From contig OZ241863.1 of NCBI GenBank assembly GCA_965203055.1, positions 3,968,001 to 4,032,000 of the forward strand: a stretch of 64,000 nt of DNA. The letters run 5' to 3'. The number at the start of each line of letters is the position of its first letter. Within the stretch, counting starts at the first letter, position 1. This document shows, piece after piece, positions 1-64,000 of the stretch. The notes under the pieces are model-generated. The model saw nothing but the letters and a program-made list of their open reading frames with translations. It was not told where the DNA came from and ran no database searches. The position numbers were made by a program, and so were the translations under genes. The stretch comes from Spirochaetia bacterium. Lineage in GTDB: Bacteria > Spirochaetota > Spirochaetia > SZUA-6 > Bin103.

Positions 1-2334
1 GAAGAAACTTTCACATTGGGGAGGGGTGGACCTGCGGGCAGCATTGTCCGTATTGAGCAGCTTTCGATACGACAAGCCGTCCGAGAGGCTTTTCCGGGGG
101 CGATTTTTCTGAGTAAGGCTCATGGATGGCGTGTCCAGGAATGGAGAAATACCGCGTTTGAGCGTACGATTCGCGTGACTAAGACTTCACCTTTTCGGGT
201 TCCAGAGCCTTACTTACGGACCTTTGTTAACTTCAGCTTGAATCGTGACAGTATTGTTGACGGTCACCTTCTATCGAGCGACAAGGGATTTCTTTCTGAG
301 TGTAACTTACAGATCACGGAGCGAGTCGAAGGATATAAGGAGGGTAACAAATGGTTCCTTTATAAGGATCTCCGCCAAAGTAAGCACGGGATGACTCCAA
401 AGACCCGTGATTTTCGTACTACTGGTGTTGTACTACGGGTGAACGAATCGTGGTTTAAGAAGGAAGTCAAGAGCTCGGTTGCAGACGCGCTTTTGGGCCT
501 CCTTCAGCGCGAGTACAGCATATCACCCGATGACGCAGCCTGTGTTGCGACGGACGTTTCAGAGATACGGCAAGGACGACGTCATTCGCTGACCGACGCG
601 ATCGTAATCTTCGACTCCACTCATGGAAGCTTGCGGTTGACCGAGTTAGTGTATGCCAAGTTCGAACATTTGTTGTATCTTCTCGCCCGGTCGACCGAAA
701 TGACAGCGCCTAACGAGCATCTTCTTTCGCCGGACATGGTCCGACGTATGAGAAATTGGTTCGATCGACTCAAGAAGATAGCAGATTCAGAACTGGCCGA
801 TCTCGGAACCACAGATGAGGCGGTACCGGAAGGCTGGCTGCACGTGTTTGAGGTAGGTAGCGTCGTAGCCTACAGGGATTCCAAGGACGTAGCAAGAGAC
901 ATCACGATCACCGGCCGTCAATTGATGCAGATGGATGATCGATTGCATTTAGTGTACACCTATCAGGGTAACGGGTTTATTGCTTCCATTCCTGCGGAGC
1001 GGATCGACGCTGTCGGTGACGACTGGAACATGGTCTATTGGAATCCCCAGACGGACGAATCCCGTGATTCGTTCGACGAATCTCCTTCACCTGCCGTTCA
1101 CGACAACCTCGGCCCGAGCCCTTACATCGTCGGAAATCCGATTGATCAGGAGAGGATGTTCTTTGGCCGCGCCTCAATCATGGACAATATCAAGCGACAG
1201 CTTGGAAGCAGTGACCACGCCAATGTAGTCCTTCTTGAAGGGAACCGGCGTACTGGTAAGACGTCGATCCTCCGGCAGTTAAGCAAGAAGGACGTACTTC
1301 CCGGTTGGGTGCCAGTATACTGTTCGCTTCAGAATGTCGATAGCATCGCCACTCGCGACGTATTCAGATTGCTGGTATTACGAATCGGTTGGACCCTCGC
1401 TGAAATCGGCATTGAAACCTGGATGCCCGACCTACCGCAGCGTCGCTCCGGTCAACCGTTCAAGTTGGCCTTCCGCTCCGCGGTCAGCCGCGCTATTGCA
1501 GGAGGTCATCCCTTCGAAACGTTGGAGCTTTATCTTTCGACTGCGATAGAGCAAGCTAAACCACGCCGACTCTTGCTGATGCTCGACGAATTCGACAAGC
1601 TACAGGAGGGTATTGACAGTGGGATCACGAGCCAACAGGTTCCCGAAAACATCCGCCACCTCTTGCAACACCAGCCAGGTCTTGGTGCAATCCTAACCGG
1701 GTCCCGCCGTCTGAAGAGGCTGCGTGAAGAATACTGGTCGGCGCTATTCGGTTTCGGTTATCGGATTGGTGTCAGCGCACTACCACGAGTGGAAGCCCAA
1801 CGACTTGTCACTGATCCGGTAGTCGGGAAGCTCAAGTATGACCCACGAGCCCGTGACCGCTTAGTAGAGCTATGCGCGTGTCACCCATTTCTCGTCCAGT
1901 CGCTCTGCAGCCGGGTGTTTGACCAAGCGGCGACCGGAGGAACCCGAGCGATCACCCTCGACATGGTCGAACATGCGGCAGTGGAGATGGTGCAGGACAA
2001 CGAACACTTCCACACGTTATGGGGCTACGCCGGGACCGAACGGCGCCGGCTCATCCTCTCGTTATGTGCATCGATGACGAATGGAACCTACGCCGTAAGC
2101 TTACACCAACTCAAGACCAAATTTCACGAGAATGGAATATCAAATTTTGGGGACGACGATCTTACCGACGACATTACCGAGCTCCGCGAACTGGAGATGC
2201 TCGACTTTGACGAATCTTCCAACGGAGGCACGTATCGATTGTCCGTACCTTTGATGGCTATGTGGATGGAAGCGAACGTCGGCTTCCACGACTTGCTGAC
2301 ACGAGTCTTACGGGGAAATGGTCCAAGTGAATAA
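1..2334 (+). CDS. 5'-truncated fusion: C-terminal part of a YprA/MrfA-like (DUF1998-type) helicase joined to a STAND/AAA+ P-loop ATPase
   Basis: Frame is open from base 1 (EETFTLG...). REAFPGAIF..., FRTTGVVL and IVIFDSTHGSLRLT resemble the helicase C-terminal/DUF1998 region. These are followed by SPYIVGNP..FFGR, Walker A LEGNRRTGKTS, Walker B LLLMLDEFD and a helical tail. GC is lower than the backbone. Confidence 0.65.
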   Translation, partial: EETFTLGRGGPAGSIVRIEQLSIRQAVREAFPGAIFLSKAHGWRVQEWRNTAFERTIRVTKTSPFRVPEPYLRTFVNFSLNRDSIVDGHLLSSDKGFLSECNLQITERVEGYKEGNKWFLYKDLRQSKHGMTPKTRDFRTTGVVLRVNESWFKKEVKSSVADALLGLLQREYSISPDDAACVATDVSEIRQGRRHSLTDAIVIFDSTHGSLRLTELVYAKFEHLLYLLARSTEMTAPNEHLLSPDMVRRMRNWFDRLKKIADSELADLGTTDEAVPEGWLHVFEVGSVVAYRDSKDVARDITITGRQLMQMDDRLHLVYTYQGNGFIASIPAERIDAVGDDWNMVYWNPQTDESRDSFDESPSPAVHDNLGPSPYIVGNPIDQERMFFGRASIMDNIKRQLGSSDHANVVLLEGNRRTGKTSILRQLSKKDVLPGWVPVYCSLQNVDSIATRDVFRLLVLRIGWTLAEIGIETWMPDLPQRRSGQPFKLAFRSAVSRAIAGGHPFETLELYLSTAIEQAKPRRLLLMLDEFDKLQEGIDSGITSQQVPENIRHLLQHQPGLGAILTGSRRLKRLREEYWSALFGFGYRIGVSALPRVEAQRLVTDPVVGKLKYDPRARDRLVELCACHPFLVQSLCSRVFDQAATGGTRAITLDMVEHAAVEMVQDNEHFHTLWGYAGTERRRLILSLCASMTNGTYAVSLHQLKTKFHENGISNFGDDDLTDDITELRELEMLDFDESSNGGTYRLSVPLMAMWMEANVGFHDLLTRVLRGNGPSE

Positions 2335-3928
2335 AACCAATCCATATCGAGTCATGGGACCTTCAATCCCGCTCATGCTGGGACGACGGCACCTCATGCG
2401 AGTAATCGATAAGCATTTGCAGAAGTCGGAACCGGATCACGTGTCGGTTGTGGGACCCGCGCATTTCGGGAAATCCGTCCTGTTGAGGCACGTGGCCACC
2501 TCCTATCGCGCGAAGCCAAGCGGCTATCTGACGACCGTGCACATCGATCTGCGGCACGGTATACCTACTTCGGACAAGGATTTCATGCGACGATTGGCAG
2601 ATGAAATCAAGACTCAGTTGCAGGAGTTCTATCCACAGATTGCGGAGCTGATAGATCTCGAAGATGAAGCCATACACGAAATTTTGGGGCTTGTGTTCGA
2701 AGATCTTGAAAGAAAAGGCCAGCGGCTACTTGTCGTGCTCGACGGTTTCGACTACGCACTTGCCGGTAGTGATTTGACACGCAATCTCTGGGACCAGCTC
2801 CGTACGTTGGCGCAAAGTGTCAGTCTTCGATTAGTCGCGGGAAGTCGCCTCCCGTTGCGGGAACTGTGCAAGAATGAGGATTCCAAGACCTCCGATTTCT
2901 GGGAAATATTCTATGATACACCACTCCGAGTAGCCGCTCTTGATGACGATGACATGGCGGCCTTTTTGCTGCCGTTATTCAACGAAGGCTGCGAATTCGA
3001 TACTTCGGCACGCAAGGAAATCATCAACTGGACGGGAGGTGCTCCGCTACTAGTCTGTGCTTTGCTGCAGACGCTGTGGGAGGACCACCGGGGTAGTCGG
3101 CTTTCCAAGCTGGAGATTGACCAGGCCGCGAAGTCTCAGTTGATCGAGCGGCGCCATCTTCTGGGCGCACTCTGGGATGATTGCGATGATAAGATAAAGG
3201 CTGACCTGAGCATACTGTGCGACCGTGACATACCCTTGACCGATCTGCCTGAGTGGCGACGCCGATCTGTGGAAGAACGAGGGTTCGGCCGCGTGTCGGG
3301 TAACCGTCTACGAAGTTCTTGCCGTCTCATGGAGCGCTATGCTCAAGCGCAGGCTCCGGCCATCGCCGACCTGACCCGTCTTCTGGGAACGGCTGTCGGC
3401 TTCGAGACTCACATTCGATCTCTGCTGGATCTCCGGCTTGCGCAGGTACCGATTGGAGCGGATGATGAACTCTGCGAATGTGTCAGAAACGCCATTCACG
3501 CCCTCGCGCCATGGCCGGGAGGCGCGCTTGTTTGGGTCAGAAGTATCGCCAACCGGGCGCTGAGGCTTGTCTGGGACGCTGAACTTCCACCTGACAGAAC
3601 GGTACCTTCAAGGTGGCGTAACGAGGCGCGTAACGCAGGTGTGAATTTTCCCGACCAGGATAAGCTGCCGCGCGAGTACGGCGCGCAGCTCAGCATCCTG
3701 CGGTTCGCGACAGGAACGCGACGTACGTCGCGTCAAGTCAGGTACATCACTAAGACGACTTTTTTGCTGCTGGATTACTTGCTTTCGGTTGGCGATTTCG
3801 GCCAACACCGAGACGGCTTCCCCGAGACAAAGGTCACCATCGGTTTCGCGACGGCCGTCGTACTTGCCGCCATTTCGCTTGTAGAGTGTTTAACCGATGA
3901 TCTCCAACGACCTGTGGGTAACGAATGA
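2318..3928 (+). CDS. STAND/AAA+ ATP-binding protein with uncharacterised C-terminal domain
   Basis: NPY..G...LGR leader, Walker A VVGPAHFGKS, Walker B-like LLVVLDGFD, WTGGAPLLV sensor motif. Overlaps the upstream gene by 17 bp. Confidence 0.75.
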   Translation: MVQVNKTNPYRVMGPSIPLMLGRRHLMRVIDKHLQKSEPDHVSVVGPAHFGKSVLLRHVATSYRAKPSGYLTTVHIDLRHGIPTSDKDFMRRLADEIKTQLQEFYPQIAELIDLEDEAIHEILGLVFEDLERKGQRLLVVLDGFDYALAGSDLTRNLWDQLRTLAQSVSLRLVAGSRLPLRELCKNEDSKTSDFWEIFYDTPLRVAALDDDDMAAFLLPLFNEGCEFDTSARKEIINWTGGAPLLVCALLQTLWEDHRGSRLSKLEIDQAAKSQLIERRHLLGALWDDCDDKIKADLSILCDRDIPLTDLPEWRRRSVEERGFGRVSGNRLRSSCRLMERYAQAQAPAIADLTRLLGTAVGFETHIRSLLDLRLAQVPIGADDELCECVRNAIHALAPWPGGALVWVRSIANRALRLVWDAELPPDRTVPSRWRNEARNAGVNFPDQDKLPREYGAQLSILRFATGTRRTSRQVRYITKTTFLLLDYLLSVGDFGQHRDGFPETKVTIGFATAVVLAAISLVECLTDDLQRPVGNE

Positions 3929-4791
3929 CGAAGCCGGCGCCGGACGGGTTGTGGATTGACGGGGCTGCCGCGGCCTATCCCGAGGGTCTGTACCGCTTCG
4001 CCGGCGTGGCGGACGGGGTGACCGGGTTCGCTGCCGCGAGCGCGGGCGCCGTGGCTCACTTTCGGCGCCATGGCTACTTGGTGATTCACCGCGCCTTTAC
4101 CGGGCAGGAAACGGCGCGCGCCCTGGACGAGATGCTGGAGCTGCTCGCCCGCCCGCAGCCGGCGTTCAGCGGCGTGCAGTTCGAGCACTCGGCGCCGCAG
4201 GGGAAGCTGGCGGCGCTGGCGCCGGAGCTGCGCCAGGACTACGTCCGCAAGTTCTTCAACTTCCTCGAGTTCGCGCCGCGCTTGAAGGCGCTGTCCGAGC
4301 ATCCCGAGTTGCTGGCCGTCGTCAGCCGCCTCATCGGCGCGGCGCCGGCGCTGTTTCAGGACATGGCCCTGCTCAAGCCGCCCCGCATCGGGCGCGAGAA
4401 GCCGTGGCATCAGGATCACGCCTACTTCGACCTGCCGCTGGATACGCCGGTGGTGGGGGTGTGGATCGCCCTCGACCGCGCCACCACCGACAACGGCTGC
4501 ATGACCATCATCCCCGGCTCCCACCGCCGCGGCCCGGTGGTCCACTTCCAGCGCCGCGACTGGCAGATCTGCGACCGTCACGTGGACAACCGCGGCGCCC
4601 TGGCGGTGCCGCTGGAGCCGGGCGGCTGCCTGCTGTTCTCCAGCCTGCTGCACCACGGCACGCCCACCAACACCGCCGCCCGGCGCCGCCGCGCCCTGCA
4701 GTTCCATTACGCGCCCGCGGGCGCGGCGCGCATCGGCAAGGAACAGCGCATGGCCGTCTTCGGCGCCGAAGGCAAGTCGGTCACCTGCTGA
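3925..4791 (+). CDS. Phytanoyl-CoA dioxygenase (PhyH) family Fe(II)/2OG oxygenase
   Basis: PWHQD, WIALD..T..NGC..IPGSH, LHHGT..N...RRRALQFHY motifs. Confidence 0.9.
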   Translation: MTKPAPDGLWIDGAAAAYPEGLYRFAGVADGVTGFAAASAGAVAHFRRHGYLVIHRAFTGQETARALDEMLELLARPQPAFSGVQFEHSAPQGKLAALAPELRQDYVRKFFNFLEFAPRLKALSEHPELLAVVSRLIGAAPALFQDMALLKPPRIGREKPWHQDHAYFDLPLDTPVVGVWIALDRATTDNGCMTIIPGSHRRGPVVHFQRRDWQICDRHVDNRGALAVPLEPGGCLLFSSLLHHGTPTNTAARRRRALQFHYAPAGAARIGKEQRMAVFGAEGKSVTC

Positions 4792-4932
4792 CTGCTCGCC
4801 GGCGCGGTCCGGGCGCCGGCGGTCCGGGGCGGGGGCGCGCGGGGCCGCAGTCGTGCCATACTCAGGACCCGCGGCGCGCGGCCGGCACGCCGCATTACGC
4901 ACCATAAGGCCGTTTGAGGAGGAACCAGCGCC

Positions 4933-6309
4933 ATGCTGCCGCACATCGACGATCTGAAAGTGGTACTGCTGCACGTCATCGACGACCGCGCCGCGCGCGG
5001 CTACGACGTAACCGGACTGCGCGAACGGGTGCAGGCAGTGACCTTCAGCTACGACGAGCTGGCCGCCCTGCACCGGGAGCTGGACGCGGCGCCGCGCCGC
5101 GCGGACTGGCCCTACGTGGAGCCGGAGGACCTGGAGGCGATCTGGGCCGAGTGTCCTGAGCTGCCGGAAGATCCGCTGCAGCAGGTCGACCCGGAGGCGG
5201 CCGGCGAGCGCGCGCAAGCCGGATTCCTGGGGTCGGTGTGCGGTTGCGTGTTGGGCAAGCCGGTGGAGGTGCGCACCACCATGGCGGCGCTGCGGCGCGC
5301 CGCCGAGGCCGCCGGCGAGTGGCCGCTGCAGGACTATCTGAGCGAGGGGCTGCTCGACGCCCTGGGCGACCGCCACCGGAGCTGGCGGGAGGCGGCGCGC
5401 GGCCGCATCCGCTTCGTCGCCCGCGACGACGACATCAACTACACCGTGCTGGGGATGCTGATCCTGGAGCAGTACGGCATCGGCTTCAGCCGCGCGGACG
5501 TGATGCGGATGTGGCTGGCCAACCTGCCGCTCGGCTACACGTTCGGCCCGGAACGGATGCTGCTGACGCGCACTTCGGCGGCGGGAATCGCCGCCCGGCT
5601 GCGCCGCGGCCGCGGGCTGGCGGGGATCGGGGATGACCCGGAGCCGGTACTGGCGAAGCTGGTGGCGAGCTGGAACCCGGGCGACGAACTGTGCGGCGCG
5701 CAGATCCGCGCCGACGCCTACGGGTACGCCTGCGCCGGGCGCCCGCGGCTGGCCGCGGCGCTCGCCTGGCGTGACGCCGGCTGGACTCACCGCGCCACCG
5801 GCGTCTACGCCGCCATGTTCACGGCCGCGGCCATCGCCGGGGCCTACGTCATCGACGATCCGCTGGAGCTGTGCCGCATGGCGCTGCGCTGCGTGCCGCG
5901 GCGCAGCCGCTTCCATGAGCGGGTCAGCGACTGCCTCGACCAGGTCGCGCAGGCCGCGGACTGGCACGACGGCTACCGCCGCATCCACGACCGCTACGGG
6001 TGTTACGGCCACTGTCAGGTCTATCAGGAGACCGGCACCCTCATCAACACGCTGCGCTTCGCCGACGGGGTGGAAGAGGGCATCTGCCTGCAGGTGAGCC
6101 AGGGCAACGACACCGACAGCTACGGCGCCACCGCCGGTTCCCTGTTGGGCGTATTGTACGGCCGCCCCCCGGAGCAGCGCTGGCTGGCGCCCTTCAACGA
6201 CGAGCTGCGCACCACCGTGGCCGGCCTCTACGAAGCCTCCCTGACCAAGGTGGCGCAACGGATGGGGCGGCTGCCGCGGCTGGCGGCCGCGCAACTCGCC
6301 GGGCGCTGA
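4933..6309 (+). CDS. ADP-ribosylglycohydrolase family protein
   Basis: GCVLGKPVE, RDDDINYT, GAQIRAD, GNDTDSYGATAGS motifs; GAGGAGG RBS. Confidence 0.88.
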   Translation: MLPHIDDLKVVLLHVIDDRAARGYDVTGLRERVQAVTFSYDELAALHRELDAAPRRADWPYVEPEDLEAIWAECPELPEDPLQQVDPEAAGERAQAGFLGSVCGCVLGKPVEVRTTMAALRRAAEAAGEWPLQDYLSEGLLDALGDRHRSWREAARGRIRFVARDDDINYTVLGMLILEQYGIGFSRADVMRMWLANLPLGYTFGPERMLLTRTSAAGIAARLRRGRGLAGIGDDPEPVLAKLVASWNPGDELCGAQIRADAYGYACAGRPRLAAALAWRDAGWTHRATGVYAAMFTAAAIAGAYVIDDPLELCRMALRCVPRRSRFHERVSDCLDQVAQAADWHDGYRRIHDRYGCYGHCQVYQETGTLINTLRFADGVEEGICLQVSQGNDTDSYGATAGSLLGVLYGRPPEQRWLAPFNDELRTTVAGLYEASLTKVAQRMGRLPRLAAAQLAGR

Positions 6310-6361
6310 AACGGCGCGACGGGGCGCGGCGGGCGCCTGCCGCGCCCACGCGGTAACGGAA

Positions 6362-7954
6362 ATGCGTTTCTTCAACACCGCCGGGCCGATGCAACCGGAC
6401 GCCCACTACTGCATCCCGCCGTTGAGCCGGCTGGACGAGGACGAGGTGCGCACCCTGATCCGGCAGCAGCGCTACTTCGTGCTGCACGCGCCGCGCCAGA
6501 CCGGCAAGACCTCCGCCCTGCTGGCGCTCACCGACGAACTGAACGTCGGCGGCGCCTACCGCTGCCTCTACGTCAACGTCGAGAGCGGCCAGTCCGCGCG
6601 CGAAGACGTCGGCGCCGCCATGCGCGCCATCCTCAACGAACTGGCCGGCGAGGCGCGCATCGTCCTGGACGACCCGTTCCCGGCGCAGATCTGGCCGGAG
6701 ACGCTGGAACGCGCCGGGCCGCACAACTGCCTGCGCGAAGTGCTGAGCCGCTGGGCGGCGGCCGACCGCAAACCGCTGGTGCTGCTGATCGACGAGATCG
6801 ACGCGCTGGTCGGCGACACCCTGATCGCGGCGCTGCGCCAACTGCACACCGGCTACGCGCGGCGCCCGCGGCACTTTCCGCAGAGCGTGATCCTGTGCGG
6901 GGTGCGCGACGTGCGCGACTACCGCATCCGTTCGAGCAGCGAAAACGCCGTGATCACCGGCGGCAGCGCCTTCAACGTCAAGGCCGAGTCGCTGCGGTTG
7001 GGGGATTTTTCAGCAACCGAGGTGCGCGCCTTGCTCGCCCAGTACACTGCGGAAGCCGGCCAGCCGTGGACCGACACCGCCCTGGAGACGGTGTGGGAGC
7101 TGACCGCCGGCCAGCCGTGGCTGGTGAACGCCCTGGCCCACGAGGCGTGCGACCGCGACGCGGCCGGCCGCGACCGCAGCCGCCCGCTCACCGCGGACGC
7201 CATCCACGCCGCCCGCGAGCAGCTCATCCTGCGCCGCGACACCCACCTGGACCAGCTTGCCGACAAGCTGCAGGAAGAGCGCGTGCACCGGGTGATCGCC
7301 CCGCTGCTGAGCGGACAGGCGACCACCGAGATGCGCCCGGACGACCTGCAGTACGTACGCGACCTGGGCCTCGCGGCCCGTGACGATCCGGTCCGCATCG
7401 CCAACCCGATCTACCGCGAGGTGATCCCGCGCGACCTGACCTGGACCACTCAGGCGGCCTTCACGCACGACCCGGCGTGGTACGTGGACGCCGCCGGCAA
7501 CCTGCGGCTCAGCGAGCTGCTGGCCGCGTTCCGGGAGTTCTTTCGCGAACACTCCGAGCACTGGATCGAGCGGTTTCAGTACCGCGAAGCCGGCCCGCAG
7601 TTGCTGTTGCAGGCGTTCCTGCAGCGCATCGTCAACAGCGGCGGGCGCATCGAACGCGAGTACGGCCTGGGCCGGATGCGCACCGACCTGCTGATCGTCT
7701 GGCCGGCCGCAGCGCCGCCCGGGCGCACCCGCCGGATGGTGATCGAGTGCAAGCTGCTGCACCGCAGCCTGGAGCGGACCATCCGCGAAGGGCTCGCCCA
7801 GACCCGCGCCTACCTGGACCGCTGCGGCGCCGGCGAGGGGCACCTGGTGATCTTCGACCGCAGCGCGGACAAGCCGTGGGAGCAGAACCTGTTCCGCCGC
7901 ACAGCACCCGCATCCGCCGCCGCCGGCCCGCCGATCACCGTGTGGGGTATGTAG
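6362..7954 (+). CDS. AAA+ ATPase with C-terminal PD-(D/E)xK-like nuclease domain
   Basis: MRFFNTAGP start, HAPRQTGKTS Walker A, LLIDEID Walker B, C-terminal REYGLGRMRTDL..VIECK. Confidence 0.85.
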   Translation: MRFFNTAGPMQPDAHYCIPPLSRLDEDEVRTLIRQQRYFVLHAPRQTGKTSALLALTDELNVGGAYRCLYVNVESGQSAREDVGAAMRAILNELAGEARIVLDDPFPAQIWPETLERAGPHNCLREVLSRWAAADRKPLVLLIDEIDALVGDTLIAALRQLHTGYARRPRHFPQSVILCGVRDVRDYRIRSSSENAVITGGSAFNVKAESLRLGDFSATEVRALLAQYTAEAGQPWTDTALETVWELTAGQPWLVNALAHEACDRDAAGRDRSRPLTADAIHAAREQLILRRDTHLDQLADKLQEERVHRVIAPLLSGQATTEMRPDDLQYVRDLGLAARDDPVRIANPIYREVIPRDLTWTTQAAFTHDPAWYVDAAGNLRLSELLAAFREFFREHSEHWIERFQYREAGPQLLLQAFLQRIVNSGGRIEREYGLGRMRTDLLIVWPAAAPPGRTRRMVIECKLLHRSLERTIREGLAQTRAYLDRCGAGEGHLVIFDRSADKPWEQNLFRRTAPASAAAGPPITVWGM

Positions 7955-8006
7955 GAGGGCGTTTGCTTGCCAACCCGGATTGCGGCAACTAAGGTGCAGT
8001 ACCGCG

Positions 8007-8963
8007 GTGCATGCTTACATAATCCGGCGCGTCCTGCTGCTCATTCCGACCTTCATCATCCTCACCATGCTGGTGTTCCTGTCGGTGCGGTTGATTCCCG
8101 GCAACGTGGTGGACGCCGTCATGGCGCGGCTGGAGTTCGACGTGCAGGACATCGACCGCGAGCAGGTGGAACGCATGCTCGGCCTGGACCGGCCGATCTA
8201 CGTGCAGTACGTGGACTGGATCGGCGGCATCGCGCTGCAAGGCACCTTGGGCGATTCGTTCATCGGCGCGTTCACGGTGGAGGAGCGGATCGCCGGCCGG
8301 CTGCAGGTGACGTTGGAGCTGGGCTTGGTGTCGATCATCATCGCGCTGCTGATTGCGCTGCCGGTTGGCATCTACTCGGCGGTGCGGCAGGACAGCATCG
8401 GCGATTACCTCGGCCGCTCGGTGGCGGTCCTGGGGCTGGCCACCCCCAACTTCTGGCTGGCGACCATCGTCCTGATCTACCCGGCGATCTGGTGGGCGTG
8501 GGCGCCGCCGACCACCATGGTGCCGTTCCTCGAGCATCCGTTGCGGAACATCTGGGTGTTCGTCATCCCCGGCCTGATTCTAGGGACCGCCATGTCCGCG
8601 TCGACCATGCGCATGACCCGTACCATGATGCTGGAGGTGCTGCGCCAGGACTACATCCGCACCGCCTGGTCGAAGGGGTTGCGCGAGCGCACCATCATCC
8701 TGCGCCACGTGATCCGCAACGCCCTCATTCCCGTGCTCACGCTGATCGGTCTGCAACTCCCGATCCTGATCAGCGGCGCGGTGATCATCGAGAATCTGTT
8801 CGCGCTGCCCGGACTGGGGCGGCTGGCGGTCAACGCCCTGATCGACCGTGATTATCCGGTCGTGTCCGGGGTCAACCTGATCTTCTCCACGGTGGTGATG
8901 GGGCTCAATCTGATGGTGGACGTGCTCTACTCGGTGCTCGATCCGCGGGTGCAGCACCGGTAG
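8007..8963 (+). CDS. Peptide/nickel ABC transporter permease (DppB-like)
   Basis: AYIIRR start (GTG), LATPNFWL, EAA-like QDYIRTAWSKGL, RDYPVV, LDPRV. Confidence 0.92.
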   Translation: MHAYIIRRVLLLIPTFIILTMLVFLSVRLIPGNVVDAVMARLEFDVQDIDREQVERMLGLDRPIYVQYVDWIGGIALQGTLGDSFIGAFTVEERIAGRLQVTLELGLVSIIIALLIALPVGIYSAVRQDSIGDYLGRSVAVLGLATPNFWLATIVLIYPAIWWAWAPPTTMVPFLEHPLRNIWVFVIPGLILGTAMSASTMRMTRTMMLEVLRQDYIRTAWSKGLRERTIILRHVIRNALIPVLTLIGLQLPILISGAVIIENLFALPGLGRLAVNALIDRDYPVVSGVNLIFSTVVMGLNLMVDVLYSVLDPRVQHR

Positions 8964-8978
8964 CCGGGGAGCCGGGAT

Positions 8979-9962
8979 TTGGCGGCAGCGCGGCCTCAGT
9001 ACGGCAACGGCAGGCGCAGCTTCACGCGCGACCTGCTCCGGCGCCTGTTTCGCGAGCGCCCGCTGGGCGCGTGGTGCGGCGTGGTGGTGCTCCTGCTGTG
9101 CTTCACCGCCGCGTTCGCGGGCCGGCTGGCGCCGTTTCCGTTCAGCGAGATCCACCTGATCGACCGGTTGTCGGGCTCGACTTCCACCTACCTGTTCGGT
9201 ACCGACCAGCTCGGCCGCGACCTGCTCAGCCGGCTCATGTACGGCGCCCGTCTGTCGCTCGGCGTGGGCATCTCGGCCACCGCGCTCAGTCTGGTGGTAT
9301 CGCTGCTGGTCGGCGGCGTCAGCGGCTTCGTGGGCGGCAAGCTGGACCTTGCGATCCAGCGCTTGGTCGACGCTTGGCTGTCGTTCCCCTCGCTCCTGCT
9401 GCTGCTGACCGTGCTGTCGATCCTGGGCCGCGGCGTCCCGCAGATCATCCTGGTCCTCGGCGTCTCGGCCGGCATCGGCAACTCGCGGGTAGTGCGCAGC
9501 GCCGTCATCGCCATCAAGGGCCACCCCTACTTCGAGGCGGCGCGGGCCATCGGCAGCTCGCAGGCGCGTACCCTGCTGCGCCACGTGTGGCCCAACATCA
9601 CCGCGCCCATCATCGTGATCTTCTCCATTACCGTCGGCGGCGTCATCATCTCGGAGGCATCGCTCAGCTTCCTCGGCTTCGGCCTGCCCCCGGACGTACC
9701 GAGCTGGGGCGCCATGTTGAGTCACGAGGGGCGCAAGTACATGGAGGTGTCGCCGCGCTTGGCGATGCTGCCGGGGTTGGCGCTGACCGTCGTCGTCTAC
9801 TGCCTCAACATGCTCGGCGACGCGCTGCGCGATCTGCTCGATCCGCGGCTGCGCGGCGCCGGCGGGGCGGCCAGCGGCGCCGGCAGCTACGGCGCGCGCG
9901 CCGCCCGCGACGTCACTCGCGCCCTGCAGCGCGCGGAGACGCGCGCCGGGAAGGCGGGTTAG
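8979..9962 (+). CDS. Peptide/nickel ABC transporter permease (DppC-like)
   Basis: FGTDQLGRDLLSRLMYGARLSL, YFEAARAIG, GDALRDLLDPR. Confidence 0.92.
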   Translation: MAAARPQYGNGRRSFTRDLLRRLFRERPLGAWCGVVVLLLCFTAAFAGRLAPFPFSEIHLIDRLSGSTSTYLFGTDQLGRDLLSRLMYGARLSLGVGISATALSLVVSLLVGGVSGFVGGKLDLAIQRLVDAWLSFPSLLLLLTVLSILGRGVPQIILVLGVSAGIGNSRVVRSAVIAIKGHPYFEAARAIGSSQARTLLRHVWPNITAPIIVIFSITVGGVIISEASLSFLGFGLPPDVPSWGAMLSHEGRKYMEVSPRLAMLPGLALTVVVYCLNMLGDALRDLLDPRLRGAGGAASGAGSYGARAARDVTRALQRAETRAGKAG

Positions 9963-11704
9963 CTTGGCGCTGCCGGGCGGCGCACCACGATCAGGGTGCC
10001 GGCGCGCAGGCCGGCCACCCGGCTCACGGCTCCGTCCGGCCACGTCACCGCCAGCTCCAGCGGCCGTTCGGCCGCGGGAAAGCCGAAGTGGGCGCGCGGC
10101 GGATCGCTCGACAGGTAGCCGCTGCTGACCCGCACGGCGCGCCAGTAGGCCGCCCGGTCGGTGGTGAGCCGGAGCCGCGCCCCGACCGCGAAGCGGTTGG
10201 CCGACCCGGCCCAGTCGAGGTCCACCTGCAAGCTGGCGCCGCCGCACACCTGATTCTCGAACAGCGCCGCCGGCGCCCGGAAGTTGTTGACCACCACGTC
10301 CAGGTCGCCGTCCAGATCCAGATCCGCCAGCGCCATGCCGCGCCCGCTCTCGGTGGCGCCCAGCTCCCACTCCGGCGCGGGCGTAAAGTTGCCGGCGCCG
10401 TCATTGCGTAGCGCCTGATTCTCCTCCACCAGTTCCGCGCCCGGCAGGTGGCCGAACGCCTCTCCGATCATGCCGTTCACGGTGTAGAGGTCAAGGTCGC
10501 CGTCGTTGTCGAGGTCGCCGAACTGCGCCGACCAGCTCCATCCGGTGGCCTCGACGCCGGCGCGCGCGGCGTGGTTCTCGAATGCTCCTCCCGCGCCCCG
10601 CACCTGCAGGGTGTTGGCGTAGATCTGGCCGCGGTCGGCGGCGGCGGCGTCCGGCGGCAGCACCGGCGCCCAGGCGGCGTCGACGTCAGGTCCTGACCGG
10701 TACGGCTTCATGTCGGCCGCGAACAGTTCGAAGCGGCCGTCGTTGTCGATGTCTCCCTCCGCGAACGCCATCGTGTTGTAGGTGGTCTGGCGGAACGGCG
10801 CGGCCGCCACCCAGCGGCGCGGCGTGTTGAGGTAGACGTAGTCCGGCACCTCGTAGTCGTTGCCGATCACGATGTCGCGGCGCCCGTCGCCGTCAAGGTC
10901 GGGCAGGGCTATGGCCAACGCCATCGCCCTGCCAGCCATGCGCACGTGCTCGAAGTAGAGGGTGGAAAACGGAAACCGGCTGCGCTCTCCGCCGGCCCCG
11001 AGATTGGCGTAGTAGAACACGCCGCGCAGCCGGGTCCTGGTGTTCGGGTCGGCGCCGGCGGCGCGGCTCAGGAACAGCTCGCGGCGCTCGATCTCATCCA
11101 GCTCCTCGTCGTAGGTGGCGCCCACCAGGTCCAGGTCGCCGTCGCCGTCCAGGTCCGCCCAGGCCATGGCGTGAATCGGAAAGCGGGCGGTGAAGCGGCC
11201 ATCCTCTACCCGGGTGAAGGTCCGGGCCGCGCCGCTCCCGCGCAGCCACCGCGGCTGCCCGTCGCGGCGGGTCACCGCCAGGTCCAGGTGGCCGTCGCCG
11301 TCCACGTCCACCGCGTTGATCGCGCGGGTCTGCTCCTCGGCCAGCGCCAACGGCGCGAACTCAAGGTCCCGGCCGCGGTTCCAGAGCACGGTCACCGGCG
11401 CGCGCAGCCCGGCCAGCGCGATGTCGATCCGGCCGTCGCCGTCAAGGTCGGCCAGCGCCACCCCGGCGCCGTTGCTGTCGAACGGCTTGGGCGGCCAGTT
11501 GCCGGTGGTGGTGTGGGGGAGCAGACGGCGCACGAAGCGTCCGGAACAGGCGCCGGCGTCGAGCTGGCGCAGTACGCGGGCGGCGGCGGGGACCGGCGCG
11601 GCCTCCGCCGCCTCGGCGCCAAGGCTGCCGCCGCCGGCCAGCAGCAACCCGCAGACCGCAAGCCCAAGCCGCCGCCGGCCCCGCGGGAGGTCACCCGGCC
11701 GCAA
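9959..11704 (-). CDS. CRTAC1-family protein (FG-GAP/VCBS repeats plus ASPIC/UnbV domain), secreted
   Basis: Multiple DxDGDG.LD repeats, GWSWSAQFGDLDNDG, C-terminal SSGYLSSD..RAHFG; hydrophobic signal segment. Start uncertain. Confidence 0.85.
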   Translation of the reverse strand: MRPGDLPRGRRRLGLAVCGLLLAGGGSLGAEAAEAAPVPAAARVLRQLDAGACSGRFVRRLLPHTTTGNWPPKPFDSNGAGVALADLDGDGRIDIALAGLRAPVTVLWNRGRDLEFAPLALAEEQTRAINAVDVDGDGHLDLAVTRRDGQPRWLRGSGAARTFTRVEDGRFTARFPIHAMAWADLDGDGDLDLVGATYDEELDEIERRELFLSRAAGADPNTRTRLRGVFYYANLGAGGERSRFPFSTLYFEHVRMAGRAMALAIALPDLDGDGRRDIVIGNDYEVPDYVYLNTPRRWVAAAPFRQTTYNTMAFAEGDIDNDGRFELFAADMKPYRSGPDVDAAWAPVLPPDAAAADRGQIYANTLQVRGAGGAFENHAARAGVEATGWSWSAQFGDLDNDGDLDLYTVNGMIGEAFGHLPGAELVEENQALRNDGAGNFTPAPEWELGATESGRGMALADLDLDGDLDVVVNNFRAPAALFENQVCGGASLQVDLDWAGSANRFAVGARLRLTTDRAAYWRAVRVSSGYLSSDPPRAHFGFPAAERPLELAVTWPDGAVSRVAGLRAGTLIVVRRPAAPS

Positions 11705-11724
11705 GCCGCCGGGTGACCTCCCGC
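11683..11724. repeat. Perfect 17-bp inverted repeat (hairpin) downstream of the solute-binding protein gene
   Basis: GCGGGAGGTCACCCGGC (11683-11699) / GCCGGGTGACCTCCCGC (11708-11724), 8-nt loop. Confidence 0.85.
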
Positions 11725-11761
11725 CGGATCAGGCCGCCGTCTGCAGTCTGAGCGGCGCGCT

Positions 11762-13600
11762 TCAGAATCCCATCTCCGCCTTCATGGCCTGGTCGATCCA
11801 GAGGCGGGCGAAGACCTGATTCTTCTGCCACACCCCCATGTAGAAGTCGCCGTTGAAGCCCCGGACCCACGGCTGGCTGAAGTTGAACGCCGGCGAGATC
11901 GGCCCCCAGGTGTACCAGTGCTGCCGGATCAGGTAGTAGTCGGCCTCCTTCGCCGCGGCCTTGAGGTCATCGAGCGTGCCCGCCTCCCGCGCCCGCTTGA
12001 CCAGATCGTTGTACGTCGGATCGTTGAACTGGCCGCGGTTCCACTTGGCTCCCGGCTCCTGCCACTGCAGCGAGTCGAGCGGGAAGTAGGGCGTGCCGGC
12101 GATGGCCGGCGACAAGCCGAAGAGCTGGCCGTTGTCGAGCCGGCTGACGAACTCGGCGCCGTCCACCGCATCGACCTCGACCTCGACCCCGATCGCCTTC
12201 CAGTACTCGATGGCAATCTGCTGGTAGTCGCCCAGCGGCGACGCGTTGGACCACTGCAGCGGAACCTTGAACCGGACGCCGTCGGCGCCGCGCGGGTAGC
12301 CGGCCTCGTCCAGCAATGCCTCCGCCGCGGCGGGGTCGTAGCCGTAGGCCTGCCGCAGGTCTTGCGGCCACTCTTCGTACGGCACCACGAACCCGGTCAA
12401 CGCCCGCCCGATCACTCCCTGCGGGGTGGTTTCCGCCTGTCCCTTGTACACGGTGGCGGCAATGGTTTCGTTGTCCAGGGCCATCTGCATGGCGCGGCGC
12501 ACGCGGACGTCATCGAACGGCTTGTCCTGCACGTACATGGCAAAGACCTGATTGGAACGGAAGTAGTACGAATTCGCCCGCAGCTCCGGATTGGTGCGCA
12601 ACAGGCTGTCGGCCTCGTCGATGGTGTCCAGCGAGGTGGACATGTTGTGCCCGATGTAGTCGACCCGGCCGGCGCGCAACGCCGCAATGTAGGTGGCCGT
12701 CTCCGGCATGATCAGAACCTTGAGTTCGTCGACGTAGGGGAGCTGATTGTCGGGATACTTCTCGTCGCGCCCCCAGTAGTCGGGGTTCTTGTGGAAGGTG
12801 AGCGACTCCGCCTCCACCCAGTCCACCAGCATGAACGGCCCGGTGCCGACCAACGTCCGCCAGTCGGTCACGTCGCCTTTCTCCCGGATCACCTCCGGCG
12901 GCAGGATGAAGCCGAAGTTGTCGTCGATGAGCACCTTCAACGCATCCAGCGGCGGGGTATCGATCTCGACGTAGACCTGATTGCCGCGCGCTTCCAGGAC
13001 CGTGAAGTCGAGCTGCGGGAACCGGCTCGAGTTGGGCGGCGGCTGCTCGAACGGGCCGGTGCCGCTCAACCGCTGGAAGTTGAACACGATGTCCTCGGCG
13101 GTCAGCGGGCGCCCGTTCATCGGCGCCTTGTCATGCCAGCGGGCGTTTTCGCGGACGGTGAAGATGAACGTGTTGGGGTTCGGCACCTCCCAGCTCTGCG
13201 CCAGCGCGCCGGCGTAGTGGCTGATGTCGAGATACTCGGTGGCCAGCGCGTTGACGCTGCGGTCGATGCCCCAGTTGCCGATGCCCAGCTTTTCGACGAC
13301 GCCCGAGTTGGCAAAGCCGGCGGACAGTCCGCCGATCGACTGGTCGGTGTTGGCGATTTCGCGGTCGTTGGCCGCGGTCAAGGTGCCGCCGTACTGCGGC
13401 GCCGGGACCTCCATGCCGGTGGTCGGGTCGGTCACCATCTCCCGCTCCATGGTATCCATGGCCGCGGCGCTGTCGTCTTCGCCGGTAGGCGCCGCCCACG
13501 CCGCGCCCGCGGCAAGCGCGAGGCCGGACAGCACCGCCAGCGCCGGCCGCCACCGGCGCGCGTACGACGACAGATAGCGAAGCGCAAGCGATTTTCTCAC
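11762..13600 (-). CDS. ABC transporter substrate-binding protein, family 5
   Basis: PQYGGTL, LAQSWE, VGTGPF, PFDDVRVRRAM, YDPAAAEALLDEAGY; GAAGGAG RBS before GTG. Confidence 0.92.
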   Translation of the reverse strand: MRKSLALRYLSSYARRWRPALAVLSGLALAAGAAWAAPTGEDDSAAAMDTMEREMVTDPTTGMEVPAPQYGGTLTAANDREIANTDQSIGGLSAGFANSGVVEKLGIGNWGIDRSVNALATEYLDISHYAGALAQSWEVPNPNTFIFTVRENARWHDKAPMNGRPLTAEDIVFNFQRLSGTGPFEQPPPNSSRFPQLDFTVLEARGNQVYVEIDTPPLDALKVLIDDNFGFILPPEVIREKGDVTDWRTLVGTGPFMLVDWVEAESLTFHKNPDYWGRDEKYPDNQLPYVDELKVLIMPETATYIAALRAGRVDYIGHNMSTSLDTIDEADSLLRTNPELRANSYYFRSNQVFAMYVQDKPFDDVRVRRAMQMALDNETIAATVYKGQAETTPQGVIGRALTGFVVPYEEWPQDLRQAYGYDPAAAEALLDEAGYPRGADGVRFKVPLQWSNASPLGDYQQIAIEYWKAIGVEVEVDAVDGAEFVSRLDNGQLFGLSPAIAGTPYFPLDSLQWQEPGAKWNRGQFNDPTYNDLVKRAREAGTLDDLKAAAKEADYYLIRQHWYTWGPISPAFNFSQPWVRGFNGDFYMGVWQKNQVFARLWIDQAMKAEMGF

Positions 13601-13648
13601 GATATTACTCCTTCGCTGCTCAGGCGCAGCATCCAGGTTCGAAATATG

Positions 13649-13677
13649 ACTGTAGAGGCAGGAGTGCCGGCTGTCAA
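13649..13677 (-). promoter_or_regulatory. Sigma70-like promoter of the solute-binding protein gene
   Basis: TTGACA-17 nt-TACAGT on the minus strand. Confidence 0.6.
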
Positions 13678-13760
13678 AACGCGCCGCCCACGCCGCGGCG
13701 AACCTTGGGACGGACGACCGCGGCGGCGACCGCAGGCACGGCCGCCGGCGCAGCGGGCGG

Positions 13761-14099
13761 CTACTCCTTCAGCGCGAGGTGCACCATCAGCCGGACCCGC
13801 GGGCGGTCGCCGGCCAAGCGGCAGCGCAGCCGCAGCCAGCCGCCGAAGTCGCGCAGCGCGCGGCCGCGCAGGCAGGGCGCCGTCAACTGCAGCGGGGCCG
13901 CGCCCTCCAGGTCGCACCAGTGCAGGCCGTCGGGCGACCACTGCGGCACGGCAATCAGCGCCGTGCCCTCCGCCAGCTCGATGACGCGCACGAACCACGC
14001 GGCCTCGCTCGCCCACCCGCATTCGTAGGGTTCGGTGTCGAAACTGCCGGTGTAGGTTTCGTTCAGTTCCAGGGTTGCGGTGTGGGAACGGCGCAGCAT
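13761..14099 (-). CDS. Small conserved-looking hypothetical protein (112 aa), last gene of the DUF6772 operon
   Basis: ATG 1 nt after the upstream stop; protein-like composition (TEPYECGWASEA, WSPDGLHW). Confidence 0.7.
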   Translation of the reverse strand: MLRRSHTATLELNETYTGSFDTEPYECGWASEAAWFVRVIELAEGTALIAVPQWSPDGLHWCDLEGAAPLQLTAPCLRGRALRDFGGWLRLRCRLAGDRPRVRLMVHLALKE

Positions 14100-14100
14100 G

Positions 14101-15045
14101 CTACCAGTCCGCCGAGATCAGCACCGAGTCGAGAAACAGGAAGTTGCGCACCGGCAGGTGGGTGCGCACGTCAAAGTAGACGTTCAGCAGCCGGTCGAGG
14201 CCAACGTAGGGCTCCGGGTAGACCGGCACCGGAATCTGCCGCAGGTCCAGCACCCGGTCGTTGACTTGCAGCTCGACGTTGCGCCGCGCCTGCAGGTCGA
14301 ACCGCCACCTGAGGTAATGCCAGTTGATCTTGGTCGGGATCTCGTTGCTGCACAGCGCGAAGCCGCCGCCGGGCACGTCTTCCCAGTCATCCCGCCGCAG
14401 CGTGTGTATGTCCTCCGGCACCGGCGCGCCGGCCACCTGCATCCTGGTGGTCGCGTGCAGCGAGGTCTTGTAGCGCCACCGGCGCACGAAGCGGCCGTCG
14501 AAGTCGGTGTTCTGGTAGCGTAGCGCGCACAGATAGCGCTTGCCGTCCGCGCCGTCGCAGACGTCGTTGCCGAGCGTGAAGTCGCCGAACATCGACTCGC
14601 TTGGATGGTAGTTGCCGTCGAACTGCTGCGGCCCCTTCAGCGCCGGATCGAAGTTGGCCTCCGCCTTGTAAGTGAAGTAGCACTCCACCTGCACCTCGGC
14701 GCGCGCCGCGTAGGTGAGCCGCTTGATCAGATAGCAGGAGGCGCCGGCGCGCGGCCGGGTGGCCAGCTTGAGGGCGTAGACGCCGTCCATGCTGCCGTGG
14801 GAGCCGACGTCGAAGAAGGTGCAGGTGGAGATCTGCGCCGGGCGCAGGTCGCGCACCAGCGGCTTGACCTGCCCGAGATCGTCGTCGTAGTTGCCGATCA
14901 GTTGCGTCCAGCCGTTGATGCCGTCGTCGAAGTCGTCGAAGCACAGCAGCCGCGGCAACGGGTTGAACTTGCTCAGCCGAGGGTCGGCGCGCCGCCGCAG
15001 CGCCACCCGGTTCGCGTCCTCCCACCCGAGCCGATACTCGTTCAC
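14101..15045 (-). CDS. DUF6772-like protein
   Basis: Coding part of the 849-aa ORF begins at GTG 15045 (GTGA overlap, GAGGAG RBS); ADPRLSKFNPLPRLLCFDDFD..GWTQLIGNY, KINWHYLRW. Confidence 0.7.
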   Translation of the reverse strand: MNEYRLGWEDANRVALRRRADPRLSKFNPLPRLLCFDDFDDGINGWTQLIGNYDDDLGQVKPLVRDLRPAQISTCTFFDVGSHGSMDGVYALKLATRPRAGASCYLIKRLTYAARAEVQVECYFTYKAEANFDPALKGPQQFDGNYHPSESMFGDFTLGNDVCDGADGKRYLCALRYQNTDFDGRFVRRWRYKTSLHATTRMQVAGAPVPEDIHTLRRDDWEDVPGGGFALCSNEIPTKINWHYLRWRFDLQARRNVELQVNDRVLDLRQIPVPVYPEPYVGLDRLLNVYFDVRTHLPVRNFLFLDSVLISADW

Positions 15046-16721
15046 GCAAGCTCCTCTTCGCGCACCCGATATGCCTTCAGGATCGGCTGCGGGCCGCCGG
15101 CGTTGATGTTCTCGAAGTGATCGCTGGTGTAGTCGGCGATCACGATGGTGCCGTCGGCGAGCTGGGTCCAGGCGCTGTAGCCGGAGTCGGAAGTGTAGTC
15201 CAGCACCACCGTCCGGTCGCGCTGAAACTGGTCGGGGAAGCCCTCCGCGGCGCGCCAGCGCCAGTCGATCGAGTAATCGCCGGGGTTGTAGACCCGGCCG
15301 CGGCCGGAGCGCCAGCGCGTCTCCACCTCGCCGGCGGCGCCGAAGCGCACCTCCCGCTGCCGCAGCCGTGCGTCGGCGCTGGCCAGCATCTGCCGGCCGT
15401 CCACCACTACCCGGCAGCCGCCGGGGCGCCGCTCCAGGCGGTAGGTGTGCCACTGCGCGGTATCGAGGCAGACGAACCCGGGCCGGCCCTGCCCGCCGGC
15501 CTCGCCGGCGCCGGCCTCGAAACCCTCGTCCGCAGGCCGGGCGAACTGCAGCCGGCCGGCGCCGATGCTCACGCCGAACCCGGCGCCGAGCAGCACGTTG
15601 CCGGGGCCGGGAGCGCGGCGCAGCTTCAGTTCCAGGTCGACCTCGGCGGCGCCGGTCAGGGCGGGGTAGAGCGAAAACTCCACCTCGGCGGCGCGCCCGG
15701 CGCCGGTGGCGGTGAGCATCTCGCCTCCCGCGCGCCGGCAGCGGTGTTCTTCCCAGATGAAGGAGGCCGGCTCGAAGCCCAGCTCCTCGTCGGGGTGGAA
15801 CAGGAACGCGCGGCTGCCGGGCGTGCCCCAGCGGTTGCGGTAGGTCACCAGCAGCTTGCCGGACTGCAGCCGGTGCAGCATGGTGCGCTGGCCGTACACC
15901 GGCGTGAGCGTGGGCTCGCTCCAGGTGCGGCCGGAATCGTAGCTGCGCAGCAGCCGGCTCGGCTGGCCGAACTTGCCGCCGCCGAAGCCGATCCGGGTCA
16001 TGGCCAGCAGGCGGCCCGGTTCCAGCTCCGCCATGCCCACTTCGCAGTCGCCGTGGTAGGGCGCGTCGGTGACCGTCCCAAACGGCTGCCAAGTCTTGCC
16101 GCCGTCGGTCGAGCCGACCGCAACGTTGCGGTAGTAGACGGTGCCCCACGGCGCCGGCGGATCGTCGAGCGCCGGGCAGGAGGCCGACTCGGTGCGCGTA
16201 TACAGCAGGGTCCCGTCGGCAAGCTCGATCAGGTAGCCCGGCTCGCCGCCCACCGCGTCCACCGGTTGCGGCTCGCTCCAGGTGCGCCCGTGGTCGCCGC
16301 TCCACAACAGGTAGTTGGCCATGCCGCGCGCCGGCCGCTGCTGCCAGCGGGTCAACAGCGGCCAGTCCTGACCGCTGCCGCGCCGGCCCTCGTCCACCAG
16401 CACCACCAGGCGGCCGTCGCGCAGCCGGCTGAGCTGCGGCGCCACCCAGCACGCCTGATGTTCCCACACGTTGCGATGGGCGATGGAGCGGTGCCCCTCC
16501 CAGGCGCGGCCCCCGTCCGCGGAGCGGGCGGTCATGACGTGGGTGAACAGCGCGGTATGCGAGTCGGACAGGCGGTAGGTCGCCACCAGCCCCTCCGGCG
16601 TGTCGCGGATGCCGGCCACCGAGTGATACCAGCCGCGCGGGTTCGGGCACGGTCCGGGCGCCGGATCGCGCCCGTTGTGGTCGGCGATGACGAACTTGCT
16701 CGACTCCGGAACGACGCGCAT
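15042..16721 (-). CDS. Sialidase/BNR (Asp-box) repeat protein
   Basis: Asp boxes SADGGRAW, SGDHGRTW, STDGGKTW, SYDSGRTW; DSGYS motif. Confidence 0.8.
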   Translation of the reverse strand: MRVVPESSKFVIADHNGRDPAPGPCPNPRGWYHSVAGIRDTPEGLVATYRLSDSHTALFTHVMTARSADGGRAWEGHRSIAHRNVWEHQACWVAPQLSRLRDGRLVVLVDEGRRGSGQDWPLLTRWQQRPARGMANYLLWSGDHGRTWSEPQPVDAVGGEPGYLIELADGTLLYTRTESASCPALDDPPAPWGTVYYRNVAVGSTDGGKTWQPFGTVTDAPYHGDCEVGMAELEPGRLLAMTRIGFGGGKFGQPSRLLRSYDSGRTWSEPTLTPVYGQRTMLHRLQSGKLLVTYRNRWGTPGSRAFLFHPDEELGFEPASFIWEEHRCRRAGGEMLTATGAGRAAEVEFSLYPALTGAAEVDLELKLRRAPGPGNVLLGAGFGVSIGAGRLQFARPADEGFEAGAGEAGGQGRPGFVCLDTAQWHTYRLERRPGGCRVVVDGRQMLASADARLRQREVRFGAAGEVETRWRSGRGRVYNPGDYSIDWRWRAAEGFPDQFQRDRTVVLDYTSDSGYSAWTQLADGTIVIADYTSDHFENINAGGPQPILKAYRVREEELA

Positions 16722-16737
16722 CGCCTCTCGTTGCGTC

Positions 16738-18300
16738 CTACCGGCCCTGGTCGGCTACGGTCATCAGCAGGCGGTCGAGGCCGGCGTCCATCATGGCGCG
16801 CACGTAGCCGTCCCAGGCCTGGTCGACGTCCACCTGGCCGGTGAGCGCCTTCCAGGCGAACTCCTGCTCGACGGTGCCGATGTTGGCGAGCAGCGCGCGT
16901 TCGTCTTCGTTCCAGGTCGGGCGGAACCCGTAGCCCGGGAACCCCACCTGGTTGTCCTCGATGTACTTCTGCAGCGCGTGGCGACCCGGCGCGATGTACA
17001 CCTTGTCGATCGGCGGCACGATGTGGGCGACGTGCCCGCTGAACATGCGCGCGCCGCGCTGCGCCAGCTCCGACGGCTCCATCAGGTTGCCGATCGCGTA
17101 GCCGCGGTCGTCGATCTCCCAGGCCTCGCCCCGGGCGCCGCCGTGGTGGCCGAAGGCGTACTCGTCGAAGTCGGTGTAGATCGCCTCGGCCATCTGCAGC
17201 AGCGTCACCGCCACCTCATCGCTGGCGTTCACCCCCACGCACCAGGGCCCCCAGTTGGGGTCGCGGTACCAAGTGCCGCGCCGGCCGTCAGGTCCGGCCG
17301 GGGTGACCGAGTAGGCGATCGGGCCGTCCGGGTTGACCTCGCGGTAGGCGCCCCAGGGTCCGGCGCCGGTGTTCGACATCCAGGCGTCCAGCTCCGACCA
17401 GGCGCCGAACTCGTCGTTGGCCATCGCCTGCAACACGTCCTGGCGCACCATGGTGGGCATGTTGGGGTGGATGATCTCCTTCTCCCACCACGTGTTGACG
17501 TACTTCAGCGCGTCCCGGTAGTTGGGATCGACCATCGAGTAGTAGCCGTTGCCGCCGCGCACCTCCCACACGTTCAACTGCACGCCGAACGCGCCGAACA
17601 CGCTCGGCAGGATCGTCCTCTGAAAGGCGTCGTTGTTCTTCCACACCGCATAGCCGTAGGAGTCCTTGCGCCCGTTGCCGTCCGGGTCCTCATTGCGGAA
17701 CGCCAGCAGCAGGCGCTCGATCGCTTCGAGGCTGTCGGGGCCGGCGTAGAAGTCGGTGCCCGGCACCGGCTCCAGCTCGTAGCCCAGATTCCGCATCCAG
17801 TCGCCGCGGAAGCCGATCACCTGCCCGGTCGACGCCATCGACAACGCCGTCGGCACCGCGTAGTTGACGCCGTCCACCATGGTGCGCCGCCACACCTCCT
17901 CGCCGAGATAGTGGTCGGCCCAGCGCATGTACCCCGGCATGTGGGCGCGGATCAGCTCCTGCGGCAGCTCGCGCACGATGCCCAGATCGACGTAGGCCGG
18001 ATTGAACCCGCCGAGATAATCGGGAATGTCCCCGGTCGCCAGGCGCACCTGTCTCGATTCGGCGTCGTACGAGTCGATGTCGTACCAGGGCCGCAGGTCG
18101 ACGTTGAACCGCTCCTCCAGGTGTCGTTCCACGGCGCTGTCCGGCGCCAGGGTGGTGCCGCGCGTGGTCCACGGAATCATGGTGATGACCAGCCGGCCGT
18201 CGCCGGTCGTTGCCTCCTCCCCCTCGGCGGCGGCGAACAGGTGGCCGGCGGTGACCGCCGCCAGCACGGCGGTCAGCAGCGCAGTGCGGATTCTCATCAT
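16738..18300 (-). CDS. Carbohydrate ABC transporter extracellular solute-binding protein (LplA-like)
   Basis: AAGGAG RBS, signal peptide, LATGDIPD, FRNEDPDGNGRKDSYG, WDGYV..M..AG. Confidence 0.85.
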   Translation of the reverse strand: MMRIRTALLTAVLAAVTAGHLFAAAEGEEATTGDGRLVITMIPWTTRGTTLAPDSAVERHLEERFNVDLRPWYDIDSYDAESRQVRLATGDIPDYLGGFNPAYVDLGIVRELPQELIRAHMPGYMRWADHYLGEEVWRRTMVDGVNYAVPTALSMASTGQVIGFRGDWMRNLGYELEPVPGTDFYAGPDSLEAIERLLLAFRNEDPDGNGRKDSYGYAVWKNNDAFQRTILPSVFGAFGVQLNVWEVRGGNGYYSMVDPNYRDALKYVNTWWEKEIIHPNMPTMVRQDVLQAMANDEFGAWSELDAWMSNTGAGPWGAYREVNPDGPIAYSVTPAGPDGRRGTWYRDPNWGPWCVGVNASDEVAVTLLQMAEAIYTDFDEYAFGHHGGARGEAWEIDDRGYAIGNLMEPSELAQRGARMFSGHVAHIVPPIDKVYIAPGRHALQKYIEDNQVGFPGYGFRPTWNEDERALLANIGTVEQEFAWKALTGQVDVDQAWDGYVRAMMDAGLDRLLMTVADQGR

Positions 18301-18331
18301 GGTTGCTCCTTGCGACAGTATCATCCGCCGA

Positions 18332-18366
18332 ATTGTCCCCCCCCCCCCCCCCCCCCCGGCTGTCAA
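18332..18366 (-). promoter_or_regulatory. Promoter with a G21 homopolymer in the -35/-10 spacer
   Basis: Minus strand TTGACA-GCC-G21-ACAAT; C run at 18337-18357. Confidence 0.6.
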
Positions 18367-18471
18367 GGATCCGCCCGCGGCGGGTCGGCCTGACTACTAC
18401 GCTAACCGGCGCTACGAGATTTTTTCGCGTATAAGATTGACGAACGGACCTTATGGTCGGCAATGATACCT

Positions 18472-18498
18472 GCGAAACGTGATGAATTCACGCTTCGC
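18472..18498. promoter_or_regulatory. Inverted repeat just upstream of the rloA-like RBS (operator or hairpin)
   Basis: GCGAAACGTGA-TGAAT-TCACGCTTCGC, 10 of 11 positions paired. Confidence 0.45.
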
Positions 18499-18512
18499 GT
18501 TGAGGTAGTCTG

Positions 18513-19826
18513 ATGCTAATCAGTTTTTCGGTCACGAACTGGATGTCCTTCCGGGACCGGGTTACCCTGTCGATGGTCGCGAGCCGCGAGCGCCAGCACG
18601 GCCGGCGGGTGGCGCGTCTTGGCCGGTACCAGATGAGGGTGCTGCCCATCATGGCGCTCTACGGTGGCAACGCGTCGGGCAAGACCAATCTCGTCAAGGC
18701 GCTGTCCTTCGCCAAGACCCGGATCGTCGAAGGTTCGGCGCCGGGCGGCCGCATCCCGGTAATTCCCTTTCTGCTGGACAATGACTGCGCGCAACAGCCA
18801 TCGCGCTTCGAATTCGAGATTCTGATAGCGGGGTGCGTCTACGCGCTCAGCTTCTCGGTAACCGGAGAGAAGGTGATCGAGGAACGGTTGGTGAGAGTCG
18901 GCAGCACCAGCGAGCGAACACTCTACGCCCGCCGGCACGGGGACTACATTTTCGATAGAACCTTGAGAGAGAATCTGTTTCTCGAGTACCTCCGGCGCGG
19001 TACCCGCGACAATCAGCTCTTTTTGACCAACTCAGTATCACAGAACGTAGAGAACTTCAAGGACATCTACAATTGGTTCAATGACAACTTGCAGATAATT
19101 ACTCCCGAAACTCGGTACGGACTGCCGTCGTTCTATGAAAATAGCAGCGTCGCCGACAAGATGAACGAGATGTTGCTCAACTTCGATACCGGGATTTCCC
19201 GGATGGACAGCGAGCGGCTACCGGCTGAATACCTCAAACTTCCGGCGCCGGTCAATAAAAGATTACAGGATGAGATTAGCGAAGGGAAAAGCGTACATTT
19301 GGCAGGTCCATCCAATCAGTACCTGAAGATGACTCGCGAGAACGGTGACCTCGTAGCCAGCAAATGCGTGACCGTGCACCGGATGACCGATGGCACGGAA
19401 ACCCACTTCGAAGTAGCGCAGGAGTCGGACGGATCACAGCGGTTCATCGATCTCCTGCCCGCGTTTATCGATCTTTCGTCCGGTCATTCAGAGCGGGTCT
19501 ACGTCATCGACGAGATGGACCGCAGCCTGCATACCTTGCTCACTCGAAGGCTGCTTGAACACTATCTGGCGGCCTGTACCCCCAGAATCCGAGCACAACT
19601 GCTGTTCACGACCCATGACGTGCTGCTGATGGACCAACGCTGGTTGCGCCGCGACGAAATGTGGGTAACGGAGCGGGACACTTCCGGCGCTTCGAGCCTG
19701 CTGTCGTTCAGCGAATACCGCGATGTCCGCTACGACAAAGATATACGCAAGAGCTATCTGCAAGGCCGGCTGGGCGGTATTCCCCGTATCAACCCGACGG
19801 AGTCGGTTCACGTTGGCGCGGAATAG
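18513..19826 (+). CDS. rloA: RloA-like ABC/AAA_21 ATPase
   Basis: FSVTNWMSF, YGGNASGKTN, ESDGSQR, IDEMDRSLH, QLLFTTHD, LRRDEMW, YLQGRLGGIP. Confidence 0.85.
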   Translation: MLISFSVTNWMSFRDRVTLSMVASRERQHGRRVARLGRYQMRVLPIMALYGGNASGKTNLVKALSFAKTRIVEGSAPGGRIPVIPFLLDNDCAQQPSRFEFEILIAGCVYALSFSVTGEKVIEERLVRVGSTSERTLYARRHGDYIFDRTLRENLFLEYLRRGTRDNQLFLTNSVSQNVENFKDIYNWFNDNLQIITPETRYGLPSFYENSSVADKMNEMLLNFDTGISRMDSERLPAEYLKLPAPVNKRLQDEISEGKSVHLAGPSNQYLKMTRENGDLVASKCVTVHRMTDGTETHFEVAQESDGSQRFIDLLPAFIDLSSGHSERVYVIDEMDRSLHTLLTRRLLEHYLAACTPRIRAQLLFTTHDVLLMDQRWLRRDEMWVTERDTSGASSLLSFSEYRDVRYDKDIRKSYLQGRLGGIPRINPTESVHVGAE

Positions 19827-20427
19827 ACGCCGTTTCGTGAGACCGACCGGCCAGCGCCGCTACCGCAAGATATTTGTCATAGCCGCTGAGGGAATCAAGA
19901 CCGAACCGAGTTACTTCGCCCTATTCAACGATCACTCGGTAATTCACGTGACCTGTCTGAAAGGCAACCAGGGGAGCGCCCCGGCGCAAGTATTGCAGCG
20001 CATGCAGCGATACCTGGAACGTGACGAAATCACGAAGCCTGACGAGGCGTGGATAGTTGTGGACAAGGACCAATGGACCGACAGGCAGTTGGCCGAGCTT
20101 CAACGGTGGTCCCAGGGAGCGGACAACCGCAATCTTGCCCTCAGCAATCCCAAATTCGAGTACTGGCTGCTGCTGCACTTCGAAGACGGCGCCGGAATTT
20201 CGTCATCACGAGAATGTTCTCGCCGACTGCGCCGGCATCTCCCAGACTATGACAAAGGTGTCGATCGCCGAAAGTTCACCCGAGACAAGATCGACAGTGC
20301 CATTGAGCGCGCGCAGGGGAGAGATTCCCCGCCGTGTAGAGACTGGCCGCGGGAGCCGTGGCGCACGACCGTCTACCGGCTGGTCCGCAACATCCTCAAG
20401 GCGCAAGCGGTATCGCAGCCGGCGTAA
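19813..20427 (+). CDS. rloB: RloB family (Toprim-like) protein
   Basis: IAAEGIKTEPSYF, WIVVDKD, LSNPKFEYWLLLHF, TTVYRLV; overlaps the end of rloA. Start TTG 19813 inferred. Confidence 0.85.
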   Translation: MARNRRRFVRPTGQRRYRKIFVIAAEGIKTEPSYFALFNDHSVIHVTCLKGNQGSAPAQVLQRMQRYLERDEITKPDEAWIVVDKDQWTDRQLAELQRWSQGADNRNLALSNPKFEYWLLLHFEDGAGISSSRECSRRLRRHLPDYDKGVDRRKFTRDKIDSAIERAQGRDSPPCRDWPREPWRTTVYRLVRNILKAQAVSQPA

Positions 20428-20478
20428 CAAGAGGCGAGCCGGGCAGTGATGTGCAATGCCGGACGGACCGCGGCTGCT

Positions 20479-21738
20479 TTAAGGGGACTTCGGCGGGTCG
20501 GCGGCTAGCCGGTAGAGGGCGAAGTTGCCCCAGCCGGGGCCGTGCTCGTCGGAGTCGGCGAACACCGCGAAGCCGCCGCCGCGCGCCGGCAGCACGAACT
20601 CGGCGGCGTTGTTGGCGTGCGGTGACCCGTAGCTCGCCTGCCATTGCACCGCCCCGGCCTCGGTCACCCGCACCACGTAGGCCCGCCAGGTGTTGAGCGG
20701 GTCGCCGGGCCGCGCCTCGTTGCCCGGCTCGACCCCGCTGCCGCAGGCGGTGATGAAGCCGCCGCCCGGCACCGACCGCACGCCGTAGCACTCCTCGAAC
20801 ATCCGCTCCGGCGCGCCGCCGTTCGGCTCGCCGAACGACACGTTCCAGAGTTCACGGCCCGCGGCGTCGACGCGCACCAGCCAGCCGTCCCAGCAGCCGC
20901 CGGGGCAGGCCGCCAGATGCCCGGCGAGGATGAAGCCGCCGTCCGGCGCGGCGTCGAAGTCGAAGGGGTGCGAAGTGCCGGCGCCGTAGGAAATCGGCGC
21001 GGCCATGTTGCCGTGCTCGTCGCTGAAGCCGAGGCAGAACGCCGTCTGCCCGGCGCGCCCGCGGCAGGCGCCGAACACGGCGTAGCCGGGCGCGTCGCTG
21101 CGCGGCAGCACCCGGAACGGCTGGAAGAACCGGGCGGCGGCGGCGCGCTCCCAGATCACGTTCAAGTCGGCGTCCAGCTTCATGATGAACCCGCGCCCGG
21201 TGTCGACCAGGAACGTGGCCAGCTCATCCTGCGCGGCGCCGCGGTAGCCGACCGCGACGATGGTGCCGTCAGGGTTCAGCGTGATGCCCTCGATGGCGCC
21301 GCGCCCCGCGGCGGGGTAGGTGCGCCGCGCCATGACCTCGCCGTCGGGGGCGAGGCGCAGCAGCACGCGCTCCTCCCGCACGGCGCCGGTTCCGGCGTCC
21401 CAGGAGCCGGCGACCAGAATGCCGCCGCCCGCTTCCTGCAGCACGAAGTTGCCCAGGTTGAAGCGCCCCGCTCCGTAGGAGCGCGCGAACCGGAGGGCGC
21501 CGCGCTCGTCGGTGCGCACCACGAAGATGCGGGCGCGCGCCTCATCGGAGGACTCGCCGACGATCACGTAGCCGCCGTCGGCGGTCTGCACTGCGGCGTG
21601 CGGATGCTCCTCGCTCTCCGCCCCGCCGTAGCCGTGCACCCACAGCACCTGCGGCCCGCCGCCGGGAGCGGCGGCGCCCCGGCCGGCCGTCAGCAGCAGC
21701 GCCAGCACCAGCGCGGCACGGCGCGCGGCGTTACCCAT
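20479..21738 (-). CDS. Secreted beta-propeller-like repeat protein
   Basis: Signal peptide; repeats of the type QTADGGYVIVG...LVRVD..G..LW..SFG. Confidence 0.7.
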   Translation of the reverse strand: MGNAARRAALVLALLLTAGRGAAAPGGGPQVLWVHGYGGAESEEHPHAAVQTADGGYVIVGESSDEARARIFVVRTDERGALRFARSYGAGRFNLGNFVLQEAGGGILVAGSWDAGTGAVREERVLLRLAPDGEVMARRTYPAAGRGAIEGITLNPDGTIVAVGYRGAAQDELATFLVDTGRGFIMKLDADLNVIWERAAAARFFQPFRVLPRSDAPGYAVFGACRGRAGQTAFCLGFSDEHGNMAAPISYGAGTSHPFDFDAAPDGGFILAGHLAACPGGCWDGWLVRVDAAGRELWNVSFGEPNGGAPERMFEECYGVRSVPGGGFITACGSGVEPGNEARPGDPLNTWRAYVVRVTEAGAVQWQASYGSPHANNAAEFVLPARGGGFAVFADSDEHGPGWGNFALYRLAADPPKSP

Positions 21739-21740
21739 CG

Positions 21741-22646
21741 TCAGCCCTTCACCGAGCCGAGCATGATGCCCTTGACGAAGTAGCGCTGCAGGAACGGGTA
21801 CACCGCCACGATCGGGCCCATCGACACGAACAACAGCGCCGCCTTCAGCGGCTCGGGCGTGATCATCCATATCTCATCCTCCGGCAGAATCTCCATCTGC
21901 GTCGTGACCTGATTCTCCAGCAGCACGCGCCGCAGCAGGACCTGGAGCACCGTGAGCCGCTTCTCCGGCGTGAAGATCAGCGGAAAGAACCAGTCGTTCC
22001 AGTGCGCCACCGCGGCCCACAGCGCCACGGTCGCCACTACCGGCGCGGACAGCGGCACGATGATGCGGAACAGCACCTGCAGCAGGCTGGCGCCGTCGAT
22101 GGTAGCGCTCTCGGTCATCTCCGCGGGGATCTCGCGGAAGAAGTTGCGCATGATGATGACGTAGTAGGCGTTGGCGGCCAGGTGCAGCAGCCACGCCAGG
22201 CGCGTATCGAGCAGGCCGAGCTGCTTGTACCACAGGAAGGTAGGGATCAGCCCGCCGGAGAAGAACATCGTGAACACCATGAGGAAGGTGAGCGTCCTGA
22301 TGCCGGGCAGGGTGCGGTCGGCGAGCCCGAACGCCGCGGTGAAGCTGACCAGCAGGATCAGTGCGGTACCGAGCGTGCTCTTGAAGATGGAGTTGAAGTA
22401 GGCGGTGCCGAGCGCCGCGCCGGCGAATACCTTGGCGTAGTTGTCCAGGGTGAATTCGCGCGGCCACAGCTTGATCCGATCCTGCACCGAGGCAGGCGGC
22501 GTATTGAACGAGTCCACCAGCAGATACCAGAAGGGGTAGAGGATCGAGGCAGTGAACAGGATCATCGCCGCGCCGGTGAACAGGCGCAGGGCGGCGGCCT
22601 CGAAGCTCATCGGCCGCCCGGGCAGCGCGCGCGCCGGGATGCTCAC
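21741..22646 (-). CDS. Carbohydrate ABC transporter permease (LplC/MalG-like)
   Basis: TMFFSGGLIP, ESATIDGAS, AVAHWNDWF, YPFLQRYFVKGIMLGSVKG; GTGA overlap. Confidence 0.92.
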   Translation of the reverse strand: MSIPARALPGRPMSFEAAALRLFTGAAMILFTASILYPFWYLLVDSFNTPPASVQDRIKLWPREFTLDNYAKVFAGAALGTAYFNSIFKSTLGTALILLVSFTAAFGLADRTLPGIRTLTFLMVFTMFFSGGLIPTFLWYKQLGLLDTRLAWLLHLAANAYYVIIMRNFFREIPAEMTESATIDGASLLQVLFRIIVPLSAPVVATVALWAAVAHWNDWFFPLIFTPEKRLTVLQVLLRRVLLENQVTTQMEILPEDEIWMITPEPLKAALLFVSMGPIVAVYPFLQRYFVKGIMLGSVKG

Positions 22647-23650
22647 GTCAGCGTGTAGGCGCCGGCCTGGCCGAGGCGCTTGATGAACCAGTTGGCGCCC
22701 ACCAGGGCGGCCAGCCCGATCACGTTCTGGAACAGGCCGACCGCGGTGGCGAAGCTGTAGCGGAAGTCCTGCAGTCCGACGCGGTACACGTAGGTGCCGA
22801 TGATGTCGCCGACATCGTACACCAGGGGATGGTAGAGGTTGAAGATCTGGTCGAACCCCAGCTCCAGGATGTTGCCGAGTTGCAGCAGGAACATGATCAC
22901 GATCACGAAGGTGATCGCGGGCAGGGTGATGAAGCGCATCTGCTGGAGGCGGCCGGCGCCGTCGATCTGCGCCGACTCGTACAGCGCCGGATCGATGCCG
23001 CTGATGGCGGCCAGGTAGATGATCGACCCCCAGCCCACCCCCTTCCAGACGTCGCTGACCAGCACGATGGCCAGGAAGGTGCCGGGCCGCTGCAGGAACA
23101 GGATCGGCGTCTCCAGCCCGGCTGCCGCGGCCAGCAGGTTGAGCGGGCCGGTGCTGGCCGCCAGCGGACGGATCAGGCTGGCCACCACCACCCAGGAGAG
23201 GAAGTGCGGCAGGTAGCTGACGGTCTGCACCACGCGCTTGAAGCGCAGGTTGGCTACCTCGTTGAGCAGCAGGGCGAAGACGATGGGCATGAAGAAGGCG
23301 ATGCCCATGCGCAGCACGCCGTTGATGAACAGGGTGTTGCGCAGCACGCGGAAGAAGTCGGGCGACTGGAACAGGCGCTCGAAGAACTTCCAGCCGGCCC
23401 ACGGGCTGCCGAACAGGCCGCCGGTCACGGTGAACTGCTTCCAGGCCAGCACGATGCCCGCCATCGGCACGTAGCGGAACACCAGGAACAGCGCCAGCGC
23501 CGGGATCAGCAGCAGGTAGCGTTCCTTGTACTTGAGCAGGTTGGCCGCCCGCGGGCCGCAGGCCCGCGGGCGGCCCGCGGGCGCGGGCCGCCGCGGCGCC
23601 GCCTCGGGTACCGCCTGTCCGTGCCGCAACACCGCCGCCGAGTGTCGCAT
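22643..23650 (-). CDS. Carbohydrate ABC transporter permease (LplB-like)
   Basis: YVPMAGIVLAWK, VQTVSYLPHFLSWVV, LYESAQIDGA, ATAVGLFQ. Start uncertain. Confidence 0.9.
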   Translation of the reverse strand: MRHSAAVLRHGQAVPEAAPRRPAPAGRPRACGPRAANLLKYKERYLLLIPALALFLVFRYVPMAGIVLAWKQFTVTGGLFGSPWAGWKFFERLFQSPDFFRVLRNTLFINGVLRMGIAFFMPIVFALLLNEVANLRFKRVVQTVSYLPHFLSWVVVASLIRPLAASTGPLNLLAAAAGLETPILFLQRPGTFLAIVLVSDVWKGVGWGSIIYLAAISGIDPALYESAQIDGAGRLQQMRFITLPAITFVIVIMFLLQLGNILELGFDQIFNLYHPLVYDVGDIIGTYVYRVGLQDFRYSFATAVGLFQNVIGLAALVGANWFIKRLGQAGAYTLT

Positions 23651-23674
23651 GCCGCCCCTGCCGCCGCAACACCG

Positions 23675-23923
23675 GAGCCGCAGGATGGCGTCGTCCTCGC
23701 CGGCGGGAAAGTCGGGCCGCTTGCGCAGCTCCGGCAGCAGTTCCCGCAGGCGCTCCATGAAGTACGCGCGCCGCGCGGCGTCGGACGCGAACGTCATTCC
23801 CAGGCACTCGACCGGTTCGGGCGTCATCGGCTGTTCGTCGAACAGGCGTCCGCTGCCGGCCGTGCCGGGGACGACCTCGGTACGGAAGATCCGGTCCTGC
23901 GCGCCGGCGTGCCGCTCAGCCAT
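23675..23923 (-). pseudogene. N-terminal remnant of a large DNA methyltransferase (BREX type 3 PglXI-like start)
   Basis: PVECLGMTFASDAARRAYFMERLRE..PELRKRPDFPAGEDDAILRL matches the remembered N-terminus of that family, then breaks off. Confidence 0.55.
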
Positions 23924-23971
23924 ACCGACCGCTGGAGAACTGCGGGGTGACCGAGATCCTCGGGCGTGTCG

Positions 23972-24229
23972 TCAGGTCCCGTCGCCGCCTGCCGCGGCCG
24001 CGCCGTTGGGTTGGCTCTTGAGCTTCTGATACTCCTGCTCGTCGATCCCGGTCGCCCGCTCGATCATCGACCAGTCGACGCCGGCCCGCAGGAAACCGTC
24101 GATCGTCTCCAGACGGCCTTCGCGTTGGCCTTCGCTCCGGCCTTCGCGATGTCGCTGTTCGGCAACCGCTCGCATCTCGTCACGCATCTGGTCGCGCCCT
24201 TCCTGGCGCAGCCGCTCGCCGCTCGTCAT
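23972..24229 (-). CDS. Probable internally initiated short Rpn C-terminal protein (RpnS-like, 85 aa)
   Basis: In-frame ATG at 24229 preceded by AGGAGG (24237-24242) at 7-nt spacing. Confidence 0.6.
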   Translation of the reverse strand: MTSGERLRQEGRDQMRDEMRAVAEQRHREGRSEGQREGRLETIDGFLRAGVDWSMIERATGIDEQEYQKLKSQPNGAAAAGGDGT

Positions 24230-24976
24230 CAACTCTCCTCCTGCCGCCGTGTGGCTCAGTATATCGCCCATCGCCTCGGACGTGTCTTCAGGTCCCGTCT
24301 CCGCGATATAGTGCATGAACATCTTCATGTCGTCCTGCCCGCCGCTCCCTTCCCGCTCCAAGTCGTCGAACAGCGGCCGCATCCGCGCCCGCGCCTCCCG
24401 CACGGCGCGGTTGAAGGCGTGCATCATCGTCAGTTGCAGCAACCGCGCCCGGACGCTGCCGGCCGCCTGCGCCGGCGACATCTGAGTCTGGTCGAACAGC
24501 AGGTGCTCGAACCGGGGCAGCCACGGCCAGTCCCGCGTTGCGGCCGGAAACAGGTCAGCGAACTGCGGGGAATGCTGCCAGCCGGTGGGACCCTGGTAGA
24601 ACACCAGCGGCAGGATCGGGCGCAGGTAGCCGGCATCCTTGTGGACTTGGCGGTCGTGCTCCCAGATGCCGCAGCAGTAGCCGAGGAGGCGCAGGCGCAG
24701 CCAGTAGTCCGGGGTGGACTGATGCTCGAACAGCAGGTAGAGCCAGAGCGGAGCCTGCGCGGCGCCGGGTGCGGCGTAACCGATCTCGAACAGCAGGTCG
24801 GAAGCGGTGCCGCGGAGGTCCGGGGCAACGAAGGAAGCAGGGAGCCGCTTGAGCGTGGGCCAGTGCAGGGAGTGGCTGAGCGACGCGGGCAGCCGGGCTT
24901 GCAGGAATGACGCGGCTTCTGCCGGGGCGCCGAACACGCGCTTGAACAGACGGTCGTGGGGCTGATGGATGGCCAT
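23972..24976 (-). CDS. Rpn family recombination-promoting nuclease (YhgA-like, PD-(D/E)xK)
   Basis: PHDRLFK, SDLLF, LYLLFEHQS, LRLLGY, PILPLVFYQG, MTSGERLRQEGR, EGR.EG repeats. Confidence 0.92.
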   Translation of the reverse strand: MAIHQPHDRLFKRVFGAPAEAASFLQARLPASLSHSLHWPTLKRLPASFVAPDLRGTASDLLFEIGYAAPGAAQAPLWLYLLFEHQSTPDYWLRLRLLGYCCGIWEHDRQVHKDAGYLRPILPLVFYQGPTGWQHSPQFADLFPAATRDWPWLPRFEHLLFDQTQMSPAQAAGSVRARLLQLTMMHAFNRAVREARARMRPLFDDLEREGSGGQDDMKMFMHYIAETGPEDTSEAMGDILSHTAAGGELMTSGERLRQEGRDQMRDEMRAVAEQRHREGRSEGQREGRLETIDGFLRAGVDWSMIERATGIDEQEYQKLKSQPNGAAAAGGDGT

Positions 24977-25067
24977 GTCCCATACAACGGGCCGGACGTC
25001 CGTGGCGCTTCAACGCACGGTCACGGAAACTTGCCGGCATCCTCTACGCCCAGGAACTGGCCGGGCG

Positions 25068-25089
25068 GCTAAGCTAAGCTAAGCTAAGC
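25068..25089. repeat. Pentanucleotide simple sequence repeat (GCTAA)4-GC
   Basis: gctaagctaagctaagctaagc between the permease stop and the rpn start. Confidence 0.9.
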
Positions 25090-25099
25090 CAAGGTCGCG

Positions 25100-26215
25100 C
25101 TATTGCTTGTACGGGTCGGCGGCGTCGCGCAGCCCGTCGCCGAGGAAGTTGAAGGCCAGCACTACCACCACCACGAACAGGCCGGGCATCAGCAGCCACG
25201 GGTTCTGCACCACGGTGCGCACGTTCTGGGCTTCCTTCAGCAGTGACCCCCAACTTACCGCCGGAGGCCGGATCCCCAGGCCCAGAAAGCTCAGCGAGGT
25301 TTCCGCCAGGATCATGCCGGGAATCGACAGGGTCAGGCTCACGATCAGGTAGCTCATGAAGGAGGGCAGCAGGTGGCGGCCGATGATGTGCGCCTCGCCG
25401 GTGCCGCTGATCTTGGCCGCCATGACGAACTCCTCCTCGCGCAGCTCCAGCAGCCGGCCGCGCACCACGCGCGCCAGCCCGGTCCAGCCGACGATCGAGA
25501 GGATGATCGTGATGCCGAAGTAGACGCGAATGGGCGGCCACAATGGCGGCAGCGCCGCGCTCAGCGCCATCCACAACGGGATCGTCGGGATGGCAATGAG
25601 AAACTCGACGAGGCGCTGGATCAGCGCGTCGGCCGTGCCGCCGTAGTAACCGGAGATGCCGCCCAGAATGCAGCCGAGGACGAAGCTGATCGCCACCCCC
25701 ACCAGACCGATGGTGAGCGAAATGCGGGCCGCGTACACTACCCGCGAGAACACGTCCCGGCCCAGCTTGTCGGTGCCGAACAGGAACAGGACGCCGCCCT
25801 CGACGCCGAACAGATGGAGGTCGGAGGGGAACGTGTTCCACAGCTTGTACTCGACGCCGCGCACGAAGAACCGGAGCGGATGGAGAACCGTCTCGTCGTC
25901 CTGATAGCGCCAGCGCAGCGTGACCGGATCGCGTTCCGGCTTCAACCCGTAGACGAACGGGCGGAAGTGAAACCTGCCGCCGGCATCCAGGAAGCGAAGC
26001 AACTGCGGGCGGGCGAACGTGTAGTCGGGATGGCGCGTCGCGGTGTCGTACGGCGCGACGAACTCGCAGAACAGCGCGCCCAGGTAGAACACCAGCAGGA
26101 AGCCGCCGCCGAACAGGGCCAGCTTGTGGCGCTTGAGCTTGCGCCACATGAGCTGCCACTGCGACGCGATGTACTCGCGTTCCTTGAGATCGATTTCCTG
26201 CTCGCGGGCGCGCAT
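25100..26215 (-). CDS. Peptide-type ABC transporter permease (DppC-like)
   Basis: ASQWQLMWRK, FGTDKLGRD, LAETSLSFLGLG, GDGLRDAADPY. Confidence 0.92.
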   Translation of the reverse strand: MRAREQEIDLKEREYIASQWQLMWRKLKRHKLALFGGGFLLVFYLGALFCEFVAPYDTATRHPDYTFARPQLLRFLDAGGRFHFRPFVYGLKPERDPVTLRWRYQDDETVLHPLRFFVRGVEYKLWNTFPSDLHLFGVEGGVLFLFGTDKLGRDVFSRVVYAARISLTIGLVGVAISFVLGCILGGISGYYGGTADALIQRLVEFLIAIPTIPLWMALSAALPPLWPPIRVYFGITIILSIVGWTGLARVVRGRLLELREEEFVMAAKISGTGEAHIIGRHLLPSFMSYLIVSLTLSIPGMILAETSLSFLGLGIRPPAVSWGSLLKEAQNVRTVVQNPWLLMPGLFVVVVVLAFNFLGDGLRDAADPYKQ

Positions 26216-26217
26216 CG

Positions 26218-27213
26218 TCAGGCCGCTTTGCTCTCATAGCGGATGCGCGGGTCGATCCACACCAGCATGAGGTCGGACAGCAGCGTGCCGATCACGGTCA
26301 GGAAGGTGAGAAACATCACCGTGCTGCCGGCCAGATAGGTGTCCTGCGAGATGAGCGCGCGGAACAGCAGCGGCCCGGTGGTGGGCAGGCTCAGCACGAT
26401 GGCGGTAATCGTCTCGCCGGACACGATGCCCGGCAGGATCCAGCCGATGGTGCTGATGATCGGATTGACCGCGATTCTGACCGGATACTTGAACAGCAGC
26501 GTGGGCTCGGCGACGCCCTTGGCGCGGGCGGTAATGACGTACTGCTTGCTCAGTTCGTCGAGCAGGCCGCCGCGCATGACGCGGATCAGCCCGGCCGTCC
26601 CCGCGGTGCCGATCACCACGATCGGCACCGGCAGATGCTTGAGCATGTCCCATACCTTGGCCACGCTCCACGGCGCCAACTGGTACTCCAGCGAGAACAG
26701 GCCGCCCGGACTGATGCCGAAGAACCGCGACAGGATCAGCATCAGGATCAGCGCGAGGAGAAAGTTGGGCGTCGCCAGGCCGGCGAATCCGACCACCGTA
26801 AAGGCGTAGTCGCCGAGCGAATACTGGTGGGTGGCGGAATAGATGCCGATCGGGATCGACACCACGTACACGAACACCAGCGTGACCATCGAGATGGCGA
26901 CGGTGAGCGGCAGCCGCTCGGCGAGCAGCGCGCTGACCGGCTGATTCATCTCGAACGAGCGGCCCAGGTCGCCTTGCAGCATGTTCCACACCCACTTGAG
27001 GTATTGCAGGTGCGGCGGCAGGTCGAGCCCGTACTGCCGCTCCAGGGACCGGATCCGTTCCTCGTCGACATTGATGCCGCGCGCTCTGAGGTTCTCCAGC
27101 ATGGTGGTCAGATAGTCGCCCGGCGGGAGCTGAATGATGATGAACGCGACCACCGACACGGCGATCATCACCACGACCATGACCGCCAGGCGGCGCCCGA
27201 GGTAGGACAGCAC
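26218..27213 (-). CDS. Peptide-type ABC transporter permease (DppB-like)
   Basis: IIQLPPGDY, ATPNFLL, YVITARAKG, DPRIRY. Confidence 0.92.
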   Translation of the reverse strand: MLSYLGRRLAVMVVVMIAVSVVAFIIIQLPPGDYLTTMLENLRARGINVDEERIRSLERQYGLDLPPHLQYLKWVWNMLQGDLGRSFEMNQPVSALLAERLPLTVAISMVTLVFVYVVSIPIGIYSATHQYSLGDYAFTVVGFAGLATPNFLLALILMLILSRFFGISPGGLFSLEYQLAPWSVAKVWDMLKHLPVPIVVIGTAGTAGLIRVMRGGLLDELSKQYVITARAKGVAEPTLLFKYPVRIAVNPIISTIGWILPGIVSGETITAIVLSLPTTGPLLFRALISQDTYLAGSTVMFLTFLTVIGTLLSDLMLVWIDPRIRYESKAA

Positions 27214-27348
27214 GACCGGGGCCGCGCTAGCGGAGGGGGCGGGTCAGGCGCCCGGCCGCCGGCGGCGCCGGCGGGGCGCGAAGCGAGCGGCAGCGGGGGG
27301 CGCTGCGGTCACCCCCCGTCCGCTCATCCAGATGTTGCGGCGTCCCCG

Positions 27349-29334
27349 TTACTTCTTCCAGAAGAACTGCTGCGCCTCGTAGTACAGCTCCAGGCCGTGC
27401 TCGGCGTCGGCGCCGAAGCGGTCGGGAATGTTGCGCAGGTCGTTGTCCACGATATGCAGCTTGGGGGCCAAGCCGATGGTGCCCAGGTGATAGAGATACT
27501 CGGCGTTGTAGTCGTAGATCTCCTGCATCAGCACCTTGTACTCCTCCGAACCCAACGGGAACGAGGTCGCCTCCTCCACCCGGTAGTACTGCTCCTTGAC
27601 GTGCTCCGGCGGTTCCTCGCCCGGGAACATGCCATCCTCGAAGTCGGCCATCGTCTTGGTGCCCCGGTAGTTCACGTCGCGGTCGGCGTTCATCCAGGTC
27701 GCCCAGGCGGGCGCTTCCTTGACGCCGTGCACGCGCGGCCGGAACGGCTCGACCAGGAACGCGATCTCGCCCACCGTCTGGTAGGGGTGCACCATCAGCA
27801 TGTGGTCGAGCGCCCGGGTGCGCTCGCCGAACAGCGCCCATGCCAGCTCGCCCTTGATCAGGATCTTGAGGCCCACGTCCTCCCAGTACTCCTTCATCAG
27901 CTCGAACATGGTGGGGTCGGGGAACGACTCCGGGTACTCCAGCAGCAGCACCAGCGTCTCGCCGTCGGGGCCGAGCCGGAAGCCGTCCGCATCGCGCGCC
28001 GTCAGACCGATGGCGTCGAGCAGCTCGCTCGCCGTGTCGGGGTCGTACGCCAGGAACGGGTGCGCTTCGCCCCACTCCGGCTTGTAGAAGCTGGCGTTGG
28101 GCAGCGTGGTCGCCTGCCGCGGGGTGCCGAGGCCGAAGTAGACGGTCTCGTTGATCTCCTCGCGGTCGATGGCCGCGGACAGGGCGCGCCGGAAGCGCAC
28201 GTCGTTGAAGATCTCGCTCAGCGCCGGATCGGGGTAGTTCTGGTTGATGCTGAACGCCGCCTCGGAGGCGTTGACCCCCGGCACTGCGATCACCCGGTAC
28301 CCGCCGGACTGCTCGTTCTCCTTGTACAGCGAGTAGTTCTCCATGCTGGTCAAGGCCACGGCGATGTCCGACTCGCCGGACATGATCTTCGCCTGGTACA
28401 CCTCCTTGTTGACCGCGGTCACCACCACGTCGTCGACGTAGGGCAGCTGGTTGCCCGCCGGGTCCACCTGATAGAAGTAGGGGTTGCGCTGGAAGTACTT
28501 CACCGTCGCCGTCTGATTCTCGAACTTCCACGGCATCGTGGTCGGCTGATCGGTGTCGGTGGTGGGATAGAAGATCTGGTGGCTGTTGAACGCCTCCCAC
28601 CAGGAGTCGAAGCCTTCCTCCTTGGCGAGCTGTCCGGCGTCGTCGTTGTACTTGATGTGCCACTTCTTCAGGTAGTGCTTGGGCGCGTAGGAGGCGATCT
28701 CGCCACCCGGCCAGGTGACCATCACCACCGGCAGCACCGGATAGGGATTGTCCATCTCGAACTGCACGGTGTAATCGTCGATCTTGCGGATGCGGTTCAC
28801 CCGTCCGTACAGGTTCCAGGTGCTGACCTCGTCGTTCCAGTGCATGTCCTCGAACATGAAGAGGATGTCGTCGGCGGTGAAGGGATGGCCGTCCGACCAC
28901 TTCGCGCCCGGCCTGAGCTGCAGCGTCATGCTCTTGCCGTCGGCGGCCAGCTCGTAGCCCATGGCGAGATCGGGCACGATCTCGTTGTCCGCGGTGATGT
29001 CGAGCAGGAACGAACTGCCGCCGATCACCTCGCCCATGTCGTTCCAGGAATCCATGTTGATGGCGAAGGCGTTGATGGTGCCGCCGTACTGGCCGATCTC
29101 CTCGACCACATCCTTCACCTTGGGGTCGTCCGGCAGCCGTTCGTCCACCGGCGGCAACTCGCCGGCGGCGACCAGCGCGGCGAGCATCGGCGCCTCGTTA
29201 TACCCCCCCCCTCCAACGCTCATCATCTCGGTCTCGGCGGCCGCGGAGGTCGATCCCTCCTCGGTGCCGCCGGCCACCGCGAACGCCGCGGCGATCAGCG
29301 AAAATGCCAAGCCCATAGCCAGCGATTTTCTCAT
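27349..29334 (-). CDS. ABC transporter substrate-binding protein, family 5
   Basis: Start MRKSLAMG after GAAGGAG; NEAPMLAALV..GELPPVDERLP, WSDGHPFTADD, RNPYFYQVD..GNQLPY. Confidence 0.92.
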   Translation of the reverse strand: MRKSLAMGLAFSLIAAAFAVAGGTEEGSTSAAAETEMMSVGGGGYNEAPMLAALVAAGELPPVDERLPDDPKVKDVVEEIGQYGGTINAFAINMDSWNDMGEVIGGSSFLLDITADNEIVPDLAMGYELAADGKSMTLQLRPGAKWSDGHPFTADDILFMFEDMHWNDEVSTWNLYGRVNRIRKIDDYTVQFEMDNPYPVLPVVMVTWPGGEIASYAPKHYLKKWHIKYNDDAGQLAKEEGFDSWWEAFNSHQIFYPTTDTDQPTTMPWKFENQTATVKYFQRNPYFYQVDPAGNQLPYVDDVVVTAVNKEVYQAKIMSGESDIAVALTSMENYSLYKENEQSGGYRVIAVPGVNASEAAFSINQNYPDPALSEIFNDVRFRRALSAAIDREEINETVYFGLGTPRQATTLPNASFYKPEWGEAHPFLAYDPDTASELLDAIGLTARDADGFRLGPDGETLVLLLEYPESFPDPTMFELMKEYWEDVGLKILIKGELAWALFGERTRALDHMLMVHPYQTVGEIAFLVEPFRPRVHGVKEAPAWATWMNADRDVNYRGTKTMADFEDGMFPGEEPPEHVKEQYYRVEEATSFPLGSEEYKVLMQEIYDYNAEYLYHLGTIGLAPKLHIVDNDLRNIPDRFGADAEHGLELYYEAQQFFWKK

Positions 29335-29388
29335 CACGATCACTCCTTCTTGTTGCTGCTCATGCGCAACGCTGCAATCTGGCTTTGC

Positions 29389-29418
29389 ATGGTAGAGCCG
29401 CCCCCGGCCGGCTGTCAA
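29389..29418 (-). promoter_or_regulatory. Sigma70-like promoter of the solute-binding protein operon
   Basis: TTGACA-18 nt-TACCAT. Confidence 0.6.
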
Positions 29419-30470
29419 AGGCCGCCGTAGCGCACCCCCGTGGGGACCACGTCGGTCTCGCGTCCGGCGCGGATGGCCAGCGCCGCGTCCAGCGTGCTCC
29501 GGAAGTCGTGATCCGGGGTGTAGCCGAGCAGCTCGCGCACCTTGGTATGGTCGAACTCGAAGTAGTTGGGAGAGGGCATGCGCACGTCGGCATAGCCGGC
29601 GCCGAGGCGCTCGGCCAGGGCCGGAACCAGCTCCTCCCACACGGTGAGCAAGCCGCCCAGGGTGAACGACTCGCCCACCGCGCCCTCGGCGTCCAGCGCC
29701 AGCGCCAGGCCCTTGGCTACGTCGCGCACGTCGGCCCACTCCTGCTTGTAGGTGCGCCCGTCGGGGCAGCGGCTGAGCAGCAGGCGCTTGCCCTCCTGCC
29801 AGGCCGCGTCGAGCTGGCGCAGCGCCTCCCGCGCGGCCGGCGGCGGCGCGGACAGCGCCTGCAGCCGCCCGCGCGCTTCGGCCACGCTCCAGTGCCGCGG
29901 AATCCCCTCGTCGTCGAGCAGCTCGCTCGGCTCCAGCACCGTGGCAAAGCGGCAGGTGACGCTCGGCACTCCGTACTGGCAGTGGTAGTTCATGCACAGT
30001 TCCTCGCCGATCCACTTGGTCAGGTAGTAGGGCATCAGCTTGCTGTGGCTCACTTCGTGCTCGCGGATCGGGCGCTCGAACAGGCGCCCGTCATCTTCCG
30101 TGCGCCAGTACACCGCCTCGGTGCAGGCGTACACCAGGCGCCGCAGGTCGGGCGCGTGGGCGCGGATCGCCTCCAACAGGTGCAGGGTGCCGAGCCCGTT
30201 GATCTGCAGGTACTCGATGTTGTCGTGCGGCGAAGCGAACGCGGCCGCGACGTGGTACACCGCGTCGACGCCCCGCACCGCCCGCTCCACCGCGGCGTAG
30301 TCGCGCAGATCGCCGGTGACCAGCTCGACGTTGGCCAGACCGTCCAGCTTGCGCGCCCGGCTGGCGTCGCCGGGAAACACGAAGCCGCGCACCGCGTGGC
30401 CCTGGCGCAGCAGCCGGCGCACCAGGTTGGCGCCGATGCGCCCGTTGGAACCGGTAACCAGAATCTTCAC
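29415..30470 (-). CDS. NAD-dependent epimerase/dehydratase
   Basis: ILVTGSNGRIG, YYLTK (YxxxK). Confidence 0.88.
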   Translation of the reverse strand: MKILVTGSNGRIGANLVRRLLRQGHAVRGFVFPGDASRARKLDGLANVELVTGDLRDYAAVERAVRGVDAVYHVAAAFASPHDNIEYLQINGLGTLHLLEAIRAHAPDLRRLVYACTEAVYWRTEDDGRLFERPIREHEVSHSKLMPYYLTKWIGEELCMNYHCQYGVPSVTCRFATVLEPSELLDDEGIPRHWSVAEARGRLQALSAPPPAAREALRQLDAAWQEGKRLLLSRCPDGRTYKQEWADVRDVAKGLALALDAEGAVGESFTLGGLLTVWEELVPALAERLGAGYADVRMPSPNYFEFDHTKVRELLGYTPDHDFRSTLDAALAIRAGRETDVVPTGVRYGGL

Positions 30471-31607
30471 TCAGGAGACCTCCACTCGATAGCCGTCGGC
30501 GGCGCGCACGCCGCGCTCGATCAGCTCCGGCTCCAGATCGAAGCCGGTGCCGGGCGTGTCCGGCACCAGCAGCTTGCCGGCGCGCAACTCCCAGCCGTCC
30601 AGCACCACGCCCTCGGTGTCGGCCGGCGCCGCCTCCAGCAGGGCGAAGTTGGGAACCGAGGCGGCGAAGTGGGCGTGCGCGTAGCGCTCGATGATCGAGC
30701 CCCAGCAGTGCGGGGCGCAACGCGCGCCCCACGGCTCGATGCGCGCCGCGGTCGCCTTCCACCAGCTCAGGCCCCGGGCGCGGAAGTCATGCTGCACCAC
30801 GTCGATGTCCCCGGCCTCCACCATGGCGAAGAAGGTGGGCGGCGGGGGGCCCGACTCGCCGTCCGCCACCAGCGTCGAATGGCCGCGCTCGCGGATGAAC
30901 CGGCGCAAGTCGGCGTTGAGCGTCGGATCCTCGGCGAACGGTTCCTCGAACCAGTAGATGCCGGCGCCGGCGCACGCGGTGAGGGTGTCCTTGGTGCTGT
31001 TGAGGGTGCCGCCGTTGTTGGCGTCCACCATGATCTTGGCCTCCGGCCCGGCCGCCTCGCGCACGGTATGGATCACCAGCACGTCGCGCTCCAGGCCGGC
31101 GGCGGTGGGCATCCAGCGGGCGCCGCGCCCGATCTTGATCTTGAAGTTGCGGTAGCCGTAGCGCTGGCCGGTGCGCACCTCTTCCCGAAAGATGTCCTGC
31201 GCTTGCGCGTCGCCGGCCCCCAGGTCGTCGATGTAGATCGAGCCGTCGTAGAGCTCCACGGAGCGGTCGCCGCGCGCGCCGAGCAGCCGATACAGCGGCA
31301 CCCCGTGCCATCTGGCGGCGAGGTCCCACAACGGCAGGTCGAGCGCCGCGCCCGGCTCCAGGGCGCCCTCCGGCAGGCGGAACAGCTCGCCGAGCCGGCG
31401 CCCTGCCAGCGACTCGGCGCGCGCCCGCTCCAGGCGCGACCAGCCCACGCCGACCGCGCCGCCGGAGGCATGCACGCGCACCACCGAATCGTGCACCACG
31501 GTGCCATGCGCGCCAATGCGGGCGTTGCAGCCGATGTCGCGCGGGCGCGGGCTGCGCACCACGATCTTCTCGATCCGGGTAATTCGCTCCTGCGAGAAAT
31601 CGCTCAT
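30471..31607 (-). CDS. Mandelate racemase/muconate lactonising enzyme family protein
   Basis: DLPLWDLAAR, FKIKIG, MVDAN, WFEEP, ADGE, PHCWG, PGTG. Confidence 0.88.
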   Translation of the reverse strand: MSDFSQERITRIEKIVVRSPRPRDIGCNARIGAHGTVVHDSVVRVHASGGAVGVGWSRLERARAESLAGRRLGELFRLPEGALEPGAALDLPLWDLAARWHGVPLYRLLGARGDRSVELYDGSIYIDDLGAGDAQAQDIFREEVRTGQRYGYRNFKIKIGRGARWMPTAAGLERDVLVIHTVREAAGPEAKIMVDANNGGTLNSTKDTLTACAGAGIYWFEEPFAEDPTLNADLRRFIRERGHSTLVADGESGPPPPTFFAMVEAGDIDVVQHDFRARGLSWWKATAARIEPWGARCAPHCWGSIIERYAHAHFAASVPNFALLEAAPADTEGVVLDGWELRAGKLLVPDTPGTGFDLEPELIERGVRAADGYRVEVS

Positions 31608-31679
31608 TCCTGGAATCTCCTCTTGGCGCCGGCGGCGCGCGGTGCCGTTACCGGATCGGGTCGCCGGCGACCGCACCGG

Positions 31680-32423
31680 TTACCCGACCGGTTGGCCGCG
31701 GTTGCGCACCCAGTCGACGAACTTCCGCCGCATGGCGGGAGAAAAGGCGTGCCCGGCTTCCTGATCCACGAACTGCTCGGCGCGGCCGCCGGCGGCGTTG
31801 ATCAGCCGCACCGTCTCCGCGTTGGTGGCCGCCGGACAGTCGGTGTCTAGACCGCCGTCGATGAACAGCAGCGGCCGACCGGTAAACCGGTCCGGGTGCG
31901 ATTGCGTCGCGTGTTCGGCGCACCAAGCGTCGCACCAGGTGCCGTGTTGGGCCTGCCGGCACCAGGCATCGGCCTGGAAGAAGCTGGAGCGTCCGACAAC
32001 CGAGACCAGCGCGCAGTAAGCCTTGTTCTCGGCGAATACCATTTGCGCGATCAGTCCTCCCATCGAGGTTCCGGTTACCTGCGGCTGCCGCGCGGAGCTG
32101 CCCGGCAAGGCCATGACCGCGTCCAGCAACGCCGCGGCTTCCCGGCGGGTCCGGTCCATGGCCTGGCACACGAAGGCCCAGCCGTTGAAGCCGGCGCGGA
32201 ACCAGGCGTCCGTAGCGCGCTCGCCGTGTTCGTAACAATCGGGCGCCACGATGAGAAAGCCGGCCGACGCCAGTTGCACCAGCGACCCATCGGGGTTGTC
32301 GATGCTCCCCTTGCTTCCCCGCCAGCCATGATAGTGGACCACTACCGGAGCCGCGTCGAGGCGCAGGTCGCGCATTACGATACAGGGCAGGTCCGCAATC
32401 TCGTAGCGCGCGATCTCAATCAT
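31680..32423 (-). CDS. Alpha/beta-fold esterase (YjfP-like)
   Basis: YHGW, PD...HGER, GTSMGG nucleophile elbow, AGH. Confidence 0.8.
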   Translation of the reverse strand: MIEIARYEIADLPCIVMRDLRLDAAPVVVHYHGWRGSKGSIDNPDGSLVQLASAGFLIVAPDCYEHGERATDAWFRAGFNGWAFVCQAMDRTRREAAALLDAVMALPGSSARQPQVTGTSMGGLIAQMVFAENKAYCALVSVVGRSSFFQADAWCRQAQHGTWCDAWCAEHATQSHPDRFTGRPLLFIDGGLDTDCPAATNAETVRLINAAGGRAEQFVDQEAGHAFSPAMRRKFVDWVRNRGQPVG

Positions 32424-32494
32424 CGGTCATAGGTACCATAGATGGAGGGGCGGAGCGCGGCAAGCGTATTGCACGGCGCACGTTCGGCCAAGGG

Positions 32495-33280
32495 TCAGTC
32501 GGGTGGGTCCGGGCTGACGAAGATCTCGGTGGCGTAGCTCTCCCGGAACCCTTTGCGGACCAGGTTCGCCAGCGAAATCGGCAGGAAGTCCATCGTTTCC
32601 ACCAGCGCGATCCGGCACCCCTGGCGCCGCGCCTCGGTCACCCGCCGCGCGATCAACGCATTCTGGGCGCCGCGGCCGCGGTCCGCTTCGCGGGTGGCGC
32701 CGAGGAACAGGTAGCCGGCTGACCCGGTGACGCAGAGCCCGCCCGCGGCCACCGGCCGGTCGCCGTCGAAGGCAAAGAAGGGGGTGCAGTCGCGGCGCCC
32801 GCCGGTGGCAAGGTAGAGGCTGGCGTATTCGCCGTACAGCTCCAGCAGGAATCGCCAATGAGCGCTCAGCTCCGCCGCCGGCACGGCGCGAACCCGTAAC
32901 TCGGTGCGATGCGGCGGCAGCTCGGCGGCGGGCCGCGCCAGGGTGAGGTAGCGCGCGCCGTCGAACGGGCGCAGCCCCAGTTCGCGCAGCCAGCCGCGCA
33001 GCTCGCCGGACTGGTCGCACGGGCTCAACCGGAAGAACCAACGCCCCACCCGCGCCGCGGCAAATCGCTCGACCACGGCTTCCAGGTCGCGCCGGCTGAC
33101 CCGCCTGACGACGCCGAGGAACTCCGCGCGGTTGGGATTGGTCGAGGGATAGGGCGTGACGGACCAGGGGTCGATCACCACGAATCCGCCGCCGATCTCC
33201 TGGGGCGCGGCGCCTCTGGCGCAGGTCGCAAGCATCCGCCGCGGGGCGGCAAGGCGCTGCGCGGCCTCGGCGGCGGTCAC
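32495..33280 (-). CDS. GNAT family N-acetyltransferase
   Basis: GATREADRGRGAQNALIARR, SLANLVRKGF. Confidence 0.8.
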   Translation of the reverse strand: MTAAEAAQRLAAPRRMLATCARGAAPQEIGGGFVVIDPWSVTPYPSTNPNRAEFLGVVRRVSRRDLEAVVERFAAARVGRWFFRLSPCDQSGELRGWLRELGLRPFDGARYLTLARPAAELPPHRTELRVRAVPAAELSAHWRFLLELYGEYASLYLATGGRRDCTPFFAFDGDRPVAAGGLCVTGSAGYLFLGATREADRGRGAQNALIARRVTEARRQGCRIALVETMDFLPISLANLVRKGFRESYATEIFVSPDPPD

Positions 33281-33286
33281 CTGCCG

Positions 33287-34003
33287 TCAGCCGCCGAGCT
33301 GCGCCGCCAGGTCGCGGAAGTCGCCCGCCACCAGGTCGAACGAAGCGCTCGTAATCCGCGCGGGCGGGGCCGCCGGACCGTGTTCCAGGGGACGCGACAC
33401 CAGCGCGGTCTTCAGGTCCAGGGCCGCGGCGGCCAGCAGATCGCCGGGATGGGCGGCCACCATCATCACCTGCTCCGGGCGCAGTCCCAGCAGCTCCACG
33501 GCGGTCAGGTAGACCCGCGGCTCCGGCTTGTAGGCGCGGGCCAGCTCCGCGCCCAGGATGCAATCCCAGGGCAGGCCGGCGTAGCGCGCCAGGTTGGTCA
33601 TCAGCGCCACGTTGCCGTTGGACAGCGCCGCTATGACGTAGCGCGCCTTGAGCCGGGCCAGTCCCGCGGGCGCGTCGGGCCACGCCTCCAGCCGATGCCA
33701 GGCCAGATTCAGGTCGGCCTTGGCGGCCTCGCCGGCGCCGGCGATTCCGAACTCCTCCAGCACTTCCTCCAGCGCCAGCCGATGCAGCGCGTCCAGGTTG
33801 GTCCACGGCAACTCCCCGCGGCGCACCTTGTCCATGAACGGGCGGTACTTGCCGCGCCAGGCGTCGGCCAACGCCGCCCAGTCCGCGGCGACGCCGGCGG
33901 CCTTGCCGAACGCCGCGGCCTCGCGGATCACCGAACTGCGCCAGTCCACCACGGTCCCGAACACGTCGAACAACAGGGCCTTGATCCCGGCGCCGGTCAT
34001 CAT
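33287..34003 (-). CDS. Haloacid dehalogenase type II
   Basis: FDVFGTVVDW, LSNGN, YKPEP, MVAAH..DL. Confidence 0.9.
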   Translation of the reverse strand: MMTGAGIKALLFDVFGTVVDWRSSVIREAAAFGKAAGVAADWAALADAWRGKYRPFMDKVRRGELPWTNLDALHRLALEEVLEEFGIAGAGEAAKADLNLAWHRLEAWPDAPAGLARLKARYVIAALSNGNVALMTNLARYAGLPWDCILGAELARAYKPEPRVYLTAVELLGLRPEQVMMVAAHPGDLLAAAALDLKTALVSRPLEHGPAAPPARITSASFDLVAGDFRDLAAQLGG

Positions 34004-34068
34004 GAGAAGCAAGTATAGCCGCGCCGGCGCGGCGCTGGTAATGGTAGGGTGCGCTTAAGTGCGCCAAG

Positions 34069-35181
34069 ATGAATGAAGCGACTCGGCCGGGATCGTTCAC
34101 CGGCTGCGGCGCGCGCCTGCGGCGGGCGCTGGAGGAGCATGGCGCGGTAGCGCTGCGGAACCGAAAGTACCTCGGCTCGAAGGTGCGGCTGCTCGACTTC
34201 ATCGAGCGCGAGATCAGGCGCGCCGCCGGCCGCATCGAGTCGTTCCTCGACGGGTTCGCCGGCACCGGCGTGGTAGCCGAGCGGATGCGGGCGCATACCG
34301 GGCGCCTCACGCTGGTCGACAACCTGGCGAGCAACTATTCGATCAACCGCGCGTTCTTCGCGTCTCATGAAGCCAACGTGCGGATCGACTACCTCGCCGG
34401 CGCGCTACGCGACCTGAATCGCCTGCCGCCGGCGGACGGCTACGCCGCGGCGCACTACGCGGGCCGCTACTTCACGCCCGAAAACGCCGGGCTCATCGAC
34501 GCCGTCCGCGACCAGATCGAACTGCGGCGGCAGGCCGGCGACTGCAGCGAGCAGGAGCGCCACGTGCTGATCACCAGCCTGCTGTTTGCCGCCGACAAGG
34601 CCGCCAATACCGTCGGCCAGTACGACGCCTACCTGAAGAACCTGGGGGCCGCGAGCTACGACCGGAACGGCCGCCATCTGGTCGACTCGAACGTATACCG
34701 GCGCCTGCGCCTGCGCATGCCGGCGCTGCGCTTCATGGAGGGCGCGACCGTGCTGCGCGCGGACCTGAACGCGGTCGCCGGAGACCACGCGGCGGACGTG
34801 GTCTACCTGGATCCGCCCTACACCGAACGCCAGTACGTCGATTGCTACCACGTGCTCGAGAACATCGCCTCCTGGAAGAAACCGGCGCTCAGCGGCAAGA
34901 CGATGAAATTCGAACGCGAGTCGCTGAAGAGCGCGTATTCGCGGCGCGGCACCGCGCTGGCGGCCTTCGAGCAGCTGCTCGGGCGGATCAGAGCCCGCCT
35001 GATCGCCGTCAGCTACAGCAACGAAGGGATCATTCCGCTGGACGACCTCAGGGCGGCGCTGGCGGCGCGCGGCGCCACTACCATGACCGGCAGCGAGTAC
35101 GCGGTGTTCGGCAACGGAGCAGGCCGGTCGGTGCGCCGGCCGGTGGTCGAATACCTGGCCGTCTGCCGCGCCGACACCTGA
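34069..35181 (+). CDS. Orphan D12-class DNA adenine methyltransferase (FokI/NlaIII-methylase-like)
   Basis: RKYLGSK, DGFAGTGVV (SAM motif), YFTPENA..ID, YLDPPY, SYSNEG. Confidence 0.88.
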   Translation: MNEATRPGSFTGCGARLRRALEEHGAVALRNRKYLGSKVRLLDFIEREIRRAAGRIESFLDGFAGTGVVAERMRAHTGRLTLVDNLASNYSINRAFFASHEANVRIDYLAGALRDLNRLPPADGYAAAHYAGRYFTPENAGLIDAVRDQIELRRQAGDCSEQERHVLITSLLFAADKAANTVGQYDAYLKNLGAASYDRNGRHLVDSNVYRRLRLRMPALRFMEGATVLRADLNAVAGDHAADVVYLDPPYTERQYVDCYHVLENIASWKKPALSGKTMKFERESLKSAYSRRGTALAAFEQLLGRIRARLIAVSYSNEGIIPLDDLRAALAARGATTMTGSEYAVFGNGAGRSVRRPVVEYLAVCRADT

Positions 35182-35242
35182 AGGGCGCTCCCGCGGGCCG
35201 GCGGCGGCGCGGCGGTTGCGAACTCTATGGTACGGTCGGCGG

Positions 35243-36208
35243 GTGATCCGCATCGTCAAGCCGAAGGGATTCGGCAACATCCGGCTGCAGGATGCCCCGC
35301 TCCCCGAAATCACCGCCCGGCAGGTGCTGGTGCGCGCCGAGGCGACGCTGATCAGCCGCGGGTCGGAGCTGTTCCGGCGCTACGTCGAGGAAGAGGCGGT
35401 GCCGGCGCGCATCATGGGCTACTCATTGGCCGGCAGGGTGGAGCGGGTCGGCGCCGCGGTCACCGAGTACCGGGTCGGGCAGCGCGTATTCGTGACCGCG
35501 CCGCATGCCCAATACGCGGTCGGCGAGGTCGACTCGACCGACGGCCGGCTGGTGCCGCTGCCGGACGGAGTGAGTTGCGAGCAGGGAACGCTGCTGCGGC
35601 TGGCCATGGAGGCGGTGGCCTGGGCGGCGTCGTCGGGCGCCCGGCGCGGCGACACCATCGTGATCCTCGGCCAGGGCGTGGTGGGCAGCCTGATGCTGCA
35701 GATCCTGCGCGGCTACCAGCCGGCGCGCATCGTGGCCGTCGACCCGCTGCCGCTGCGCCGGAGGATGGCGCGCGAGCTGGGCGCGGAGCTGGTGATCGAC
35801 CCGGCGCAGGAAGAGCCGGTGGCCGCGGTGCGGCGGCTCACCGGCGGGATGGGCGCGGACCTGGTGATCGACTGCGTGGGCGGCTACGACGGCGTGCGCT
35901 CGTTCGAGCAGGCGCAGGAGATGGTGCGCCTGCGGGGCACCATTCAGCTCATCGCCGCCTATCAGCAACGCCCCCTGCCGCTGCGCACGCAGAAGATCAT
36001 GCACCGGCGCCTGGTGGCCGGCATCCTGGTGGAGGAACCGCTGTCACGGATCGCGCTGCGCGCCGCCGCCATGATCGAGCGCGGGGAGATCCGGGCGCAG
36101 CCCATGATTACCCATCGCTTTCCCTACACCAGGGCCAAGGAAGCGTTCGACTTCCTGTGGCACTCGCCGCAGGAGGCGCTCGGCGTGCTGCTGATCTGGC
36201 GCGAGTGA
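35243..36208 (+). CDS. Zinc-binding (MDR) dehydrogenase
   Basis: ISRGSE, GYSLAG.V..VG, ILGQGVVG, GADLVIDC, ITHRF. Confidence 0.88.
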   Translation: MIRIVKPKGFGNIRLQDAPLPEITARQVLVRAEATLISRGSELFRRYVEEEAVPARIMGYSLAGRVERVGAAVTEYRVGQRVFVTAPHAQYAVGEVDSTDGRLVPLPDGVSCEQGTLLRLAMEAVAWAASSGARRGDTIVILGQGVVGSLMLQILRGYQPARIVAVDPLPLRRRMARELGAELVIDPAQEEPVAAVRRLTGGMGADLVIDCVGGYDGVRSFEQAQEMVRLRGTIQLIAAYQQRPLPLRTQKIMHRRLVAGILVEEPLSRIALRAAAMIERGEIRAQPMITHRFPYTRAKEAFDFLWHSPQEALGVLLIWRE

Positions 36209-36283
36209 GCGCATCCCGCGCCACAGGATACAACTGAAATAGCGTACCGTTTGTGGATTTGTTCCTGGTATACTCGAAATGCT

Positions 36284-37522
36284 TTGGAAATAGCCCGCGC
36301 GCACTATCTCGCCCGGCTCCGTCAATTCCTCGACGCGCCCGTGATCACCGCGGTGGTGGGGCTGCGCCGGGTTGGCAAGAGCGTGCTGCTGCGCCAGTTT
36401 GCCGCCTCGCTCCGCGGCGAGCGGCAGGTCGTCTACGTGGACCTGGAGTCGCTCGAGTTCGATCAGGTGCGCTCGGCGCGGGACCTGACCGACCTGGTGG
36501 AAGATGCCACCCGGCCGGACCGGCCGCGGGTAGTGATCGTCGACGAGGTGCAGCAGGTTCCCGGCTGGGAGCGTGCGGCGGCGGCCCTGAACAGCCAGGA
36601 GCGCACCCAGGTGGTGATCTCAGGCTCCAATGCGCGGCTGCTCTCGGCGGAGCTCGCCACCCACATCGCCGGGCGGTACGTGACGCTGCAGGTGTTCCCG
36701 CTCACCCTGGCGGAGTTCGAGGAGTTGTACCGGCAACGCCCGGGGGCGGGCGCGGCGCCGGTGGACGCGGCGCCGACGGACGAAGCGGCGCTGCTTCGCC
36801 GGTACCTGCGCCTCGGAGGACTGCCGGGACTGCTCCACACCGACCTGAGCGATCTGGTCGTCGAGCAGATGCTCACCGACATCGTCAACACCATCTTCAT
36901 CCGCGACGTCATCCGCCGCCATCGGATCCGCGACGTTGCGCTGTTCGAGGCGATTGCGCGGTTTGCCGTGGACAGCGTCGGCAGTCTGGTGTCGGCGAAG
37001 CGCATCGCCGACTTCATGAAGAGCCAGCGGCGCTCGGCCGCGGTCGACACGGTGCTGAACTACCTCGCCCATCTCGGCGACGCCTTCCTGCTCAACGCCG
37101 TGCAACGCCAGGAGCTGCGCGGCAGGAAGCTGCTGCAGGTGAACCACAAGTACTACCTGGGCGACGTGGGGCTGCGCAACGGCATCGCCGGCTACCGGGA
37201 GAGCGACGTCGGCGGCGTGCTGGAGAACCTGGTCTATCTGGAGCTCAAGCGCCGCGGTTACCGGGTGACGGTGGGCGTGGCCGGATCGCGAGAGGTGGAC
37301 TTCGTGGCTGAGAGCGGCGCCGGGCGGTGCTACGTTCAAGTGGCCTATCTGCTGGACTCGCGCGCTACCATCGAGCGCGAACTGAGCGCCTTCGCGGCAG
37401 TGGCCGACGCCTACCCGCGCGTGCTGCTGACCCTCGACCCCTATCAACCCGCGGACTTCGCCGGGGTCAGCCACCGGTCATTGGCCGACTTCCTGCGCGG
37501 CGCCCCGCTGGTGGGCCAGTGA
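36284..37522 (+). CDS. AAA_14 ATPase with DUF4143 domain
   Basis: [54 protein letters not shown]. Confidence 0.9.
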
Positions 37523-37662
37523 AGAAGCTGATCGAGGTGGCGCTGCCGCTGGACGCCATCAACGCCGCCGCCGCGCGCGAGAAGTCGATCCGCCACGGCC
37601 ACCCCACGGGCGCTGGATGCGGGAGGAGGCGGAGCGTCGCATCGGCAATCTTTACCCCACAG
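37519..37662 (+). pseudogene. Internally deleted remnant of a DUF1156-domain adenine methylase gene
   Basis: [29 protein letters not shown] (37519-37605) joined out of frame to [17 protein letters not shown], a motif that normally lies much further downstream. Confidence 0.75.
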
Positions 37663-37684
37663 GTAACCTGCCGGGGGCAACTCG

Positions 37685-37934
37685 CTACTCGATCAAAACC
37701 GGTAGGGTGTACAAGGTCGCGGCACCGAGAGTGGCCGGCGGTTCACCAATTTTCTTGATGGAAAAGCGCCCCTCGCCGAAACGTTCGTGGCCAACGAGAT
37801 GAGCATCCCACCGGTCATTGTATACATTCACGAGGCTTCCCGCGTGAAGCAAGGCGAAACGACCGCTATTCGTACGTTCGAGTTCTTCTTTGTATTGCTT
37901 GGTATGCCTCGACGTTTCGCTTCAGTTCGTTCAT
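37685..37934 (-). pseudogene. Frameshifted small protein (about 82 aa, DUF5678-like), not in the ORF track
   Basis: MNELKRNVEAY plus one extra base, then [59 protein letters not shown]...IE*; 250 nt. Confidence 0.6.
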
Positions 37935-37944
37935 TGCTTCGTGC

Positions 37945-38754
37945 TTATACATGGTCCCGGACATGCAGCGCCCGCTTCTTGATCTCGCGACGGATGTAGT
38001 GCTTCTCCGGCTCATCCAGCCAGCGATTCAACCGGGACCCGCAAGTCATAAGCAACTTACCGTCCAACTGCGGTGGAATTGGAGAGTTCTGTTGGATCTC
38101 GGCCAGTTCCTCCAAATGATCTTCAACGAACTTGACCACACATTCCGCAAGCTTGTCCCGGACTTCCGCATGGACAGATTCGACATCCGAGGCCATACTG
38201 TCGCCAGCGTTGAATTCGCCCCTTTGAGCCATAAATGTCTCGACGTCCGCTTTATGCCACTCCACAGTAGTATCTGACTCCTGCTTGAGAGCCGCTGATT
38301 GGTTCTTGCTGCTCGTTGCAATCCCAACCAAATGTACGCGGACGCCAAAACTCTGGGCAATCTGTACGCCAATTCTTGTATCTTCGTCTCCAGACAGCAG
38401 GACGGCGTCCGAAACGGCGCGATTGCGGGCCAAGTCGATCAGATCCGTGACAACCAGGGAGTCCACACCTTTCTGCTTACCATGGGGAGTGACGACCCCG
38501 AGGCGCAGCTTTACATCATCAGCATCCGCGATGCGTCTATGCTCATTTGATAGCTGCCTCACTAAGGCGCCATCGTACCAATAGATGCGCAACAGCTTCG
38601 CGCCGTCGCTCAACGCGTTGGCCGCCTCTTTCAGTTTGTCGATCACAGCCGAAACGTCGAGTGATACGTTATCTCGAGGTAGTGTCTCGCCGAAACAGGC
38701 GGACGAGCCGGCCGCATACAAATATCCAGCGTCGACAAAGACAGCAACGCGCAA
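37945..38754 (-). CDS. NYN domain (LabA/DUF88, PIN-fold) ribonuclease
   Basis: VAVFVDAGYL, LLRIYWYDG, KQKGVDSLVVTD, LLSGDED, LKQESD; GAGG RBS before TTG; lower GC. Confidence 0.9.
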   Translation of the reverse strand: MRVAVFVDAGYLYAAGSSACFGETLPRDNVSLDVSAVIDKLKEAANALSDGAKLLRIYWYDGALVRQLSNEHRRIADADDVKLRLGVVTPHGKQKGVDSLVVTDLIDLARNRAVSDAVLLSGDEDTRIGVQIAQSFGVRVHLVGIATSSKNQSAALKQESDTTVEWHKADVETFMAQRGEFNAGDSMASDVESVHAEVRDKLAECVVKFVEDHLEELAEIQQNSPIPPQLDGKLLMTCGSRLNRWLDEPEKHYIRREIKKRALHVRDHV

Positions 38755-38759
38755 AGTAT

Positions 38760-38850
38760 ACCTCGTTAACGTAAGGAGGGTCCCCGCAGGGGACCCTCTA
38801 TTGGGCCCACGCTCCAACCTAGGTATATTGCCGGGAGACGCTGGACTCTC
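38760..38850 (-). ncRNA. Putative structured leader/small RNA upstream of the NYN gene
   Basis: Lies between the promoter and the NYN start; perfect 10-bp stem GAGGGTCCCC-3nt-GGGGACCCTC (38776-38798) plus GAGA/TCTC and TCCAGC/GTTGGA pairings. Confidence 0.4.
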
Positions 38851-38853
38851 ATC

Positions 38854-38882
38854 AATATGCCCCACGACCGAACGGTAGTCAA
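38854..38882 (-). promoter_or_regulatory. Sigma70-like promoter for the NYN locus
   Basis: TTGACT-17 nt-CATATT. Confidence 0.6.
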
Positions 38883-38918
38883 GGGCTGGGCTGAGAACCT
38901 GACCTGACCATCTGCAGG

Positions 38919-39761
38919 TCAACTGCCGGTGGAGCTGTAGTGGCGGACGCCGACGTGCCAGAGCAGCAGGGCGGCGGCCAGGAACAGGGGCGCGGCCGCG
39001 GGGGCGGCCCAGCCGAACCAGTGCGGCGTGCCGAGCGGGTCGGGGCGGCCGAGGAGCGCTGCTACCGGGAAGTAGGTGACGGTGCCGACCGGCACCACGT
39101 AGAACAGGAAGCGGCGCAGGAAGCCGCGGTAGACGGTAGCGGGGTAGCTGCCGGCATCGACCGCGCCGTTGGTGACGATGGCGAACACCTCCAGCGACTG
39201 GATGGTCCAGAAGGTGATCGCCGCGGTGGCGACGAACACGCCCAGGAACAGCACGGTGACCGCGGCTGCGGTTTCCACCAGCAGCAGCGCCCGCGCCGGC
39301 GTCCACGGGATCGCCGCCGCGGCCAGGCCCCAGGTCAGGATCGCCGCCGCCTGCAGCCAGCGTCCCAGGCGCGCGAAGGCGAACTCGGCGCCCGCCACCT
39401 GCAGCACGGTGTTGCGCGGGCGCAGCAGCAGGCGGTCGAACTGGCCGCCGCGCACTTGGCGATGGAACATGTCGAAGCCGCGGCCGACCATCTCCGCGGT
39501 CGAGAAGCCGAGCATGACCAGCCCGTAGAGGATGGCGACCTCCGGCAACTCCCAGCCGCGTACGTTGCCGAACCGGCGCAGCAGCGCCCACACGCCCACG
39601 AACTCCACCGCGGTGATCAGCAGGGTTCCGGTCACCTGCAGGGCGAACGCCGCCGGGTACTGCAACTGCGCGCGGACCTGGGCGGCGACGTAGCGCCGGT
39701 AGAGCCGGCCGGCATCGCCCAGCGCCGCCCAGCCGGCAGGCAGCCGAGCGCTACCCGCCAA
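38919..39761 (-). CDS. ABC-2 family (DUF990-type) exporter permease
   Basis: QLQYP..F, GWELPEV..LYG, GQFDRLLLRP, YP..VY, YSSTGS. Confidence 0.88.
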   Translation of the reverse strand: MAGSARLPAGWAALGDAGRLYRRYVAAQVRAQLQYPAAFALQVTGTLLITAVEFVGVWALLRRFGNVRGWELPEVAILYGLVMLGFSTAEMVGRGFDMFHRQVRGGQFDRLLLRPRNTVLQVAGAEFAFARLGRWLQAAAILTWGLAAAAIPWTPARALLLVETAAAVTVLFLGVFVATAAITFWTIQSLEVFAIVTNGAVDAGSYPATVYRGFLRRFLFYVVPVGTVTYFPVAALLGRPDPLGTPHWFGWAAPAAAPLFLAAALLLWHVGVRHYSSTGS

Positions 39762-40587
39762 GGATCACCACCCGGCGCAGGCCGCGCGCCAACAGCCAGC
39801 GCCCGAGCAGCACCAGCGCCGCCAGCCAGCCCAGTTGCAGGCCCAACCGCAGCAGCGCCGCGGCGCCCGCCAGGTGCCCGGTGTAGATGCGAAACGGAAT
39901 GTCCATCAGGCCGGCGAAGGGGAGGTAGCCGAGCACCGCGGCCAGGCCGTCCGGCAGCAGCGGCAGCGGCACCACCAGACCGCCGCCGAACCAGACGATG
40001 GCCGGCAGCACGTAGCGCGCGCCCTCCGAGGAGACGGTCCAGAACATCAGGCTCACCAGCAGCGCGGTGACCGCGACGCCCAGCAGCAGCGCCAGCGCGG
40101 TGGCGAACAGGTAGAGCAGCGCCGCCGGCGCGCCCGCCGGCGCGCCAAGCGCCCACTCCGGCAACCCCACCAGAGGCAGCACCACCACGGCCACCACCAG
40201 CATCAGCACACAGCGCGGCGCGGTCAGCGCCAGCCGCCACGCCACCATGCGCCAGAACCAGTAGGAATACAGATCGATGGGCCGCAGCAGCTCCCCGGCC
40301 ACCGCGCCGGTGCGCACGCTGTCGGCCAGCTCCTGGTCGAGGCGAAATGGAAACAGCCCCAGCAGCGCCTGCCCCAGCCAGACGTAGGGCACCACGTGGG
40401 CGAAGTCGAAGTGGGCGGCGCCGGCGGGTCCGGACTGGTAGAACGCGGCCAGCACCATCAGCCGCAGCAGTCCCCAGTAGAGCTGGGTGCCGAAGCCGGC
40501 GACCGCCGCCGCCCGGTACTGCAGCGTCTCGCGCCAGCGCGCCCGCAGCACCCCCCGGTAGGGGGCCAGGCGACGGGTCATCGTCAC
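39751..40587 (-). CDS. ABC-2 family (DUF990-type) exporter permease
   Basis: LQYRAA, YVWLGQ, VRTGAVA.ELLRP, VPLPLLP, LPF, VILGG. Confidence 0.88.
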   Translation of the reverse strand: MTMTRRLAPYRGVLRARWRETLQYRAAAVAGFGTQLYWGLLRLMVLAAFYQSGPAGAAHFDFAHVVPYVWLGQALLGLFPFRLDQELADSVRTGAVAGELLRPIDLYSYWFWRMVAWRLALTAPRCVLMLVVAVVVLPLVGLPEWALGAPAGAPAALLYLFATALALLLGVAVTALLVSLMFWTVSSEGARYVLPAIVWFGGGLVVPLPLLPDGLAAVLGYLPFAGLMDIPFRIYTGHLAGAAALLRLGLQLGWLAALVLLGRWLLARGLRRVVILGG

Positions 40588-41609
40588 CGCTCCTCCAGCT
40601 CCAGGTCGCGGTACAGCCGCGCCACCAGCTCGTCGATCGGCTGCGGTTCGAGGTACAGGTCGCGCACCTCGTTGGCGCGCGCCACCTGCTCGATGAGGCG
40701 CGGCGCAGCGATGCGCGCGGGGTCGTAGCGCAGCACCACCCGCCGCCCGGCGGCGGACACCACCGTGGCCGAGGCGGCGCTGAAGTCACGCACTTCGTGC
40801 TCCAGATCCACCGTGAGGATGCGCTCGCGGTCGACGCCGGCGCGCAGCTCGGCCACCGACCCGTCGAACAGGATCGAGCCGGCGCCGATCACCAGCACCC
40901 GCGGACAGAGCGCCTCCACGTCGTCCAGATCGTGGGTCGTGAGGATGGTGGTGACGCCCTGCCGGTGGAGCCGGCGGATGATGTCGCGCACCGCCAGCTT
41001 GGCCACCGCGTCCAAGCCTATGGTAGGCTCGTCCAGGAACAGCAGCCGCGGGCGGTGCAGCAGCGCTGCCGCCAGCTCGCACCGCATCCGCTGCCCCAGG
41101 CTGAGCTGGCGCACCGGCACCGCCAGCAACGGGGCGATGGCCAGCAGATCCACCAGCTCATCGCGGGTTGCGCGGTAGGCGGCGGGCTCCAACCGATAGA
41201 TGTCGCGCAGCAGATCGAACGATTCCACCACCGGCAGGTCCCACCAGAGCTGGCTGCGCTGGCCGAACACCACGCCGATCGTCGCCACGTGGGCGGCGCG
41301 TTCGCGCCACGGCACGCGCCCGGCCACCTCGCAGCGACCGGCGTCGGGCACCAGAATGCCGGACAGGATCTTCACGGTCGTGCTCTTGCCGGCGCCGTTG
41401 GGGCCGATGTAGCCCACCAGCTCCCCCGCGGCAATGCGGAACGACACGCCGTCCAGCGCCGTCACCAGCTTGCGCCGCGCCAGCCACCCGCCACGCCCGC
41501 GGCCGGCGCCGGCGGACACCCGAAAGCGCTTGCTGAGACCGGCCACGTCGATCAGCGGAGGGCCGCCCTCGACCGGCGCGCGGCCCTCTGCCTCGGACGG
41601 AGTACTCAT
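40584..41609 (-). CDS. ABC exporter ATP-binding protein
   Basis: GPNGAGKST, LSLGQRMR, LFLDEPTIGLD, LTTHD. Confidence 0.93.
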   Translation of the reverse strand: MSTPSEAEGRAPVEGGPPLIDVAGLSKRFRVSAGAGRGRGGWLARRKLVTALDGVSFRIAAGELVGYIGPNGAGKSTTVKILSGILVPDAGRCEVAGRVPWRERAAHVATIGVVFGQRSQLWWDLPVVESFDLLRDIYRLEPAAYRATRDELVDLLAIAPLLAVPVRQLSLGQRMRCELAAALLHRPRLLFLDEPTIGLDAVAKLAVRDIIRRLHRQGVTTILTTHDLDDVEALCPRVLVIGAGSILFDGSVAELRAGVDRERILTVDLEHEVRDFSAASATVVSAAGRRVVLRYDPARIAAPRLIEQVARANEVRDLYLEPQPIDELVARLYRDLELEER

Positions 41610-41659
41610 GCGCAAGCGCCCAATCTACGGCAACCGGCGCGCCGGCGTCAATCCCGGGT

Positions 41660-41702
41660 TAGCATAAACATGTTGTAATACTACGACCCGATATGCTATA
41701 TT
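41660..41702 (+). promoter_or_regulatory. Toxin-antitoxin promoter overlapped by an imperfect palindrome
   Basis: TTGTAA-18 nt-TATATT with extended TG; arms TAGCATA (41660-66) / TATGCTA (41692-98) and inner GTTGTA/TACGAC. Confidence 0.55.
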
Positions 41703-41736
41703 TCTATTTATCATCACCGATGAGAGGAGGACGCTC

Positions 41737-42423
41737 ATGGCAATGAAGAGAAAGGACGGGCTGGCGGCCAAGGTCCGGTTCGTCGTGGAGTTGACCGCCG
41801 CGCGCAGCGTCACTCCGGCCGGCGCCGTCAAGAAGCTGCAGGAGCAATATCCCGAAAGCAAGCCCAGCTACCTGCGCACCGTGGTCTACGCCCACGCCCG
41901 GAAGGCCGGGGCGCGATTCGCCGAGACCCCTGCGGCGGCGCCGGAGCGGCATGGCCGTCCCCGCGCCGGCACCTGTTTCCGGCGGGTATGGGACCTTGCC
42001 GATCAGATAACCCAAGAGCAGGGCCGGCGCGCCACCCGGCGCGAAGTGCGGGAGCGCTACGAGGGCGAGGGCGGGCGCGGCGCCACCGCCGGCGCCGCGT
42101 ATCAATCCTGGAACAAGGCGCGGGAGGAGTCGTCCGCCGGGCACGCGCCGCCCCGCAGCCTCGAGCCGCGGCAGCTCGCGGTCACCGCCGACGGGCGCTG
42201 CGTGATCCCCCGTGAGCTGCGCGCCGCGATGCGCCTGCAGCCGGGAGACCGCGTGATCGCGCGCCTCGAGGCGGGTGAGCTGCGGCTGGTGTCGCCGGCG
42301 GTCGCCGTGGAGCAGGTGCAGGCCAGAATGCGCAAGTACGGCGCCGCCGGAGAAGGAGCCGCCGGGGAAGGAGTCGTGGACCGGTTCCTGGCGGAACGGC
42401 GCGCGCTCTGGGGCGAAGAGTGA
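41737..42423 (+). CDS. AbrB/MazE-type antitoxin with long N-terminal extension
   Basis: VTADGRCVIPRELRAAMRLQPGDRV, VVDRFLAERR; AGGAGG RBS. Confidence 0.8.
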   Translation: MAMKRKDGLAAKVRFVVELTAARSVTPAGAVKKLQEQYPESKPSYLRTVVYAHARKAGARFAETPAAAPERHGRPRAGTCFRRVWDLADQITQEQGRRATRREVRERYEGEGGRGATAGAAYQSWNKAREESSAGHAPPRSLEPRQLAVTADGRCVIPRELRAAMRLQPGDRVIARLEAGELRLVSPAVAVEQVQARMRKYGAAGEGAAGEGVVDRFLAERRALWGEE

Positions 42424-42800
42424 GCACCGTGTTCGACAGCTCCGCGCTGCTTGCCGTCGTCTTCCGGGAGCGCGGGTCCGAGGCCGCGGCGCGGGCCCTG
42501 AACGGCGCCATGATCTCGGCGGTAAACGCCGCCGAGGTGGTCTCCCGGTTGGTGGATTCGGGCACCGGCGCCGCCGCCGCGCGGGCGGTCCTCCTGGCGT
42601 TCGGCCTGACGATCCGGCCATTCGACGCGGCGCTGGCAATCGACGCCGGCCTGCTGCGGGCGGCGACCCGCGAACTCGGCCTGTCGCTCGGCGACCGGGC
42701 GTGCATGGCGCTGGCGCGGCGCGAGCGGGCCAGAGTGATTACCGCCGATCGATCGTGGGCGGCGCTCGATCTCGGGGTCGAAATAGCGCTGATCCGCTAG
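42420..42800 (+). CDS. vapC: VapC PIN-domain toxin
   Basis: VFDSSALLA, ISAVNAAEV, GLSLGDRACMALA, ITADRSW; GTGA overlap. Confidence 0.92.
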   Translation: MSTVFDSSALLAVVFRERGSEAAARALNGAMISAVNAAEVVSRLVDSGTGAAAARAVLLAFGLTIRPFDAALAIDAGLLRAATRELGLSLGDRACMALARRERARVITADRSWAALDLGVEIALIR

Positions 42801-42888
42801 CCGGAACGAACGCCGCAATTCCGCGCCGCGGCCGGTTGCCGCCGGCGCAGGGCGGTTCGTAACTTGCCGCCGCCGGAGGTCGGGACTG

Positions 42889-45162
42889 ATGGCGACGAGG
42901 ACTGCTGGCGAAGAAGGGGGGCTGACCCCGCGGCGGCTCCGCGCGGCGCAGCGCAGCTTCACGCTGTTCGCGTTCCTCAACATGATCTCCTTCCAGTTGC
43001 TCACCGGCAACGTCATTGCGCTGTACGCGCTCCGGCTGGACGCCGGCGAACCGCTGATCGGCGTGCTCTACTCCTTCATGCCCCTGGCGTACCTGCTGCC
43101 GCTGCTCGGCCGGGCGGTCGTGCGGCGCATGGGGACGGTGCGCACCATGGCGGTGTTCTGGATCCTGCGCCAGCTCCTGATGGTGCCGCTCCTGTTCGCG
43201 CCGCTGGCCGCGGCCCGCGGCCGGCCCGAGATCGGCATCTGGCTGATCGTCGTCAGCGTGGTCGGCTTCAACCTGGCGCGCGGCATCGCCATGACCAGCT
43301 TCAACGCCGTCGTCGGCGCCATCACCGCGCCCGCCGAACGCGGTTCGTTTCTGGCGCGCGTCCAGCTCGTCTCCCACCTGGGAGCGATCGCCGCCGGGCT
43401 GGCCATGGGTCTCCTGCTGCAGCAGCGGTCGCCGCTGTTCCTGTTCACGCTGGTACTGAGCCTCGGCGTCGTCACCGGCCTGCTGGCCGCCCGCGAGTTG
43501 TTTCGCCTGCCGGAGCCGGCGGCGCTGGCCCCCCGCGGCAGCTTCGGGCCGGCGCTGCGCGACGCGTTCCGCCGCCGCGGCTTCCCGCGCTTCCTCGTGG
43601 TGCTGGCGCTCAACAGCTTCGTGACCGCCATGGCGCTGCCGTTCCTGCTGGTCTACGTGAAGCGGGTTCACGGGCTGGGCGACAACACCGCCATCCTGCT
43701 CGCCGCGGTGGGCTCGGTCGGCGCCATCGTCATGGCGCTGGTGAGCAGCTTCGTCATCGACCGGGTAGGCGCCTCGCCGCTGCTGCCGCTGTTCAACATC
43801 GTGGTGACGGTCACCATGCTGCTGGTAGTGGCGGCGCCGCCGCTGGCCGGCCCGGGCGCGGCCTGGATCTATCTGGGCGCCATCTTCTTCTTCGCCACGT
43901 TCGCGGCGTTCGGCACCGAAAACACGCACAGCGTCTACTACCTGAGCCTGATCCGGGCGGAGGAACGCCTGAACCTGGGCATCTTCGACCTGGTGGTGAT
44001 CGGCCTCGGCGCCATGCTGGGGTCGCTCGCCGGCGGCGCGGCGCTGGGCCGCCTGGCCTCGCTGCCGGCTCTGGAAACGGCCGACGCGTACCGCATCTAC
44101 TACGGCGCCATGGTGGTGGCCTATACCGTCATCCTGCTGCTCACCATGCGGCTGGACCGGTTGGGCGCCGTCTCGTTTCCCAACGTGCTGGGCATCTTCG
44201 TGTCGCCCCGGCAACTGCGGGCGCTGGCGCTGCTCCACCGGCTCAAGGCCAGCCGCACCCCGGCAGCCGCCGAGTACCTGATCCAGCGCCTCGGCGAGGT
44301 GCGCTCCGACCTGGCGGCGCCGGACCTGCTGCGGGGGCTGCGTTCGCCGCGCTTCACGGTGCGCTCGGAGGCGCTCGACGCGCTGTCGGAGGTGCCGTTG
44401 AACGACGCGGCGCGGGCGGCGCTGATCGCCGAGGTCGAGGAGCAGCCGTTCACCACCGCCTACCAGGCGGCCGAGCTGATCGGGCGCCGGGAGATGCGCG
44501 AGGCGGTGCCGGCGCTGCGCCGCGGCCTGGAGTCGGACGACGTGTTCCTGGCCGGCAAGTGCATGGTGGCGCTGGCGCGCCTGGGAGACGAGGCCAGCCT
44601 GGCGACCGTCGAACGGATGTATCAGGAGACCGGCAACCCGCGCCTGCTGATCCACGGCGCGGCGGCGCTGGAACTGTTCGGGCGGCCCGCCTCGCTGGCC
44701 ATCCTGCTGGGGCCGCTGGAACGCAACCCCACGCCCTTCGCGCGGGACGAGATCATCCTGGCCGCGGCCGGCATCCTGCGCATCGCCGATACCTTCTATC
44801 CGCTCTATCAGGAGTTCCTGGCCGAGCCGCGGCACGGGCTGGCGCTGCTTTCCGACTTCCTGGAGGAACGGCAGGAGCTGCAGCCGCGCGCCGCGGCCGC
44901 ACCGGCGGGGCACGCCGAAGTCACGGCCCTGGCGCGGCTGGTCGACGCTCCCGGCGCGTTCCCGGAGGCGGCGGAACGCGCCCTGGCGGCGACGCCGGTG
45001 GCGGTCGAGGGGACCGACCTGAGCGCCGTGCTGCGGGAGGCGCTGGCGCGGCCGCGCACCGGCGCGCTGGCGCAGTTCCGGTTCCTCGTCGCCACCGCGG
45101 CGGCGTGCTTCACGTGGCCGGCCCGCCCGCGCAGCCGGCGCCGCCCGCAGCCGCCGGGCTGA
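42889..45162 (+). CDS. MFS-type transporter fused to a C-terminal HEAT-repeat domain
   Basis: About 12 hydrophobic segments, ERGSFL, then repeats such as L.SPRFTVRSEALDAL and AVPALRRGLESDD. Confidence 0.8.
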   Translation: MATRTAGEEGGLTPRRLRAAQRSFTLFAFLNMISFQLLTGNVIALYALRLDAGEPLIGVLYSFMPLAYLLPLLGRAVVRRMGTVRTMAVFWILRQLLMVPLLFAPLAAARGRPEIGIWLIVVSVVGFNLARGIAMTSFNAVVGAITAPAERGSFLARVQLVSHLGAIAAGLAMGLLLQQRSPLFLFTLVLSLGVVTGLLAARELFRLPEPAALAPRGSFGPALRDAFRRRGFPRFLVVLALNSFVTAMALPFLLVYVKRVHGLGDNTAILLAAVGSVGAIVMALVSSFVIDRVGASPLLPLFNIVVTVTMLLVVAAPPLAGPGAAWIYLGAIFFFATFAAFGTENTHSVYYLSLIRAEERLNLGIFDLVVIGLGAMLGSLAGGAALGRLASLPALETADAYRIYYGAMVVAYTVILLLTMRLDRLGAVSFPNVLGIFVSPRQLRALALLHRLKASRTPAAAEYLIQRLGEVRSDLAAPDLLRGLRSPRFTVRSEALDALSEVPLNDAARAALIAEVEEQPFTTAYQAAELIGRREMREAVPALRRGLESDDVFLAGKCMVALARLGDEASLATVERMYQETGNPRLLIHGAAALELFGRPASLAILLGPLERNPTPFARDEIILAAAGILRIADTFYPLYQEFLAEPRHGLALLSDFLEERQELQPRAAAAPAGHAEVTALARLVDAPGAFPEAAERALAATPVAVEGTDLSAVLREALARPRTGALAQFRFLVATAAACFTWPARPRSRRRPQPPG

Positions 45163-45201
45163 ACCGCTGCCGTCCGCCCGGCGCCGCCCGCCGGAGTCGG
45201 T

Positions 45202-45231
45202 TTGACAGCGGTCGCACGGTGTCGCTACCTT
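45202..45231 (+). promoter_or_regulatory. Sigma70-like promoter of the sugar ABC operon
   Basis: TTGACA-18 nt-TACCTT. Confidence 0.6.
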
Positions 45232-45275
45232 CTGTCGGCAGCGCTACTTTTGAAAAAGAAACGGAGGAAATGCGC

Positions 45276-46604
45276 ATGAATCGAGCACGCATACTGCTCG
45301 CCCTGGCGGCACTCTGCTGGTTCGCCGCCGCGCCGCTGTTCGCCACCGGTGAGGAGGAAGCGGCGACCGCTTCCGCCGCCGCGGACAACCCCTGGACCGA
45401 TGGTCAGGACCTGTCGGGGGCCGCGGTCAACGTCTTCGGCGCCTTCGTCGACGTGGACGCGGAACGGTTCGACGCGAGCATGGCGCCGTTCGAGGAACAG
45501 ACCGGCATCGACATCGTCTACGAAGGCTCCGGCGACTTCGAATCGCTGGTGGTGATCCGCGCCGAGGGCGGCGATCCGCCCGACATCGCGGCCTTCCCGC
45601 AGCCCGGCTTGATGGCCGACCTGGTGCGGCGCGGGTACATCACCGACCTGTCGGAGTCGTTCAGCATGGAGGACCTGCAGCGGCAGTACTCCGACGCCTG
45701 GATCGACCTGTCGCGCGTCGACGACGTGATCGCCGGGGTCTGGTACCGGGCCTCGTTGAAGAGCCTGGTCTGGTACGCGAAACCGGTGTTCGAGGCCAAC
45801 GGCTACGCCGTCCCCGAGACCTGGGACGAGCTGATCGCGCTCTCCGAGCGGATGGTCAGCGACGGCTACGTTCCCTGGTCGATCGGCATCGAGAGCTCCG
45901 GGGCGACCGGCTGGGTGGCCACCGACTGGATCGAGGACATCCTGCTGCGCACGGCGACGCCGGAGCAGTACGACGCCTGGACGCGCGGCGAGTTGCCGTT
46001 CGATTCACCGGAAGTGCGCCGCGCGATCGAGATCATGAGCGGCATCTGGTTCCGCGACGACTTCGTCCTGGGCGGCCGCAGCGCGATTCTGACCGTGCCG
46101 TTCGGCGACGCGGCGACGCCGCTGGTGCAGGATCCGCCGCGCGCCCTGATGCACCGCCAAGCCACCTTCATCGCCGGCTTCCTGCCGGAGAGCGCCCAGG
46201 AGCGGATCGGCGAGGTGATCGACGTCTTCTACCTGCCGCCGATCGATGCCGAGGAAGGCCGCGCGGCGCTCGGCGCCGGCGACATCTTCAGCGCCTTCAA
46301 CGACGATCCGGCGACCCTGGCGGTGATGCGCTGGCTGGCCTCCGGCGAGTCCACCCGCGTGTGGGCCGGATTCGGCGGCTTCGTGGCGCCGCACAAAGAT
46401 GCCAAAATCGAGTGGCACGGTTCCTACGTCGACCAGAAGGCGGCGGAGATCATCCAGAACGCCGACACCTTCCGCTTCGACGGCTCGGACCTGATGCCGG
46501 GGGTGGTGGGCGCCGGCACCTTCTGGACCGGCATGGTCGACTACGTCAGCGGCGAAGAGCTGGGGTCGGTACTCGGCAAGATCGACGCCTCATTCCCGCG
46601 CTGA
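45276..46604 (+). CDS. Alpha-glucoside-type (AglE-like) sugar ABC substrate-binding protein
   Basis: GGAGG RBS, signal peptide, PPDIAAFPQPG, KSLVWY, SIGIES.GATGWVATDWIED, RFDGSDLMP. Confidence 0.9.
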   Translation: MNRARILLALAALCWFAAAPLFATGEEEAATASAAADNPWTDGQDLSGAAVNVFGAFVDVDAERFDASMAPFEEQTGIDIVYEGSGDFESLVVIRAEGGDPPDIAAFPQPGLMADLVRRGYITDLSESFSMEDLQRQYSDAWIDLSRVDDVIAGVWYRASLKSLVWYAKPVFEANGYAVPETWDELIALSERMVSDGYVPWSIGIESSGATGWVATDWIEDILLRTATPEQYDAWTRGELPFDSPEVRRAIEIMSGIWFRDDFVLGGRSAILTVPFGDAATPLVQDPPRALMHRQATFIAGFLPESAQERIGEVIDVFYLPPIDAEEGRAALGAGDIFSAFNDDPATLAVMRWLASGESTRVWAGFGGFVAPHKDAKIEWHGSYVDQKAAEIIQNADTFRFDGSDLMPGVVGAGTFWTGMVDYVSGEELGSVLGKIDASFPR

Positions 46605-46698
46605 CGGAGGAGTTGCAACCCGCGCCTCGGACGCCGCCCGTTGCGGTGAACGCCTGACGGCCGGCGTCCGGGGCGCCTTCCCATGATGGCTGAGCGCG

Positions 46699-47811
46699 AT
46701 GGCTGAGCGAGCACGGGCCTCGCCGGTTCCGATCCTGCCGCTGCTGCGCGCCGCCGCGCTGTTCGGCGGCGTATCGGCGCTCATTCTCCTGGCCTTCCTG
46801 TTCATGCGGGACAGCCGGGCTCCGACCGCGCTGATCGCCGCGGTGGCCCTGATCATCGGCATCGGCGGGGTCTGGGGGATGTTCTACGCCGGCAACGGCG
46901 TGGTGGACGCCCTGCCGCGGCGCCTGCGGGACGCGGCCCGCCCCTGGCTGTTCGTGGGCCCCGCGATTCTCATCGCCGGTATCTACATCGTCTTCCCGGC
47001 GGTGCGCACGATCTGGATCAGCTTCTTCGACCGCACCTCGCGCCTGTTCGTGGGGTTGGCGAATTACGCCTTCATCTTCACCGACCCGGAGATGCTGCTG
47101 GTGCTCCGCAACACCCTGTTCTGGGTCCTGCTGGTGCCGTTCTTCTCGGTGGTGCTGGGACTGCTGATCGCGGTTCTGATCGACCGCCTCGGCCGGGTGG
47201 TGGAGCGGATCATCAAGGCGCTGATCTTCCTGCCGATGGCGATATCGTTCGTCGGCGCCAGCGTGATCTGGCGCTTCGTCTACTACTTCCAGCCGGCCGG
47301 CTACGAACAGGTCGGCCTGCTGAACGCCATCGTCACCGCCCTCGGCGGCGAGCCGCAGGCGTGGCTCACCCAAATTCCCTGGAATGCGCTCGGCGTCCCG
47401 TGGATGAACAACCTGTTCCTGATCTTCATCATGATCTGGCTGCAGACCGGATTCGCCATGGTGATCCTGTCGGCCGCGGTCAAGGGCGTGCCGCGGGAGC
47501 TGCTGGAGGCCGCCAGCATCGACGGCGCGGGCGAGATCCGGGTCTTCTTCCGCATCACCATCCCGCAGATCAGGGGGACGGTGCTCACCGTGTCCACCAC
47601 CATCCTGTTCCTGGTGCTGAAGATCTTCGACGTGGTGTTCGTCATGACCAGCGGCAACTTCGACACCGACGTGGTGGCGTCGCGCATGTACGCCGAGGCA
47701 TTTCGCTTCTTCGACTTCGGGCGTGGCAGCGCGCTGGCGGTGTTGCTGTTCATCATCGTCATCCCCTTCATGTTCCGCACCGTACGGCGCATGCGCAGGG
47801 AATCGGCATGA
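46699..47811 (+). CDS. Sugar ABC permease (AglF-like)
   Basis: IFLPMAISFVGASVIWRFVY, WLQTGFAM, LLEAASIDGA. Confidence 0.9.
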   Translation: MAERARASPVPILPLLRAAALFGGVSALILLAFLFMRDSRAPTALIAAVALIIGIGGVWGMFYAGNGVVDALPRRLRDAARPWLFVGPAILIAGIYIVFPAVRTIWISFFDRTSRLFVGLANYAFIFTDPEMLLVLRNTLFWVLLVPFFSVVLGLLIAVLIDRLGRVVERIIKALIFLPMAISFVGASVIWRFVYYFQPAGYEQVGLLNAIVTALGGEPQAWLTQIPWNALGVPWMNNLFLIFIMIWLQTGFAMVILSAAVKGVPRELLEAASIDGAGEIRVFFRITIPQIRGTVLTVSTTILFLVLKIFDVVFVMTSGNFDTDVVASRMYAEAFRFFDFGRGSALAVLLFIIVIPFMFRTVRRMRRESA

Positions 47812-48653
47812 CGCCGGCGCGGCTGATCATCCGGGTATTCCTGGGTGGGCTGGTGATCATCTGGACCGCGCCCACGCTCGGGCTGCTGGTGAGCTCGTTC
47901 CGCGTTGCGGAGGCGGTCGCGAGCACCGGCTGGTGGACGGCGCTGGTGGAACCGTTCGCGTCCGGACAGTGGACCCTGCGCAATTACGAGCGGGTGATCC
48001 TGGCCGACAACATGGGCAACGCCTTCCTGAACAGCCTGCTGGTGACGCTCCCTTCCACGGTGATCCCGATCACGATCGCCGCGTTCGCTGCCTACGCGCT
48101 CGCCTGGATCGACTTTCCGGGGCGTCACCTGATCTTCATCGTCATCGTCAGCCTGTTGATCGTCCCGCTGCAGATGGCGCTGATCCCGGTGCTGCGGCTC
48201 TACACCGGCCTGCGGCTGAACGGCACCTTTCTCGGTATCTGGCTCGCGCATACCGGATTCGGCCTGCCGCTTGCCACCTACCTGCTGTACGGATACATCG
48301 CCACCTCCATCTCGGGGGAGATCATCGAGTCGGCGCATACCGACGGCGCGACCCCCTGGGTGATCTTCACGCGGCTCGTGCTGCCGCTCGCCACCCCGGT
48401 GGTGGCGTCGTTCGCGATCTTTCAGTTCCTCTGGGTGTGGAACGATCTGCTGGTGGCGCTGGTGTTCCTGGGAACCAAGGCGGAACGGGCGCTGGTCACC
48501 ACCCGGCTCGCCGAACTGGTCGGCTCCCGCGGGCAGGATTGGCACGTGCTGACTTCCGGCGCATTCGTGACCATGGTGATGCCGCTGATCATCTTCTTCT
48601 CGCTGCAGCGCTACTTCGTGCGCGGGATGATGGCCGGATCGGTCAAAGGGTAG
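47808..48653 (+). CDS. Sugar ABC permease (AglG-like)
   Basis: PTLGLLVSSFR, VPLQMALIP, SFAIFQFLWVWNDLLVA, QRYFVRGMMAGSVKG; ATGA overlap. Confidence 0.9.
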   Translation: MTPARLIIRVFLGGLVIIWTAPTLGLLVSSFRVAEAVASTGWWTALVEPFASGQWTLRNYERVILADNMGNAFLNSLLVTLPSTVIPITIAAFAAYALAWIDFPGRHLIFIVIVSLLIVPLQMALIPVLRLYTGLRLNGTFLGIWLAHTGFGLPLATYLLYGYIATSISGEIIESAHTDGATPWVIFTRLVLPLATPVVASFAIFQFLWVWNDLLVALVFLGTKAERALVTTRLAELVGSRGQDWHVLTSGAFVTMVMPLIIFFSLQRYFVRGMMAGSVKG

Positions 48654-48706
48654 CGGCCTCTCGCCGGCGCCGGGGATTCGGCAATGCGGTATGATTGGCA
48701 GCAGCC

Positions 48707-50029
48707 ATGAGTCACACCGAACCTCTGCGTGCAGCCGCGCCGCCGCGGCTTGCCATCTTCCTGGCGGCCGCGTGCCTGCTGTTGCTGGGGTGCACCGCAT
48801 CCATGCCGGCGCAGGACCCTGCGCCGGCTGCGCCGGACCCCGCGGACCCTGCGCCGGCTGCGCCGGACCCCGCGGCCCCTGCGCCGGCTGCGCCGGACCC
48901 CGCGGCCCCTGCCGGCGCGCCCAACCACATCGCCGAGCTCGCGGCCGCGGTCGAGATCTGCCGGGTGCCCAATCCGCATCACCCCGACTCCGCGTTCGAC
49001 GTCACCAAGTCCTCAAAGGACCGCCATGGCGACTACTACATGACGTGGCAATGCCGGGAACCGTGTGACGACTGGCGCCAGTGCCACGTAGAGGCGCGCG
49101 CCAAGCGCGGCACCGTGCGCCGGGCGCTGGCGTTCGTGGTCGACGGCATGGGCGGCCACGTGGCCTACACCACCAGCCAGCGCGGCGACCGGACGCTGCT
49201 GCTGCACGGCGGCATGGGCGGCACCAACTACCTGCAGCCCCTGGCCGAAGCGATCGAGCGGAATTCGGACGCCGGCACCGTCATGGTGCGCTGGGAGCCG
49301 GGCTTCGAGCGGGTCTGGGGCTGGTTCACCCGCACCTCGGCGGCAGCGTCGGGGATGCCGGCGGCCAACAAGCGCGTCGCCAGCGTCATCGCCTGGGTGC
49401 ACGAGCACCTGGCCGGGCCCGGCGAGTTCGGCACCGTCGGCTGCAGCATGGGCACGGTGGCCACGTTCGGCGCCGTCTACTGGCACGACGTGGACGAGGT
49501 GGTGGACTACCAACTGTTCAGCGGCGGCCCCGCCCTGTGGGACATCAACGCCGGCTGCGGCCTGCGCACCTACTCCGAGGGCCGGTGCGACGTGGACGCC
49601 GGCGTCACCTGCAGCACCGACGCCGACTGCAGCCAACTCGGGCCGGGCAGCCGCTGCGACGTGCCCCGTCCGATACCGCCGTTCCGGTTGTACCGGCAGG
49701 TGGTCAATCACGTGCACGCCACGCCGGCCTGCGCCATTCCGGGCGACGGCGAAGACTTCATCCCCTACGCCCCCTTCGACCGGAGCAGCTTCGCCTTCAG
49801 CGGCGGCGACTGGGACCTCGACCATCCGGTGGACTTCGCCATGGACGTGCGCGGCGGCGACGGGGACGAGAACTGGGCGTTGGGAGACACGATGCGCGTG
49901 TTCGAAGACATCCGGTCGGCGGCCGGACATGACAAGCGCTGGCACGCCACCGTCAACTCCAACCACTGCGCGGCGCTGTTCGACGGCACCGCGCTGGAGA
50001 TGATCCTGGAGCGCATGGACCTGCGCTGA
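48707..50029 (+). CDS. Hypothetical lipoprotein with Pro/Ala repeat linker and alpha/beta-hydrolase-like, Cys-rich body
   Basis: Lipobox LLLGC, HGGMGG, GCSMG, late His (SNHC), C..D.DC motif. Confidence 0.6.
   Translation: MSHTEPLRAAAPPRLAIFLAAACLLLLGCTASMPAQDPAPAAPDPADPAPAAPDPAAPAPAAPDPAAPAGAPNHIAELAAAVEICRVPNPHHPDSAFDVTKSSKDRHGDYYMTWQCREPCDDWRQCHVEARAKRGTVRRALAFVVDGMGGHVAYTTSQRGDRTLLLHGGMGGTNYLQPLAEAIERNSDAGTVMVRWEPGFERVWGWFTRTSAAASGMPAANKRVASVIAWVHEHLAGPGEFGTVGCSMGTVATFGAVYWHDVDEVVDYQLFSGGPALWDINAGCGLRTYSEGRCDVDAGVTCSTDADCSQLGPGSRCDVPRPIPPFRLYRQVVNHVHATPACAIPGDGEDFIPYAPFDRSSFAFSGGDWDLDHPVDFAMDVRGGDGDENWALGDTMRVFEDIRSAAGHDKRWHATVNSNHCAALFDGTALEMILERMDLR
48814..48912 (+). repeat. 30-bp coding tandem repeat, about 3.3 copies ((D/A)PAPAAPDPA)
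   Basis: gg(a/c)ccctgcgccggctgcgccggaccccgc repeated with no spacers. Confidence 0.9.
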
Positions 50030-50046
50030 GCGCCCGGCAGGCGTCC

Positions 50047-50991
50047 ATGACCTTCAACACGACCAACACCACCTTTCGCCAGTTGATGGGCAACGGGCTG
50101 AGCTATCGCGTGCCGCCGTTTCAGCGCGACTACTCCTGGGGACCCGACGAGTGGGACGACCTGTGGAACGACCTCGCGGAGCCGGCCCACTACCTGGGGT
50201 ACTTGGTACTGCAATCGACCGACAACCGGACGTTCGCGATCATCGACGGACAGCAGCGCATGACCACGCTCAGCCTGCTGATGCTGGCCGCGGTGGCGCA
50301 CCTCACCGAACTGGCCGCTCCGGACACCGCCGACGACCCGGAACTGCGGCGCGCCGCGCAGCTGCGCGCCAACTACCTGGGTTACCTCGACCCGGTGAGC
50401 CTGGTGCCGCGCTCCAAGCTGACGCTCAACCGCAACGACGACCGCTTCTACCAGGACTACCTGGTGCCGCTCGAACGCCTGCCGCAGCGGGGATTGAATC
50501 ACCACCTCGGCGGAGCGGCGGACACGATCAGGGAACTGCGCAGCGTCTACCCTGACGACGGCGAGTTCCGGGCGGCCTTCGCCGACAAGGAGCTGCGCAC
50601 CACCAGCAGCCGCAACCGCAAGGTGGCGCGGTATCTGCTGTTCCGGCTGGAACGCCACGTATCAGGAGAGGACTTCGACTTCGAGAGCGCGCAGTACGAC
50701 CTGGAGCACGTGCTGCCGGAGTGGCCCGGCGAAGCCTGGGAGCAGTTCGACGACCGGCAGCGCGAATCGTTCACCTACCGGCTCGGCAACCTCACGCTGC
50801 TGGCCGCGGCCGACAACCGCGCCGCGGGAAACGCCGACTTCGCCGCAAAGCGCCCCACCTACGGCGACAGCCGATTCGCCGTTACGCGCAAGATCGCGGG
50901 AGATTACGATGCCTGGACCGTCGACAAGATCGCCTCCCGGCAGCGCTGGATGGCGCGCCAGGCGACCAGCATCTGGCGCCTGGACTTCTGA
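50047..50991 (+). CDS. DUF262/DUF1524 (GmrSD-like) protein with apparent in-frame internal deletion
   Basis: VPPFQRDYSW, IIDGQQR, then directly the HNH region DLEHVLP..RLGNLTLL..N; only 314 aa. Confidence 0.75.
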   Translation: MTFNTTNTTFRQLMGNGLSYRVPPFQRDYSWGPDEWDDLWNDLAEPAHYLGYLVLQSTDNRTFAIIDGQQRMTTLSLLMLAAVAHLTELAAPDTADDPELRRAAQLRANYLGYLDPVSLVPRSKLTLNRNDDRFYQDYLVPLERLPQRGLNHHLGGAADTIRELRSVYPDDGEFRAAFADKELRTTSSRNRKVARYLLFRLERHVSGEDFDFESAQYDLEHVLPEWPGEAWEQFDDRQRESFTYRLGNLTLLAAADNRAAGNADFAAKRPTYGDSRFAVTRKIAGDYDAWTVDKIASRQRWMARQATSIWRLDF

Positions 50992-50996
50992 ATCCG

Positions 50997-53900
50997 ATGG
51001 ACGCCAGCGAGAAGTTTCAGCATCTGTTGCGGGAGCTCTTTCAGTTCGATTGCGCTGACCTGGATTTCGGCATCTACCGGATCATGAACCACAAGCGCGG
51101 CGTGATCGAGAATTTCATCGCCGAAGACCTGCCGCGCACTGTCGCGGACGAGCTGCAGCGCGGCCCGCTGGCCGATCAGGCGCAGGCCGTCGAGCGCCTG
51201 CAGGAGCTTGCCCGGCAGATCCGGGATGTCCTGGGCGGGAATGCGCTCGACGCAGACGGCAACTTGGCGGTGACGTATCGAGACACCCCTTTGGGCAGGA
51301 AATACCTTCGGGCGAAGCGGACCGGCGGCCTCAGCCGGGACACGCTCGAGGCAGCCATCTACAACCATCTGTATGCGTTCTTCAGCCGCTACTATCAGGA
51401 CGGTGACTTCATCTCGAAGCGGCGCTACTCCGGAAGCCAGCGCTACGCCATTCCCTACAACGGCGAAGAGGTCTATCTGCACTGGGCGAACAAGGACCAG
51501 TACTACGTAAAATCCGACGAGCATTTCCGCAACTACACCTTCACGCGGCAGGGCGTCAGCGTGCACTTCACGGTACGGAACGCGAACGTGGAACAGAACG
51601 ACGTCAAGGGCGACAAGCGGTTCTTCCTGCCGCAGGTCGCAGAGATCACCTGCGATGCGGAAGCCGGCCGTGTGCTGATCCCGTTCGAATACCGGCCCCT
51701 GACCGGCCGGGAGGAGACCGTCTACGGCCGCAGGAACCAGCAAGAAGCGATCATCCGCTCCGCCCTGACCGAGATTCCCCGACGGTTGCGCGGCGCCGAC
51801 GCGGCGGTAGCGGCGCTGACGGCCGAGCGCCACCGCAACGGCGAAGGCCGGCCGGTTGATTTCCTCGAGTACCACCTCCGCCGCTACACGCGGCGCAATT
51901 CCTCCGACTTCTTCGTTCACAAGAACCTGCGGGGGTTCCTCACACAGGAGCTCGATTTCTATCTGAAGAACGAGGTGCTCGACCTGGATGAAATCACCGC
52001 CGTCGGCGACGACGTGGCCGAAGGTTGGTTCCAGCTCATGCGGACGATCAAGGCGGTGGGCGGGCGCATCATCGAGTTTCTGGATCAGATCGAGAGCTTC
52101 CAGAAGATGCTGTGGGAGAAGCGCAAGTTCATCACCGAGACCCAGTACTGCATCACCATCGGCACCATCGACAGGAGCTTCTATCCCGACATCGCCGCCT
52201 GCGACCCGCAGTGGGCGGAATGGAAGGGACTGTTCCAAATCGACGAGGATGCGGTGAATCTGTTCAACTGCAATGGCGACCGCACTGACCGGCGCGTGTC
52301 CTTCCTGGAAACCCATCCGACGCTGGTACTCGATACCCGGCACTTCGATTCCGGCTTCGTGGATCGGTTGCTCAACGACGTGGATCACGTCGACGATCGA
52401 ACCGATGGTCTGTTGATTCACAGCGAGAACTTTCAGGCGCTCGGCCTGTTGCGCGAATCCTACCGCAACAGGGTCGAATGCGTATACTTGGATCCGCCAT
52501 ACAATACCGGTGACTCGGAGATTCTCTACAAGAACGAGTATCTTCTTTCTTCCTGGTTGACGATGATGGAAAACCGACTCTCTCTCATGATGGGATTACT
52601 CAACGAGGATCCCGTTCTATTCATCGCGATTGACGATTTTGAGATGGTCGATCTCTGTGGACTGATCGACAAGCACTATCCGTTCTTCCGTCGCGAGATG
52701 ATCATCGTCAATCACCACCCCCAGGGCGGCAAGGCGACGCTGTTGGCGAACACCCATGAGTACATGATCAGTTGCGTAAGCAAGGCTTCAGGTCGGACCT
52801 TGGTGGGACGTATCGCGAAAGACGGCGATGAACTTCGACCATTCAAGCGCAGCGGGACCGCTGCGAGCAATTTCCGCTACGCGCGGCCGAACAGCTTCTA
52901 CTCCTTACTGGTCGACCCGGAGACCAGGGCCGTCGTCGGCGCGGAGCCTCCTCCGGCAAGGAATAGTAACGAGTACCCGCGCGGCAATACCGAAGAAGGA
53001 TATGTCCGAGTCTATCCATTGGGAACTCAGGGTGAGGAGCGGGTCTGGCGCCGCTCGTATGAGTCGTGCCTGCCGCTGATCAGAAGCGGCAAGCTGCAGT
53101 GTAGCAACGGCATGACCATCTACCACCGCATCGAAGTGCAGGATCGCAGCGCCGCATTGTTCAGCAACTGGGTCGATTCACGATATAATGCCGGCACCTT
53201 CGGCGCCAATCTGCTTGGCGACATTATCGGAGCCAACAACTCTTTTTCCTACCCGAAGTCGGTTCACACCGTCGGCGACGCCATCTTCGGAGCAGGTATC
53301 GAAGACGACTCCTGTTGTGTCGATTTCTTCGCCGGATCGGGTACGACCGGGCACGCGGTAATCAATCTGAACCGTGAGGATGGCGGAGATCGCAAGTTCA
53401 TCCTGGTCGAGATGGGCCGCCATTTCGATACGGTATTGATGCCGCGCATCAAGAAAGTGACGTTCACCCCGGAGTGGAAAGATGGGAAGCCGGTGCGGAT
53501 GGCGACCCGGGACGAGGCTGAACGCGGCCCGCGCATCGTCAAGTACCATCGCCTGGAGAGCTACGAGGACGCGCTGAACAACATCGCTTTCGACGATGCG
53601 GCCGGTCAGCAGGCGCTGCGGTTCGACGATTACCTGCTCAAGTACCTGCTCAGGTGGGAGACGCGCACCAGCGCGACCCTGCTGAACGTGGAGAAGCTGA
53701 ATCGGCCGTTCGATTACCGGCTGGACGTCCATGCCGACGGCCGGCGTCACGAACGGGTAGCGGACCTGCCGGAGACCTTCAACTACCTGCTGGGCCTGCG
53801 CGTGCAAACGCGCCGCGTGCACCACGACGAAGGGCGCCGCTATCTGGTCTATCGCGGCAGCGTCGAAGACCGGACGACGGTGGTCATCTGGCGGGAGACG

Positions 53901-54068
53901 GAGGGCTGGCGGAAGGAAGAGCTGATTCGGGACAAGGAGTTCGTGACCGAACGGGACCTGACCGCCGGAGCGGACGCGGTGTTCGTCAACGGCGATTCCT
54001 TCATCCCGAACGCGAAGGCCCTGGAGCCGGTGTTCAAGGCGCGGATGTTCGCGCCGTTGGGAAACTGA
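50997..54068 (+). CDS. mod: Type III R-M methyltransferase (Mod), copy 1
   Basis: LRELFQFDCADLDFGIYRIMN, YLDPPYN, YPKS, DFFAGSGTTGHAV in beta-class order; directly upstream of res. Confidence 0.92.
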   Translation: MDASEKFQHLLRELFQFDCADLDFGIYRIMNHKRGVIENFIAEDLPRTVADELQRGPLADQAQAVERLQELARQIRDVLGGNALDADGNLAVTYRDTPLGRKYLRAKRTGGLSRDTLEAAIYNHLYAFFSRYYQDGDFISKRRYSGSQRYAIPYNGEEVYLHWANKDQYYVKSDEHFRNYTFTRQGVSVHFTVRNANVEQNDVKGDKRFFLPQVAEITCDAEAGRVLIPFEYRPLTGREETVYGRRNQQEAIIRSALTEIPRRLRGADAAVAALTAERHRNGEGRPVDFLEYHLRRYTRRNSSDFFVHKNLRGFLTQELDFYLKNEVLDLDEITAVGDDVAEGWFQLMRTIKAVGGRIIEFLDQIESFQKMLWEKRKFITETQYCITIGTIDRSFYPDIAACDPQWAEWKGLFQIDEDAVNLFNCNGDRTDRRVSFLETHPTLVLDTRHFDSGFVDRLLNDVDHVDDRTDGLLIHSENFQALGLLRESYRNRVECVYLDPPYNTGDSEILYKNEYLLSSWLTMMENRLSLMMGLLNEDPVLFIAIDDFEMVDLCGLIDKHYPFFRREMIIVNHHPQGGKATLLANTHEYMISCVSKASGRTLVGRIAKDGDELRPFKRSGTAASNFRYARPNSFYSLLVDPETRAVVGAEPPPARNSNEYPRGNTEEGYVRVYPLGTQGEERVWRRSYESCLPLIRSGKLQCSNGMTIYHRIEVQDRSAALFSNWVDSRYNAGTFGANLLGDIIGANNSFSYPKSVHTVGDAIFGAGIEDDSCCVDFFAGSGTTGHAVINLNREDGGDRKFILVEMGRHFDTVLMPRIKKVTFTPEWKDGKPVRMATRDEAERGPRIVKYHRLESYEDALNNIAFDDAAGQQALRFDDYLLKYLLRWETRTSATLLNVEKLNRPFDYRLDVHADGRRHERVADLPETFNYLLGLRVQTRRVHHDEGRRYLVYRGSVEDRTTVVIWRETEGWRKEELIRDKEFVTERDLTAGADAVFVNGDSFIPNAKALEPVFKARMFAPLGN
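51012..52346 (+). repeat. Outer inverted-repeat arm (mod N-terminal region), pairs with 58950-60095
   Basis: Near-identical DNA apart from two indels; includes a 62-bp perfect match, 52166-52227 vs 59036-59097. Confidence 0.9.
53451..54060 (+). repeat. Inner inverted-repeat arm (mod C-terminal region), pairs with 57239-57827
   Basis: Near-identical DNA; for example the 40 bp ending at 54060 match 57239-57278 perfectly. Confidence 0.9.
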
Positions 54069-54070
54069 CG

Positions 54071-57000
54071 GTGCCCCGGCGAAGGGGCGTCAGCGGCGCC
54101 GCCCGCGAGTCCGGCGCGGCGCCGCACGTGAGGCTGGAACAGCGGCTGGTGCTGCTGTCCTGGCTGAACGGGCTGCTCGGCTACCGGAGCAACCGTGACC
54201 TGCTGCGCGATCTGAAGGAGGCCCCGGAAGGGTTCGACGCGGCCGGACGCAGCCATCTCTACCACCGGCTGACGGCGCGCGGCGAGCTGCAGGTGCCGGC
54301 GGCCGATCTGGCCCGATACGACGACAACGTCCGCGCGCACCTTGACGCCATGAACGCCCGCCGCTCCGAGCCGATCACGCTGCGCTACTTTCAGCACGCC
54401 GCGCTCCTCCATACCGAGCTGTTCCTGGATCGATACTTCCATGGCCGGGGTGAGCTGATCCGCTCGCTGAACCGGTTCGCGGCGGACCGGAACGCTACCC
54501 GGCCGTTCGCCGACCCCGCCCCGCGCGACGCCGACTTCACGCAATCGGACCTGAAGAAGCTGGCGTTCTGGATGGCGACCGGCAGCGGCAAGACGCTCAT
54601 CATGCACGTCAACTACCGCCAGTTCCTGCACTACCACCGCCGGCCGCTCGACAACGTCCTGCTGATCACGCCGAACGAGGGCTTGAGCGAGCAGCATCTG
54701 GCGGAGCTGGCCGCCTCGGACATCCGGTGCCGGAGCTTCGACCCGGACGAGAGCGGTCTCATGACGGCCGGGGAGGATGAGGTCCGGGTCATCGAGATCA
54801 CCAAGCTGGTGCAGGAGAAGCGCGGCGGCGGCGTGAGCGTGCCGGTGGAGGCCTTCGAGGGCAACAACCTGATCTTCGTGGACGAGGGGCACAAGGGCTC
54901 CGGCGGCGCCGCGTGGCGCAGCTTCCGCGACGCGCTGGGCGAGACCGGCTTCACGTTCGAGTACAGCGCCACCTTCGGGCAGGCGCTGAGCGCGGCGCGC
55001 AACGACCAGCTCACCGCCGAGTATGGCAAGTCGATCATCTTCGACTACTCGTACCGCTACTTCCACGGCGACGGATACGGCAAGGACTTCCACGTGCTCA
55101 ACCTGCAGGAGGAAGCGGCGGAGGATAGAACCGACCTGCTGCTGCTCGGCAACCTGCTCTCTTTCTACGAGCAGCGGCGGCTGTTTGCGCGGCAGGCGGC
55201 GGCGCTGCGCCCGTACCACCTGGAACGCCCGCTGTGGGTGTTCGTCGGCAGCACCGTGAACGCGGTCTACACCGAGTTCGGCCGGAAGCGCAGCGACGTG
55301 CTCACGGTAGTCCGATTCCTGCACCGCGTATTGGAGAACCGGCGGGGCTGGGTGGTCGGGGCCATCGAGGAGCTGCTCGCCGGCCGGAGCGGTCTGACCG
55401 CGCCGGACGGACGGGACGCGTTCGGCGATCGATTCAAGTATCTGCGCGAAGAATCCCTGTCGGCCGCGGCCGTGTACCGGGACCTGCTCGCTACGGTGCT
55501 GCACGCGCCGGCGGGAGGCGGCCTGCACCTGTGCGCCATCCGCGGCAGCGCCGGTGAGATCGGACTGAAGGCGAGCGGCGCCGAACACTACTTCGGACTG
55601 ATCTACGTCGGCGACGCCGCCGCCTTCAGGAAACTCGCCGCGGCCGACGACTGCGGAATGACGTTGGAAGAGGACGTGGTCAGCGGCTCGCTGTTCGACG
55701 CCATCGGCCGTCCGGCCACCACCATCGACGTGCTGATCGGGGCGAAGAAATTCATGGAGGGCTGGAACTCGTGGCGGGTGGCGAGCATGGGACTGCTCAA
55801 CATCGGCCGCAAGGAGGGATCGGAGATCATCCAGCTCTTCGGGCGCGGCGTGCGCCTGCGGGGCAGGGGACGCAGCCTGAAGCGAAGCGCGGCGCTGGCC
55901 GGCCGGCATCCGGCCCATCTCGGCCTGCTGGAGACGCTCAACGTGTTCGCCGTGCGCGCCAACTACATGACGCAGTTCCGCGCGTACCTGGAACGGGAAG
56001 GGATCGAGACCGAAGGTGACGTCGAGTTGCCGCTCGGCATCAGGACGAACCGGGACTTCCTGCGCCGGGGCCTGGTCGTACCTCGGGTGCCGGAGGAGCG
56101 GAACTTCGCCGCCGAGGCGTATCTCCTGCTGGAGCCGGAGCGGGACCTCCGGGTGCGCGTGGACCTGTCGCTCAAGGCGCAGTCCCTCGAAAGCGGCGCC
56201 GGCGGCCTCACCGCGGTTGCGATGCGCGGCGGCCGGGAGGTGGAAATACCGGACGAAAGTCTCGAGCTCGTCGATTGGCAGCGGGTCTACCTGGAGCTCC
56301 TCGAATACCGGGAACGCAGGGGCTACGCCAACCTCGTCATTCGGCCGGAAACGGCCCGGACGATCATGGAGACGTCCCACCCCGGCCGGCTCTACCGCCT
56401 GACCGCCGACGAGTCAATTGTCGCGCCGACTTCCTTCGCCGGCGCCGAACCGCTCCACGAGGCGGTGCTCTCCATCCTGCGGCACTACCTGGACCGGTTC
56501 TATCGCGTCCGCCGGGAGCGCTGGGAGGCGCAGCACATGGTGTACGCGGAGCTCGACGAGGAGCATGCGAACTTCCGGGACTACACCGTCCGGATCGCCC
56601 GCAGCGAAGTCGAGCTGATCGACGCGATTCAGAAGCTCATCGCCGAAGCGGACCGCATCTACCGGCAGGAGACGCAGGAGTTGCCGGCCGTTCACTTCGA
56701 CCGCCACCTGTACCAGCCGCTGCTGGTGGAGCGCGGCGCCAAGGTACGGAGCGACCCGCCGGGCCTCAACGAGGCGGAACGTCGGTTCGTCGAGGATCTG
56801 CGGCAGTACTGTTTGGCGGAGCGCGACGGATCGCTCGCCGGCAAGGAAATCTATCTCCTGCGCAACCTGAGCAAGGGGAAGGGGATCGGATTCTTCGAGC
56901 GGCGCGGCTTCTATCCCGACTTCATCCTGTGGATCAAGGCCGGCTCCGCGCAGCGCATCGTCTTCGTCGAACCGCACGGCCTGCTGCACGCCGAGGCGTA

Positions 57001-57265
57001 CCGGCATGACGACAAGGCGCGGCTGCACGAATCCCTGCCGGGACTGGCCGCGGCGATGGCGTCACGCACCACGCTGAAGAACGTGACCCTCGACTCCTTC
57101 ATCGTCTCCGCGACCCCCTACGAAGAGGTGCGCACCAGATATGATGACGGCACCTGGGACCGGGAGCGTTTCGGAGACCGGCACATCCTGTTCCGCGAAG
57201 CCGATCCCCGCGGCTACGTCGCCCGGATCGTCACCCCTCCAACGGCGCGAACATCCGCGCCTTGA
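54071..57265 (+). CDS. res: Type III R-M restriction subunit (Res), SF2 helicase plus PD-(D/E)xK-like nuclease
   Basis: FWMATGSGKT, FVDEGH, FEYSATF, KKFMEGW, QLFGRGVR, FYPDFILW..FVEPHG. Confidence 0.92.
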   Translation: MPRRRGVSGAARESGAAPHVRLEQRLVLLSWLNGLLGYRSNRDLLRDLKEAPEGFDAAGRSHLYHRLTARGELQVPAADLARYDDNVRAHLDAMNARRSEPITLRYFQHAALLHTELFLDRYFHGRGELIRSLNRFAADRNATRPFADPAPRDADFTQSDLKKLAFWMATGSGKTLIMHVNYRQFLHYHRRPLDNVLLITPNEGLSEQHLAELAASDIRCRSFDPDESGLMTAGEDEVRVIEITKLVQEKRGGGVSVPVEAFEGNNLIFVDEGHKGSGGAAWRSFRDALGETGFTFEYSATFGQALSAARNDQLTAEYGKSIIFDYSYRYFHGDGYGKDFHVLNLQEEAAEDRTDLLLLGNLLSFYEQRRLFARQAAALRPYHLERPLWVFVGSTVNAVYTEFGRKRSDVLTVVRFLHRVLENRRGWVVGAIEELLAGRSGLTAPDGRDAFGDRFKYLREESLSAAAVYRDLLATVLHAPAGGGLHLCAIRGSAGEIGLKASGAEHYFGLIYVGDAAAFRKLAAADDCGMTLEEDVVSGSLFDAIGRPATTIDVLIGAKKFMEGWNSWRVASMGLLNIGRKEGSEIIQLFGRGVRLRGRGRSLKRSAALAGRHPAHLGLLETLNVFAVRANYMTQFRAYLEREGIETEGDVELPLGIRTNRDFLRRGLVVPRVPEERNFAAEAYLLLEPERDLRVRVDLSLKAQSLESGAGGLTAVAMRGGREVEIPDESLELVDWQRVYLELLEYRERRGYANLVIRPETARTIMETSHPGRLYRLTADESIVAPTSFAGAEPLHEAVLSILRHYLDRFYRVRRERWEAQHMVYAELDEEHANFRDYTVRIARSEVELIDAIQKLIAEADRIYRQETQELPAVHFDRHLYQPLLVERGAKVRSDPPGLNEAERRFVEDLRQYCLAERDGSLAGKEIYLLRNLSKGKGIGFFERRGFYPDFILWIKAGSAQRIVFVEPHGLLHAEAYRHDDKARLHESLPGLAAAMASRTTLKNVTLDSFIVSATPYEEVRTRYDDGTWDRERFGDRHILFREADPRGYVARIVTPPTARTSAP

Positions 57266-60137
57266 ACACCGGCTCCAGCGCCTTCGCGTCCGGGATGAAG
57301 GAATCGCCGTTGACGAAGACCGCGTCCGCCCCGGCGGTCAGGTCCCGTTCGGTCACGAACTCCCTGTCCCGGATCAGCTCCTCCTTCCGCCAGCCCTCCG
57401 TCTCGCGCCAGATGACCACCGCGGTCCGGTCTTCGACGCTGCCGCGATAGACCAGATAGCGGCGCCCGTCGTCGTGGTACACGCGGCGCGTCCGCACGCG
57501 CAGTCCCAGCAGGTAGTTGAAGGTCTCCGGCAGATCCGCGCCGGCATCGACGCCCAGCCGGTAATCGAACGGCCGATTCAGCTTCTCCACGTTCAGCAGG
57601 GTCGCGCTCGCGCGCGTCTCCCACTTGAGCAGGTACTTGAGCACGTAGTCGTCGAACTGCAGCGCCCGCTGGCCTGCCGCATCGTCGAACGCGATGTTGT
57701 TCAGCGCCTCCTCGTAGCTCTCCAGGCGATGGTACTTGACGATGCGCGGGCCGCGTTCAGCTTCGTCCCGGGTCGCCGTCCGCGCCGGCTTCCCGTCCTT
57801 CCACTCCGGCGTGAACGTGACCTTCTTCATTCGCGGCAGGAGAATGGCATCGAACTGGCCGCCGACTTCGACCAGGACGAACCTGCGCCGCGCGCCGTCG
57901 TCCCGGTTCAGGCGCATGACCGCGTGGCCGGTCGTGCCCGAGCCGGCGAAGTAATCCAACACCAGGCCGTCGGTTCCGTCCGCGGCGGCGCCGATCAGGT
58001 CGGCGTAGAATGACACCGGGTGCGCGTAGGGGAAGTCGTTCAACCCGAGCGAATCGAGCTCCGATTTGCCCCTCCTCGCATCCTGAAGCACGGAGGGAAG
58101 CTGACGGCTCGATGATTCGCGCAGCAACCGTTTCTGGCGTGGCTGCGTACTCTCGTCCGCTCCGAACAGTATTTCTCCCTGCGCCATCATCTCGCGCAGC
58201 GTAGCCGGCGTTCTCGAGAAGCCGTTGGGCGGAACCGGGCACGGCCGGCCGGTCGCCGGGTGTATCAAGGGCTCGAAGAACTTGGGATCCGTTCTCGGTT
58301 CCGGCGCCCGCAGACTCACGCTCGTGTATACCCTGCCCTCGTCGTCGAGATAGCGATACGCCTTCTCGCCGCCGCTCAGGGCATCGTTCCGGCGTATCCA
58401 GTCGGCGAATTGCGCTCTTGCCTGCTGCAGGGAAGCGGGATACTTGCGCACCAACTCCTTCGCCCGGTCCAGAATCGACTGCGCGTGACTCGTCCGCAGG
58501 TTGAGCGCGCGGTCCGACTTCGTTCTCCATATGACGTACTCGTGCTGAATCGCAATCCCGCCGCCCCCGGTCATCGGATTCCTCTTGTCCCAGACGATCG
58601 TGCCGGCGTTGGGGATGCCCAGTCGCTCGAACAGCAGGTGGAGCCGTTCGTACTCGTTCTCGTCGATGTGGCAGACCAACGAACCGCGGTCGTTCAGGAG
58701 CGCCGCGGCGCGGCGCAGGTGCTGCTCCATCATCGTCAGCCAGCTCGAATGCCGGTATGCGTTCTTGTACAGAAAACCGCTCGTCTGCGTATTGTAGGGA
58801 GGATCGACGTGTATGCAGCTTATCGTTCTCCGGTATGCGGCGTGCAGCAAGCTCAGTGCCTGGGTGTTGTCGCCATGCATCAGCAGACCGTCCAGCACGT
58901 CGTCCAGATCGTCGATACTGCCGATCAGGCGGTCGACGAAGTCGGGCGCGAAATGCCGGGTGTCGAGTACCAGCGCCGGATGGGTTTCCAGGAAGGTCAG
59001 GCGCCGGGCCGTGCGGTCGTCGATGCGGAACAGCTCCTTCCATTCCGCCCACTGCGGGTCGCAGGCGGCGATGTCGGGATAGAAGCTCCTGTCGATGTTG
59101 CCGACCGTGATGCAGTACCAGGTCTCGGTGATGAACTTGCGCTTCTCCCACAGCATCTTCCGGAAGCTCTCGATCTGATCCAGGAACTCGATGATCCGCC
59201 CCCCGACCGCCTTGATCGCCCGCATGACCTGGAACCAGTCTTCGGCCCGGCTCTCCCCGGCGGCCGCCAGCTCGTCCAGATCGAGCACCTCGTTCTTCAG
59301 ATAGAAATCGAGCTCCTGGGTGAGGAACCCCCGCAGGTTCTTGTGGATGAAGAAGTCGGAGGCGTTGCGCCGCGTGTAGCGGCGGAGGTGGTATTCCAGG
59401 AAGTCGACCGGCCGCCCGTCGCCGTTGCGGTGGCGCTCCGCCGTCAGCGCTGCCAGCGCCGCGCCGGCGCCACCCAACCGCCGGGGAATCTCGGCCAGGG
59501 CGGAGCGGATGATCGCCTCCTGCCGGTTCCTGCGGCCGTAGAAGGTCTCCTCCCGGCCGGTCAGGGGCCGGTATTCGAACGGGATCAGCACGAGCCCGGC
59601 TTCCGCGTCGCAGGTGATCTCCTCGACCTGCGGCAGGAAGAACCGTTTGTCGCCCTTGACGTCGTTCCGTTCCACGTTCGCGGCCCGCACCGTGAAGCGC
59701 ACGGTGACGCCCTGCCGCGCGAAGGCGTAGTCGCGAAAGTGCTCGTCCGACTTGACGTAGTACTGGTCGTCGTTCGCCCAGTAGAGATAGACCTCTTCGC
59801 CGTTGTAGGGAATGGCGTAGCGCTGCCGCCTGGAGTAGCGCCGCTTCGAGATGAAGTCGCCGTCCTGATAGTAGCGGCTGAAGAACGCGTGCAGATGGTT
59901 GTAGATGGCCGCCTCGGGCGCCTGCGCCTGGCCGGCGAGCGGACCGCGTTGCAGCTCCTCCGCGATGGTGCGCGGCAGGTCCTCGGCGATGAATGCCTCG
60001 ATCACGCCGCGCCGGTGGTTCATGATCCGGTAGATGCCGAAATCCAGGTCGGCGCAGTCGAACTGAAAGAGCTCGCGCAACAGATCCTGGAACTTATCCA
60101 AATTGACGTGTAGGGGCTGATATTGGGCTTTACACAT
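57231..60137 (-). CDS. mod: Type III R-M methyltransferase (Mod), copy 2, inverted, different catalytic/TRD core
   Basis: Same N- and C-termini as copy 1; HVDPPYN, FPYAHP, DYFAGSGTTGHAV. Start uncertain (ATG 60137 or TTG 60101). Confidence 0.9.
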   Translation of the reverse strand: MCKAQYQPLHVNLDKFQDLLRELFQFDCADLDFGIYRIMNHRRGVIEAFIAEDLPRTIAEELQRGPLAGQAQAPEAAIYNHLHAFFSRYYQDGDFISKRRYSRRQRYAIPYNGEEVYLYWANDDQYYVKSDEHFRDYAFARQGVTVRFTVRAANVERNDVKGDKRFFLPQVEEITCDAEAGLVLIPFEYRPLTGREETFYGRRNRQEAIIRSALAEIPRRLGGAGAALAALTAERHRNGDGRPVDFLEYHLRRYTRRNASDFFIHKNLRGFLTQELDFYLKNEVLDLDELAAAGESRAEDWFQVMRAIKAVGGRIIEFLDQIESFRKMLWEKRKFITETWYCITVGNIDRSFYPDIAACDPQWAEWKELFRIDDRTARRLTFLETHPALVLDTRHFAPDFVDRLIGSIDDLDDVLDGLLMHGDNTQALSLLHAAYRRTISCIHVDPPYNTQTSGFLYKNAYRHSSWLTMMEQHLRRAAALLNDRGSLVCHIDENEYERLHLLFERLGIPNAGTIVWDKRNPMTGGGGIAIQHEYVIWRTKSDRALNLRTSHAQSILDRAKELVRKYPASLQQARAQFADWIRRNDALSGGEKAYRYLDDEGRVYTSVSLRAPEPRTDPKFFEPLIHPATGRPCPVPPNGFSRTPATLREMMAQGEILFGADESTQPRQKRLLRESSSRQLPSVLQDARRGKSELDSLGLNDFPYAHPVSFYADLIGAAADGTDGLVLDYFAGSGTTGHAVMRLNRDDGARRRFVLVEVGGQFDAILLPRMKKVTFTPEWKDGKPARTATRDEAERGPRIVKYHRLESYEEALNNIAFDDAAGQRALQFDDYVLKYLLKWETRASATLLNVEKLNRPFDYRLGVDAGADLPETFNYLLGLRVRTRRVYHDDGRRYLVYRGSVEDRTAVVIWRETEGWRKEELIRDREFVTERDLTAGADAVFVNGDSFIPDAKALEPVFKARMFAPLEG

Positions 60138-60156
60138 CAACTTGGATGTATAAGCC
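60126..60156. promoter_or_regulatory. AT-rich imperfect palindrome at the 5' end of mod copy 2
   Basis: GGCTTTACACATC-AACTTG-GATGTATAAGCC. Confidence 0.5.
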
Positions 60157-60227
60157 GGGCGCGGGTCGTTGCCGCTCCTGCCGGCGGACGGGTCCGCCGG
60201 CAGGAGGGAAGATCAGCCGAGCGCCGG

Positions 60228-61118
60228 CTAGTCGGCGTGGAAGATGGAGAACATCATCCGCCGCGCGTGGCTCGACAGGGAGTCGTAGTTCTGCCAACCG
60301 CTGTATTGCTCGAGCTTGATGGACCCCGGCAGCGTAGCGATCAGCCCGAACACGGCGAACGGCCCGCCCTCTTCCTGCGCCTTCGTCATCTGCCCCATCA
60401 CTACGTCGTAGAGATCGTTGTAGTACTGGGCATTGTCACGCAGCACCTGCGGGTCGGTCGACACCGAGTGGGTGGTCAGGGCGTGTTCCAAATCCCATTC
60501 GCCGATGGTATTCAGAATCCTGCGGGTTCCGGTGAAGTTCTTGTCATCAACCCAGTCGGAGCCGGTGAGCGCCTGGTCCTCGTACAGGTCGGCGGTCAAT
60601 ACCACCTTCTGCCGCGGCAGGTACACCACGGTGGTCGCATCGCCGTCGCCGGGGCCGAGGTAGTGCAGTTCCACCGGCGTATCGCCGACCATGATCCGCT
60701 TGTAGTTGATGAAGCTCTCGAACGATTGCGGCACGTCATTGAACGGCGCCTCCGCCAGCGCGAATACCGGCCGGCAGTTGACGTGACAATGCACCGTCGC
60801 GTCCGGGAACAGACTGGTCCCGCCGGCGTGATCGAAATGCTCGTGCGTCAGCACGACGTGCGAGATCGGACTGTCGGTGAGCGTGCCGACGAAGTCCTGC
60901 AGCATCGGCCCCCGCAGGTTGTTTGCCGGCTCGGTCACCAGCACCTCCTCTCCCGAAACGACGACCAGGCTGCCGTAGCCCAGCGCGAACCAGTAGTATA
61001 CGCCGTCGGCAAGCTGGTTGGTGACCGGCGGCGGCATCTGCTGCGCGTGCAGGTTTACCGTCACCCCGGCCAGCGCCGCCGCCAACAAGGCGGCCCCTTT
61101 CTTGACTATCTTGGTCAC
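60228..61118 (-). CDS. Secreted MBL-fold metallo-hydrolase
   Basis: Signal peptide, VVLTHEHFDHAGG, VVLTADL, TTH; GAGGAGG RBS. Confidence 0.85.
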   Translation of the reverse strand: MTKIVKKGAALLAAALAGVTVNLHAQQMPPPVTNQLADGVYYWFALGYGSLVVVSGEEVLVTEPANNLRGPMLQDFVGTLTDSPISHVVLTHEHFDHAGGTSLFPDATVHCHVNCRPVFALAEAPFNDVPQSFESFINYKRIMVGDTPVELHYLGPGDGDATTVVYLPRQKVVLTADLYEDQALTGSDWVDDKNFTGTRRILNTIGEWDLEHALTTHSVSTDPQVLRDNAQYYNDLYDVVMGQMTKAQEEGGPFAVFGLIATLPGSIKLEQYSGWQNYDSLSSHARRMMFSIFHAD

Positions 61119-61231
61119 GATTCCGTCCTCCTCGATGTCCGATACGCGCCGCTTCCAACGGCGCTAGCCCGCAATGCTACCGCGTCCGGCCGCCGCGGTC
61201 AAACACATTTCCGCGGGCAGTCGGTAATTGC

Positions 61232-61825
<594 letters not shown>

Positions 61826-61850
61826 GCGTACTGCTCCATCGGCGCCGGGC

Positions 61851-64000
<2,150 letters not shown>

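Follow-up and report, generated by a model that had tools for sequence, protein, structure and literature searches.

Prokaryotic immunity reuses few building blocks as often as YprA-family helicases and STAND/ORC-like ATPases. DISARM combines a DrmA helicase with a separate DrmB (DUF1998) protein, DrmC and a methylase, and in ARMADA, Druantia, BRIGADE and TALON the defining component of the defence system is a YprA-family helicase, whose partners vary. The main text of a YprA census describes the latter helicases as much larger, rich in zinc motifs and ending in nucleases, with BrxHII/PglX, DruH or others as partners (bioRxiv 10.1101/2025.09.15.676423); that main text contains neither the word 'ATPase' nor 'AAA' (0 occurrences) and describes no C-terminal AAA+/STAND ATPase. 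BREX, as outlined in PMC12839542, consists of the PglX methylase, the inactive STAND/ORC-like BrxB, the AAA+ protein BrxC and PglZ. In the literature searched we found no description of a YprA helicase joined covalently to a STAND/ORC-like ATPase, which is the arrangement at the start of the 64,000-nt stretch of spirochaete DNA analysed here (the window).

A helicase-ATPase fusion and an overlapping ATPase gene

ORF1 is a single frame open from base 1 to a stop at 2334 (777 aa, 5' open). As a preliminary description had proposed, it joins a MrfA/YprA-type helicase tail, a small beta-barrel, a linker and a complete P-loop ATPase, and these motifs lie in it: REAFPGAIF (aa 28-36), IFDSTHGS (aa 203-210), DESPSPAVHD (aa 359-368) and the Walker A sequence GNRRTGKTS (aa 414-422). 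ORF2 (536 aa) overlaps ORF1 by 17 nt and encodes the second ATPase, with a helical C-terminal domain that remained unmatched. The features, all on the forward strand, are as follows.

1..705 (+), ORF1 aa 1-235: zinc-less OB-CON-DUF1998-like canopy of a YprA/MrfA-family helicase (structure model, Foldseek, family motifs)
706..831 (+), ORF1 aa 236-277: helical connector (model helices 244-255 and 262-268)
832..1068 (+), ORF1 aa 278-356: small SH3/Tudor/KOW-like beta-barrel (model strands within 280-355; weak local Foldseek matches)
1069..1104 (+), ORF1 aa 357-368: linker at the fusion junction, SFDESPSPAVHD (pLDDT drops to 54)
1105..2334 (+), ORF1 aa 369-777: ATPase1, a STAND/ORC-like P-loop module (AAA_14, AAA_16 and AAA_22 matches)
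1240..1266 (+), ORF1 aa 414-422: Walker A of ATPase1
1570..1596 (+), ORF1 aa 524-532: Walker B of ATPase1, LLLMLDEFD
2318..3307 (+), ORF2 aa 1-330: NTPase and lid of ATPase2 (AAA_16, AAA_22; Foldseek)
2453..2476 (+), ORF2 aa 46-53: Walker A of ATPase2, GPAHFGKS
2732..2752 (+), ORF2 aa 139-145: NACHT-like Walker B of ATPase2, VVLDGFD
3308..3928 (+), ORF2 aa 331-536: all-helical C-terminal domain of ATPase2, no family match (eight helices in the model)
3785..3808 (+), ORF2 aa 490-497: motif SVGDFGQH in that domain

For each of the two proteins there are hundreds of relatives at E<1e-100, so chance is no explanation for the two-ORF architecture. The ORF2 stop overlaps the ATG (3925) of a PhyH gene (PhyH match E 2e-34), and the low-GC block ends abruptly there, as had been remarked: GC lies at 0.49-0.56 in 1-2750 and at 0.54-0.61 from there to 4000, beyond which it is 0.70-0.75. 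GC3 is 0.58 in ORF1 and 0.60 in ORF2 versus 0.83-0.95 (about 0.9) in the majority of the window's remaining long ORFs. The cassette's left end falls outside the window, and with it the promoter and any regulator.

The helicase RecA core also lies upstream, as had been supposed. The window starts at residue 503 of P0391, a 1282-aa cluster representative that is 95% identical across all 777 aa of ORF1. P0391 carries the DExH core motifs GTASGKS, DESH, SAT and QRLGRVGR, so that the SF2 core of the YprA/MrfA family, being upstream of the window, is assigned to this copy by proxy. Pfam DEAD and Helicase_C domains are found in another cluster (P0241) and in a locus of a Spirochaetia MAG (L001), and the best sequence match of the full-length relatives is YprA (E 2e-32). 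P0241 aligns to NCBIfam TIGR03817 (DECH_helic) over positions 7-694 of 742 with E 6e-59 and 200 bits; judged against the equivalog cutoff of 874 bits, this score is one of family-level homology, not of equivalog membership.

The proposed YprA/DUF1998-like nature of the ORF1 tail held for its fold and its sequence relationship. An AlphaFold model of aa 1-370 (pLDDT 92) finds MrfA as its best PDB match (6znp_A, E 4e-12 over 278 columns) along with DrmB (7s9v_B, E 3e-4), and the tail keeps the helicase-family motifs E29, P32, G33, D205, G209 and L211-R212-L213. It did not hold for the zinc site or the Pfam signature: the Cys4 cluster is absent from the tail, which has two unconserved cysteines (at most 11 Cys per column in 42 sequences), and no Pfam model, MZB (PF09369)/DUF1998 included, matches it at E<=10. 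A distant relative (P0246) matches MZB at E 0.005, below the cutoff. Zinc-cluster loss is likewise reported for Dpd in the YprA census (bioRxiv 10.1101/2025.09.15.676423). The beta-barrel gives weak local Foldseek matches to the 53BP1 Tudor (4x34_B, E 0.058) and Spt5 KOW (4zn3_A, E 0.016) domains and is also found in stand-alone helicase relatives of about 865 aa, two of which (P0392 and P0397) terminate at the ORF1 linker. Similarity of ORF1 to methylase fusions begins at aa 369.

The fusion is not confined to one assembly, a possibility that the preliminary description had left to be checked. It recurs at 67-95% identity in at least five other protein clusters and in L001; besides P0391, fused clusters are P0393, P0241, P0396 and P0399, with P0394 and P0395 as fragments. 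A quick ATPase1-domain tree, which took in 60 of 120 methylase rows, places the eight helicase-fused rows in one group (SH-aLRT 100) beside the methylase-fused P0001 (99).

The L001 copy gives the whole cassette, a 5.7-kb two-gene insertion. It lies in a low-GC block (6001-10800) between two copies of a permease 3' end (111 nt at 100%, 49 nt at 84%) and comprises only the two genes and a leader of about 190 nt; it carries no integrase. Pfam and PADLOC show no further defence gene beside it. The cassette is foreign in composition and mobile.

The ATPase pair and its methylase-headed relatives

Both ATPases are STAND/ORC-Cdc6-grade AAA+ proteins, in agreement with the STAND assignment first given to them. 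N6-methylase fusions share 70% identity with ATPase1 in their C-terminal 400 aa, and the Walker residues of ATPase1 are invariant in 36 sequences. ATPase2 scores above the Pfam cutoffs for AAA_16 (37.4 bits, cutoff 32.6) and AAA_22 (30.2 bits, cutoff 27) and below those for NACHT (20.8 bits, cutoff 26.7) and NB-ARC (21.8 bits, cutoff 23.5); Foldseek matches it to Cdc6 (1fnn), ORC2 (1w5t), PAB2304 (2qen), the NRC NB-ARC domain, RFC and TnsC. Its Walker A and B motifs are intact, with residues invariant among relatives. The helical C-terminal domain of ATPase2 has no match in Pfam, the PDB (profile search) or Atlas, and C8, R46, R81, W92, E95, G165 and H170 (domain numbering) are invariant in 38 sequences; it is a candidate output or sensor domain. 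Searches of Pfam, PADLOC and PDB profiles recognised no nuclease, toxin or other effector domain in either cassette protein, no TPR, WD40 or LRR repeats were found in them, and neither ATPase has a PADLOC match.

The two translationally coupled ATPases are predicted to form a heteromeric ATPase. The modelled complex scored 0.81 (runs of 0.81, 0.82 and 0.81) versus 0.00 for the best of three controls, a pass that for two AAA+ proteins may partly mirror likeness to solved AAA+ assemblies. Among solved complexes, 116 of 157 attain the mark applied; among mismatched pairs, 2 of 215 do. These counts are only rough, since own alignments were used. Contact agreement was at least 84% and partner pLDDT at least 82. 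Among 53 fetched genome loci, the pair is present in 41 when aligned segments of 300 aa or more are required; in 34 of these 41 the genes are 18-57 nt apart, and the identities of the two proteins to those of the window correlate (r = 0.92, n = 41).

The association with large N6-methylase proteins, proposed earlier, was confirmed in 42 of the 53 loci, with the correction that ATPase1 is fused behind the N6-methylase and specificity module instead of merely following it; ATPase2 comes next. One locus (L001) has a helicase head and ten are other or partial. The longer ORF1 relatives listed (at least 120) all have N6_Mtase and align only to the ATPase1 half. We define the family by an ATPase1 that begins LGxSPYIVGNP and is fused C-terminally to a DNA-engaging head, followed within some tens of nt by the gene for an ATPase2 of about 530 aa with the SVGDFGQH domain; the window cassette shows every one of these features. 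This unnamed pair is widespread in restriction-like operons: ATPase2 has over 500 relatives, and the pair occurs in MAGs of at least eight phylum-level groups.

The surroundings of the methylase-headed relatives are of defence type. An RtcR-like CARF/sigma-54 activator gene lies upstream in 22 of the 42 loci (PADLOC RtcR_PspF2, CARF-AAA-HTH, E 9e-194; Pfam Sigma54_activat); defence superoperons headed by RtcR are described in PMC11090510. HsdR adjoins 12 of the 42, and an Acinetobacter plasmid has the gene order WYL, hypothetical, HsdR, methylase fusion, ATPase2. Some copies are decayed, with a partial ATPase1 (L014, L016) or a broken ATPase2 (L047, L051, L052, L053). The earlier suggestion of an effector swap stands as to the swap itself. 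What is exchanged is the DNA-engaging head, and no effector is recognised in either form.

Comparison with named systems

Among described proteins, MrfA/YprA is nearest to the cassette helicase by sequence (full-length relatives) and by fold (window tail), with the same order of RecA1, RecA2 and OB-CON-DUF1998 canopy as in the Bacillus subtilis DUF1998 repair helicase (6ZNP/6ZNS). The cassette differs in having neither the Cys4 zinc cluster nor the MrfB exonuclease partner, in adding a beta-barrel and a C-terminally fused 410-aa ATPase, and in its obligatory second ATPase and foreign mobile context. DISARM shares a YprA-type helicase with a DUF1998-type canopy and, conceptually, a link to methylase-bearing relatives. 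The canopy, however, is a separate DrmB gene in DISARM and fused here, the cassette has no PLD nuclease (DrmC), SNF2 protein or methylase, and methylase and helicase are alternative heads in this family, not partners. Membership of DISARM was rejected, the two-gene cassette having no DrmB gene, DrmC or methylase. Membership of ARMADA or Druantia was also rejected, as the fusion protein ends in an ATPase instead of a nuclease, and BrxHII-like/PglX-like and DruH partners are absent from the window and L001.

The common methylase-headed form resembles BREX in uniting an N6-methylase that has its own target recognition with STAND/ORC-Cdc6-like ATPases and no obligatory nuclease, but no PglZ, BrxA or BrxL is present, both ATPases have intact Walker motifs, and ATPase1 is joined covalently to a methylase of type-I-like build (M plus S). 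The BREX models in PADLOC gave no match except BrxHI on the helicase core, and BREX was rejected for want of any PglZ, BrxC or PglX match in the window cassette, L001 and sampled neighbours (PADLOC, Pfam). With STAND NTPases of the Avs/AVAST type, likewise modular proteins of defence islands, the cassette shares the P-loop NTPase, the NACHT-like Walker B (hhhhDGFD) and NB-ARC-like fold matches; unlike them, it has two different paired ATPases in place of one tripartite protein and neither a repeat-type sensor nor an N-terminal effector, and the fold of ATPase2 is equally close to ORC/Cdc6, RFC and PAB2304 and to NLRs. As for type I restriction-modification, the heads of relatives match HsdM and HsdS models and HsdR is a neighbour as given above, whereas the window cassette has no methylase, specificity domain or HsdR. 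Shango (SngA TerB, SngB ATPase, SngC helicase) was rejected because there is no TerB gene and the ATPases have no SngB match.

Interpretation and alternatives

The reading we favour, by a modest degree of belief, is that a two-gene cassette was acquired horizontally, that its 3' two-thirds lie in the window, and that it is a rare variant, headed by a helicase, of widespread, apparently unnamed restriction-like defence modules. This would make it a plausible, so far undescribed anti-phage form of YprA-helicase and STAND-type immunity. Some observations speak against a defence role: the helicase is nearest to the repair-type MrfA and not to DruE or DrmA, no effector domain is recognised and the L001 cassette has no neighbouring defence gene, the helicase clade of about 865 aa is mostly stand-alone (52 of 65 rows), and a helicase head occurs in only 1 of 53 representative-genome loci.

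These same matches to MrfA and the stand-alone habit of the cassette helicase's close relatives would suit a MrfA or 'YprA only' helicase of DNA repair or replication restart that has acquired loader-like ATPases and has no immune role; no nuclease was found in the cassette proteins, and the census, in its main text, places helicases with no conserved context in a repair branch (10.1101/2025.09.15.676423). We regard this as unlikely, since the same ATPase pair is elsewhere fused to RM-type methylases beside HsdR, WYL and RtcR-like regulators, and the cassette is compositionally foreign, inserted as a unit and patchily distributed across phyla. The ORC/Cdc6-, RFC- and TnsC-like folds of the ATPases and the mobility of a cassette that has no integrase could instead point to a module by which a mobile element is maintained or replicated, with a helicase-tethered, ORC/Cdc6-like initiator pair that would either serve the propagation of the element or work as an addiction module. 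That is quite improbable for a cassette that in L001 is two genes and a short leader, given that the methylase and specificity fusion of the homologous pair (42 of 53 loci) is ill-suited to replication initiation and that many complete MAG chromosomes carry stable copies.

A divergent member of a named YprA-helicase system (DISARM, ARMADA, Druantia, Dpd) or of Shango is very improbable. PADLOC models for SngC, BrxHI, DpdF, DruE and DrmA do match the helicase core of full-length relatives (E 1e-10 to 1e-33), yet these matches are confined to the RecA core (about residues 57-410): the best, SngC (E 2e-33), aligns core residues 57-396 to model positions 24-372 of 720, DrmA models match the RecA core only (E 1e-10 to 1e-12) and DruE models only short core stretches. 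The cassette also lacks a PLD or Vsr nuclease and any methylase, BrxHII-like, DruH or TerB partner, and a fused ATPase does not figure in the main text of the census, as noted at the outset. PADLOC, NCBIfam and the literature searched name no helicase-ATPase fusion with a second ATPase, in answer to the question of whether the locus matches a named system. An assembly chimera or a decaying, non-functional remnant is scarcely credible, for although the gene is cut by the window edge and decayed copies occur among related loci, the frame is intact across 2334 + 1611 nt, the fusion occurs in at least six independent clusters or loci at 67-95% identity, and the catalytic motifs are invariant.

Under the favoured reading of a helicase-headed defence cassette, we infer the trigger, signal path and output, along with the defence function itself. 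The invariant core would be the pair of translationally coupled STAND/ORC-Cdc6-like ATPases, with ATPase1 presumably always carrying an N-terminal DNA-engaging head: in most relatives a type-I-like N6-adenine methylase with a specificity domain, and in the window cassette probably a whole YprA/MrfA-type DExH helicase with its zinc-less OB-CON-DUF1998-like canopy and small beta-barrel. Like MrfA and DrmAB, the helicase head may load on invader DNA that is single-stranded or aberrant in some other way, and its engagement could be relayed through the linker to an ATPase1-ATPase2 switch. This switch might assemble on DNA in a nucleotide-dependent manner and block invader replication directly; alternatively, its assembly might activate the conserved helical C-terminal domain of ATPase2 as the output.

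More tentatively, and with rather less conviction than doubt, the ATPase pair may be a portable, unnamed immune chassis with interchangeable DNA-engaging heads. A type-I-like methylase and specificity head would then give an epigenetic, RtcR/CARF-sigma54-controlled restriction-like system and a zinc-less YprA head a methylation-independent sensing of DNA structure in a self-contained 5.7-kb cassette, the output being either the ATPase2 helical domain as a new effector or a replication blockade by ORC-like assembly. The RtcR-like CARF link of the methylase-headed form suggests induction by RNA-damage signals. That one chassis occurs with a helicase head in place of the methylase head amounts to a natural experiment that can reveal what the chassis does apart from methylation, and the two-gene, 5.4-kb coding unit is small enough for direct testing.

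A foreign two-gene cassette with a helicase head

Two overlapping genes open the window, and a third starts at the stop codon of the second:

1 to 2334, plus strand: ORF1, 777 aa, frame open from base 1 to the stop at 2334 (helicase tail, beta-barrel, linker and, at aa 369-777, ATPase1)
2318 to 3928, plus strand: ORF2, 536 aa (ATPase2), overlapping ORF1 by 17 nt
From the ATG at 3925: PhyH dioxygenase gene (Pfam E 2e-34), its ATG overlapped by the ORF2 stop

The preliminary description had seen one frame joining a helicase tail to an ATPase, followed by a second, overlapping ATPase, in a block of lower GC, and this observation holds. The strings it quoted all lie in ORF1 (aa 28-36, 203-210 and 359-368). 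The GC content is 0.49-0.56 up to about position 2750, 0.54-0.61 up to 4000 and 0.70-0.75 from there on, and GC3 is 0.58 in ORF1 and 0.60 in ORF2 compared with 0.83-0.95 in most other long ORFs of the window. By composition, the two-gene block, or cassette, is foreign. A tRNA gene was sought as a marker of the island edge and none was found. On the 3' side of the cassette, at host GC (3925-7954), are PhyH, an ADP-ribosylglycohydrolase (E 3e-31) and a 530-aa AAA_22/AAA_35 ATPase with no PADLOC or NCBIfam match; about 45 initial codons of the PhyH ORF precede the Pfam domain and could be non-coding flank.

The N-terminal part of ORF1 had been described as a YprA/DUF1998-like helicase tail. Pfam gave no match to aa 1-380 even at E<=10, so the DUF1998 assignment rests on fold and profile evidence; ORF1 alone likewise returned only noise from the PDB by sequence. 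An exhaustive phmmer search with the N-terminal 368 residues found 221 relatives, 48 with E<=1e-30, and they are proteins of some 865 aa containing DEAD and Helicase_C domains, with this stretch of ORF1 as their C-terminal third (about residues 510-870). Full-length relatives align to positions 7-694 of the 742 in TIGR03817, the NCBIfam model for YprA-like DECH helicases, with 200-226 bits (equivalog cutoff 874), and among solved proteins B. subtilis YprA/MrfA is closest to them in sequence (E 2e-32), followed by RecQ4 (6e-13). An AlphaFold2 model of aa 1-370, made from 42 sequences (mean pLDDT 92), significantly matches only MrfA (6znp_A, E 4e-12; also 6zns and 6znq) and DrmB of DISARM (7s9v_B, E 3e-4) in the PDB. 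Given these fold and sequence matches, the YprA/DUF1998-like call is correct as to fold and family. The canopy, the OB-CON-DUF1998-like C-terminal part of such helicases, is present but lacks the four-cysteine zinc cluster: the two Cys in the tail are both unconserved, and close relatives have 0-3. In the available text of a YprA-helicase census (10.1101/2025.09.15.676423), the cluster is a hallmark of the YprA family that was lost in Dpd. The canopy is followed by a helical connector and then by a beta-barrel (about 80 aa) that has only weak matches to Tudor, KOW and SH3-like folds (E 0.016-0.06). The neighbourhood of a Thermomicrobium plasmid match to the tail (27% identity) was uninformative.

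The helicase core expected upstream of the window is found in P0391, a 1282-aa homologue, apparently of the same protein cluster as ORF1, that is 95% identical to all 777 window residues. The window begins at its residue 503, and its first 500 residues contain the SF2 motifs GTASGKS, DESH, SAT and QRLGRVGR. Nor is the fusion limited to one assembly. Other full-length fusions are P0393 (75% identity), P0241 (70%), P0396 (69%) and P0399 (67%), along with a 1296-aa protein that is followed by an ATPase2 homologue in L001, a locus of another Spirochaetia MAG; P0394 and P0395 are fusion fragments. In a quick tree of the tail (65 rows: 8 fused, 52 stand-alone and 5 fragments), every fused row falls in a single group of 11 rows (SH-aLRT 99), whose other three members, P0392, P0397 and P0398, are 'stand-alone' proteins that terminate exactly in the linker, and the large rest of the family consists of stand-alone helicases. 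As full-length relatives extend down to 67% identity and the fused rows form one group, the fusion is real, old enough for that divergence and of single origin, a small offshoot of a larger clade of zinc-less helicases. One 9.7-kb contig appears to carry P0399, the ATPase2 homologue P0124 and P0436, an 874-aa stand-alone member of the helicase family; stand-alone helicases may therefore sometimes adjoin the cassette.

In L001 there is a low-GC block (6001-10800), and the cassette is flanked by a direct duplication of an ABC permease 3' end (5710-5914 and 11611-11807), including 111 identical nt (5804-5914 and 11697-11807) and a second repeat of 49 nt with 84% identity. The right-hand copy begins at most about 15 nt from the ATPase2 stop, where the GC step of the window is likewise found, and there is no integrase inside the L001 cassette. 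The cassette thus forms a self-contained, two-gene unit that spans about 5.7 kb and lacks an integrase. The window homologue of the permease (25100-27213, minus strand, with the OppC-like permease at 25100-26215; 71-74% nucleotide identity) is not adjacent to the cassette, which therefore occupies different sites in the two genomes. A YhgA-like Transposase_31 gene (23972-24976, minus strand) is located just past the 3' end of the OppC-like permease in the window, and this 3' end may be a recurrent insertion spot. A sigma-54 promoter in the L001 leader, inspected by eye, was rejected for its wrong spacing. Two 630-650-aa minus-strand ORFs upstream of the L001 cassette are antisense artefacts over plus-strand permease genes.

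The two ATPases and their predicted contact

ATPase1 matches AAA_14, AAA_16 and AAA_22, all near the cutoffs, while ATPase2 exceeds the cutoffs for AAA_16 (37.4 vs 32.6 bits) and AAA_22 and has matches below threshold to ATPase_2, NB-ARC, NACHT and TniB. The ORF2 model (pLDDT 80.6) resembles Cdc6/ORC (1fnn, 1w5t), the archaeal Walker ATPase PAB2304 (2qen), plant NRC NB-ARC, RFC and TnsC at E 1e-7 to 1e-5, which places ATPase2 in the ORC-Cdc6/STAND grade of AAA+ proteins. The Walker A and Walker B residues are invariant in both families, and the Walker B of ATPase2 has the NACHT-like hhhhDGFD form. Matches below threshold to the PADLOC and NCBIfam models Specificity_I (2e-4), STAND_TPR (1e-3), mad8 (5e-3), DS8 (5e-4) and Orc1/Cdc6 (8e-5) were dismissed as P-loop or coiled similarity.

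The C-terminal part of ATPase2 (ORF2 aa 331-530) forms a domain of eight helices that includes invariant residues and carries the motif SVGDFGQH. The domain has no match in the ESM Atlas, and against the PDB its profile reached E 0.36 at best, with no match for the whole-protein profile. Pfam matches among 38 members of the domain, DUF4145 in one (E 0.18) and DUF3047 in two, were set aside. The motifs RSIAxRAL...LIWxAE and SVGDFGQH may resemble those of DUF4145 or HEPN-type helical domains, which is a lead only.

As the mechanism considered below claims that the two ATPases bind, a complex of ATPase1 (409 aa) and ATPase2 (536 aa) was predicted from alignments of 36 rows each. The pair scored 0.81 (runs of 0.81, 0.82 and 0.81) against 0.00 for the best of three controls; the score mark is attained by 116 of 157 solved complexes and 2 of 215 mismatched pairs, rates that hold only roughly for the author-made alignments used here. 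Contact agreement between runs was at least 84% and partner pLDDT at least 82. On ATPase1 the predicted interface includes Walker A, Walker B, the N-terminal strand region and an invariant NEH (module aa 299-301), and on ATPase2 the invariant TSDFWEIFYDTP segment. The modeled interface would be a side-by-side contact in the style of AAA+ proteins, and part of the score may reflect resemblance to AAA+ assemblies of known structure. The prediction supports ATPase1 binding ATPase2 as a heteromer.

Exchange of the head and the context of relatives

In most relatives, ATPase1 carries a different DNA-engaging head. Among the 219 matches, all 120 listed proteins longer than 1360 aa have an N6_Mtase domain and align to the ATPase1 half only (query coverage 51-57%, identity 52-70%). 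In P0001, for example, residues 1081-1480 correspond to window residues 369-768 at 70% identity with N6_Mtase and Methylase_S on the N-terminal side; ATPase1 is thus fused to the methylase and not merely encoded behind it. ATPase2 has 547 matches of about 530 aa, with 56-97% identity among the 120 listed. When species-representative genomes were scanned with the ATPase2 alignment, 53 loci emerged, all in MAGs labeled Spirochaetia, Acidobacteriota, Gammaproteobacteria, Planctomycetota, Chloroflexota, Gemmatimonadota, Binatia, Latescibacterota and others. The head is a methylase in 42 and a helicase in one, and 10 loci are partial or have a solo ATPase2. The preliminary statement that the ATPase pair usually follows large N6-methylase proteins accordingly holds, except that ATPase1 is part of the methylase protein.

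Across loci, the identities of the two ATPases to the window copies are correlated (r = 0.92, n = 41), and their gene distance is 18-57 nt in 34 of 41 loci. In a quick IQ-TREE tree of the ATPase1 domain, which included every second of the 120 methylase rows, the eight helicase-fused rows form one group (SH-aLRT 100) next to the methylase-fused P0001 (99). This fits a single head exchange, and since the methylase forms are far more diverse, a change from methylase to helicase is the favoured direction. An effector swap had been proposed; an exchange on a conserved ATPase pair is indeed found, but of the head rather than the effector. Decayed copies occur as well: in L014 (9197-11620) the C-terminal half of ATPase1 is joined to ATPase2 in one 807-aa ORF, in L016 (9424-11632) the last 170 or so aa of ATPase1 remain, and L047, L051, L052 and L053 include frameshifted or truncated ATPase2 genes. 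A diverged ATPase2 subgroup (about 43% identity; L031, L035 and L036) lacks an ATPase1 neighbour and adjoins small ORFs without Pfam match or unrelated genes such as AsmA and GATase.

The gene directly upstream of the methylase fusion encodes a sigma-54 activator by Pfam (Sigma54_activat, AAA_lid_14, HTH_8), matched end to end by the PADLOC model RtcR_PspF2 (CARF-AAA-HTH; E 9e-194). By direct search, an RtcR-like gene is upstream on the same strand in 22 of the 42 methylase-type loci, and HsdR is present in 12; a count of 27 loci from a single-linkage cluster (c2) was dropped because the cluster also contained ORFs unrelated to the activator, among them an AbiEii protein of L016. Several loci have the order bEBP, HsdR, HsdM, HsdS, fusion, ATPase2. 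On an Acinetobacter ursingii plasmid, overlapping genes encode a WYL protein, a hypothetical protein, a type I R subunit, a 1323-aa 'N-6 DNA methylase' and a 520-aa 'ATP-binding protein'. RtcR-like CARF activators head defence superoperons that include type I RM, according to the available part of Bell et al. 2024 (PMC11090510). It is chiefly this context that speaks for a place of the ATPase pair in immunity. Other defence-like genes beside methylase-type systems (L012, 26-4458; L010/L016, 12764-17471) encode, upstream of the RtcR-like gene, a 1086-aa SNF2 and PLD protein with a 377-aa AAA_16 ATPase and, on the downstream side, a ResIII/DEAD helicase of about 1500 aa with a sacsin-like N-terminus. 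L016 also carries an AbiEii gene.

Possible roles of the cassette and other foreign genes

The helicase head would sense invader DNA by analogy with MrfA and DrmAB, which load on ssDNA (Roske 2021, PMC7797055, and 10.1101/2025.09.15.676423, both as available in part). The ATPase pair may then be a nucleotide switch on DNA, with replication blockade or the helical domain of ATPase2 as the possible output; no recognisable effector was found in the cassette proteins. An analogy for the pair is BREX, where the available text of a survey describes BrxB as an inactive STAND/ORC-like ATPase (PMC12839542). With its domain order, intact catalytic motifs, head exchanged on a conserved ATPase pair, foreign and cassette-like nature and defence-type context, the cassette is, by a slight balance of probability, a defence module of this kind. 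The large remainder of stand-alone helicases in the 65-row tail tree and the best solved relative by sequence, YprA/MrfA, speak for a repair helicase instead, which we regard as unlikely. A role in the maintenance of a mobile element is less likely still.

That the system already has a name is improbable. PADLOC v2 and NCBIfam release 20 contain no significant model for either ATPase, and their matches to the helicase, SngC (2e-33), BrxHI, DpdF, DruE and DrmA, are at the level of the core only. Our literature search found no account of a protein in which a YprA helicase is joined to an AAA+/STAND ATPase, or of an operon of a methylase-ATPase1 fusion and ATPase2. The census, in its available text, defines ARMADA, BRIGADE and TALON; 'ATPase' and 'AAA' occur zero times in its main text, and its supplements may list the clade (10.1101/2025.09.15.676423). 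The architecture is also not described in the available portions of a modularity preprint (10.1101/2025.09.30.679545) and an Avs preprint (10.64898/2026.01.04.697583). An artefact is very improbable, as the fusion recurs in four full-length homologues and L001. The preliminary interpretation as a candidate defence system is supported, with a zinc-less canopy, an ATPase1 fused to methylases and an exchanged head as corrections. The cassette joins known kinds, YprA-helicase and STAND-type immunity, in a new variant, and rides on an unnamed, widespread ATPase pair that merits its own study.

Other defence or foreign genes are found elsewhere in the window:

34069-35181: D12-class N6-adenine methylase (type II MTase, E 1.5e-57)
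36251-37522, plus strand: 423-aa AAA_14 and DUF4143 ATPase, matching PADLOC candidate system PDC-S01 over its full length (E 1e-126)
50721-57265, plus strand: type III restriction-modification Mod (1115 aa; MTase_III, E 8e-188) and Res (1203 aa; REase_III, E 2e-144)
57231-60140, minus strand: second Mod-like gene, 969 aa, convergent (MTase_III, E 5e-212)

The Mod and Res ORF calls overlap by about 400 nt, and their starts are therefore uncertain. A 635-aa minus-strand ORF adjoining the D12-class methylase (region 32427-35181) has a GC3 of 0.59 and no PADLOC match, and may either encode a cognate endonuclease or be a further foreign gene. In a genome with a GC3 of about 0.9, the very low values at 47723-48694 (0.47), 50151-50555 (0.41) and 22002-22658 (0.59) probably mark other foreign insertions.

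Follow-up and report, generated by a model that had tools for sequence, protein, structure and literature searches.

Gene content and organization of the locus

The window, meaning the whole 64-kb stretch of DNA that was analysed, contains two full-length mod ORFs that converge on one res gene in a long-form locus for Type III restriction and modification (R-M). The original prediction had described two full-length mods facing each other across a single res, and the ORFs confirm this layout. The genes of the locus and its surroundings are:

48695..50029, + strand: orfX, 444 aa, which opens the apparent operon 5' of mod1; its membership in the system is doubtful
50047..50991, + strand: GmrSD-like (DUF262+DUF1524) putative Type IV restriction enzyme, 314 aa
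50997..54068, + strand: mod1, long-form Type III Mod, 1023 aa, TRD type 'core1'
54071..57265, + strand: res, long-form Type III Res, 1064 aa, GTG start
57231..60137/60140, - strand: mod2, 968 aa from ATG 60137 (969 from TTG 60140), TRD type 'core2'
57231..57265, no strand: 35-nt stretch in which the converging genes res and mod2 overlap at their 3' ends, from sequence
60228..61118, - strand: MBL-fold hydrolase gene (PF00753), upstream of and co-directional with mod2, with an 88-nt gap

On the forward strand 17 nt separate orfX from the GmrSD-like gene, the stop of the latter lies 5 nt upstream of the mod1 start, and the res GTG (54071) is 2 nt past the mod1 TGA (54066-54068). These four genes appear to form one operon with mod1-res at its end, and mod1 and res have the arrangement by which Type III systems are recognized, with mod directly upstream of res in an operon. 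The GmrSD-like protein has both Pfam domains (PF03235, 3e-22; PF07510, 1e-29) and hits PADLOC HEC-06/Orf5 (1e-113) at the profile ends only (6-162 and 405-561 of ~560). No Pfam, NCBIfam or PADLOC family was found for orfX; its ESM Atlas clusters are alpha/beta-hydrolase-like (0.95-0.86), which serves as a lead only. Neither of these two genes is present at any of 80 related loci.

The MBL-fold hydrolase gene is a possible source of mod2 transcription. One sigma70-like site (61202-61174) lies near this gene and does not exceed chance; promoter and terminator scans yielded nothing above chance, and a search for structured RNAs gave 0 Rfam matches within the 64-kb window.

The Res protein and the two Mod proteins

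Res carries an SF2 helicase/ATPase module (PF04851 ResIII, 1.4e-10; PADLOC REase_III PDLC03654, 1e-144), and its GSGKT and DEGH motifs are invariant across 22 homologues. A C-terminal PD-(D/E)xK endonuclease domain is the other hallmark of a Type III Res, and here it is a candidate feature. The last 231 aa have zero Pfam matches at E<=10, the Res profile has zero PDB matches, and the last 264 aa (weak AF2 model, pLDDT 64) have 0 fold matches at E<=0.001; the weak top fold matches of this C-terminus are mostly PD-(D/E)xK nucleases (among them XisH, R2 endonuclease, Can2 and PaqCI). A conserved PDF...VEPHG pattern in Res was spotted by eye.

Mod1 and Mod2 share 635/1044 identities (BLASTP, E=0), a likeness that is paralogy and not chance. 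Both match PF01555 (Mod1, 6e-19; Mod2, 6e-26) and PADLOC MTase_III PDLC03646 (Mod1, 6e-188; Mod2, 5e-212). Sequence matches of Mod1 in the PDB are to the Type III Mods 6k0w, 7dsu (Mbo45V) and 4zcf (EcoP15I Mod), and fold matches of the model (pLDDT 72) are likewise to these. In Mod1, DPPY (aa 499-502) precedes FAGSGT (aa 778-783); both motifs are intact in Mod2, and the order in the two proteins (DPPY before FxGxG, with the TRD between) is that of beta-class N6-adenine methyltransferases. Database proteins identical to Mod1, Mod2 and Res are P0371, P0374 and P0389, respectively.

Relative to Mod1, Mod2 has three deletions and lacks the helical hairpin of aa 65-116, a region in which the AF2 model has helices at 56-79, 98-109 and 114-132.

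Inverted repeats within mod1 and mod2

The mod genes contain nested inverted repeats (outer and inner arms) that enclose divergent central cassettes:

51009..52570, no strand: left outer arm (mod1 N-terminal region); dS 0.25-0.37, dN/dS 0.18-0.27
52269..53306, + strand: mod1 divergent cassette, aa ~425-770, motif IV region and TRD; GC minimum of the locus (0.564)
53311..54060, no strand: left inner arm (mod1 C-terminal region); dS 0.44 (aa 771-860) and 0.14 (aa 861-1021)
57239..57966, no strand: right inner arm (mod2 C-terminal region, antisense), from repeat comparison
57957..59021, - strand: mod2 divergent cassette, motif IV region and TRD core2
58726..60098, no strand: right outer arm (mod2 N-terminal region, antisense), from repeat comparison

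These arms had been described as near-identical nested inverted repeats; the nesting and inversion hold, but near-identity does not, as overall arm identity is 83-95% for DNA and 84-90% for protein and the longest exact match is 62 nt. The outer arms align at 88.8% between 51009-51187 and 59920-60098, and at 82.8% over 1235 nt between 51343-52570 and 58726-59920 (90% over the best 904 nt); positions 51188-51342 (52 codons, mod1 aa 65-116) are without a counterpart in mod2. Identity of the inner arms (53311-54060 vs 57239-57966) is 87.3% over 750 nt and rises to 95% over the last 301 nt, with a 40-nt exact match at their extreme ends; the final 9 res codons fall within the right inner arm. No further arm copies or silent cassettes were found in the window. 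Arm dN/dS values of 0.18-0.49 indicate purifying selection on both copies. A suspected window-specific gene conversion in the C arm vanished once the sequences were properly aligned.

The central cassettes are unrelated, with 18-21% amino acid identity in the TRD, in agreement with the earlier observation that the cores differ. At the DNA level the divergent block corresponds to mod1 aa ~425-770, DPPY included, with dS of 1.4-1.9.

Conservation of the mod1-res-mod2 trio

Gene order in relatives (lineages A-C) was inferred from proteins, C-terminal tails and contig sizes, not read in DNA. Counting the window's own 4.56-Mb contig, on which proteins identical to the Mod1, Mod2 and Res of the window occur, the trio is found on 9 contigs, including single contigs of four other lineage-A assemblies (128169, 26403, 27725 and 374599 nt) and four lineage-B assemblies (4601231, 25260, 42136 and 213898 nt). 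On a further lineage-B contig, of 6403 nt, both Mods are listed and there is no room for res. The trio recurs in a second lineage, and probably in a third.

Mod2 is kept at 92-100% identity in 12 relatives, and amino acid identity of the arms among relatives is 92-98% for mod2 and 90-97% for mod1. Res orthologues differ by ~21% across lineages. Orthologues of core1 share 83-90% identity in lineages B and C and 70-80% in distant loci; for core2 the corresponding ranges are 82-87% and 49-62%.

Many of the relatives come from metagenome assemblies and mod2 has its three deletions relative to mod1, two points in favour of the second mod being a chimera of two strains or the decaying remnant of a second mod-res system. 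Occurrence of the same trio on nine contigs from two lineages rules out an assembly chimera, the artefact that the original prediction had named as a threat to its own reading. As for decay, the mod2 ORF is intact with its motifs, its dN/dS is 0.2-0.5, its conservation among relatives is 92-98%, no res remnant accompanies it and it overlaps res by 35 nt. An artefactual or relict origin of mod2 is therefore scarcely credible.

Potential for inversion

A crossover in the inner arms would put res behind mod2, together with its 'GN*' tail and the GTG start coupled at 2 nt, while a crossover in the outer arms would place each cassette under the other promoter; neither event interrupts a frame. The sequence bears out the predicted inversion geometry, with intact frames and mod-res coupling in all products, but the headline claim of an inversion switch does not fare as well. 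Such a switch would be reversible, driven by RecA or a trans-acting recombinase, and would generate subpopulations with differing restriction and methylation states. The permissive geometry, which keeps frames, coupled start and Res tail in either state, is consistent with it, as are the 40-nt exact match at the inner-arm ends and exact runs of 40-62 nt, since the usual minimum for RecA pairing is shorter than these.

The relatives argue against it. All 14 lineage-A core1 Mods have arms of the mod1 type, with the 52-aa segment, and end in GN, GT or EN, and all 11 full-length lineage-A core2 Mods have arms of the mod2 type and end in EG or AG; the two copies can be told apart by 21 diagnostic residues in the N-arm and 9 in the C-arm. 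By this protein proxy, applied to consensus assemblies in which a minority orientation is invisible, a tail or N-arm of the other copy occurs in 0/14 core1 and 0/11 core2 orthologues. Because an inner-arm inversion must swap tails and an outer-arm inversion N-termini, the 0/14 argues against orientation change; if consensus orientation were a coin flip, its p would be ~6e-5 (by arithmetic). A single orientation in relatives had been named beforehand as evidence against the switch, and this is what the proxy gives. Moreover, paralogous arms within one genome are ~84-88% identical in amino acids as compared to 90-97% for orthologues between genomes. The arms of lineage A have therefore not been homogenised recently. 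Short-form Mods of lineages A-C have core2 in 24/24 cases, and every second-copy Mod is without the hairpin of aa ~60-116; no short core1 form was found at high identity in these lineages, and the reciprocal product (short N-arm with core1) is absent among the 271 family proteins classified.

One observation in the relatives points the other way. In Res cluster P0001, 4/15 members are listed on contigs of 3364-3795 nt, that is, res alone bounded by the inner arms, as compared to 2/120 Res representatives elsewhere. These res-only contigs could reflect mixed orientation or repeat collapse.

No recombinase of the integrase, resolvase or invertase family occurs in the 48 ORFs Pfam-scanned across 64 kb, so the earlier remark that no recombinase is adjacent holds for these ORFs; the sole mobile-element family among them is a YhgA-like Transposase_31 (23972-24976), 26 kb distant. 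A dedicated recombinase near a shufflon-type switch is usual, not universal, and known shufflon repeats are near-identical, whereas the arms here are 5-17% diverged. Among shufflon features the locus has inverted repeats inside specificity genes; it lacks near-identity, size asymmetry, a nearby recombinase and, by protein proxy, an orientation difference among relatives. Typical programmed inversions show gene/pseudogene asymmetry, and size asymmetry and long repeats are predictive of them in the available text of Milman, Yelin & Kishony 2023 (PMC9881135). Mod1 (1023 aa) and mod2 (968 aa) are both full-length with their own starts and show no such asymmetry. Taken with the arm evidence, a reversible inversion switch is improbable at this locus. 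Phase variation through repeat tracts found no support: TRF detected no SSR tract in either mod, and its only two hits, both weak, are 12-nt, 2-copy repeats that lie in mod2.

Slow exchange through the arms

The arms do appear to have been exchanged over evolution. In the arm tree, sequences group by lineage and not by copy (A1+A2+P0154, 98; B+C, 99), and an AU test of a group chosen after the first tree was inspected rejects a tree in which all second copies form a single clade (delta lnL 183, p=9e-11). If A and B/C had each undergone a duplication of their own, the same lineage-wise clustering would be expected. The cores, unlike the arms, behave as orthologues across lineages. C-lineage arms are 94-99% alike. 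P0240 and P0408 are full-length, have the tail PLET and combine B1-type arms (98% over aa 1-64 and 96% at their C end) with a core2 that is 90% identical to the B2 core; a cassette-swapped Mod, with mod1-type arms around core2, is thereby present in a relative. These sequence comparisons support a slow evolutionary exchange via the arms, which also counts on the side of inversion.

A more daring version, to which we give a slim chance, is a recombinase-independent 'slow shufflon', in which rare RecA-mediated arm crossovers would reversibly flip res or swap TRD cassettes. If true, populations would always hold minority cells with a different coupling of nuclease and specificity, and variation by inversion would be described for the first time in a Type III system. 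The locus is a useful negative example: its repeats look ready for inversion, yet about a dozen relatives show no change of orientation, so that geometry alone should not count as evidence of a switch.

One Res and two Mods

Since the relatives all share the same fixed arrangement, the most likely identity of the locus, in spite of its flip-ready look, is that of a stable defence system with two specificities. Our preferred reading, about evenly balanced between right and wrong, is a stable, vertically inherited two-Mod, one-Res Type III locus that gained a second Mod paralogue. Cleavage by Type III enzymes is ATP-dependent and requires two inversely oriented unmethylated sites, and modification is hemimethylation of an asymmetric site. 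In the preferred reading, mod1-res is the canonical, translationally coupled pair with mod2 convergent downstream, and Mod2, with the common scaffold and another motif-IV/TRD cassette, should methylate a different asymmetric site. Both Mods would be active, and, given the family-specific scaffold retained by mod2, the single Res could join the dimer of either Mod, so that one nuclease gene would provide two restriction specificities. Arm similarity would then reflect paralogy and occasional gene conversion over long time scales, with arm homology permitting rare TRD exchange and not programmed frequent inversion. The fallback in the original prediction, that two Mods may simply share one Res, is the option that the evidence favours, with the cooperation of Res and Mod2 being what we infer. 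A bolder reading has one Res serving two Mod dimers or Mod1/Mod2 heterodimers.

The layout could also be fixed with Mod2 acting as a Res-independent, methylase-only paralogue (for epigenetic marking or protection) and only Mod1 arming Res, an alternative that we consider tentative and rather unlikely. Type III Mod dimers methylate without Res, as in EcoP15I-type enzymes, and mod2 would be transcribed separately and convergently, being uncoupled from res. All 24 second-copy Mods of lineages A-C have lost the same N-terminal hairpin, and if the aa ~60-116 hairpin contacts Res, Mod2 would be methylase-only. Yet ~900 aa of N- and C-terminal family scaffold remain under purifying selection in Mod2, across lineages whose Res proteins are ~21% apart, and mod2 is always beside res; neither is expected to be needed or kept by a pure methylase. 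Moreover, gene conversion still exchanges arms between mod2 and mod1 with no apparent harm.

With two Mods of different TRDs on one scaffold bracketing one Res, conserved across two or three related lineages, the locus poses the question of whether one Type III nuclease can be programmed by two specificity subunits. It also raises the questions of what role the hairpin deletion of the second copy has, and at what rate inverted paralogues exchange TRDs.

Relation to known systems

Type III systems are usually described as one Mod with one Res, and their variation as coming from slippage in repeat tracts or from TRDs that are replaced between strains. In the literature searched we found no invertible and no two-Mod/one-Res Type III system, in agreement with the earlier statement that no invertible Type III arrangement is described. 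The closest multi-Mod case is Mycoplasma bovis PG45, in which three co-localised Type III mod alleles (M1/M2/M3.Mbo45ORF167P) have central TRDs that differ between conserved 5' and 3' domains, read in the available text as duplication followed by TRD acquisition (Atack et al. 2018, PMC5909438). Both loci have co-localised Mod paralogues with common ends and differing TRDs, but the M. bovis mods carry GA repeat tracts for ON/OFF phase variation (PMC5909438), one SSR tract per mod, and mod1 and mod2 have none; here, two inverted copies enclose res, and a characteristic N-terminal deletion marks the second. In Helicobacter pylori, TRDs are described as moving from one mod gene to another through homologous recombination in their conserved flanks (Furuta & Kobayashi 2012, PMC3467074). 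The TRD tree disagrees with the rest-of-gene tree in both cases; the H. pylori partners lie at separate loci with a res each, whereas here inverted repeats flank one res.

In inverting Type I hsdS loci (for example SpnD39III), as characterized in the available text, one expressed gene is accompanied by silent partial copies and usually by an adjacent recombinase, and orientation varies within strains (Atack et al. 2020, PMC7394358; PMC10123105). The locus shares with these the inverted repeats inside specificity genes, through which recombination could in principle reassort specificity, but silent copies, a recombinase and varying orientation were not found here, and the likeness concerns possible mechanism, not membership. 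Programmed inversions also alter PglX, DrmMI and Type IIG enzymes, likewise methyltransferase or specificity genes with intragenic inverted repeats; Type III Mod is absent from the families given in the available text, and the predictive features named there (size asymmetry, long repeats) misfit two full-length, 83-95% identical copies (Milman, Yelin & Kishony 2023, PMC9881135).

The nearest relatives by family are canonical long-form Type III systems (PDLC03646/PDLC03654; ~1020-aa Mod, ~1060-aa Res), which belong to the same families at 57-73% identity and share the tight mod-then-res coupling and TRD shuffling on a conserved scaffold. They differ in being single-mod. In a scan of 80 related loci, all at Res identity of 73% or less, a second mod downstream of res was found at 0/58 loci with >=3.5 kb of downstream flank; a single upstream mod was present at 63/63 loci with enough upstream flank, and the order was mod-then-res in all. 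The suggested search for convergent mod-res-mod loci recovered the trio in the close lineages and not at these distant loci. A 1042-aa convergent ORF at L082, a candidate second Mod, was found not to be a Mod. On plasmids 27 records matched, and the two inspected, both haloarchaeal, are single-mod.

Genes and protein families of the locus

Three large genes span 50,997-60,140 of the window (window G+C ~67%); they are listed here with the two genes that precede them.

48695-50029, + strand: orfX, protein without a family, 444 aa; 17-nt gap to the GmrSD-like gene
50047-50991, + strand: GmrSD-like protein (DUF262+DUF1524), 314 aa; 5 nt upstream of mod1
50997-54068, + strand: mod1, 1023 aa
54071-57265, + strand: res, 1064 aa; GTG start 2 nt past the mod1 TGA
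57231-60137, - strand: mod2, 968 aa from the ATG; TTG of the ORF at 60140

The 3' ends of res and mod2 converge with a 35-nt overlap, and an MBL-fold gene lies upstream of mod2 on the same strand. Both Mods match PF01555, the PADLOC Type III methyltransferase model PDLC03646 (Mod1, E-188; Mod2, E-212) and the sequences of solved Type III Mods (EcoP15I 4zcf, 6k0w, Mbo45V 7dsu), and a fold search with the Mod1 AlphaFold model (pLDDT 72) ranks those same structures first; DPPY precedes FAGSGT in each. Res has a ResIII helicase domain and matches PADLOC REase_III (PDLC03654, 1e-144), while sequence and fold searches gave no confirmation of a C-terminal nuclease fold. The family is very large, with 7932 of 8000 scored candidates at E≤1e-10 and 65-79% identity, across phyla.

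The GmrSD-like protein matches both ends of the ~560-aa PADLOC HEC-06/Orf5 profiles, with the middle ~240 positions missing, and the position of its gene just before mod1 would fit co-transcription with the Type III genes. Searches of Pfam, NCBIfam and PADLOC returned no family for orfX, for which ESM Atlas offers alpha/beta-hydrolase-like similarity as a lead only; it holds a 30-nt tandem repeat (48814-48912, 3.3 copies, 98% matches).

Inverted repeats and divergent cassettes

Mod1 and Mod2 share 635 of 1044 positions (BLASTP), and their common ends form nested inverted repeats.

51009-51187 with 59920-60098, inverted: outer arms, part 1, 88.8% identity
51343-52570 with 58726-59920, inverted: outer arms, part 2, 82.8% over 1235 nt; best 904 nt at 90%
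53311-54060 with 57239-57966, inverted: inner arms, 87.3%; last 301 nt at 95%

BLASTP and the repeat alignments thus bear out the nested repeats around differing cores described in the original prediction; the ‘near-identical’ arms do not hold up, with 83-95% DNA identity and a longest exact match of 62 nt. The divergent block (mod1 aa ~425-770; core1 in mod1, core2 in mod2) comprises the motif IV region and the TRD, is saturated in dS (1.4-1.9) and has the lowest G+C of the locus. The arms have a dS of 0.14-0.44 and a dN/dS of 0.18-0.49. Mod2 lacks 52 codons present in mod1 (aa 65-116), predicted by the Mod1 model to form part of a helical hairpin. The missing hairpin favors the main rival reading, a fixed arrangement in which Mod2 acts as a methylase only, which we regard as possible though rather unlikely.

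Capacity for inversion and conservation of orientation

The geometry is permissive for the proposed flip, as an inner-arm inversion would hand mod2 the same tail and coupled res start: along with the entire res, the segment 54061-57238 carries the tail of mod1 (‘GN*’) and the 2-nt spacer, and the last nine Res codons lie inside an arm stretch that the two sides share exactly (40-nt exact run). Judged from the repeat layout, an outer-arm crossover would place each cassette, and all that follows inward of it, behind the other promoter. Nothing indicates that the locus flips. A Pfam scan of 48 ORFs along the 64 kb assigned none to an integrase, invertase or resolvase family, no repeat tracts were found, and the window holds no silent cassettes.

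Close relatives were compared as proteins, sampling the other members of the 90% clusters that contain the window's own Mod1, Mod2 and Res (P0371, P0374 and P0389, on a 4.56-Mb contig). All 14 core1 Mods contain the 52-aa segment in an N-arm of mod1 type and end in GN (6), GT (7) or EN (1); all 11 full-length core2 Mods (one truncated cluster member was excluded) have the mod2-type N-arm and end in EG (10) or AG (1). The two copies are told apart by 21 N-arm and 9 C-arm residues, with isolated exceptions and a single two-site patch (P0383). No core1 (0/14) or core2 (0/11) Mod carries the N-arm or tail of the other copy, so the predicted change of orientation was not seen among relatives; because any inversion would exchange tails or N-termini, all sampled consensus genomes share one arrangement. 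We read the locus, with about even confidence, as a stable Type III system of two Mods and one Res.

A functional switch inverting at low frequency seems improbable. It would be compatible with these data in that all relatives are consensus assemblies, and in the nearest Res cluster (P0001) 4 of the 15 members listed lie on contigs of 3.4-3.8 kb that end at the inner arms and carry res alone, vs. only 2 of 120 representatives elsewhere. These four contigs (3364-3795 nt) carry the complete Res of P0387, P0390, P0394 and P0397, and in them the assemblies break at the inner inverted repeats.

Exchange between arms

Between the window's lineage (A) and two related lineages (B and C), the cores behave like orthologs (core1, 83-90% identical; core2, 82-87%). 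For the arms, copies from one lineage resemble each other more closely than they do their positional orthologs: over four arm segments, the mod1- and mod2-type copies share 88/80/87/93% in A and 94/89/90/99% in C, and the mod1-type copies of A and B share 79/78/75/81%. Arm trees unite both A copies with the database protein P0154 (support 98) and all B and C copies in another clade (99). A tree constrained to hold the second copies in one clade is rejected (AU test, delta lnL 183, p = 9e-11), the grouping having been chosen after seeing an earlier tree. In P0240 and P0408, from relatives of lineage B, a core2 cassette lies between mod1-type arms and tail of that lineage. The lineage-wise similarity and these mixed proteins together indicate that arms recombine by gene conversion and cassette replacement, much as reported for the Type III mod genes of H. 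pylori (PMC3467074). Within lineage A such exchange is too slow to be visible: paralogous arms within a genome (83.5% aa, N; 87.5% aa, C) are more diverged than orthologous arms between genomes (90-97%), and thus there has been no recent homogenization.

Distribution of the architecture

A Res profile search yielded 522 confirmed loci, the best 80 of which were compared (Res identity 73% or less). A single co-directional mod occurs in all 63 loci with sufficient upstream flank, and two plasmid homologs inspected are single-mod as well. The convergent mod-res-mod architecture is absent from these distant loci (second mod in 0/58 whose downstream flank reaches 3.5 kb or more); the trio recurs in lineage B according to protein records, and is not confined to lineage A. 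Paired up by the length of their contigs, those records place Res (~79% identical to the window Res) together with a core1 Mod and a short core2 Mod on four lineage B contigs, a short core2 Mod and Res on three lineage C contigs, and a core1 Mod and Res on one further lineage C contig. All 24 short-form Mods across lineages A-C have core2, and the N-terminal deletion falls in the same place, with slightly different edges in A vs. B and C.

Neither an invertible Type III locus nor a two-Mod/one-Res Type III system was found in the literature searched, which included PMC9881135, PMC11741434, PMC10123105, PMC5909438 and PMC10028968; supplements might list cases. The nearest precedent is M. bovis PG45, with three co-localized mod alleles sharing conserved ends and differing in their TRDs (PMC5909438).

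The GmrSD-like gene and orfX occur in 0/80 related loci. In two of these, the mod-res gap holds a nucleotidyltransferase (MNT) and HepT-like RNase toxin-antitoxin pair (L008, 7364-7991; L020, 7328-7970), and ~20/80 have a similar gap of ~530-790 nt; in L007, L021, L031, L032, L035, L073 and others, 3.4-5 kb of genes separate mod from res. The lineage B Mods P0124 and P0413 both have a longest listed contig of 6403 nt, on which a complete pair of Mods (5994 nt) would not leave space for res; this may reflect a different gene order or mis-assembly. P0451 has 1742 aa, against 1038 aa for the representative of its Mod cluster, and is possibly a fused form.

Other features of the window

A low-GC stretch at 16-3928 (+; 0.51-0.59 vs. 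~0.70) encodes two large AAA_16/AAA_22 ATPase proteins (772 and 536 aa), with a third at 6362-7954; the region at the window start may be a foreign or defence island. An AAA_21 (AbiEii/OLD-like) ATPase at 18513-19826 (+) lies in another low-GC patch. The sole mobile-element family found in the window is a YhgA-like Transposase_31 (Rpn-type) protein at 23972-24976 (-).

34069-35181, + strand: D12-class adenine DNA methyltransferase
36251-37522, + strand: AAA_14/DUF4143 ATPase
37945-39591, - strand: NYN-domain protein

At 41737-42800 (+), a MazE-like antitoxin domain protein is followed by a PIN-domain (VapC-like) protein, probably forming a toxin-antitoxin pair.
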